Below are positions 1 to 64,000 of a DNA stretch of 64,000 nucleotides, in pieces. The notes below the pieces were generated by a model that was given only the letters and a program-made list of their open reading frames with translations, ran no database searches and had not been told where the DNA came from. Where the stretch lies: assembly GCF_002113885.1 (NCBI RefSeq), contig NW_018405306.1, positions 550,891 through 614,890 of the forward strand, in the 5' to 3' direction. Both the position numbers and the translations under genes were made by a program. This DNA is from Mizuhopecten yessoensis. Taxonomy: Eukaryota. Every line of letters begins with the position of its first letter. The first letter of the stretch is position 1.

Positions 1-1095
1 GAGTGAAAACCGTTACCGCCTCACAGCTACGAAGCGAAAAGTTGCCAAATGGAAGGCAAAGAGAACGTTACGGAAGAATTATTGCAGGTGGGAAGTATCC
101 AAAGGAGAAAATACCTACCATAACAGTTACACTGTAGTACGGTGCATATGTTCTTACGATGATGCAATACTTTTTGTCTATGAATATTATTTTTCGACTT
201 CAGATAGAATCGGAATACGCATTGAAAACGGGAAAAGGGTCATTCGCTTACGTTGTAAAAATGGCGTGTGCGGCCGATACTTGGGGTCACATACATACGT
301 TTGCTTTTAGATTTACATAATTATTAATATATTCCCGGGTCCATTAAAATGGTATGATTTATTTACGTTGCTGAAGTAATCGATTTTTTAATTCACATGT
401 GAGATTTAAATATATATATAAATGACGGTCCAGGATGAATAACTGAGGAAGGAGAACCGACTAAGTAAATTGGATCGCATAACAGAAATATTTATTTATT
501 TCGTTCATATTATCAACAAATCGAAATCAAAAGCTGATGAAATTTTAGGCGATGAAAAATGAATGTACACGTTGACCTATTGGTTTAATGCGGCTCTTTT
601 TGAAAATATCTCTCGGTAGAAATATTAACAGAACCTGGTTGATATCATGACAAAAAGGATCTTCGGAAAACATCCGCGTTTTTACTTTTGGTGCCTGTGG
701 CAAAAACTGAAATTAAAAAGTCATGAAGCACCGACAAAGAAATAAATGCAACGGCAATCAGTTCCAAGATTTTCTGGTTATTTTTCATCCTTCTGGATAT
801 AACCGATGAAGGCCGATGGAGTGTGACGTCATAGTATGATAATCTCTGAACGACGTTTCATGCCTGCTAGTATCAAAATGTATGTTATAGATACTTTTTT
901 CACTCAGAATGTATATTAGTTTTTACCTAAATAAACAAGCAATAAAACATGGGTATTGTTTTCACTATATAAAGATGTTCATGTATGGGTTGAAACACAA
1001 TTGTGTTTGCTTCAAGGATACACTTTCTGTTTCCCCACTGGACGTCTACTTCCGGAGGAAAAATAAAATAAAGGCAAGGTGTAACAAGGGGCAAC

Positions 1096-4000
1096 AAATC
1101 CATGTCCACCGTATAGCCAATAATGTCTATCTTATAGCCAATCCATGCCCACCGTATAGCCAATCAATGTCCACCGTATAGCCAATCCATGTCCACCGTA
1201 TAACCAATCCATGTCCACCGTATAGCCAATCCATGTCTATCTTATAGCCACTCCATGTCCACCATAGCCAATCCATGTCCACACCTTATAGCCACTCCAT
1301 GTCTACCTTATAGCCAATCCATGCCCACCGTATAGCCACTCCATGTCCACCGTATAGCCAATTCAGGTCCACCTTATAGCCAATCCATGTCCACCATATA
1401 GCCAATCCATGTTTACCGTATAGCCAATCCATGTCTATCCTATAGCCACTCCATGTCCACCGTATGGCCAATTCAGGTCCACCTTATAGCCACTCCATGT
1501 CTACCTTATAGCTAATCCATGCCCACCGTATAGCCAATCCATGTCCACCTTATAGCCAATCTATGTCCACCGTATAGCCAATTCAGGTCCACCTTATAGC
1601 CAATCCATGTCCACCGTATAGCCAATTCAGGTCCACCTTATAGCCAATCCCTGTCCACCATATAGCCAATCCATGTCCACCATATAGCCAATCCATGTTT
1701 ACCGTATATCCAATCCATGTCTATCTTATAGCCACTCCATGTCCACAGTATAGCCAATTAATGTCCACCGTATAGCCAATCCATGTCCACCATATAGCCA
1801 ATCCATGTTTACCGTATAGCCAATCCATGTCCACCATATAGCCAATCAATGTTTACCGTATAGCCAATCCATGTCTATCTTATAGCCACTCCATGTCCAC
1901 AGTATAGCCAATTACTGTCCACCGTATAGCCAATCCATGTCCACCGTATAATCAATCCATGTTAACCGTATAGCCAATCCAGGTTTACCGTATAGCCAAT
2001 TAATGTCCACCGTATAGCCAATACATGTTTACCGTATAGCCAATCCATGTTTACCGTATAGCCAGTTAATGTCCACCGTATAGCCAATCCATGTTTACCG
2101 TATAGCCACTTAATGTCCACCGTATAGCCAATACATGTTTACCGTATAGCCAATCCATGTTTACCGTATAGCCACTTAATGTCCACCGTATAGCCAATAC
2201 ATGTTTACAGTATAGCCAATCCATGTTTACCGTATAGCCAATTCATGTCCACCGTATAGCCAATCCATGTCCACCATATAGCCAATCCATGTTTACCGTT
2301 TATCCAATCCATGTCTATCTTATAGCCACTCCATGACCACAGTATAGCCAATTAATGTCCACCGTATAGGCAATCCATGTCCACCGTATAGCCAATCCAT
2401 GTCCACCGTATAGCCAATTCAGGTCCACCTTATAGACAATCCCTGTCCACCATATAGCCAATCCATGTCCCCCGTATAATCAATCCATGTTAACCGTACA
2501 GCCAATCCAGGTTTACCGTATAGCCACTTAATGTCCACCGTATAGCCAATACATGTTTACCGTATAGCCAATCCATGTTTACCGTATAGCCACTTAATGT
2601 CCACCGTATAGCCAATACATGTTTACAGTATAGCCAATCCATGTTTACCGTATAGCCAATCCATGTTTACCGTATAGCCAATCCATGTCCACCATATAGC
2701 CAATCCATGTCCACCGTATAATCAATCCATGTTAACCGTACAGCCAATCCAGGTTTACCGTATAGCCAATTAATGTCCACCGTATAGCCAATACATGTTT
2801 ACCGTATAGCCAATTAATGACCACCGTATAGCCAATACATGTTTACAGTATAGCCAATCCATGTTTACCGTATAGCCAATTAACGTCCACCGTATAGCCA
2901 ATACATGTCCACCATATAGCCAATCAATGTTTACCGTATAGCCAATCCATCTCCACCATATAGCCAATCCATGTCCACCATACAGCCAATCAATGTTTAC
3001 CGTATAGCCAATCCAGGTTTACCGTATAGACAATTAATGTTCACCGTATAGCCAATACATGTTTACCGTATAGCCAATCCATGTCCACCGTATAGCCAAT
3101 TCAGGTCCACCTTATAGCCACTCCATGTCTACCTTATAGCCAATCCATGCCCACCGTATAGCCAATCCATGTCCACCTTATAGCCACTCCATGTCCACCG
3201 TATAGACAATTCAGGTCCACCTTATAGCCAATCCATGTCCACCATATAGCCAATCAATGTTTACCGTATAGCAAATCAATGTCCACCGTATAGCCAATCT
3301 ATGTTTACCGTATAACCAATCCATGTTCACCGTATTACCAATCCATATCCCCATGTCCACCGTATAGCCAACCCATGTTTACCGTATAACCAATCCATGT
3401 CAACCGTATAGCCAATCCATGTCCTCCATGTCCACCATATAGCCAAACCATGTCCGCCGTATTATCAATCAATGTCCACCGTATAGACGATCCATGTCCA
3501 CCGTATAGCCAACCCATGCTTACCGTATAACCAATCCATGTCTACCGTATAGACAATCCATGTCCACCTTATAATCAATCCATGTCCACCGTATTACAAT
3601 GTCCACCGTATAGCCAATCCCTGTCCACCATATAGCCAATCCATGTCAGCCGTATTATCAATCCATGTCAACCGTATAGTAAATCCATGTATACCGTATA
3701 GCCAATCCATGTACACCGTATAGCCAATCCATGTACACCGTATAGCCAATCCATGTTACCGTATAACCAATCCATGTTTATCGTATAGCCAATCCATGTC
3801 CAACCGTATAATCAATCCATGTCTACCTTATAGCCAATCCATGCCCCCCGTATAGCCAATCCATGTCTATCTTATAGCCACTCCATGTCCTCCGTATAGC
3901 CAATTCAGGTCCGCCTTATAGCCAATCCATGCCCGCCGTATAGCCAATCCATGTCCCCCATATAGCCAATCCATGTCCTCCTTATAGCCACTCCATGTCC

Positions 4001-7000
4001 ACCGTATAGACACTCAATGTCCACCGTATTGCCAATCCATGTCCACCGTATTGTCAATCAATGTCCACCGTATAGACAATCTATGTCCACCGTATTGCCA
4101 ATAAATGTCCACCGTATAGCCAATTAATGTCCACCGTATAGCCAATCTATGCCCACCGTATAGCCAATCTATGCCCATCGTATAGCCAGTCCATGTTTAC
4201 CGTATAGCAAATCAATGTCCACCGTATAGGCGATCCATGTCCACCGTATAGCCTATTCAGGTCCACCTTATAGCCACTCCATGTCTACCTTATAGCCAAT
4301 GCATGTCCACTGTATAGCCAATCCATGTCTAACTTATAACCAATCCATGTCTACTGTATAGAAATCAATGTCCACCGTATAGGCGATCCATGTCCACCGT
4401 ATAGCCAGTCCATGTTTACCGTATAGCAAATTAATGTCGACCGTATAGCCAATCCATGTCTTCCGTATAACCAATCCATGTCCACCGTAGAGCCAATCCA
4501 TGTCCACCGTATAGTCAATCCATGTCCACCGTATAACAAATCCATGTCCACCGTATAGCTAATTCAGGTCCACCTTATAGCCACTCCATGGCTACCTTAT
4601 AGCCAATCCATGTCCACTGTATAGCCAATCCATGTCTAACTTATAACCAATCCATGTCTACCGTATAACCAATCCATCCTTGTCCACCATATAGCCAATC
4701 CATGTTTACCGTATAGCAAATCAATGTCCACCGTATAGCCAATCCCTGTCCACCGTATAGCCAATTCATGTCCCCCTTATAGCCAATCCATGCCCCCCGT
4801 ATAGCCAATCCATGTTTGCCGTATAACCAATCCATGTCCATCCATGCCCACCGTATAGCCCCTCCATGTTTACCGTATAACCAATCCATGTTTATCGTAT
4901 AACCAATCCATGTCCACAGCCAATCCATGTCCACCGTATTACAATGTCCACCGTATAGCCAATTAATGTCCGCCGTATAGCCAATCCGCCACTCCATGTC
5001 CACCGTATAGACAATCTATGTCCACCGTATTGCCAATAAATGTCCACCGTATAGCCAATCTATGCCCATCGTATAGCCAGTCCATGTTTACCGTATAGCA
5101 AATTAATGTCCACCGAATAGCCAATCCATGTCCACCATACAGCCAATCAATGTTTACCGTATAGCCAATCCATGATGTCCACCGTATAGCAAATCCATGT
5201 CTACCTTATAGCCACCCCAGGTCCACCGTATAGCCAATTCAGGTTCACCTTATAGCCAATCCATGCCCCCCGTATAGCCAATCCATGTCCCCCTTATAGC
5301 CACTCCAGGTCCCCCGTATAGACAATTCAGGTCCACCTTATAGCCTATCCATGCCCACCGTATAGCCAGTCCATGTCTACCGTATAGCCAATCCCTGTCC
5401 ACCGTATAGCCAATTCGGGTCCACCTTATAGCCAATCCCTGTCCACCGTATAGCCAATTCGGGTCCACCTTATAGCCAATCCCTGTCCACCATATAGCCA
5501 ATCCATTTCCGCCGTATTATCAATCCATGTCCACCACCATATAGCCAATCAATGTCTACCGTATTGCCAATCAATGTCCACCGTATTGCCAATTCATGTC
5601 CACCGTATAGCCAATACATGTCCACCGAATAACCAATCCATGTCAACCGTATAGTAAATCCATGTATACCGTATAGCCAATCCATGTCCACCATATAGGC
5701 AATCCATGTCCACCGTATAGTCAATCCATGTCTACCGTATAGCAAATCAATGTCCACCGTATAGACGATCCATGTCCACCGTATAGCCAACCCATGTCCA
5801 CCATATAGCCAATCAATGTTTACCGTATAGCAAATCAATGTCCACCGTATAGACAATCTATGTCCACCGTATTGCCAATAAATGTCCACCGTATAGCCAA
5901 TTAATGTCCACCGTATCACCAATCCATGTCCACCGTATGTATAGCCAATCCATATACACCGTCTAGCCAATCCATGTCCACCATACAGCCAATCAATGTT
6001 TACCGTATAGCAAATCAATGTCCACCGTATAGCCAATTAATGTCCGCCGTATAGCCAATCCGCCACTCCATGTCCACCGTATAGACACTCAATGTCCACC
6101 GTATTGCCAATTCATGTCCACCGTATAGCCAATACATGTCCACCGTATAGCCAATGCATGTCCACCGTATAGCAAATCCATGTCTACCTTATAGCCACCC
6201 CAGGTCCACCGTATAGCCAATTCATGTCCACCGTATAGCCAATACATGTCCACCTTATAGCCACTCCATGTCTACCTTATAGCCAATCCATGTCCACCAT
6301 ATAGCCAATCCATGTCCGCCGTATTATCAATCCATGTCCACCGTATAGCCAATCCATATACACCGTATAGCCAATCCATGTCCACCGTATATACACTCCA
6401 TGTCCACCGTATTGCCAATTAATGTCCACCGTATAGCCAATCCATGTCCACCGTATAACCAATCCATGTCCACCGTATAGCCAATTCATGTCCACCTTAT
6501 AACCAATCCATGTCTACCGTATAGCCAATCCATGTCCACCGTTTAGCCAATTCATGTCTACCTTATAGCCAATCCATGTCTACCTTATAGCCAATGCATG
6601 CCCACCGTATAGCCAATCCATGTCTACCGTATAGCCAATCCATGTCCAATGTATAGCCAATCCATGTCCCCCCGTATAACCAATCCATGTTCCCCCTTAT
6701 TACCAATCCATATCCACTCTACCGTATAGCCAATCCACGTTTACCGTATAGCCAATCCATTTCCACCGTTTAGCCAATTCATGTCTACCGTATAGCCAGT
6801 CTACTGTATAGAAATCAATGTCCACCGTATAACCAATTCATGTCCACCGTATTACCAATCCATTCCATGTCCACCTTATAGCCACTCCATGTCTACCTTA
6901 TAGCCAAGGCATGCCCACCGGATAGCCAATCCATGTCCACCATATAGCCAATCCATGTCTATCGTATAGCCAATCCATGTCAACCGTATAACCAATCCAT

Positions 7001-9980
7001 GTCAACCGTATAACCAATCCATGCCCACCGTATAACCAATCCATGCCCACCGTATAGCCAATACATGACCACCGTATAGCCAATCCACGTTTACCGTATA
7101 GCCAATCCATGGCTACCGTATAGCCAATCCACGTTTACCGTATAGCCAATCCATTGCCACCGTATAGCCAATCCATATACACCGTATAGCCAATCTATGC
7201 CCACAGTATAGCCAGTCCATGTTTACCGTATAGCCAATCCATTTCCACCGTTTAGCCAATTCATGTCTTCCTTATAGCCAATCCATGTCTGCCTTATAGC
7301 CAATGCATGCACACCGTATAGCCAATCCATTTCCACTGTATATCAACTCCTTGTCCACCGTATTGCCAATTAATGTCCTCCGTATAGCCAATCCATGTCA
7401 ACCGTATAACCAATCCATGCCCACCGTATTACCAATCCATGTGTCCGCCGTATTATCAATCCATGTCCACCGTATTTCCAATCCATGTCCACCGTAGAAC
7501 CAATCCATGTCCACCGCATAACCAATCCATGTCTACCGCATAGCCAATCCATGTCTACCGCATAGCCAATCCATGTCCACTGTATATCAACTCCTTGTCC
7601 ACCGTATTGCCAATCAATGTCTACCGTATTTCCAATCAATGTCCACCGTATGGCCAATCCATGTCCAACGTATAGCCAATCCTTGTCCACTATATTGCCA
7701 ATCAATGTCCACCGTATTGCCAATCCATGTCCACCGTGTAGCCAATCCATGTCTACCTTAAAGCCAATGCATGCCCACCGTATCGCCAATCCATGTCCAC
7801 CGTCTAGCCAATCCATGTCCACCTTATTACCAATCCATGTCCACCGTCTAGCCAATCCATGTCCACCATATAGCCAATCAATGTCTACCGTATTTCCAAT
7901 CAATGTCCACCGTATAGCCGATCCATGTCCACCGTATAGTCAATCCATGTCCGCCGTATTATCAATCCATGTCCACCGTATATACACTCCATGTCCACCG
8001 TATAGCCCATCCATGTCCACCGTATAGCCCATCCATGTCCACCGTATAGCCCATCCATGTCCACCGTATAGGCAATCCATGTCCACCGTATTCCCGATCC
8101 ATGTCCACCGTATTACAAATCCATGTCCACCGTATATACACTCCATGTCCACCGTATTGCCCATTAATGTCCACCGTATAGCCAAGCCAATTCAGGTCCA
8201 CCTTATAGCCACTCCATGTCTACCGTATAGCCATTCCTTGTCTACCATATTGCCAATCCATGTCCACCGTGTAGCCAATCCATGTCTACCTGATAGCCAA
8301 TGCATGCCCACCGTATCGCCAATCCATGTCCACCGTCTAGCCAATCCATGTCTACCGGATAGCCAATCCATGTCTACCTTACAGCCAATGCATGCCCACC
8401 GAATAGCCAATCCATGTCTACCGTCTAGCCAATCCATGTCCACCTTATAGCCAATCCATGTCCACCTTATTACCAATCCATGTCCACCCTATAGCCAATC
8501 CATGTCCCCCGTATTACCAATCCATATCCACCCGTATAGCCAATTCAGGTCCACCTTATAGCCACTCCATGTCCACCGTTTAGCCAATTCATGTCTACCT
8601 GATAGCCAATGCATGCCCACAGTATAGCCAATCCATGTCTGCCTTATAGCCAATGCATGCCACCGTATAGCCAATCCACGTTTACCGTATAGCCAATCCA
8701 TGTTTACCTTATAGCCAATGCATGCTCACCGTATAGCCAATCCATTGCCACCGTATAGCCAATCCATTTCTACCGAATAACCAATCCATGTCCACCCCAC
8801 TCCATGTCTACCTTATAGCCAATCCATGCCTACCTTATAGCCAATGCATGCCACCGTATAGCCAATCCATTGCCACCGTATAGCCAATCCACGTTTACCG
8901 TATAGCCAATCCATTTCCACTGTATATCAACTCCTTGTCCACCGTATTGCCAATCAAGGTCCACCGTATAGCCAATCTATGCCCACCGTATAGCCAGTCC
9001 ATGTTTACCGTATAGCCAATTAATGTCCACCGTATAGCCAAATCCATGCCCACCGTATAGCCAGTCCATGTTTACCGTATAGCCAATCCATTTCTACCGA
9101 ATAACCAATCCATGTCCACCTTATTACCAATCCATGTCCACCCTACCTTATAGCCAATCCATATCTACCTTATAGCCAATGCATTCCCACCGTATAGCCA
9201 ATCCCTTATAACCAATCCATGTTCCCCCTTATTACCAATCCATATCCACTCTACCGTATAGCCAATCCATTTCCACCGTTTAGCCAATTCATGTCTCCCT
9301 TATAGCCAATCCATGTCTATCTTATAGCCACTCCATGTCTACCGTATAACCAATCCATGTTCACCGTATTACCAATCAATATCCACCGTATTACCGAGCC
9401 ATGTCCACCGTATTACCACTTATAACCAATCCATGTCTACCTTAAAGCCAATGCATGCCCACCGTCTAGCCAATCCATGTCCACCATATAGCCAATCCAT
9501 GTCCGCCGTATAACCAATCCATGTCCCCCGTATAGCCAATCCATGGACACTGTATAGCCAATCAATGTCTCCCGTATAGCCAATCCATGGACACTGTATA
9601 GCCAATCAATGTCTCCCGTATAGCCAATCCATGTTTATCGTATAGCCAATCCATGTCAACCGTATAACCAATCCATGTCCACCGTATTGCCAATCAATGT
9701 CCACCGTATAGCCAATCCATGGCCACTGTATAGCCAAGCAATGTCTACCGTATAGCCAATCCTTGTCTACCGTATAGCCAATCCATGGCCACTGTATAGC
9801 CAATCAATGTCTACCGTATAGCCAATCCATGGCCACGGTTTAACCAATCCATGGCCACTGTATAGCCAATCCATTTCTACCGTATTGCCAATCCATTCTC
9901 ACCGTATAGCCAATCCATGCTCACCGTATAGCCAATCCTTGACCATATTTTAGCCAATCCATACCCACTGTATAGCCAAT
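1096..9980. repeat. 22-bp minisatellite array, consensus GCCAATCCATGTCCACCGTATA, about 400 units
   Basis: Continuous tandem repeat read directly. Spurious ORFs repeat every 22 aa (MDWLYGGHGLAIRWTWIGYTVD = 3 x 22 nt). Confidence 0.98.
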
Positions 9981-10439
9981 AAGGCCCTCATTTCATTGTT
10001 AAATCGTCTGCATGGCTATCAGACGAGCATGTTTATTTGTTTGGTATAAAATATGCATACTCTTATATTCAAGGGTATTTTTACCTTGCCTAGAATGAGC
10101 CGCATAAATATCATGTAAGCTAAAAGTTGTTCGACTAAATCAATCTCCTTATTTTGGACCCAATTTCAGTCTGACCATTCTAATACGTATCTATAGACAT
10201 TTTCTTCTATTGGTAAAACATGTACATATGCAAAGATTCAAAACTGTTTATTTGCTGCAAAAATAACCCAAAAGCTGTATATATTTTAAACATTGAAGTA
10301 AAAATAAACTGGAAAATGTTTCAAGGTTATTTGTCCAAACACTTTAGAAATCGAATGTAGTTTTTCGTACATACAGTAACCCCTCCTCCCCTTAGTTTCA
10401 TTTTTGATATATTTGTAGCACGACTGCGGCAAGGTACTA

Positions 10440-10530
10440 CCGCTGACCACACAGCTCAGTTAGCTAGAGGTAAAGTATAATGATCGGAGGTCCAAAGCTC
10501 AAATGCTGATCTGGCCCATTTACATGTTTA
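10440..10530 (+). mobile_element. Degenerate tRNA-derived SINE head
   Basis: CAGCTCAGTTAGCTAGAG (A-box-like) ... GAGGTCCAAAGCTCAAATGCTG (decayed B-box region); resembles 33343-33435. Confidence 0.4.
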
Positions 10531-10742
10531 CACTGCGAGCACTGCTGTTTATCTTTTTCTATTTCATATTATTTATTTTTTAAATTTCACACATTATTTT
10601 ATTTATTTTATTTTATTTATGCGTTCCGCAAGGTATTGTTGTCCTTTGAAAAATAAATTATCAAATCCTATGTCAAGCTGGAAAAATGCATAGTTATAGC
10701 TTTTGGAAGTGGTCCGGGATCCTCAATGTAAAACGTGCCTCC

Positions 10743-10832
10743 TTAACCCATTCACCCCTGAAATTTCATAATGAACTATTCCAACCTTTGGATTGGAAGA
10801 GTTCAAATGTTTCTTCGGGGTGAACGAGTTAA
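10743..10832 (+). mobile_element. ~90-bp MITE bounded by TTAA (piggyBac-like non-autonomous element)
   Basis: TTAACCCATTCACCCCTGAA...TTCGGGGTGAACGAGTTAA terminal inverted repeats. Other copies at 32924, 33212, 62197 and a partial copy at ~30180. Confidence 0.8.
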
Positions 10833-11689
10833 TACATTCAGATCATAGAGTTCATATATCTACTACCATCAGATGAGGAATTATATTTCACAGATATGTA
10901 CATATGAACATTGCTAGACGAATGATATATTGTTGTGTCCCACCACAACCATTGAGACAATTAAGCACTGTTAACTTAAGTTTAAAAATGGGATTGACGA
11001 TCTTTTATGAGAGACAAATGCATCATATGATTGAGTGTATTTCGATGCAAATGGAAAAAAAACCTAAACAAACAATGTCAAAATATTAGATTATACAATA
11101 ATTTCTGTTGACAGAAAAGAAACCATTATATGTACCTGTTAAAATGACGATAGCATAAACAGTTTGGGTAATTTGTATGTATTGTATTGAGCGAATGCAA
11201 TATCCGTTCATTCAAAATCCTCTAACATTATTCTCCTTTTATAGAATTCACCTGGTTATGGTGAGTGTGCTGTCTAATGAACAAAGCAGGTAATTTGATA
11301 GATATATTTTAAATGTCCTATCCCCTGTGTGTTTCATAACGTGCCTTGTTTGTCCATGTATCGATGAACAGATAAAACTAAAAGGTTAATTGTACATTTG
11401 TCATAAACGAGTATGACGCGCGCTCTGTTTTATCTATTTAATAATGATTGGGATCTGAATTTTCGTAATTTTAGACAATTACTAAAACAAATGATGTAAC
11501 CTTACCAATACCCTGAAACAGAAGTATACAAGACATATATAGATTGGTTAGTTATTGCAATCTACACTTTCGTAATTTTAGACAATTACTACAACTCTCG
11601 ACGTAACATCGACAATTAATCTCGCGGAGACGTTTCTAGAACCTAATAGGAAAGATATTATACAAAGTACAAAGTGTATATAAAGATAT

Positions 11690-14600
11690 TATACAGAGTT
11701 TAAATTCAGTTAGCATACAGTATGTTTAAGCAGGTAATAAACAGAGTAGATATTATGTTTATACAGGTAGAATACAGAGTGTATACCGGTAGAAATGGTG
11801 ATTTTTTTTTATTATAACGAGCATAATACCGGTAGGATACAGAGTATATATAAGTAGTAAACAGGCCAAATAAAGAGATTATACAGTGTTTATACAGGTA
11901 GAATACAGAATGTATACAGCAAAAATAAAAATATTAAACAGAGGATAAAAACAGGTAGAATACAGATTATATACAGGTAGTAAACAAGGCAAATAAAGAT
12001 ATTATAACGACCATTACACCGGTAGGATACAGAGTATATATAAGTAGTAAACAGGCCAAATAAAGATAGTATACAGTGTTTATTCAGGTAGAATACAGTG
12101 TTTATACAGGTAGCATACATTGTTAATACAGGTAGAGTACAGTGTTTATTCAGGTAGAATACAGTGTATATACAGGTAGAATACAGTGCTTATACAGGTA
12201 GAATACAGTCTTTATACAGGTAGAATTCAGTGTTAATACAGGTAGAATACAGTGTTATACAGGTAGAATACAGGGTTAATACAGGTAGAATACAGTGTTC
12301 ATACAGGTAGAATACATTGTTTATACAGGTAGAATATGGAGTTTATACAGGTAGAATACAGGGTTGGTACAGGTAGAATACAGTGTATATACAGGTAGAA
12401 TACAGTCTTTATACAGGTAGAATACACTGTTAATACAGGTAGAATACAGTGCTTATACAGGTAGAATACAGTGTTACTACAGGTAGAATACAGTGTATAT
12501 ACAGGTAGAATACAGTGCTTATACAGGTAGAATACAGCGTTTATACCGGTAGATTACAGTGTTAATACAGGTATAATCCAGAGTATATACAGGTAGTAAA
12601 CAGGACAAATTATACAGGTAGAATACAGCGTTTTTACAGGTAGATTACAGTGTTTATACAGGGAAAATACAGTGTATATACAGGTAGAATACAGTCTTTA
12701 TACAGGTAGAATACACTGTTAATACAGGTAGAATACAGTGTTACTACAGGTAGAATACAGTGTTAACAAAGATAGTATACAGTGTTTATACAGGTAGAAA
12801 CCAGTGTTTATCCAGGTAGAATACAGTGTTTGTACAGGTAGAATACAGTGTTCATACAGGTAGAATACATTGTTAATACAGGTAGAGTACAGTGTTTATT
12901 CAGGTAGAATACAGTGTTTATAGAGGTAGAATACAGTGTTTATACTGGTAGAATACAGTGTTAATTGAGGTAGAATACAGTGTTTATTCAGGTATAATAC
13001 AGTGTTTATACATGTAGAATACAGTGTTAATTGAGGTAGAATACAGTGTTTATTCAGGTATAATACAGTGTTTATACAGGTGGAATACATTGTTAATACA
13101 GGTAGCATACAGTGTTTATACAGGTGGAATACATTGTTAATACAGGTAGAGTACAGTGTTTATTCAGGTATAATACAGTGTTTATAAAGGTAGAATACAG
13201 TGTTAACAAAGATAGTATACAGTGTTTATACAGGTGGAATACATTGTTAATACAGGTAGCATACAGTGTTTATACAGGTGGAATACATTGTTAATACAGG
13301 TAGCATACAGTGTTTATACAGGTGGAATACATTGTTAATACAGGTAGAATGCAGTGTTTATACAGGTAGACTACAGTGTTTATACAGGTATAATACATTT
13401 TTTATACAGGTAGAATACACTGTTAATACAGGTAGAATACAGTGTGTATACAGGTAGAATACAGTGTATATACAGGTAGAATACAGTCTTTATACAGGTA
13501 GAATTCAGTGTTAATACAGGTAGAATACAATGTTTATACAGGTAGAATGCAGTGTTTATACAGGTAGAACAGGTAGTAAACAAGGCAAATAAAGATATTA
13601 TAACGAACATTACACCGGTAGGATACGGAGTATATGTAAGTAGTAAACAGGCCAAATCAAGATAGTATACAGTGTTTATACAGGTGGAATACATTGTTAA
13701 TACAGGTAGCATACAGTGTTTATACAGGTGGAATACATTGTTAATACAGGTAGCATACAGTGTTTATACAGGTGGAATACATTGTTAATACAGGTAGAGT
13801 ACAGTGTTTATTCAGGTAGAATACAGTGTTTGTACAGGTAGAATACAGTGTTGATACAGGTAGAATACAGTGGTTATACAGGTAGAATACAGAATGTATA
13901 CAGCAAAAATAAAAATATTAAACAGAGGATAAAAACAAGTAGAATACAGATTATATACAGGTAGTAACCAAGGCAAATAAAGATATTATAACGACCATTA
14001 CAACGGTAGGATACAGAGTATATATAAGTAGTAAACAGGCCAAATCAAGATAGTATACAGTGTTTATTCAGGTAGAATACAGTGTTTGTACAGGTAGAAT
14101 ACAGTGTGTATACAGGTAGAATACAGTTTTAATACAGGTATAATACAGAGTATTTACAGGTAGTAAACAGGACAAATTATACAGGTAGAATACAGCGTTT
14201 TTACAGGTAGATTACAGTGTTAATACAGGTAGAATACAATGTTTATACAGGTAGAATGCAGTGTTTATACAGGTAGATTACAGTGTTTATACAGGGAGAA
14301 TACAGTGTTTATACAGGGAAAAAACAGTTTTTATACAGGTAGAATACAGGGTTAATACAGGTAGAATACAATGTTTATACAGGTAGAATGCAGTGTTTAT
14401 ACAGGTAGAACACAGTGTTTATACAGGTAGGATATAGTGTTTTTACACGTAGAATATAGTGTTTATGCAGGTAGAATACAGTGTTTATACCGGCATAATA
14501 CAGTGTTTATACAGGTACAATACAGTGTTTATACAGGGAAAATACAGTGTATATACAGGTAGAATACAGTGGTTATACAGGTAGAATACAGAGTTTATAC

Positions 14601-14840
14601 AGGTAGAATACATCGTTAATACAGGTAGAATACAATGTTAATAAAGATAGTATACAGTGTTTATACAGGTATCATACAGTGTTTATACAGGTGGAATACA
14701 TTGTTAATACAGGTAGAATACAGTGTTTATACAGGTAGAATACAGCGTTTATACAGGTAGATTACAGTGTTAATACAGGTATAATACAGAGTATATACAG
14801 GTAGTAAACAGGACAAATAAAGAAATTATACAGAGTTTAT
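11690..14840. repeat. Second 22-bp minisatellite, consensus TACAGGTAGAATACAGTGTTTA
   Basis: Tandem units read directly; degenerate at both edges; 22-aa periodic spurious ORFs. Confidence 0.97.
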
Positions 14841-16929
14841 TTAAGCATTGAACTGTTACCAGATGCAGTATACAGTCGATATGAATGCAATTTGGGTGAC
14901 AGATAAATAGAATGTCGCCCGTTAACAATGCTTATATTTACATTTATATGTATATAGTTTGTTTTGTATAGTAACTGAAGCAAAAATACCTTTGAATTTC
15001 CCGCTTATCATATCAGTGACGTCAGTAAGTTCAAATCCCAGAACAGCCGACATTTCCAGTAAAAATAATATAGTACCTCGTGTCATTGAAAACCACACAC
15101 AAATAAAATGGTTTGAACACAAACTTAACTTTATTATTTATTTCATATGAGTGTGTACATTGTATATGCTGAAAAAATGTTAATAATTGCATAACTTCTG
15201 CTTGTTTAAAATTAAAGCTGTTTTTCGCGCATTGATAGATTACATGTATTTTGAAGTGATGCGGCACTGAACGGACTTGATTGGTTTCCTCGGAAACGCT
15301 TATGTTTCCTTCGACTGGAATATTACGTTATTATCAGAAGCATATATACTCGGAAACGTTTAATTAAGGTGGTCCTTTCAGTAGGTGATAACGATTCCAA
15401 GGACATTTCGTTTGAAATAGATTCCATGTCTAATCGGTCAGATTAGCATCGCTAGCAGACGACGTTCACAGAGGTCGGTTTCGTGATTTTGAGTAATTGA
15501 TGACATCACTGAAAAACCACATTACTTAAAAAGGTATTTATACACATTTTGAAACCTTGTCGATACCCTCGACTTTTACAAGGTTTTAGAAATGCTGAAT
15601 TTTAGTGTTGTGGTTATTCACTGATGTTGTGCATAACTCAAAATCCTGAGTGATGACGTTGACAAACTTGCTAATTTCTTATCTAGAATGGCCCTTACAA
15701 TAATTTTGTGGTACCTACACATCTTATAATAAATTTATATTGTCATAATTTGTCAAGTTGTTTTATTTTTTTGCGAAGAAAATATCCCTCTATATTCGAC
15801 TAGTTATCCATTTAATTTATAACTGAATATTATGTCATTGGGTATTCACGGCAACTGGTTCCAGCAGTTTCAAGCGCAGAACGACATGGCCCTTGGCTTC
15901 TTGATGTACTGGGAGCCGACACGGCTAGTATCAATTCAGTGTTACCCTGTCGGTGTGAAGTTGAATGGTACTAGGCACGGTGTCCTCGGGGACAGGAATG
16001 GACAGAAAACCATCAGCGACTCACACCAAGTGATACATAAAGAATGAGATAATACCTCAGAGTCACAATTATCAGCAAAAAAGTAATTAGAATTCAAAAT
16101 CAAAATCGAAAATATAAAAGCTGCAAAGTATAAACAGATTTTTTTTTTCATTGAGACCATTAGAAAAGTACAAGGAGAATCAGACTATAAGTTGTAATTA
16201 AAATTAAAATTAAAAATAATTAAATTTGTGTGATGTCATCAAATATATTTGGAGGAGTTAACCAAGACTTTTACCAGTTTCTAATTGATGACTTTAACTT
16301 TTAATTGATCGATCACTTCTTAATCTGATTTGAAAATCAAATTTGGAGCTGCTGAACAGATTAATGTATAAAAAATTTATGAATCACTCACAGAAAAAAG
16401 ATATTGTGAATAATAGGAACACAGGTTTCTAATTTGGTCAGGCTATGAGTTGATAACAGGATGTGAGAAAAACAAAATGACTCGTATATTGCGTCGCCAT
16501 CTACCCTTTATATGTGTTCAGCTGGAGTTATCGTTTCATTGTCTGACCATAATTCAGGACGTGTTTCCGTGATTTGGATAACAAAATATGTTGGCGGCAT
16601 TAAGCAAATGTTCCGTGAACAAGACACACTAATGTGACGAATTTATATAGGTATGACGAATTAACTCGTGCTTATACTAATTTCCAGCTATTAATTCTAT
16701 TTAAACGATTGAATATTAATCTGTTTTGAAAATCAATGTATTTCATTTAAAAAAAAATGTATTGATTAATTACTCAATGGAATATAAACCGTCCTATCGA
16801 CTTCCTTTGGTATACCAATATTTGAGCATGCATACACAAGTACATATTTATCATAGAAAAGCATAGGGTTATATATGTAAAACGTATAACATTGTTTCTT
16901 TATGAGAACAAGATACTGTAAAAGCCAGC

Positions 16930-17075
16930 AATAGCTTTATATTTTGGTCAGTCTTGGAGCTGATAACCCAAGTTGAGTAGAAGGAAAAAATCCCATCAAC
17001 AATTGACCATCTATTCAATTAACACGTGTTAACTGGGTCATCACCTCATAACTCGACCAAAACAGAAAACTATTC
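16930..17075. mobile_element. Decayed palindromic MITE-like element
   Basis: AATAGCTTTATATTTTGGTCAGTCTTGGAGCTGATAACCCAAGTT is an imperfect inverted copy of AACTGGGTCATCACCTCATAACTCGACCAAAACAGAAAACTATT. Confidence 0.5.
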
Positions 17076-17288
17076 CATAGATAAAGTAGTTGAGCTACGT
17101 TGAGAGCGGTTTCGTTTTTCTTGCAAGCAACTATAGTTTCGAAACTCTTCTTCTTTTTGTGAATTTATACATCTTAGACAGATGATATAAGATGGCATCA
17201 TCTTCATTTTATTATAGTACGCTTTGGCAGTAAGAATTTATTTTCTGTGTAACTTTGAACCTCGAACAACACCATTATTCGGACTTTG

Positions 17289-17720
17289 AACGACGGCGAA
17301 ATATAAAAATAAAATAAAATAACATCACAAAGACAATATTTACATTGAGACCTTAAGAAAAGTACAAGGAGAATGCGTATGTAGGCGTTGTAATGAAATG
17401 TTTACAATCTACACTGACAATAGCTCAATAAACATTGCTACCGTAAACCGGAATAACCACATCATTATCTTACCATAGATCGTGACGAGTTTCCATGACT
17501 TCGATAACAAAACATGTGGAACAACGGCGAAATGTGAACAAAAATAGACACTTACAAGAAAATGACAATATTTACATTGAGACCCAGTACAACCAAAAGA
17601 AGACTAGGAATTGTAATTAAATATTTACAATCTGCACTGACAATTACTAAATAAACACTGCTCCCGGGGGCCATTGAACGTTTCTGAAGGGTAAGAATAG
17701 TTGCTTTATCGACGACAACT
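17289..17720. repeat. Diverged ~230-bp tandem duplication, with a related copy at ~16100-16200
   Basis: AAC(G/A)ACGGCGAAAT...GACAATATTTACATTGAGACC...TTTACAATCT(A/G)CACTGACAAT occurs twice; TTGAGACCATTAGAAAAGTACAAGGAGAAT also at ~16151. Confidence 0.75.
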
Positions 17721-20322
17721 TCCAAGTAAATGTCCATTAACATTGGTTAATAGGTTTGTCCAATAACATTGGTTAATAGGTTTGTCGATTTACATTCGAC
17801 ATCTATCACCGAAGTCTTGATTTTCCATCTATGATTGCAGTAAGGTCAGTAAAGATCGCCATGCTCGGCTGACGTTTAAAAACATTTATTTCAAAACTCA
17901 AGAGGATATATGTGATCTATGTGTTCAATACATGTTTTGCTATGTAAAGTCAACACATTGTCAATATACCTGTAAGTAAAATTGAATGACTTCAATATAT
18001 TGAAGGTTTTTGTTTGTATTCCTGATAAGCTCTTTTTTAAATTCAGGCAAATATCAACCAAAAACTAGCCGACTAAGAGTAGGGCAGAATTTGACCCCGA
18101 GTGTTAAGCTAATGATCTCCTAAAAATCTTCCCGTCGAACGCAATACAAATATTTAGAACCAAGATGTAATCATCTTCACGATTACAAATTTTAGCATAT
18201 TTTATCCAGACACGTGTTGTATTTTTCAAACAATAGTTAATAACTATAAAAGGTTTTAACGCCGTTCACTTTAGTTGGGAAAGATATTCCCAAATCAAGA
18301 GAAGAAAGGCGTTCCTTTTAATTTGGTATGAGTTTATTTGTGTCTAGTGTGGAAAAATTAAATATTCTAATAGACAAAACGTTTTTAAGAATAGATTTAT
18401 CAAAACATCTCTGTAAATTCCACTTCTGTGACAGTATTCATAAACCATTCTCGTGCCCAAAGATGAATTCTGTGCTCCAACAACTTTTTTATAACTTGCT
18501 TCAATCATGTGACATGGTCAAAAACTGCATTTGGCTTTTAAGTTTCACCGAAAGTCTTTCAAATATTTAATAAAAAGTGATTTTTTGATAATCTATCTGC
18601 ATTACCTGAACAAGACAAAAAGCCTTTTATGAAACAGTTAGATGAAACGGACCTACGAGCAAAGCAAACAGTGTCACGATAATGCGTTACTCTAGATTAA
18701 TGGTACTTAAACGATAAGTTTAGAAAACCTGCTGAGCTACTATTGGAGCAAGCAATGGATTCTGCTAATAACAGACTGCATACAACATTGAATTCGTGCA
18801 ATATTACTTTGCGTTTCGTTAGGATATTAATATTGGTACATTTTAAAATTTGCAGCAAAGTAGGTGAATGTATAGGTTCATCATGTCTGCTTTTTTAGTT
18901 AAAACTGGCTAGAATAATAAAATCGTTAAATTGCAATTAAGCGAGATCTCAGTCGAGGGCTAAGATTCGTTAACATAATGCTAACGAGACGTAAGCACTT
19001 CAGACAGGGATTTTCCATGTGATACCAGTGCTAGGTTTTTCTATCTTGTCCAATCTGTCTGACACCTTTACGCGACATTTTGCGGAATTTTCACAAAGCT
19101 ATGTGTTCATTTACGCAGTAAACAAAGTTATACACTCGTTCTTTTTTCAATTATGTTTTCTTGTAATATGTGTTATATTATTTAGATGTTTCAAATTCGT
19201 AATGTTTTAAGGAAAATATAATCTACATTGTTATTATGTTTTCTCCCTTTTAAAGACGGTCTACGCAGAAACATTAAAGCATAGCTTTAGAATTTTAGAG
19301 GTACGTTTTATTTAAGGCCCCACACGGGGTACTTGTTAGACTATAGCGAAATTGAGTTGTTTTTTAAACTAAATGGTGCTAAAGAAAGTAATCTGAGCAT
19401 ATTAACCCGACTACTTGTGTAGGACTCTCGTTCAGTTTCATTGTTTTTGGCCGAGCAACAGTATTCAAATATTTAACCGGTATTCTTTGACTTTTTTCCG
19501 GACTAGATCGTAAAACAACGCCTGAAACTAAAACGTCTTAATGCATAGTTAAATTCGCGTTTGAAACTTTCAGCAAACGATGGGAAAATAACACCAACGC
19601 GAAAATTTGCCGGTATAAAGTATAGAACATTAAAAGTAAAAAATGCCTTGATAGTTTTTTCAAACAGGATATGTGGTGTTTCCAAACAAGGATCAACTGA
19701 CTGAATGTTTTATTTGCCGAAACAACCATATCCGTGTCAAGAAAATCATTGATTTAATTTATGCATGGTTTTCATTTCGGACTTCAAGTTGCAGATTTAT
19801 TTTTTTGAAAATTTTGGACTCTTTTAACTAAATCTACTTAGAAACCATTCTAATCTAGCATGCATTCCCTTTGTTAGGCGTAGTCTTCCACAGTGAACGT
19901 CCTGAAATACCCAGCCAACTGATGGTAGGGTTCTCTTGATAATTCAAATCATTCATGGAAATCAATTCTAGCTTTACATAATTGATAGTATTTAGATACC
20001 ACAAGTTCATGGTAGCCTTGACCCAGTTTGATAGATTAGCAAAATGCTGAAGGAGTCATTGTAGGGTTATATTTGTTCAGCTTTTGTAGCGTTGATTGTA
20101 GTTAAAGTTTGTAAGCCATAGGTTTAGAACGAATGTACAAATTATAAGAGTATTCCAATATTGAAAGTACGGCTGTATTTTAGCTTAATTTGACTCATGG
20201 TGTAGAAGATAACTGATGTTAATGATATCTAAGCCCTTGTTGGCAAATTCGATAGTCTTCAAATACCGATTTACTGGAGAGCTGTGACTATCCGTAGAAA
20301 CAGTCTTAAAAGCCTTCTATTA

Positions 20323-20419
20323 TAGCATGACTTTCACTGTTGACTATATTCAGAAACGCTGGTATTTTATGATGCGTGGAAACTTGCGTTAAGTGCTAAA
20401 TGCAGCATGTCGGAGAGAC
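20323..20419 (+). repeat. Left arm of 97-bp inverted repeat flanking the Kv exon
   Basis: Reverse complement of 24052-24148 with 6 mismatches by manual alignment. Confidence 0.92.
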
Positions 20420-21012
20420 ACCATGCATTTAATAATTATATTATAGCTAATTGTCACAAAGAACAATTGAAGCAGGACTCTATTGTAAGGGTATTAATAC
20501 AGAAACGGGAAACAACTATTATGTATTGTTAACATGATAACGCTGTTTATGCCTCCGATTACGTCTCATTTCAGGAGTGAACAAAGACATTGTAAGACTA
20601 TATCCCGGATTTGACAAATTTAAAGATTAGTACAATTGTACTACAGATTTTATTGAAAACAAGATGTTGTCAATGACTGTACTATATCGATCATTATCCT
20701 CTATTTCTGCAAAAAATACTAGCTTAGAATTGTTTCATGGAATATGGCAAAGATGATTTACCCATTTTAGTATCAAGAGAAGATATTAACATTTAAAATG
20801 GCCAACAATGATCCATCTTTTAACAGTGTGAATAAACTGTCAACTTTTCATTACAACACGTCCTTTTTGGAAGGCATGGCGGGTAATTTAATTGGAACAA
20901 CAGCAATCGTGACATAGCCATGTTCAACTTATGGTGGTTTGGGCAATGTTCGTTAACGAGGACACAAAGGAAAACTACCTTTTAAACGTGTGTAAATATC
21001 AATTATACTTAC

Positions 21013-21504
21013 CTTTGCAATTTGTCGGGACGATGGTTCCTCCAGGATGCTCCACACTCCTGCCTGGATGGCTTCCCAGTCGTGTCCTTGTCGTTGACGT
21101 TCCAAAAAAGCTTTCTCGTTTTTCCGGTTTGATTGATCAGTGTCCAGCATGGTCAACATTTTCTGGTCATCGAAGAAACCAACAAATTTACTGTAGCAAC
21201 AATTGGACATCTTCTTTGCATCTATTCCCCAGAAAAACAATTCTTCTTTAAACTCCATTGGACATATCGATCCCGGCATATGCAACTCTCTATCTTGAAA
21301 GTACCCCAACACAACCGAAAAACATATAGGATGTCTTTCAAAGAAGTATTCGTTAGGTAGCTTTGCATACAACTTGGTGGCTTCCTCTGATCCATGTTTT
21401 TCTCGTAAGGTACTTTCGATGCATAACCACGTGGCCCCTGATATTTCGAACCTCGTACCGCTTACATTGACAATTACATTGACATTGCAATCAACATCCA
21501 TCAT
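21013..21504 (-). CDS. First coding exon of a voltage-gated K+ channel alpha subunit (non-Shaker, Shaw/Kv3-like); T1/BTB domain plus pre-S1 helix
   Basis: VIVNVSGTRFE...YFFERHPICF..VLGYF...LHMPGSICPMEFKEELFFWGI...NCC...VWSILEEPSS..IAK. Exact HX5CX20CC zinc motif of Kv2/3/4 T1 domains. ATG at 21504 with an upstream in-frame TGA. Phase-0 donor AAG|GTAAGT at 21013/21012; 492 nt = 164 codons. Confidence 0.9.
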
Positions 21505-22289
21505 GTTCAACAAGTGTTCCGCCTTTGTTCAAAGTCTATGAAGATCTAAAGTTCTGAAGATAATTGCGCAATACTCCGACAAAATTGTCAAACCCGATTT
21601 ATTGGTCAATACGTATTAAATTATTGCTTTAAGTATTTTATTCCCGAAAACTCGATAAAAAACGTCAAATTTGATTCTCAAGATCAATGTATAATTTCAA
21701 TAATATTTCCTTATAAAACTGGCAAACCAACTTGTCCTTGTAATAATCGTCAACCGATATTAGTTAACCGTTGCCTGTCCTTGCACAAGTTGGAATTAAC
21801 TGAAACATTGTTCAAATACAAATCGTTACCAAGACATCTGTTACAAATATGTCCAATTTCTTTTTAAGGCCAACAGTTTCTGTAAACCCTGTAGATGAAC
21901 CATGAATAATATAACAGGTTCTAGATGAGTAAGGAAAGTATAAAGCGTTCCACTGATCTAACATTGTCTGTGTTGTGATTGATCTTTGCTTGTCGAGACG
22001 CCCTGTTTAGATAAGCTTGCTTGCTCTAGTTCATCAGAGGTGGTTAAGACACTATTATTCGACCAGACAACAGTTAAAAATAAATCAATATTCCTTCACA
22101 ACCTGATGACGATCACTACACTTGATAAAACAAACATGCACGATAGCATACCTGGGTATATACTACTATATAGATGGTCATTTTAAATTCTTCCCTATGG
22201 AGGTATAGTGTAGTTATTCCCCTGGTCACACAGGTCGAGAGGTGAAATCACAATAGTCTACTAAAGCGGCTCAGCGATACAGCAACTTA

Positions 22290-23300
22290 CTTATCATACT
22301 GTCAAATACTTAAGTCCCAGGTTTACCATACTGATCAAATGACCAAGTCACTTGTCTACCATACTGGTCAAATGACTAAGTCACTTGTCTGCCATACTGG
22401 TCAAATGGTCAAACCTCTGGCCGTTCGTACTGGTAACGTGTTCAAGTCAAATTATTCAACACAAGTATCCCATAGTTTCAGTTACTGGTTAACCTTACTG
22501 ATCATGTGATCAAGTCGTTGGCTTTTCTTACTGGCAAGTGTTCAAGTCAAATTAGTCAACAAAACTGGCCCAGAGTTCAAGTCACTGGTTTACCGTACTT
22601 GTCATGTGATCAAGTCACTGGGCTTTCATACTTTTAAAATGGTCATGTCAAATTAATATAATATATACTGGTAAAGTTTTAAAGGTACCACATCTCTCTC
22701 ATTAGGCGATTGTTCAACTGACTGATCAATCTTACAGGTCAAGTGGTAAAGTTACTGGTCTACTAAACAGTTCAAGTGATGAAGACACCGAATCTCTATA
22801 CTGTTCCTACTTTGATTCGGTTTTGGATTAGGAAGTATATGGTCTAGCGTCCCAATAGCTTAGTTTATAAGGACGAACCTCCTATAGTGTAATGTATTGG
22901 TGTCGTGGGTGCAGGAAGCGGTAAATGAGTGTATTTGCGATAGCGCGGACCTGATACCGATTTTAGAGAGCTACGTTGTAAAAAAAACAACTCAGTGAAA
23001 TACTAGGCCAAGGTCACCAAGCACAGTTATCTGCCGGGTTACCAATGTTTGTGAGATCAAGTCCGTGGTCTACATCTACCATACTTGTCAATTATCCCTT
23101 ATGCAAGTCAGTTGTCTACCATACTGGTCAATTATCTATTATTCAAGTCAGTTGTCTACCATCCTGGTTTAGTGATCGTGTTACTATTTTACCAGATCAA
23201 GTCACTGGACTATTTGGCAAGTGGATCAAGTCAGTAGTCTAATTCTGCTGGTCATTTGATCAACGGCACTGGTTCACAATACTAGGCATGAACCATTCAT
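22290..23300. repeat. Degenerate 33-bp tandem repeat (CATACTGGTCAAATGACCAAGTCACTTGTCTAC), interrupted by a SINE remnant
   Basis: Clear units at 22328-22400; decayed units to ~22800 and again at 23050-23300. Confidence 0.75.
22855..23045 (-). mobile_element. Decayed SINE remnant (CORE-type bivalve SINE-like)
   Basis: GATAGCGCGGACCTGATACCGATTTTA...GTGAAATACT shares motifs with 54105-54415. Family name from recall only. Confidence 0.45.
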
Positions 23301-24051
23301 GAAATCCTTATAAAGTAATTAAGCCATTTTTCTACAATACTGCTAAAATTCTCTTTTTTAATTGGATGGAGACTTTACTTAAAACTATATACAGCATGGT
23401 GTAGACCTTTTTCATTAAAGACGCAGGATCAAGTGTAATATACAGTAGTTACAACCATTGAGAGTCGTATACATTTCTGTCCGTGATATTTTTGATGAAA
23501 AATAAGTTATTTCCTTAAGCAAACATTGCATTATAAAGCATCTTCAGCACACAAAGGAAACACCTGTCTACATATTCCGAAAAAAATGCAACTAGCAATG
23601 ATTATATTGGAATTGGATGCGGTTTAAACAGGTATGTTACGGATAATGACATTTCTTGAGGGTAGGTTTTCTTTGACAATTAAAGCACATATCAGCCTTC
23701 GCTAGAGCTTCATGGAATACGAAATAAAGCTGGTTTAACATGGTACATATAACAATCGATAATGTATTGTATGATTATGTGTAAATACATCAAAGCAAAG
23801 CAAACCGGAAACTAGTTTTAGACCAAGGCCAGGTCATGTTTCATTCACGATCAGAAGATGCAGCGATTTGATCCAGGGTCATTCTTTGTCATTCTTTGCT
23901 GGTCATCCCAGTTTTACTGCAACAGAAAAGATAACACCCTTCTTGCCCTGCTATGTATGGATTGGCAGGTTAACTGACTACTGACAGCCCCGGACGATTC
24001 TGATTGTCAGAACAGCGCCAGTTGTTAATACTAAGAGTAAATGGCATTTTC

Positions 24052-24148
24052 GTCTCTTTGACATGCTGCATTTAGCACTTAACGCAAGTTTCCATGCATC
24101 TTAAAATGCCAGCGTTTCTGAATATTGTCAACAGTGAAAGTCATGCTA
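24052..24148 (-). repeat. Right arm of 97-bp inverted repeat flanking the Kv exon
   Basis: Reverse complement of 20323-20419. Confidence 0.92.
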
Positions 24149-25497
24149 CAGTAGCCGCTAATGGTACTTTTTAAGGTTTTAATGCTACATGTTACCAATT
24201 AAATAAGTTCACTCTCTCCTGCTTCTGTACCCTTTTAATTTCATGATCCATAACAGTAGATTTTTTTACTTTCTAGAGAAGATGGGACCTCAGGTCAGAA
24301 CAGCGATATCTGTAGACGTCGCCATCCCAAAAGTATACGTGAATATCAATAGGTTTACACTACATAACTTTACCTACTCCTCAGAACTGATTGAAGGAGG
24401 TATCCAGAGGTGTTACATGTATGTTCGTTCATGATGCCTCTGGTGAATTCGATTGCCCCTCATTTTTTAAAATTATAAACTCATCAAAAATTTCCAATGA
24501 ATGTGAACTAAATATCAACCTAGATAATGCATCTAAACAAGCTAGGTGTTTTTTAAGGGCAGCTTTTGAAAAAATAATTTACCTATAAAGCATATGTGTA
24601 TATCTTGGTGCAATGTCCCACTGACCTGTAGGTATTGTTGTCTATTTTAATTAGCGATTTTTACAACATGAGAAGACATCTCAACAGTTCTACCAAGCTA
24701 TTTTTCGAAGGATATTTGATTTCCCGAGTGTCCCATGCAGCAGGACAACATAAGATGATGAAAGCCTCATGTAGAATATTGGTGTAACAGAAGACCACAT
24801 CATTGGTCACCAGCCATGCATCTTCAAGCAGAGTTTTACATCAAGTCTCTAAAGATAGTCTGTGATATCAATCAAATGAGATAAAATGTCCTCTAAATAT
24901 AGCCTCAAGTGGACATCAGCCACTAACACATCGAACTGATTACATGTCAGGTAACAACAAAGCCCATAAAAAATGTGGAGAGGAAATATAACTTGTCTGC
25001 CTTAAGGGAGTCAGGGAGAGACAGTATATTAATTTGAATGTATTATAATCGATATGTCCTATTTTGGGTATCCCGCCGAAAAGCTTATTTTTTCTTGCAA
25101 AACTGATTTATTTCCATGGATTTCTCTAGCAGCTATTTATTTCCTATAATCAACTTGAATTGTCACCTCATAGCCTGATAAATAGGGGAAACATATTTCT
25201 TAGAAAGAGGAAATTTCATGATTAATTTACTATAAGCAAATCCATTAACACACTGCATCAATACTGGATGTACCTGGTATTATGATCGGGGCGGGCTTAT
25301 TTTCACATCAATCTATTTGATTGCATGACAAATACGTGTTGACATCTTTTCATGATGTACTGTTTTAATAGTGAATAGAAGACGAATAATAACGTCACGT
25401 TACCAAAACTTATATGACGTACATATATGCAGAACTTAGCGTGGTTTCATTCAGTCAATTAGATCAGTGCTAAACACACGATAAATTCCATCTAAAT

Positions 25498-28160
25498 GGA
25501 CAGCTAACATACAGAGGGTTAGTAGCTCGATAAGACTACATAGGAATAATTGGGTTGTTGGACAGCTAACATACAGAGGGTTAGTAGCTCGATAAGACTA
25601 CATAGGAATAATTGGGTTGTTGGACAGCTAACATACAGAGGGTTAGTAGCACGGTTAGACAACATTGGACGTATTGGGTTGTTGGGCAGGTAACATACAG
25701 AGGGTTAGTAGCTCGGTTAGACAACATTTGACTAATTGGGTTGTTGGACAGCTAACATACATTTGACTAATTGGGTTGCTGGGCAGCTACCATACAGAGG
25801 GTTAGTAGCTCGGTAAGACAACATAGGACTTATTGGGTTGTTGGGCAGCTAACATACAGAGGGTTAGTAGCTCGGTAAGACAACATAGGACTTATTGGGT
25901 TGTTGGACAGCTAACATACAGAGGGTTAGTAGCTCGGTTAGACAACATTAGACTAATTGGGTTGTTGGAGAGCTAACATAATTTGACTAATTGGGTTGCT
26001 GGGCAGCTAACATACAGAGGTTTAGTGGCTCGGTTAGACAGCATTTGACGTATTGGGTTGTTGGACAGCTAACAAACAGAGGTTTAGTGGCTCGGGTAGA
26101 CAACATTGGACGTATTGTGTTGTTGGACAGCTAACATACAGAGGGTTAGTAGCTCGGTTATACAACATTGGACTAATTGGGTTGTTGGACAGCTAACATA
26201 CAGAGGGTTAGGAGCTCGGGTAGACAACATTAGACTAATTGGGTTGTTGGAGAGCTAACATAATTTGACTAATTGGGTTGCTGGGCAGCTAACATACAGA
26301 GGGTTAGTAGCTCGGTAAGACAACATAGAACTTATTGGGGTGTTGGACAGCTAACATACAGAGGGTTAGTAGCTCGGTTAGACAACACTGGACTAATTGG
26401 GTTGTTGGACAGCTAACATACATTTGACTAATTGGGTTGCTGGGCAGCTAACATACAGAGGTTTAGTGGCTCGGTTAGACAACATTTGACGTATTGGGTT
26501 GTTGGACAGCTAACAAACAGAGGTTTAGTGGCTCGGTTAGACAACATTGGACGTATTGGGTTGCTGGGAAGCTAACATACAGAGGCTTAGTAGCTCGATT
26601 AGACAACATTGGACTAATTAGGTTGCTTGGCAGCTAACATACAGAGGGCCAGTAGCTCGGTTAGATAACATTTGACTAATTGGGTCGCCGGGCAGCTAAC
26701 ATACAGAGGGCCGGTAGCTCAGTAAGACAGCATTGGACTAATTGGGTTGTTGGACAGCTAACATACAGAGGGTTAGTAGTTCGGTTAGACAACATTGGAC
26801 TTATTGGGTTGCTGGGAGGCTAACATACAGAGGCTTAGTAGGTCGATTAGACAACATTGGACTAATTGGGTTGTTGGGCAGCTAACATACAGAGAGCCAG
26901 TAGCTCGGTTAGACAACATTTGACAAATTGGGTCGCCGTGCAGCTAACATACAGAGGGCCAGTAGCTCGGTAAGACAGCATTGGACTTATTGGGTTGCTG
27001 GGATGCTAACATACAGAGGCTTAGTAGCTCGGTTATACAACATTTGTCTAATTAGGTTGCTGGGCAGCTAATAATAGAGGGTTAGTGGCTCGGTTAGACA
27101 ACATTGGACGTATTGGGTTTGCTGGGCAGCTAACATACAGAGGATTAGTAGCTCGGTTAAGACAACATTGGACTAATTGGGTTGCTGGGCAGCTAACATA
27201 CAGAGGGTTAGTAGCTCGGTAAGACAACATTTGACTAATTGGGTCGCCGGGCAGCTAACATACAGACAGAGGACCAGTAGCTCGGCTAGAAAACATTGGA
27301 CTTATTTGGTTGCTGGGAGGCTAACATACAGAGGGTTAGTAGCTCGGTTAGACAACATTTGACTAATTGGGTTGTTGGGCAGCTAACATACAGAGAGCCA
27401 GTAGCTCGGTTAGAAAACATTGGACTAATTGGGTTGTTGGACAGCTAACATACATTTGACTTATTTTGGTCGCCGGGAAGCTAACATACAGACAGAGGAC
27501 CAGTAGCTCGGCTAGAAAATATTGGACTTATTTGGTTGCTGGGAGGCTAACATACAAAGGGTTAGTGGCTCGGTTAGACAACATTTGACTAATTAGGTTG
27601 CTTGGCAGCTAACATACAGAGGGCAAGTAGCTCGGTTTGACAACACTGGACTAATTGGTGCCTGGGCATTTTACATTCAGAGGGTTAGTAGCTCGGTTAG
27701 ACAACATTGGACTAATTAGGTTGCCGGGCAGCTAACATACAGAGGGTTAGTAGCTCGGTTAGACAACACTGGACTAATTGGGTGCCTGGACATCTTACAT
27801 TCAGAGGGTTAGTATCTCGGTTAGACAACATTGGACTAATTGGGTGCCTGGATATCTTACATTCGGAGGGTTAGTATCTCGGTTAGACAACATTGGACTA
27901 ATTGGGTTGCTGGGAGGCTAACATACAGAGGCTTAGTAGCTCGGTTAGACAGCATTTGACTAATTAGGTTGCTGGGCAGCTAACATACAGAGGGTTAGTA
28001 GCTCGGTTAGACAACACTGGACTAATTGGGTGCCTGGACATCTTACATTCAGAGGGTTAGTATCTCGGTTAGACAACATTGGACTAATTGGGTTGCTGGG
28101 AGGCTAACATACAGAGGCTTAGTAGCTCGGTTAGACAACATTTGACTAATTGGGTTAGTT
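25498..28160. repeat. 62-bp satellite (GGACAGCTAACATACAGAGGGTTAGTAGCTCGGTTAGACAACATTGGACTAATTGGGTTGTT)
   Basis: Period 62 (CAGCTAACAT at 25501 and 25563); about 43 unit lengths including recurrent internally deleted units; decays to ~28270. Confidence 0.97.
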
Positions 28161-28931
28161 CAGATGTTTTACAGCTGGCAGACTGACGTTTGATACACTG
28201 TAGCTCTGTTATACAACGTTTGACTAATTGTCACGCTTGCCATACTGCAGTGAGAGGGTTGGTAGCTCGGTAGTACATGTAAACGGACAAACTATGTTGA
28301 AGGTTGGACTACCTTATAAAACTCGTGTCTATTACATGACTCAATTAACATTAATCTCAGAGGACGTTTTTACAATCAAATTCATTCATAGCATCACATA
28401 AAAACAAATGCAAGAAAAATAATTATAAATTACTAAATGTTTTTCAATAAAAAATCCCTAATGACGGCAGAAAGATAACAAGGTCAGATAACACTTATGA
28501 AACGTCACATTTGGGAATTGTACAGTTTGATGATATTATTTCTTTATTGAATTGTAATTTCCAATTTGTTTTACAATGAATACTTGTTCCATTATTGCAA
28601 CCCGTTGCTGAAAAGGTTGATTGATTTATTCTGTTGTATTTCTCAATGGAATTAATATCTTCTTAATTATAATCTTCATACAAAATTGTAGAACTGTGAA
28701 TTATACAGCCAATAATACACCTGAGATGACATAAATATATTTTATGAATATACTTACAACTAACCACGTACCTCTAATACCGTATTGGGATGTTTGTTTG
28801 TGGGCTTACCACCTTGTAAATAGCCAATGATGAAGCCATTTTTGGCCCATATTACCACCGATTATTCCTAGAATGACGAAATGTTTGGTTTACCAATTCT
28901 GTGTGCAATAACACGTTTGTCTAACAATGTT

Positions 28932-29020
28932 GGGTGGTAGACTTTGTTGGGTGATAGACTCTGTGGGGTCGTAGACTCTGTGGGATATAAGACTCTGTGT
29001 GGTGGTAGACTCTGCTGGTG
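28932..29020. repeat. ~17-bp minisatellite, 5 copies, core TAGACTCTGT
   Basis: GTAGACTTTGT/ATAGACTCTGT/GTAGACTCTGT/TAAGACTCTGT/GTAGACTCTGC. Confidence 0.8.
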
Positions 29021-30169
29021 TTTCTTTCTTTGCATATACATTTTTCCATCGGATGGGTGATTTTATTCTACCAGAACCCTTCCCTATACCCGCTCCTAAG
29101 AGATTCACCCCAAGAAAGGACTGAGAACGCCCCTGACTGATATTACTTTTGAGTAGTGGCACTATTCATAATAGACACTTTACGCCTTCCTGTACTTTTG
29201 TCATTTAGGGGCTCTGCGCTTCTACCTTTTTTTCGACAATTTAATTGATGTTTGACATATTGTATCAATTACCAAGTTTCATTGGTTCAATCACGTGAGT
29301 CTCATGTTAATGTTTTAAGAGTGTTCCAAACACTTGGTATTGCTCTTGCTATATATGCATATATCATTTCTTAACACTTTGCGCCATTTTTGTCCATTTT
29401 AATTTCGTTTGAATAATGGTCTGGTGGACTCTTCGGTCTTGTCATGCTTTTTTTTTAACCTTAACTCTGAAATGCCAATCAAATTTTGAACGATTGCATG
29501 ACACCCCGACCGGCAGCAATGTTAAGTCTAAAGAATGCACCAGAGAGAGAGAAATATGAGATAGGTTAAGGAACCCTGTTCCAGTGTAGACAGACAAGGA
29601 GAGGATTCCACTATGCCTTTTTATGCATATAGAGTTACTTCCTCTTAAATTCGTTTTGGATACAACTGTTGTGTGCCTTAGAAACGGAACACACGTCAAA
29701 CCAGTACATGTATCTAGGGCGAGATTTAGACGCCCAGGGTTCGAATATTGGTCCTTGTAACAGTTTTTACACTCAGACCACTGTTGTTGATTTTTGTTGA
29801 TTATTTCGTATCGTCCTTATCATTTGTTTTTCAAGTTCTCCAATATACAAATTTCTTTTTAGATGTGATTTAACAAAGATTTACCCGTGGAATACAGTGT
29901 CCAGTTACAGCTTTTGCAGTAAGTAGTACAGGGATCCGTTACTAGCGACGCCAGGAAAAAGGATCGTGGCAATCCACCGATGTAAAAAATCTCTCACAAT
30001 GGACAGATATGATATGATAGGAATAGGACAGTCACATTCCTGTCATGAAATCCTGTAAAAGCATGGAGACTTCAATATAACAGATATCGATATGAAACTT
30101 TACTAAACTTGCGAAAGCTCGGGTGACACCCCGTAGTCACATGACTATGATATTTTAAATCGTGTAATG

Positions 30170-31270
30170 TACATGAACTCTTCAACCAAAAAATTTCATG
30201 ATGAACTATTCCAACTTTTGAATTGTAAGAGTTTAATTGTGTCTTCAGGGCTGAACATTCCGATTAACATGTTAATGTTTCCATGTAAACCTTTACACTA
30301 ACAAACATATCCTTAATATGGAATATTTACCTTCGTTTGATGCTATTACAATCTTTAGCAATAAAACTTTTTATGTTTCACCAAAATCAGACGTCCATTA
30401 TAATAAGGAAATTATGCAATATATGGGACTTTATGGAAATAGACAATAAACCAAGAAACATCGATTAGGAGGATCTTATTGACAACACGTCATGTTAACC
30501 AACATGGCTACCTTGTCAAGTTACCGATGTAAAGCTTTAGTCTTAAATAATGGTACGGGAACCCTTAGATAGTCAAAGAAATACAATTTGCAAATACAAT
30601 GAATAGTCACTTAACTTACATAACAAAACAAATTCATTTTACTAAAGGTTGAACGGAAATATAACCATGATGAAATTAAATGATCAAGTTCATCCTACAG
30701 TTTGAAAATGGAATGTGACCAAATCTGTGATGTTGCAAGAAATTTGCTTTGTGGATTGTTAATCGAACTTGACATGCATACATCTACCTGAACACGCTAC
30801 AATAAAGATATTCGTCATGCACATCTGACAGTTTTTTCATTGTCCTTCAAAATATATCCCTCTGGCCCGGACAACTGGCACGTGGTGTGCAACAACGTGA
30901 CGATATGCCCGAATGAATGTTGAGAACAATGATTACAAATTTCAATTATCACTAATCAAAAATAAAACAAAACCTACAAGTGTCACGGCCTAGGTCCCAT
31001 ATGAGGGATGTGTGTATACATGAACATCATAATATCTTCAATCAAATATAGTAACAGTTGAAAGGCTGGCATCGTAAATTGACATGCCTTTTGTTAGTTT
31101 GAAATTGATTAAGAATAATGATAAAAGTTTCAAAATACATGTAAATGAAATTAATAATTCATAATGATATATCATTTGTCTGGTTGCTGTTGGCAAACCA
31201 ACCTGAATCGGTAGTTATAATCATTTATAGCGTGCACGTTAGCTGTAATGTGTTTAATAGTGTATATCGT
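30170..31270 (+). repeat. Copy A of an old ~1.1-kb direct duplication
   Basis: Collinear blocks shared with 32924-34290 (CTACAATAAAGA..TT.GTCATGCA; TATCCCTC.GGCCC.GACAAC; AAATAAAACAAAA.CCTACA; TAGTAACAGTTGAAAGGCT). Confidence 0.8.
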
Positions 31271-32923
31271 TTCACACAAATTCCCATTGGATGTGAAAAT
31301 TGATATCAACGCAGATAACGAAATCGGTGTTTTAATTTTTATCAGTTAAGGATAAATGTTCCACTGCAGGAAAAAGGAATCTAGAAAGTTCCACTGTGGT
31401 ACTCGTAAATACCGAATAATATATCCTGAAGTTTGCTTTGGATATACTTCCGTAGTCCAGGTAGCTACATAACGTCTAACAGGTTATTTAAGCAGGCTTA
31501 CATTTTCGTGACTTCTAACTTCGCGATCTAGGCATAATTATGAAGGATAAATTTTTGGGCGGTGTTTAAGCACAGAAACAGGACTCTCGGCATACAAAGT
31601 GTACACTAGTCAGATGAATAGGCTTTGTAACACTCTTGATTTTCAAATGTATATGAATCGGAACAACCACATACTCGCTATTTCCTGACGTCATTACGAT
31701 TATGGTGTTATTATCGTGGTTATTTTACATTTGTCGTAATATACTGCAGATTATATTTTCGCTATTACGTTATGGACCCTCGAAACCGCAAAAATGTCAC
31801 TCCTTCGGAAATATCCCGCATAACGGCATGTTACACCATAATCAGAAACTTATCAAAAATGAGGAAATTATACAATTAACAAGACGTTACAGAATTAAAC
31901 AATCTTATTGTCCGAGAAATGCGGATTTGGCAAACTACCAAGTCAGTTATTCATGAACATAAACCGGCTAACGCTTTACCTACAAAGTCGTAAAAACAAT
32001 GGAAGATAAGCATGATCCTGTCAAAATAACAAAATCAACTAAAAAATGAATGAATTCTTAATTCTCGGACAAGAAAACGCTCGATGACATTATTCCAAAC
32101 ACTTTCTGTAAAATGAGGGAAAAATATAATAATGTCAGTCTTTAACACACACGTTAACAAGACATCTGAAATGGTCAGTATATTCTGGGAATAGAGTTAA
32201 ATAAAGTACTTTGAGAGACAAACAGAACAAGACAGGATAACTAGGTACGGTAAGAGTGATATCAAGGTTACAATAGGCCAGTATTTTTTTGTCACATCTG
32301 TATCACAAATAGAAGAAACGGTCCTATATTAGTTGCCACAAAACTTAGACGGTAAAGTCTATTTTTCGAGGTCGTTAATTTTGCAGATTTGAACAAGAAG
32401 TCAATTTCGCGGGATCTGTAATTTTGCCAGACAAAACTCATAGTGCTACGATAAGGATTGATTAATTTGTTCTACTCAGCAGGATATAGTCAGGCGGCAT
32501 TTTTTTACCTCGAAAATCGAAATGATTAGAGCCCATGAAAAGACAAACTTGACAGTGTTACATATAATCACCATATAGTATAGCAATCATGACCATGCTA
32601 TTCCAAACTATGATAAACGTGATGACTTTTTATTTTGCAATCGTTGATTTTCCAATTGCATCAAAAGTAGTATTCCACCTTTCTCTGCCTTCCTGGAACA
32701 CCAGTGGGATTCTCCAATTTGTTTGCCTGCAGTGATAGAGAGACTTTAAGTATATAGATGTTCTGGATAGATACATTCTGTTCCCTCACAAACTGCTAGT
32801 CAATGGTGTTCAATCTGAGTACTTCCAAATAACACTGAAGTAGGCTGACAGTCTTCACTCTTACCTGATCATTTACCTGGAATATTATCGCCTACCAAGA
32901 TTTGCTCACCGTTTACTACAATG

Positions 32924-33014
32924 TTAACTCATTCACCCCTGAAATGTCATAATAAACTATTCCAACCTTTGAATCGGAAGAGTTCAAATGTGTCTTCAGG
33001 GGTGAATGAGTTAA
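32924..33014 (+). mobile_element. ~90-bp TTAA MITE, best preserved copy
   Basis: TTAACTCATTCACCCCTGAA...TTCAGGGGTGAATGAGTTAA perfect 20-bp inverted ends. Confidence 0.88.
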
Positions 33015-33211
33015 AGACATTTATTATTTAGCTGATAAGGATACAAAGACATCTGCAACATAAAATATTCCTTATCGTTCCATAAAATTGGTATACCATA
33101 CGTAGTAATTAGCTTCTCCGACTGTAAAACCTAGTGAAGGATCCCTGTAACACTGCATGCTAAACACTTGACAATTCCAATACAAGTTTTTGTACGCTGC
33201 ATAACCTTCCT

Positions 33212-33291
33212 TAACGCGTCGACCACATTTGATCTCTTCCAATTCAATGGTTGATATAGTTCATTATGAATTTCAGGGATGAATGAGTTAA
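33212..33291 (-). mobile_element. TTAA MITE, inverted and partly decayed copy
   Basis: CTCTTCCAATTCAATGGTTGATATAGTTCATTATGAATTTCAGGGATGAATGAGTTAA. Confidence 0.75.
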
Positions 33292-33342
33292 TATCGTTTT
33301 GGATATATGTGTACTACAACTGGGTCATTGTACATTGCACTA

Positions 33343-33435
33343 CCGTTGACAAGGTAGCTCATCAGTTGAGCATCGGTATCATGTTCTGAGGTCCAGGGTT
33401 TGAATCCTGGCATGACACCGTGAATACTTCGTCAC
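33343..33435 (+). mobile_element. tRNA-derived SINE head or tRNA-like pseudogene
   Basis: GGTAGCTCATCAGTTGAGCA (A box-like), GGGTTTGAATCC (B box-like); no good acceptor stem. Confidence 0.55.
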
Positions 33436-35319
33436 TTAAAACTCCTTTTTCCATCTTTATTTGTTTATGTTTCGTAATTAAAGTCACGCCAGATGTGCAT
33501 TTCTTTTCAAAATTGTTTATTAAACCTAGAGTCATCAAGCTAAATAAATCAATTTTCAATGAGTTTGGCAGTGATACAAAAATATACTTGGGACTCACTA
33601 CGTAGTGTGCTCGTTCAAAAGATACATAATTCCAATAGCAATAATTAGGCTCTTGACTTTCTTATCAATTATTGAAGGTGAATGCCCTTTAATACAGTGG
33701 AATGGAAGTACAACCATGTTGAAATTAGTCGTCCTTTAATTTGATAATGAGACGTGACCGTTTGTGTCGTGCTGCTAGAAAATTGCTTTGCTTTGTATAG
33801 ATCTACCTAACACACTACAATAAAGAGATTTGTCATGCATACCAGACAATGATGTCTGCATTTTTATTGCGTTTAAACTGTTTATCCCTCAGGCCCAGAC
33901 AACCAGTACATGATCGTACAAAGTGTTCTAATGCAAGAGGAGGACAATGAATACGAATTTCAAAATACTCCTAAAATAGCATACAAAAATAAAACAAAAA
34001 CCTACAGATGCCACGGCGTAAATGTCGCATGGGGAATATGTACATACATCATAGTGTATTCCATCAAACATAGTAACAGTTGAAAGGCTTGTTTTGACAA
34101 TTAACATGTCATTTACTTGAAATGGATTCAGATTAATGACAATATTCTCAACCTAACGAAATTAATAACTTTTAAGGATATATCAATTAACTTGTTTCTG
34201 CTCGACAAACCAACTTTAATTTGTATACAGAGATGTATACTTATTTATGTATAACGTTCACGTTGATAGATTGTATAGTGTGTATCCAAAACTATCATGC
34301 GTTTAATGAAAACGACCATGGTACTAAATTAATGTGAGAATGAACCTTTTGTGCTTTCTGCTATAAATTTTATCCTGAATGAGTCAACATGACAACTTTG
34401 TCTATATACATGTAAAAGATAGTACATTATTAAGAGCAATAGAATCATGCGAGTGGCAGCGTTTCAGGTATTAGCCATTCATTCTATTTATGATTGTGCC
34501 AAATGTCAAAATCTGTAGATTTAGTGCAAGCGTTTGCATATTGTCTCAGACACGAAACAAGAGGCTGATAAAGCTTGTGTTAGCATGCAAAATACGAAAT
34601 GATTGCCGATATTTCAAAACTGCACCGCTCCTTTGCCTTTTAGTCCCAAAGGCTTTAAAATTTACAAAACTTGTTATTCCATGCCAATGCTATAGAAATG
34701 TATATATCAATATGCATTTATTGCAGGAGAGCTGTCAAAAAGGTAATTGAGACAAATCGTTGTAGTCAAACCTTTTCTGCCTATTTATGTCTGCTATTAG
34801 ACAAAAATATATCCAAGTTTGTAAGATGCAGAAAGATTATTCTAAGAGTTCTTGATTTTGTTCAGAAGAACACATATGCCCTTTTACCACTTTTGTATTT
34901 ATTGTGCATCATATGTATCATGTAATTTTGTATGGCATGCCGAAAGTGCTAAACTTTAAACGACTTTATAATTGTATGTATGGCACTCTTTTTAAATGTT
35001 TTTTTAGTGATTATCATTGTAATTGTTTATTGCTTTTTTGTGATTGTTATTGAATGTTCGATATTGTATATTGAAGGTTCCGTTATTCTTTACATTTGAT
35101 GACACACAATTTTCCTACATCCTCATTAGTTGCATCATAGTCACGTGGAAGTCGCTGATTTGTGATATTGACTTAGTGTTAACATTTCTGAAACAATAGG
35201 TCAGTATGCACTTCTGACGTCATTTCAATTATAACGTCACAATCATCTCTGCCAAATGCAGTATTCACCTCCTGACAATTTGCATACAAACTATGATATT
35301 TATTTTAAGAATGAATTAC

Positions 35320-35450
35320 TATTAGTTCCGATGAGTACATTTATGTGATTATATGGACCTGAGAAAGAGACATCGAACAATTTCGACTCTGTTAATATCG
35401 CTTTCTCGGGTTCATATAACCACATATTCACCTCAACAAAAGTCTATAAT
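35320..35450. mobile_element. Palindromic (foldback) MITE remnant
   Basis: TATGTGATTATATGGACCTGAGAAAG...CTTTCTCGGGTTCATATAACCACATA inverted arms. Confidence 0.65.
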
Positions 35451-37599
35451 TGAACTTTTTCATTCATATTCTATATCATGTTGTTTTTATTTTTAATCTT
35501 AACATTATAAGGAGATATCTAGCCAATGAATAAATAGAGGATATTAAATGGTTTCATGTTGAATACCATAAGTATGGCAGAAAACCGATACTATTTTAAC
35601 TCGTGAACATTTTGGTTGATTTAAGTATAAATTAATTCTCTATGGATTCATTTTTTTAAAAACTACTTTCAAGGACAAAAGTATGATTGAATCAAAACAA
35701 TTGCCGATTTATTATTTAACTGCCTTATCCTTGGTGCCATTTCTAATGACGATTGACAACAAGGCTGCGCACAATTTGGTATGGGCTATTCAACACACTG
35801 CTACTGTTTTCTGCTAAAAAGATTTGATTTAATGAAAACGTTAGTGTATGTATCAAATATGTAGCAAAACAATAACTGATTTGACCGTCCCTTTATTTAT
35901 ATGTTTACAGAAAATCGGCGACACTGCAAAAGGTCAGTAGAAATTAGAAAGTCAACATGCGATAGATATCTCGTCGGCAATTTTTTTTTTATAAATAACA
36001 TAATTGAGTTTTTACTGAACTTTATTGATAAATTTAGGATTACATATATAGATAACAAGCGGAAACTCCCGAAAACTCCCGATATTTTGTTGTTGTTGAC
36101 GTCACTACGGTGTGTTTTGTATTACGTCCGCTATGTTGTTACGTTGATGGTTATACCTTCAAAATGAAATCATTTTCCTGAAAAGCTGTATAGCAGCGAA
36201 AGGCCAAGAGAGTTGTGGTCTTCTTGTGATTTTTTTTATTGTTTTGTATCATTTTCTTGTCACATGGACTTCAATTCCATGTTTTATGTTTGATTGTTTT
36301 CCATTATGTCTTGTACTAGTATATTATTAGCGTGTAATTTAATATTTATATATATTAAAAGCATATAAAACCAACAATGCAGGAACTGCTTTAACATTTC
36401 ACGATCTTGATATCTTCCGATGCGTTACGAATTTGTATATTTGATGACTCATTAACCGTCATATCTTGTATGATATCAAGGTATATTGCCTCTGTCGATG
36501 TGGAATTATTGTTACAAGTCAATAATTTATTGGCCTTTTTAATAGGACACCGGTTTCTTGTTGCAAACACAGAGAAAAATTAATTCTGGAGAAAAAAATT
36601 AACGCAGGAAAGAATTTATTAATAGTAAATTGCAGTAAGTTGCAAAATAAGTATTTCGCTGATTTTTGTCTTGTCACAATTAAAAAAAGAAGACGGTTCC
36701 ACTCAATGAATCTATCTCATATGTTGTACGTCATTGCTTCATGGAATATGAAGCAAACCAGGTCCTGTTTGAATAGATAGTTGCTCATCAATATATAAGA
36801 ACACATAGTTTTGCATTTGATAATCGATGATGTATACGGTATGCATTGATATCCGTTGCTTTGAGTCAGGAATTTCGTCAAGATTGTATAAAGTCAAAGT
36901 TTTCTTTTAATTTTAGTGATATATGCATTTATTTCCTTTGTACTTGACAATAAACTAACAGTTTCTATTTAATTTTTACATGAATACTATTGGCATACAG
37001 TATTTTGATATGTTTTGTATCCAGCTCCTTAGGCATATACGCGACTTTAACAATGTCATGTGAAGTACTGACTTGCATGATTGAGGGTTTGAAAAGGCGT
37101 CATCTGTTTTTGCCCTTTTCCTATTTTTAAGACATGGGAATAAACGGATAAAAACACATACCATAATTCGGTTTTTTGTTTTTACCATGTAGGAAAATAA
37201 ACACGCGTGTCATCAAAGAGCAAGCGTATTTACAACATAAGGTTATAATAATTAAAATAAAGAATTGCACTGATAGACCGACGGCATACTCATATTTACT
37301 AGATTTATAGCCGCTATTTCTGTTTGTCATAATGGATATTACATATAACACCGAAGGCTTAGTTTGTTTTGAACACAAGCAGGCATTGAAAACCTATCTT
37401 ACGAGCTTTCGAAAACGTCTTTTTCTGTAAATGACCGGTGTTTCGATTCTTATCTGCTGAAAAACAATTGCCAAGTCTCAGTGTGCCGAATCAGTAAAAT
37501 CAGGTGTCAAAAACATAGAAACTTTTTCGCCCAGTTGCATTCTAAAACTGCAGGCAGGCAGGGGGATGGGTAACATGTTTAAGCATTCCGCCCCTTATT

Positions 37600-38290
37600 G
37601 GATGTTAAAATGAGGTCATAGTGATGACTCAGTTGGTGACCTCCATCGTCTCATCGAACCCCCCTTCCTTTTAGCCCAGTTGTATTGTTTGATTTTCTGG
37701 ACTTTCCATTTGTCCTCCCGTTCAAGCACTTTCGAGTTGTTCCAATCTATGATGTGATTGTGCTTGTTAGCATGGTCTGTAACGGCTGATTTATTGTATT
37801 GTTTCTTCCTTGTATTTCTAGCGTAGACTTCCTGTTTCATGGTTTCAACGTCTTTCTTATGTTCTTTAATGCGTGTTCCAAATTCCCGGTCAGTTTCTTC
37901 GATGTATGTAAGGTTAGCTGTTACTTCGAATTTGGTAAACCACACTGTTTTGTATTGATTCAGCAATTTGTCTTTCAGATGAACTAATAGTTATTTGATG
38001 GTGTAGTGTGGTCGTATGAGCGTGCTGGTGTGATGTTTGTGCAACACTCTTGAAAGTGCTTCAGACACCCTTTTATGTATGGGATAAAGTCCATGTCGTT
38101 AGTTTTTCTCTCGGTGTTTGAACGTTTTTATTTCTTTGTGCCATTTTAATTGCTTTTATTTTCCATTTGTTTGTCTACTTTCCTTCTCTGCCATTCGGGG
38201 TATTCACTTGTTGTCAGGAACTGATAGATAAGCCCTGGTCTGATCAGCTGTGCCTTTTTCCAAAATGGTCGATACTTTGTTGATAGTGAT
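37600..38290 (-). mobile_element. Penelope-like retroelement 3' fragment, degraded GIY-YIG endonuclease
   Basis: YIEETDREFGTRIKEHKKDV...SAVTDHANKHNHIIDWNNSKVLERED, plus a frameshifted upstream IP(Y)IKGVSEALSRVL linker typical of Penelope ORFs. Confidence 0.85.
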
Positions 38291-38457
38291 ATTACGTTAA
38301 ATATTCAATGGTGTTGTTTATGGTTCTAACTGATTCTTTCAATAACTGCATTTCAACGCTGTCTGTGATGTTTTAGTCTTACTTGTGTTGATAGGGCAGC
38401 GCAGCTGCAGTCAGACTTGAACTAACCCTGTACTTTTAGGATGAATTTTAACACTTT

Positions 38458-38628
38458 TAAATGTTTGGACTGAGGACTGTCCAAATTTCAATCCAATATT
38501 TAGAATAATATTCATCAATTTGGATTAATTATAAAGTCTAAGTTTGTTTTAAACACAAACAGGAAATCAAAACAAACTTAGCCTTTATAATTCGTTCCAA
38601 ACTGATGAATTGTATTCCGAAAATATCA
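38458..38628. mobile_element. Foldback MITE family; relatives at ~37355-37450, ~56985-57110 and ~59565-59800
   Basis: Shared AGTTTGTTTT(G/A)AACACAA core. TGTTTGGACTGAGGACTGTCCA is the reverse complement of TGGACAGTCCTCAGTCCAAACA at ~59774; the element is internally inverted. Confidence 0.75.
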
Positions 38629-39039
38629 CATGTTATCACATGTAGAACTCGAAATCGATAAAACTTAACTGTATACGACGAAAGGAAAGATTTACATGTA
38701 GGCTCTTAAAAAAAAGTACAAGTATTGTAGGACCAAGTGGTCCGGAAGGATAAGCGTCTTCTGTGTCATCGAGGACACATGCATTGATTAAGTTGGCATT
38801 TGATACATAAGGATGGGGGTACTGACAACGAAACAGGACATAACAGTGAGCATAATCAAACAAAATCAACCTGCATTTCACACAAAGAAACCATTTTATT
38901 TGTATTAAATCGGTGTAAAAATATCCAGATATCGTTGACTTGAAGTTAGTGAATAACCATAGGAGCAATTTTATTATTTTGAATTTGTCACGATATAAAT
39001 AGAGAATAGTATTCCTGGCCTTATACTCATGACACCGAA

Positions 39040-39282
39040 CTGATGCTCAAGCATGGATTATTTGCTCAAGCCAGTTTTCTTATAACTTGCTTGAATCATG
39101 TAACACGGAAAAAAGTCAAGTGTTAACATAGAAAGCAGTAGTTATTGCTCTATTCAATATTATTCCTAAGTCATTAGTAAAAGGAGAATGTGTTTATGAA
39201 CTAAACACGGGAGGAAAAACAATTGGACTTGATCACAGAATTTGAGATTGATCATGAGAACGGTCTCATGAATACGGGCCCT
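39040..39282. mobile_element. Non-autonomous DNA transposon remnant ending ATGAATACGGGCCC; partial relative at ~18435-18540
   Basis: TTATAACTTGCTT(G/C)AATCATGT shared between both sites; TIR-like end. Confidence 0.5.
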
Positions 39283-53672: not shown

Positions 53673-53790
53673 TGGTGGAGGAAAGCCGGAGTTCCGGAAA
53701 AAAACCAACGACCTGCTGCCAGTACATGGCGACTGCCCCACGCAGGTCCGGAGAAAAACCAACGACCTACGGCATTAACCACTTGGCCCC
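53640..53790 (-). mobile_element. SINE body with V-domain-like core, internally rearranged
   Basis: Minus strand reads GGTCGTTGGTTTTTTTCCGGAACTCCGGCTTTCCTCCACCAA, matching the TCCGGGTACTCCGGTTTCCTCC core of V-type SINEs; CCGGA.AAAAACCAACGACCT is duplicated. Confidence 0.75.
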
Positions 53791-54104
53791 ATCTGGTGTT
53801 CTATATAAACATATTTAACTGTATAGCTATCTATAACTATTTCTTCATGTTAGGCTAATACATTGAGTACAGTTGACTTACACCACAAGGTCTTCAAACT
53901 GTCATGTTTATAGTACTGTTTACTTTGATACTGGTACACAGTAGCTCTCGGTCAAGGAACTGACCAAAGGTCAATCGTTTAGATCACTGGTATGATGGAC
54001 AATGATACGTTCCCCTAAGACCATTTAATCTTAAAGTTTTATTGGCAAGTACATTTTTTACATTATTAAGTTCACTTTTTCATATTCGTTCAATCACTAG
54101 TCGC

Positions 54105-54415
54105 CTGATTGGTTTATTGAGTTAAGTGTCCTATTAACAGATGATGTCATGTGAAGATGTACACTCATGTGTGTAGTGTTTGCTTATGTGATGTAGGCGG
54201 TAAGTTGGTATATATTTGAGTTCCTTGTGATAGCGCAGATCTTATGCCGACTTTAAGCGTGCTTCCTCATGACTGAAATACTTTGCAGAAAGCTTCAAGC
54301 AAAATACTCCACAAATCATATTATAGTGACGACAGATAAAGAAAAGTTGTCCCGCTTACCATAAAAACATGGAATTACAACTATAACTTTAAAAATCTGT
54401 GGCACGTCCCATCGC
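54105..54415 (-). mobile_element. Decayed SINE (CORE-type-like) with the same 3' tail motif
   Basis: GTCCTATTAACAGATGATGTCATGTGAAGA tail; GATAGCGCAGATCTTATGCCGACTTTA...CATATTATAGTGACGAC. Confidence 0.55.
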
Positions 54416-55717
54416 TAGTAACCTGATCAAAAACCTTGCAAGGAATATCCATGCATCAATTTTTTTTCTGGAGCATAAATGTAATGAAATATTGAGCTCC
54501 CAAATGAGTGATGATTTCTCTCCAGTTCATTTAATATGAATTACTACATTCATTTTTATTGATAGTTTCGCAAGGTTCATGTATGTTTAACATCTGTAAG
54601 TAATACAAGTTGATATAAAGGAAAATATCATCACAGGTAACCAACCTTTCTTTCTCAGTAACATTAACATTTTGTCTGTGACATAACAATTTTTGTGCTG
54701 TCAAAGTTCATTTAAAGGTCTTAACCTGTATATTCACTAAATGATAATTTGTACAAACCATGTTCATAATCATCTAATGCTCCAGGACTTAAGAACAAAT
54801 GGCCCACAGGGTCTGCTTTGCTCAACTTGATATTTAAGCAATATTCTCATCACCACAAATTCTCCCTCTTTTGACTCCTATATTTTTTAATTTTTTATAG
54901 TAAATTTGGTTGAACTATGATCAATCATTCATGTAGAGTAGGCTTTCAAATACTTAAACATCCCAATCACATATTTTTGTACTTAGCACCCCAAATAACC
55001 AAAATTATATGTATCTGAATTTCAGATGCTAGTGACAAGAAATAAAAAAGAAAAATTGTAACTTTTGCAGACATTTCTCAACTACACATCAAAGCTATAA
55101 AAACTATAACTATAAGCTAAAAATAATTCACAAAAGGTGCTTTGTTTTGCTTTTAAATGACACCTAACAATCAAAATCTTCACATTTTGTGCACAAAAAC
55201 TTTTTTGCTACAGAATAACACAACCTTTAATTTAATTTTAGTATTATTTGTCATGCAAAAAAACAAAACAAATTATTTATTGTGAAATTTGACACAAAAT
55301 GATGATTTCCTGTTAGGCTGACCTGGACTCTTTGATCTCTGGAAATATTACAATTCTAGCAGGTTACCAACGACTTTGCAGACTGCTATATATGTTGTAA
55401 ATAGCAGACAGGTAACTGGCAATTTGAGGAAAGTAATAAATCCGTTTTCAGATTAGTCTCCACCAAGTGTGTTACTTCCTCAATAATATTTACATCTGAA
55501 TATCAAGGATAACTTGGTTTTCACATCAACAAATATGAATCTGTTTTCACTGATGTACAAATTAAACAAATGTATGTCAAGTACGTCAATAACTGCATCT
55601 GGAAAGTGAGGCATTCTTTGTACCAAGTCCAGCTTTATGTGATTCCCCCTTCTGCTCCTCTGCAGATGTTAGATTTGATCAATTAACAATCATCCATCTT
55701 AACTCCTGCTGCAGCAC

Positions 55718-55973
55718 TGTCTTAACTCACAAGAGTCATTTTCCCTCGTTCTAAACTCACCAGAGTCAACTTCCCTGTGTCTTAACTCACCAGAGTCAAC
55801 TCTCCTCTGTCTAAACTCACCAGAGTCAATGTCTTCTGTCTAAACACACCAGAGTCGATTTCCTCTGTCTAAACTCACCAGAGTCAATTTCCCCTGTCTC
55901 AACTCACCAGTCAATTTCCTGTCTCAACTTGTAAGAGTCAATATTTCTGTGGCTCAACTCACCAGAGTCAATT
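55718..55973. repeat. ~30-bp minisatellite (AACTCACCAGAGTCAATTTCCCTCTGTCT), about 9 copies, just 3' of the INTS11 stop
   Basis: Units at 55723, 55753, 55783, 55813 and onward. Confidence 0.9.
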
Positions 55974-56096
55974 TGGTGGATGCACAAAAAAGTTTCACTT
56001 TAATGAAGCACTTTTGTATAAGATGGTTTCACGACATAATCTGCCTTCATTTATACTTAGCTATATATATAAATATATCATTGGATGTAGGTTACT

Positions 56097-56153
56097 TCAG
56101 GTCACAAGTTCAGACTTTAACAGCTGCAAGAGGTAGCTTCCAACATCTTCGTC
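56097..56153 (-). CDS. INTS11: INTS11 terminal coding exon (DEDVGSYLLQLLKSELVT*)
   Basis: tttacag acceptor, TGA stop; matches the INTS11 C-terminal DEELGSFL region. Confidence 0.9.
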   Translation of the reverse strand, partial: DEDVGSYLLQLLKSELVT

Positions 56154-56738
56154 CTGTAAAAAATGTCAAAAAAGAAAAATGTTGGTACTTTAGTCAAACG
56201 TTCAAAGATATTTCAAGAATAAGTCTATACCAAAATATATTAATCATATATTTGTCCATGATGTCAGTTGTTTTATGTGTTTGATTCTACTAGCTGTGAA
56301 AATTAACCCTGATTAGCCCCTATCCGTCTGCACTCGCAATAACAACCCTGCATGCACAATCTTTGCCCAACAGTTTCCATATTCAGTTCATTTCTGGTTC
56401 AACTCCTTTTAGAAAAATTGTGCCTTAATTTCACTCATTTTTTTATCATTAATATGTTTTTTATTAATTTGTACTGAAATATATTATATATTATAGAGTG
56501 AGGTATATTTTGTATGATTTTTTTTTTAACCAAGATCACTGTTGTAGATTCGTTTCTTGTTTAAATCATCTTAAAGTTTATGATTTTTTTTATAAAAAAG
56601 TTCTGCAAGATATGGTTTTCTTTTCAGAATTGATATCAAAGGTATTGCCGGAAAAAACAGCTTTTAATGTTTAGTTATAGTTTTTTGCAGTGGTTATGTG
56701 ATCCCGAAGATATCAGATAAATTATGCTTTAGATGTAC

Positions 56739-56862
56739 CTGGTAGGACCATGACACCAAGACTGACTTGGACTCTTCATCTCCAGATACCTGGACCAGGA
56801 CAGAATCTGATATGGTGATACTACCATCTGACGAATAGTGGGTAGGGAAGTCCTTCAGTTGG
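56739..56862 (-). CDS. INTS11: INTS11 exon (SQLKDFPTHYSSDGSITISDSVLVQVSGDEESKSVLVSWSYQ)
   Basis: AG/GT sites; 124 nt, phase 2 to 0; DGS.T...SVL and LVSW.YQ motifs. Confidence 0.92.
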
Positions 56863-57391
56863 CTGTTTTAAAGGGGAAAAATACATGCAAAATATGTGGT
56901 GGTATATTGTTTATTTTACTATTACTGTAAAAAGAAATAGGATTTTTGGTATTGGATTCATCAGTTTGGTTATGAATAATACATGCTAGGTTTGTTTTGA
57001 ACACAAACAGCAATAGAAAACTTATTTTGCAAGCTTTCCAAAACGTCTGTTTCCTTCGTCAAGCAAAGAGTGCAAATGACTGTTGTCTCCAGTCTAAACC
57101 GATGAAAACAAGTCACTGAGCCACAATGTGCCTGGTCAGTTAATTCAGCTGTCACAAAATACAGGAACTTTGTTCCAATAAGGGGGCCAACATATCATGC
57201 TTGACTCTTCTTGAAGTTATTACAGGACAATGAAATTTTAGCATTTGTTTGCATTTCTACTGAACTGCAAGCGATATGGTTGGGCTTATAATCAGGCATG
57301 GGCTTATTAATACCAGGGTATATTTATAGCAACAATGTGATAATGTACCACTGGAGCAGACATGTATACCACAATATAATAGGCTTGATAC

Positions 57392-57534
57392 CTTTTCACC
57401 AGCTGGTAAATTTTGTCAGCAGTTTCTGTCGTGGGTCCTTCCTCATCGAAAGCTAGTGTGGAAGTAAACCTAAGCTGGTGCTCGGCTAGGCCGAAATCCT
57501 GGAGTGCATCTGCTGCATCAATCAACTGGAGCTT
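57392..57534 (-). CDS. INTS11: INTS11 exon (KLQLIDAADALQDFGLAEHQLRFTS...IYQLVK)
   Basis: GLAEHQLRFT motif; 143 nt, phase 0 to 2. Confidence 0.94.
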
Positions 57535-57917
57535 CTGTGTCACAAACAGGACAGAACACGATTCAGGATTGTGACTGCGTTATTCTTTGTCTATTTCTTA
57601 TGCAATTCGAGCAAACTTTCTTGATTTAATCAAATGAAATATTAATGAAATATAACAAGGGACCAATGGCCCACATTTTGTAAAATTGTTTGCGGGAAGA
57701 GAATACAGCCAATGCATATGTACACAATTAATATCATGAAGAATAAAGGATACTCAACACCTCACATGAATGGTTGGGAAACTTTACTTCTCATCTACAC
57801 AGTGGTTCTCTGTGGAAAGGGGGTTAACTCTTATCATAAATTATCTATCTTACATACAGAAGAGTTCTCCACACTAAATTATAAATAATGGTTTGGGACG
57901 CCCTTTCATCATTACGT

Positions 57918-57975
57918 CCTCAAATGACTACTGAGTGTTAAATAACTAATTTTAACACTCAGTAGTCATTTGAGG
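57918..57975. repeat. Perfect hairpin: 25-bp stem, 8-nt loop, in an INTS11 intron
   Basis: CCTCAAATGACTACTGAGTGTTAAA-TAACTAAT-TTTAACACTCAGTAGTCATTTGAGG. Confidence 0.95.
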
Positions 57976-58285
57976 TTTCAGCCTGCTATGTGCGTAGTCA
58001 TCATCAGGATGATATATGTCCATGATTTTAAGTTAATTACCTGAGTAAATACCTTGACCCTTGAAACTTGTTTCACAAAATACTAAGCTGTATCATCAGT
58101 GAATGTCATTTACCTGTATTTTTTGTGATGAAGTGATAGTATGTATACATTGATCATATTAAAACAAGTGACAACAGAAGCTACATATATCTGAGGGAAA
58201 AACAGGGTTTCAAGGAAACATGATATTAACCAGATAGTGATAATAAACAGAGTGATATTAACTGGAAAGTACTGTAGAGACTTAC

Positions 58286-58350
58286 ACTTCCCTTCATCAC
58301 CAGAGCCCCATGTAAAACCCTTGGCCTCTTCGCATCAGGGGGAAGCAGAC
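58286..58350 (-). CDS. INTS11: INTS11 exon (GLLPPDAKRPRVLHGALVMKGS)
   Basis: tttacag / gtaagt; 65 nt, phase 1 to 0. Confidence 0.93.
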
Positions 58351-58669
58351 CTGTAAATGGAAAATTTTCCATTCAAAGGAATTGCATATTCAAATCCTTG
58401 AAATTAGCAGTTAGCAGAGGGTTATATCACTCATCTGGATATTTAAGCAAGCAAGGCAAATTATTCTCATTAACAGTTATACATATCAAAAGTGTTTCCA
58501 ATTACATTTTAGGCTTTGCTTTCAGACTCAGAAAGAAAGCGCACATCATTTGCATAAAGTTTGATTTCCTATTGACAAGGGTTTGGTTGAAATAAACCTA
58601 ACTGCATTGTCAAGAGGAATAGGCTTTTTAATACTCAAAACCAAGTTTTCTCGTTTTGGCACATTCGCA

Positions 58670-59020
58670 ACACTCAAGGAGTAATGCTCACTTGTGCTCT
58701 CTGCATCCCTGGAATATGTCTAAGCAAAGTTGAAGGCAAGATGCTTGCTTTTTGGTTGGTCTCAGGTAAAAAAAAGACAGAAAAATCACTAAGCTGATAC
58801 CTTTGCTATGAAGATTACAGAGAAGGGACATCTGACTTCAAAGCAGGCAATGTTACCATTACGCGACTGTGAAATTCTTTTGATGTACATCGAATGATCA
58901 AATTAACTAGTATTCTCATCTCACTTACAAGGTGTTGCACACTGAGCCTTCAGTTTTGTCATGACATATTCGAGGGGAGCATATAGTTTAAGTGCACGTA
59001 ACCCCTGGAGTATCAAGGAT
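58670..59020. mobile_element. Decayed second copy of the 40350-40709 MITE
   Basis: GCTCTCTGCATCCCTGGAATATGTC; TTTGATGTACATC; CGTAACCCCTGGAGTATCAAGGATG. Confidence 0.8.
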
Positions 59021-60474
59021 GCTGTTGGCATTGCTCAACAGCCTGCAGGAGAACTGCAATCTTCCATTTTATTAAACAACAACAGATTCCATAGTTCCAA
59101 GGACCAAGTATATTTGAACGGAAATTTGGCTGAGATCCGAATGACATGTATGCGTACATAATAAAAGAGCCTCAGCTATTTCCCTTGGACAAAGTCCCTC
59201 GGAACGTGGTACACAATGTTCTTTTAGGCATAAATTTATTAATCTATGCCTAGTAACTATTTCTTAATGAATGGGAATTTCAAATGTTTTACATGTTATG
59301 ACTCAGGATTAATATAAGTCCCCAGGGGCAGGGCTAGACCCAGGAGTTGATCTAGTAGCGTGTTTGGGCTTGTCTCCTCATGCCAAACTATTGTTGTAGG
59401 AATATAAGATGATTCAATGCCAGACCCTGACTGTTTGTAAAAAAGACTGAGTTTAAAAAAATCTGCCTAATACACAATTCAAACAACAGATGTAGGGGAT
59501 TTAAATTCAGATATTGGGAGTTTCAAAATTTGTCTGAAACAAGACTTTTGCAGGTGACATACAATAAATGCTTAGTTTGTTTTGAACACAAACAACAATT
59601 GAAAAGTTATTTTGCAAGGTTTCGGAAATATCCGTTTTCATTGTCAAGCAAAGAGCGCATGTTTTTGAAAGCTCGCAAAGTAAGTTTTCAAATCCTATTT
59701 TTGTTCAAAGTAAACTTAGCATTTATTATTTAAATCAAACTGATGAATCTTATTCCCAGTATTAGATCTGATATGGACAGTCCTCAGTCCAAACATTTAG
59801 ACAGGCAGAGGACAAGAAACTCACTCGTCATGAGAATCATTTGAAAAGACTGAACTACAGATTTCATTGTTCATTGTGCTCTCTCTTAAAAGCAGTCATA
59901 AGCGGATATCAACGTCATTGCTGAAGTGATTTTGTAGTAGTGTTACAAGTTGATGAAAGAAGCATAATTACCATATAGCAGGCTATTTATGCGGGTTTAA
60001 TTCCCACTGATTATGATTTCACGATCTAGCCAGGTGAAGGAACTAAATTTTTGCAGTGTTTTGGATAGAGACTGGGCACTTAGTATATATAATGTCAAAT
60101 AGTCAAATGGATATGCTTTATTACAACGTATTAAGTAAAAACAGTCATGTATGTTTTGTTAAACAAATCATCTAAAAAATCATTACAGGTGTGATATAAC
60201 CTTTTTACAAACATCATTACTGTCTATGTATAGCAATCGTCACAACCCCCACATGCACGCTTTTTCATGACAACATTACGAAGTTTATATCCCAGGTCAT
60301 TTTATGCTTGTCATATTATTCTGCAGATCATATTTCACGATATTGTTAATGACCCACGAAATCGTTAAAATATCATCCCGCGGAAATATCCTCATAACAA
60401 ACAAACACATGCTAAATCTGTGTTTTTGTATGATAAGTCACTGTAGATACTTTGTAGTGTTTAATACTACGTAC

Positions 60475-60585
60475 CAACTTTGGCCGATTCTCTCTTTAAC
60501 AAGGACAGTGAAATATCGACAGGAATGTTATGTTTCGTCTCCATAACAGCCGTCTCCCCATTGGCTGGCATGAAACAGCCAATAC
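60475..60585 (-). CDS. INTS11: INTS11 exon ([37 protein letters not shown])
   Basis: MPANGET motif; 111 nt, phase 1 to 1. Confidence 0.94.
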
Positions 60586-61284
60586 CTTCAAAGCAAAAAT
60601 AACTTCAATAAGATTCAGTGGAGACTAATAAATAAGATTACCCCTATGTAACTTTAGTAGACTCTACCATGCATTGATCTGGATGATACCATTATGGTCT
60701 ACAGTGGTGAAAGGGTTAAACATTTCAATCAAATCTTGCAAAAAATTAAGCTCACTGATCATCTTTGTTACTGCAGTTTTCAATAATAGTTTTATTTCCT
60801 GAATTAGGTATTGCAAAGTTGAACATATATATTTCAAGCAGTGAACTGACTTTTTTTTCGCATGTGAAATAATTAATGTTTCAGTATAGTATTTGTATTA
60901 CATATAATGTAGTTGCACCAACTCAGGAATGTGCCAAGTCTATATCTGTTGATATCTAACAATGCACTAAACTTTGAGCGCATTACAAAAAGCATGTGTA
61001 CGGTGAGAAGCCAGCATTTCTAATATTTAGATATTAACTAAATACTAATTATGTCTATATTTTTATTTCTGAATAGCCCTCAGAGAAAACAAATGATGAA
61101 ATAATAATGCATGCTGAAATATGTTGGGAAACAATGTAATGAAGCTATAATGAATGCTGTAATATGTTGGGATAAAAATATATCTCATCTGAAACCAAAA
61201 TCAGATATAGACTCTGTGGACAAATTTAGTATAACTTTACTGGTCCACGTCACTGAACAGACTATCCATAGCCAGCTGACTTAC

Positions 61285-61447
61285 TAAATTCTTGTTTGAT
61301 TTTCGTCTTAAGGAACTCCATCTTGACTGCCTCCCCATGAACCAGCAGGACATTACGGGGTTCACATTGACTAATGAGCTGCATGATACCCTTAGCATCA
61401 GCATGAGCACTGAACGACATATATTCCACAGCTAATTTCACATCCAA
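61285..61447 (-). CDS. INTS11: INTS11 exon with beta-CASP motifs (SFSAHAD, LVHGE)
   Basis: [18 protein letters not shown]...[14 protein letters not shown]; 163 nt, phase 0 to 1; donor gtaagt. Confidence 0.97.
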
Positions 61448-62047
61448 CTGTAAACGTAAATATGGCCAAAGGTAAAAGGGAGATAACCAATCAATATATT
61501 TAATATTTTTATTTTTCTCAACTTAAAATACATTGCTGATAAGTAAAGGTACTGGTACTATATGAAGTAAACAATGAAATTTAATTTAACTTATAAGATA
61601 ATCAAACTCTCAATATTTTGTCCTTTCAAAAATAGCAAGATGTATTTTACAGATGAAGTTATATTGTCTGAATACTTGATTATCTTTAATACAGAGTAAA
61701 TTTCTTATTGATACAATTTGACAATCTTTCAAATAAAATGAATTTATACAGATAACATTTTATTATCTTACAGATAAAATTTCTTTATCGTACAGATAAA
61801 ATTAAATTATCTGACAGATGAAATTTTGAAATATCATTATTTCTATAAGAAATAAAATTTAAAAAAAAAGCACATAATCTGGGTTTTAAAAGTACCACTT
61901 TCAGAAAAACCTGAAGGCACAAGATTTTAACTTTAATTTGGTTCGAAAATCTCAGTTTTAACGCTTGACTTATGTAATTATTGTGAGTTAATTTATACTT
62001 ATAAAACTCGTACAACTGGATCCCCTACTATAGAGCATATATCTCAC

Positions 62048-62137
62048 CATTTGTTTGTTCTCCATTTCCAGTTTCCGGACGCCATTAAGGATTTTATGTC
62101 CCACTGTTCCCGCCACACAGTAGCCGGGCATAATTAC
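62048..62137 (-). CDS. INTS11: INTS11 exon ([30 protein letters not shown])
   Basis: 90 nt; catag acceptor, gtgaga donor. Confidence 0.96.
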
Positions 62138-62196
62138 CTATGGAAAGACACAGAACAAGGCAGGGTAAAAATAAAAAAACATGATGTTGGGTTGAA

Positions 62197-62283
62197 TTAA
62201 CTCATTCACCCTTGAAGACACATGAACTCTTCCAATTCAAAGGTTGGAATAGTTCATTATGAAATTTCAGGGGTGAATGATTT
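62197..62283 (-). mobile_element. TTAA MITE copy in an INTS11 intron
   Basis: TTAACTCATTCACCCTTGAAGACAC...TTCAGGGGTGAATGA. Confidence 0.82.
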
Positions 62284-62446
62284 GAACAATTTCATATAAA
62301 AGTGAAATGTGTCAAAAACAAACACAAATGTGACTTTTTAATTTGAATTGATAAATTTGAAATAACATATAGGTTTAGTTTACATGAGAACTTATGAATT
62401 ATCTCAAAAGTTTGTACAGGTTATCAGTCATACAAAGATTACAAAC

Positions 62447-62569
62447 CATGTTCTTTTCATTGGGTGCCCAGCGTTTGAAGACTTGCAGTGAAAGCCCAGC
62501 ATGCAACATTCCAGGAGTGGCAAACACCACCATTGGTCCAGGGTTGTCAATGTAGGCCCGGTCAAATGG
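62447..62569 (-). CDS. INTS11: INTS11 exon ([41 protein letters not shown])
   Basis: 123 nt; ATPGMLHAG motif distinguishes it from CPSF3 (ASPGM). Confidence 0.97.
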
Positions 62570-63099
62570 CTGAAAGGCAAACCATATATCATAGATTGAA
62601 TTCTGTTATACCTTTACCAGTAGTAACAGACAGAGGTGGTCATAAACTGTAAAACTGAAAAAATGACACAATAAATCATTTCAATATATACATGTACATT
62701 TATAAATATAGACACATTCTTAACTTGACTACTCAACAGATATTTGTTTGGTCACTTGTAGAACTTTTGAAGCTGAAAAATGGACCAAATGCATCAGGAT
62801 ATTGAATGCTGAGTGATGTATCCCGTAATTTAACTTCCACCTTTTTTCACTTTTAGTTATTAAGGCAATTTATCATGACATTAAATATTGGTACAATGCA
62901 TACAATACATAGTAATTACAGGTGAAAGGCCAAATTAACACAGCGTAAATAAGGATTTTACCATTGAAGTGAAAATACTTGATTGGTATGGAGTATAATT
63001 TGAACATTACTATAGTACCAAAATACATTTTAACCATAGCCCGCCAGCAAGGTACGTATTTGTATCCCCTTATAATGGCTCTTCTACTTATGACATTCA

Positions 63100-63347
63100 C
63101 CTCTTGTAACCTTAACTACTCGTAACCTTGACTACCTGTAACCTTAATTACTTCTAACCTTAACTATACTTGCAGCCTTGACTTCTTATTACCTTGACTA
63201 CTTGCAACCTTGACTACTTGTAACCTTGACTACTTGTAACCTCGACTATACTTGTAACCTTGACTTCCTGTTACTTTGATTACTTATAACCTTAACTACT
63301 TGTAACCTTGAGTACTTGTAATCTTGACTACTTGTTACTTTAACTAC
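63100..63347. repeat. 16-bp minisatellite (CTTGTAACCTTGACTA), about 15 copies
   Basis: Tandem units starting about 10 nt inside the intron from the donor at 63357. Confidence 0.9.
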
Positions 63348-63357
63348 ACAGACCTAC

Positions 63358-63453
63358 CTTTATGTGCTTGAACTCAAACATGTTTCTTTCCACAAATGTC
63401 TTTTTAATTTTCTGGCTAGTCCATGTAATAAACAGCTTGTAGTAGTGATTTGC
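63358..63453 (-). CDS. INTS11: INTS11 exon ([32 protein letters not shown]); upstream exons lie beyond the window
   Basis: 96 nt; ttttcag acceptor, gtaggt donor. Confidence 0.96.
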
Positions 63454-63741
63454 CTGAAAATAGTAAATATACATGATCGTTAATGATAGTCTCTGATTAT
63501 TAATAAATGTTATTCTGAGAAAAAAAACATGGATTTAAATTCTGTTGTATTTCAGCAAGTGACTTGTATGTTAATTACACTGTAGAGATATATTGTAAAA
63601 GAAAAGAACTACCATGGAAATTAAATGCTTTGAATTATTTAAAAAATCACATTTGTACAATGCTTTTTTTGACCAGTAAAATAATATTTGTGTATTCACA
63701 ATGTCACATTATAGAATTTAATTGAATATGTTAAATGTAAA

Positions 63742-63950
63742 TAAGGCCTATTCCAGATATAAGCATGTGCAACGGAGGGCAGGATGGCATGCAGGCAGGA
63801 GGTCACTTTTCATTTATAATGGTGAAGTTATAAAATATTGTAATTATATATTTGTATAGGGGAACCCAGGATGAAAACAATTGTGGATGTTTGGGCCATA
63901 AAAAGTGCCTCCCTATTCCTTCATATACTTATTTCCGGATAAGCCCTTTA
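63742..63950. mobile_element. ~200-bp MITE-like element
   Basis: TAAGGCCTATTCCAGATATAAGCATGTG...CATATACTTATTTCCGGATAAGCCCTTTA imperfect inverted ends. Confidence 0.6.
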
Positions 63951-64000
63951 AATTCAGCCCTTTCAAATAGTCTGAACTGTGTAAATTTCACTAATTCAGA

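What the first reader, a model, noticed from the sequence alone, without database searches (positions are those of the whole stretch)
20323..24148. K+ channel T1 exon enclosed by a 97-bp inverted repeat: possible exon-carrying (Pack-type) element or back-splicing/editing structure
Seen: 20323-20419 and 24052-24148 are reverse complements with 6 mismatches. They bracket 3.8 kb holding the entire Kv first coding exon, its donor site and 2.5 kb of upstream sequence. The outer ends read TA-GCATGAC...GTCATGC-TA. I noticed no third copy of the arm in the window. Established: TIR transposons can carry host exons (Pack-MULE-type capture), and intronic inverted repeats drive circRNA formation and ADAR editing. 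Inference: either a mobile T1 cassette that could seed channel-family expansion, or a pre-mRNA duplex looping out this exon. A candidate acceptor TCTTCATAG lies about 30 nt upstream of the ATG.
Basis: partly seen in the sequence, partly recalled or inferred. Interest (0 to 1): 0.7.

Follow-up and report, generated by a model that had tools for sequence, protein, structure and literature searches.

The report
Scallop potassium channel, two assembly exons
The 97-base inverted repeat is real but is not the ends of a jumping gene: it likely arose when a short piece of nearby DNA was copied backwards into an older repeat, and the exon it brackets is one of two duplicated assembly-domain exons that likely take turns on one shared pore in a scallop potassium-channel gene, a layout that mussels appear to have evolved separately.

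Summary
The inverted repeat is confirmed (97 bp, 6 mismatches) and has only two copies in the genome. It is not a Pack-type element. An older dispersed repeat (19855-20625) runs through the left arm and resumes inside the supposed cassette, so the 3.8 kb block was neither inserted nor left inverted. No empty site appears in 7 of 7 genomic runs. The left arm is likely a 112-bp inverted templated copy of unique DNA 3.6 kb away; it has a 9-bp flanking duplication and short matches at both junctions. The enclosed exon matters more. This egl-36-like Kv gene has two T1 (assembly-domain) exons, 58% identical and 26 kb apart, and a single S1-S6 exon. Both T1 types occur in gene models of four scallop genera. 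Mytilus has its own, apparently independent pair, annotated as two isoforms with an identical core. Splicing of this distal exon to the core is inferred, not seen in RNA. Whether the arms pair in pre-mRNA and bias T1 choice is untested: the transcription start is unknown and no RNA covered the exon.

The parts
19855..20625 (+). Old dispersed repeat (about 65-75% identical to other copies), interrupted by the left arm
   Evidence: A profile of 16 other copies aligns as one hit over 19855-20625 (E 1e-61) with most of the arm in insert states. The piece after the arm scores alone at E 9.5e-12.
20323..20419 (+). Left arm, 97 bp (103 bp from 20317); likely the derived copy, inserted stretch 20327-20438
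   Evidence: no match of the arm to the repeat profile
20318..20326 (+). First copy of a 9-bp direct repeat at the outer junction of the left arm; its last 4 bases also begin the donor
   Evidence: the 9-mer occurs on this strand only here and at 20439
20420..20443 (+). Degenerate continuation of the arm, resembling 24026-24051 reversed
   Evidence: Gapped alignment; 100 of 5000 random 25-mers score as well
20439..20447 (+). Second copy of the 9-bp direct repeat; the old repeat resumes here
   Evidence: Chance: 40 of 5000 shuffles and 8 of 1429 positions in 15-25 kb; 231 of 3000 positions over 15-60 kb
21013..21504 (-). Distal T1 exon of an egl-36-like (Shaw-like) Kv gene, 164 codons, phase-0 donor at 21012. 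Its partner T1 exon (G000:C1979:545732-546217) and the single S1-S6 exon (C1979:529256-530173) lie about 5 and 21 kb beyond the window's low end
21535..21562 (-). Candidate splice acceptors 31 and 49 nt upstream of the first ATG; untested
   Evidence: motif scan only
24052..24148 (-). Right arm (to 24154); likely the template, in single-copy DNA
   Evidence: 23700-24700 matches only itself and the left arm in G000

Best explanation
The inverted repeat is a two-copy local duplication whose left arm interrupts an older repeat and was likely copied backwards from unique DNA 3.6 kb away during break repair, and the exon it brackets is one of two ancient duplicated T1 exons that are likely spliced alternatively onto one shared pore exon. 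Shown: two arm copies; the old repeat runs through the left arm; two T1 exons and one S1-S6 exon; both T1 types in other scallops' gene models. Inferred: a template switch primed on short matches at both junctions, leaving a 9-bp duplication; use of the distal exon in mRNA; the bracketing of the exon is probably incidental. Because T1 sets which subunits a Kv protein assembles with, the two isoforms would be one pore with two different assembly faces.
For: Arm copies: 2 in G000; the collapsed 35-nt core is at about twice flank depth in 4 of 4 runs. Old repeat: it gains 40 bits when continued by the DNA just inside the left arm (211.8), against 171-172 for the flank beyond the right arm, the reversed inner side of the right arm, or 5 of 5 shuffles. 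4 of 16 copies (L006, L008, L019, L079) carry both pieces in order. Junctions: 9-bp direct repeat and short matches. Gene: 2 T1 exons and 1 core in 194 kb. GenBank model P0001 joins the distal T1 and RefSeq model P0004 the proximal T1 to the same core. Between the two exons pS is 0.81 (saturated) and pN 0.25. Distal-type T1 occurs in Ylistrum (76%), Argopecten (62%) and, as pieces, in the Pecten model; clade 100/99. Mytilus edulis isoforms X1 and X2 differ at 81 positions, all in residues 2-156. Orthology of the mussel and scallop pairs is rejected in 4 of 4 groupings, p-AU at most 5e-4. 13% of the 194 kb lies between other inverted pairs under 10 kb apart, so bracketing alone is not rare.
Against: No empty site was seen, so the insertion is read from a 65-75% repeat, not from an allele. 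The window copy also lacks part of the repeat at this spot. The profile was built from copies found by likeness to the window, and 5 of 16 anchors were set by hand. Evidence for the 9-bp duplication is modest (p 0.006-0.08, depending on the null). The last 24 nt are much less alike than the 97-bp core, which also fits an older, longer repeat homogenised by gene conversion. No RNA evidence for distal-T1-to-core splicing was obtained here. RefSeq models of the distal exon in Ylistrum and Argopecten are T1-only. The Pecten model drops about 65 residues of it, which may mean damage or a modelling artefact. One run carries a non-synonymous change in the exon.
Confidence: 0.68

Rival explanations
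1. RNA loop-out switch: whatever their origin, both arms lie in one pre-mRNA begun above 24154, pair, and hide the distal T1 exon so that the proximal one is chosen.
For: Predicted duplex of -157.5 kcal/mol, second strongest of 12 nearby pairs scored. Both T1 exons have candidate acceptors. The distal one has no TATA-like motif in 3 kb upstream; the proximal has 7. A possibly-RNA contig of run X16 covers 24052-24458. Spacing lies within the 5-kb windows where inverted Alu pairs are enriched around skipped exons (PMC13019027, passages).
Against: Transcription start unknown. All 6 mismatches are non-pairing on the gene's strand (4 would be G-U on the other strand; read), so there is no sign of selection for pairing. 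Other scallops' RefSeq models also lack a distal-plus-core isoform, so its rarity needs no repeat. X16 is only guessed to be RNA and holds 0.05 of the words.
Confidence: 0.15
2. An older, longer inverted repeat kept alike by gene conversion, possibly with occasional flipping of the cassette by crossover in the arms.
For: Sharp fall from 94% in the core to roughly 65% in the 24-nt extension. A crossover inside the identical 35-nt core would be invisible in these contigs.
Against: The old repeat is collinear across the left arm, so the reference is in the ancestral orientation. The Pecten model uses the distal exon upstream on the same strand. Arm-specific letters stay with their own flanks in 4 of 4 runs, and no recombinant joint was listed in 3 more.
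Confidence: 0.1
3. Two insertions of a rare short mobile element (a local hop), the left one with a 9-bp target duplication.
For: The 9-bp direct repeat around the left insert resembles a target duplication.
Against: No third copy. No matching duplication around the right arm (alignment). No Rfam match. The genome search may skip very common words, but read depth shows two copies.
Confidence: 0.05
4. Pack-type TIR transposon carrying the T1 exon.
For: Long, near-identical inverted ends around an exon.
Against: The interrupted repeat resumes inside, not beyond the right arm. The unit is single-copy. No empty site in 7 of 7 runs. The exon is an old tandem duplicate shared by four genera, while the arms are 94% alike. 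The proximal T1 exon and the other T1 loci fetched have no arm.
Confidence: 0.02

Closest known systems
Microhomology-mediated templated insertions (MMB-TI / template switching; PMC8421209, passages)
   Same: An inverted copy of local DNA with short matches at the junctions, fixed in the germline.
   Different: That paper's search takes templates within 100 bp; here the template is 3.6 kb away, and the event is inferred from an old repeat, not from an empty allele.
Variable first exons spliced to constant exons (UGT1, GCNT2, clustered protocadherins; PMC3325998, PMC1885805, start of abstracts)
   Same: Tandem duplicated N-terminal-domain exons feeding one constant region.
   Different: Only two variable exons; the variable domain is the Kv T1 assembly domain; separate promoters are not shown; apparently arose twice in bivalves.
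Shaker-family alternative splicing (Drosophila Shaker; PMC9989356, passages)
   Same: N-terminal isoforms of one Kv gene.
   Different: In Shaker the variable part is, from recall, the inactivation tip ahead of a constant T1; here the whole T1 is exchanged.
Inverted-repeat loop-out exon skipping (TBXT AluY/AluSx1, PMC10901737 listing and start of abstract; PMC13019027 passages)
   Same: A newer repeat copy forms an inverted pair around an exon within 5 kb.
   Different: The arms are unique DNA, not a high-copy SINE; no skipping or co-transcription shown.
Pack-MULE and other TIR elements with captured exons (recalled)
   Same: Inverted ends around an exon; a 9-bp duplication is nearby.
   Different: The 9-bp duplication flanks one arm, not the 3.8 kb; no family, no empty site, no donor gene elsewhere.

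Membership tests
Pack-type TIR element | TIRs belong to a multi-copy family | tested here: not met
   2 copies in G000; two-copy depth in 4 of 4 runs
Pack-type TIR element | Target-site duplication around the whole unit | tested here: not met
   TA is inside both arms; outer flanks share no direct repeat
Pack-type TIR element | Flanks join up as an empty site | tested here: not met
   The old repeat continues inside the unit; no skip joint in 7 runs
Pack-type TIR element | Cargo is a near-identical copy of a donor gene elsewhere | tested here: not met
   Closest paralogous exon is 58% identical with saturated synonymous sites
Templated insertion | Insert copies local DNA and interrupts pre-existing sequence | tested here: met
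Templated insertion | Microhomology at junctions | tested here: inconclusive
   4-nt and 5-nt matches plus a 9-bp duplication; p 0.006-0.08
Templated insertion | Pre-insertion allele or outgroup without the insert | not testable with these tools
   No relative genomes held; metagenome scans empty
circRNA / loop-out / ADAR duplex | Both arms in one transcript | tested here: inconclusive
   Only one possibly-RNA run, covering the right arm alone
circRNA / loop-out / ADAR duplex | Back-splice, skipping or A-to-G reads | not testable with these tools
   No raw RNA reads offered
Shaker-family Kv subunit (Shaw/egl-36-like by source names) | T1 with HX5CX20CC zinc motif (motif recalled), S4, TTVGYG filter | tested here: met
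   Motif in 9 of 9 T1s checked, both scallop types included; BTB_2
Regulatory (silent) Kv subunit | Atypical S6 gate relative to PVPVIV | tested here: met
   Gate reads IIPIFV in 7 of 7 full-length proteins; signature from PMC6279357, passages
Regulatory (silent) Kv subunit | No current as homotetramer, T1 self-incompatible | not testable with these tools
   Needs expression in oocytes
Variable-first-exon gene | Tandem paralogous N-terminal exons, one constant region, same donor phase | tested here: met
Variable-first-exon gene | Each variable exon spliced to the constant exon in mRNA | tested here: inconclusive
   Gene models only: P0001 and P0004 in the scallop, isoforms X1/X2 in Mytilus edulis
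Variable-first-exon gene | Own promoter for each variable exon | not testable with these tools
   Motif scan only

The most novel reading that the evidence does not exclude
A bivalve regulatory Kv subunit carries two interchangeable T1 assembly domains on one pore, evolved separately in scallops and mussels, so exon choice re-addresses the same pore to different partner channels. In this scallop a chance inverted copy has become an RNA loop-out switch between the two. The two-T1 part alone is about 0.6 likely; the full version with the switch is scored here.
Probability: 0.1. Interest if true: 0.8.

Novelty: new variant of a known kind. Interest (0 to 1): 0.5.

Why it matters
The repeat itself is probably an ordinary repair scar. 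The gene is not ordinary. T1 decides which Kv subunits co-assemble (PMC6279357), so a gene that swaps the whole T1 on an identical pore is a natural chimera experiment on assembly specificity. Finding the layout twice in the same bivalve gene suggests selection for it. Six literature searches (listings only) showed no description. Gene predictors mis-handle the locus: two annotations of this species each keep one exon, and the Pecten model fuses both.

Tried and rejected
No RNA holder listed; X16 is a guess at RNA and did not cover the exon, which is no evidence on expression. The 'opposite strands' joint in X10 is the intact 3708-nt interior (20382-24089) whose far end lands on the left arm; it is not an inversion. 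Rfam: 0 matches at E up to 1 in 19500-25000. Two metagenome scans for the exon's neighbourhood in other species found nothing. A second two-T1 locus on C76672 was rejected: the extra T1 is a 463-bp 100% copy beside a gap. The third 19-mer hit on C5548 does not extend. The sigma-70 promoter scan does not apply to an animal. Per-copy deletion scoring was weak: the best deletion beat the shuffled control clearly in L008 and L021, by 2-6 points in most of the others and not at all in 3 of 13; the profile test replaced it. Earlier findings: none near or in relatives. No structure or complex job was sent: T1 tetramers would pass by likeness to solved structures.

Full report
OBSERVATION. The two arms are reverse complements with 6 mismatches in 97, extendable to 103 nt at 92%. 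The exon between them is 21504..21013 on the minus strand, 164 codons, a BTB_2/T1 domain. It is 100% identical to the N-terminus of P0001, which its source names an egl-36-like Kv protein of Mizuhopecten yessoensis. The outer TA belongs to both arms and is not a demonstrated target duplication.

COPY NUMBER. The arm has 2 matches among 2 candidates in the 988-Mb genome. The 4.9-kb region gave 35 matches: itself, the two arm-to-arm hits, and 32 hits to three short repeat patches outside the arms. The 1 kb around the right arm matches only itself and the left arm. A 19-mer with up to 1 mismatch gave the two arms and one hit that does not extend. The tool warns that very common words are skipped, so I checked depth. 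In 4 of 4 runs the identical 35-nt core is one contig at about twice flank depth, and only the two known contexts appear as loose ends. Of 15 runs holding most of the stretch I laid 7, from 5 studies; one of them (X3) is marked as a possible source. All show the left arm joined to both of its flanks, and none lists a joint that skips the arm or the cassette (table 8 was cut). Contigs drop rare alleles, and a crossover inside the core would not be seen.

ORIGIN OF THE REPEAT. An old dispersed repeat lies on both sides of the left arm. A profile from 16 other copies, window excluded, aligns over 19855-20625 as one hit with most of the arm in insert states; removing 20327-20438 raises the score from 199 to 213 bits. 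Four of the 16 copies carry both pieces in order. I then scored three histories. Continuing the upstream half with the DNA just inside the left arm gives 211.8 bits. Continuing with the flank beyond the right arm (insertion model) gives 171.8, and with the reversed inner side of the right arm (inversion model) 171.3, the same as the upstream half alone or 5 shuffles. So the 3.8 kb is neither an insertion nor an inverted block, and the left arm is the newcomer. A 9-bp direct repeat brackets it (20318-20326, 20439-20447). Chance for such a match is 40 of 5000 shuffles and 8 of 1429 nearby positions, but 231 of 3000 positions over the wider window. The donor shares 4 exact bases with the entry side and 5 with the exit side, and a degenerate 24-nt extension is reached by 100 of 5000 random 25-mers. 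This is the pattern of a microhomology-primed inverted templated insertion (PMC8421209, passages; its search covers templates within 100 bp, here 3.6 kb). The mechanism is inferred. The poorer extension also fits an older repeat trimmed to a 97-bp core by conversion. The arms differ by 6%, about ten times the roughly 0.5% seen between run X15 and the reference.

THE GENE. The exon's protein finds 35 places among 41 candidates; the best after itself is 26 kb downstream on the same strand, 58% identical. In 194 kb there are two T1 exons and one S1-S6 exon. The GenBank model P0001 joins the distal exon to the core; the RefSeq model P0004 joins the proximal one. Both end in a phase-0 donor at the same residue. 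Synonymous sites between them are saturated (pS 0.81) and pN is 0.25. The Pecten model is stitched from distal-type pieces, then proximal T1, then core. In a 30-row tree the distal type is one clade (100/99) and the proximal type another (92/94); in a 15-row tree the proximal clade is unresolved. The duplication therefore predates these four genera and is far older than the arms' 94% likeness implies, which again excludes capture by a young element.

CONVERGENCE. Mytilus edulis RefSeq isoforms X1 and X2 differ at 81 positions, all in residues 2-156, and share the last 303 residues; both T1 types also occur in M. coruscus models. The mussel pair groups together (98/92; 99/97), and all 4 pairings of a mussel type with a scallop type are rejected (p-AU 5.5e-5 to 4.6e-4; Pecten pieces, redundant Mytilus rows and distant paralogs left out). 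Conversion within each lineage could mimic this. I saw no RNA for any of these isoforms; they are gene models.

HOW IT LIKELY WORKS. Each T1 exon has its own ATG and splices to the shared core. Joining distal to proximal through the acceptor 40 nt before the proximal ATG would be out of frame and stop early (read), so use would be either-or. T1 mediates subfamily-specific assembly, and 42 of 43 regulatory subunits have unusual S6 gates (PMC6279357, passages). The gate here reads IIPIFV in place of PVPVIV, so the protein may be a regulatory subunit whose two isoforms join different partners; this is inference. An alternative is that the distal exon yields a T1-only product or is decaying; one run has an E87K change.

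DOES THE REPEAT ACT ON THE EXON? If a transcript starts above 24154 the arms would form a duplex of about -157 kcal/mol around the distal exon, the geometry of Alu loop-out skipping (PMC13019027, passages). For: candidate acceptors at both exons, no TATA-like motif upstream of the distal one, and a possibly-RNA contig on 24052-24458. Against: 13 inverted pairs under 10 kb apart occur in the 194 kb and the others bracket 13% of it; none of the 6 mismatches can pair on the sense strand; other scallops' models lack the distal isoform as well. This remains open.

NOVELTY. The repeat is a member of a known kind of repair scar. The gene is a new variant of the variable-exon/constant-exon design, with the Kv assembly domain as the variable part. 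Six searches (listings and starts of abstracts only) showed no description; subscription journals and supplements were not covered. Interest 0.5.

Noticed in passing
window 24052-24458: The only unique-sequence contig of possibly-RNA run X16 in 19000-25500 (407 nt, depth 4.3) ends exactly at the inner end of the right arm; unexplained.
   Followed up: partly
window 1015-9980 and 11660-14840: A 9-kb 22-bp satellite array and a second 3-kb tandem array lie between the distal and proximal T1 exons.
   Followed up: no
G000, many contigs: 35 T1-like places and tandem clusters (C5239, C1525, C1230, C5521) show a large family of mostly two-exon Kv genes in this genome.
   Followed up: partly
G000:C1979:529256-530173: S6 gate IIPIFV instead of PVPVIV, conserved in scallop, mussel and oyster orthologs: candidate regulatory subunit.
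   Followed up: partly
P0005 (Pecten maximus model): The 519-aa model is a chimera of both T1 exons with internal cuts; likely a mis-annotation.
   Followed up: partly
G000:C76672:296929-297391: A 463-bp exact copy of part of a T1 exon beside an assembly gap; artefact.
   Followed up: yes
window 22300-22760 and 23030-23270: Degenerate tandem-like units of about 33 bp inside the cassette, split by a stretch holding a high-copy 40-bp motif (22934-22974).
   Followed up: no
window 57307-57579 (-): Exon matching Integrator subunit 11 C-terminal domain; the next gene upstream on the same strand.
   Followed up: no
window 45388-47273 (-): Broken reverse-transcriptase-like frames, likely a LINE remnant.
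   Followed up: no
window 57918-57975; 32918-33297: A perfect 25-bp inverted repeat with an 8-nt loop; a MITE-like 380-bp element with relatives at 10743-10836, 30181-30256 and 62193-62283.
   Followed up: no
window 21246: Run X15 has C>T, changing codon 87 of the distal exon from Glu to Lys.
   Followed up: partly
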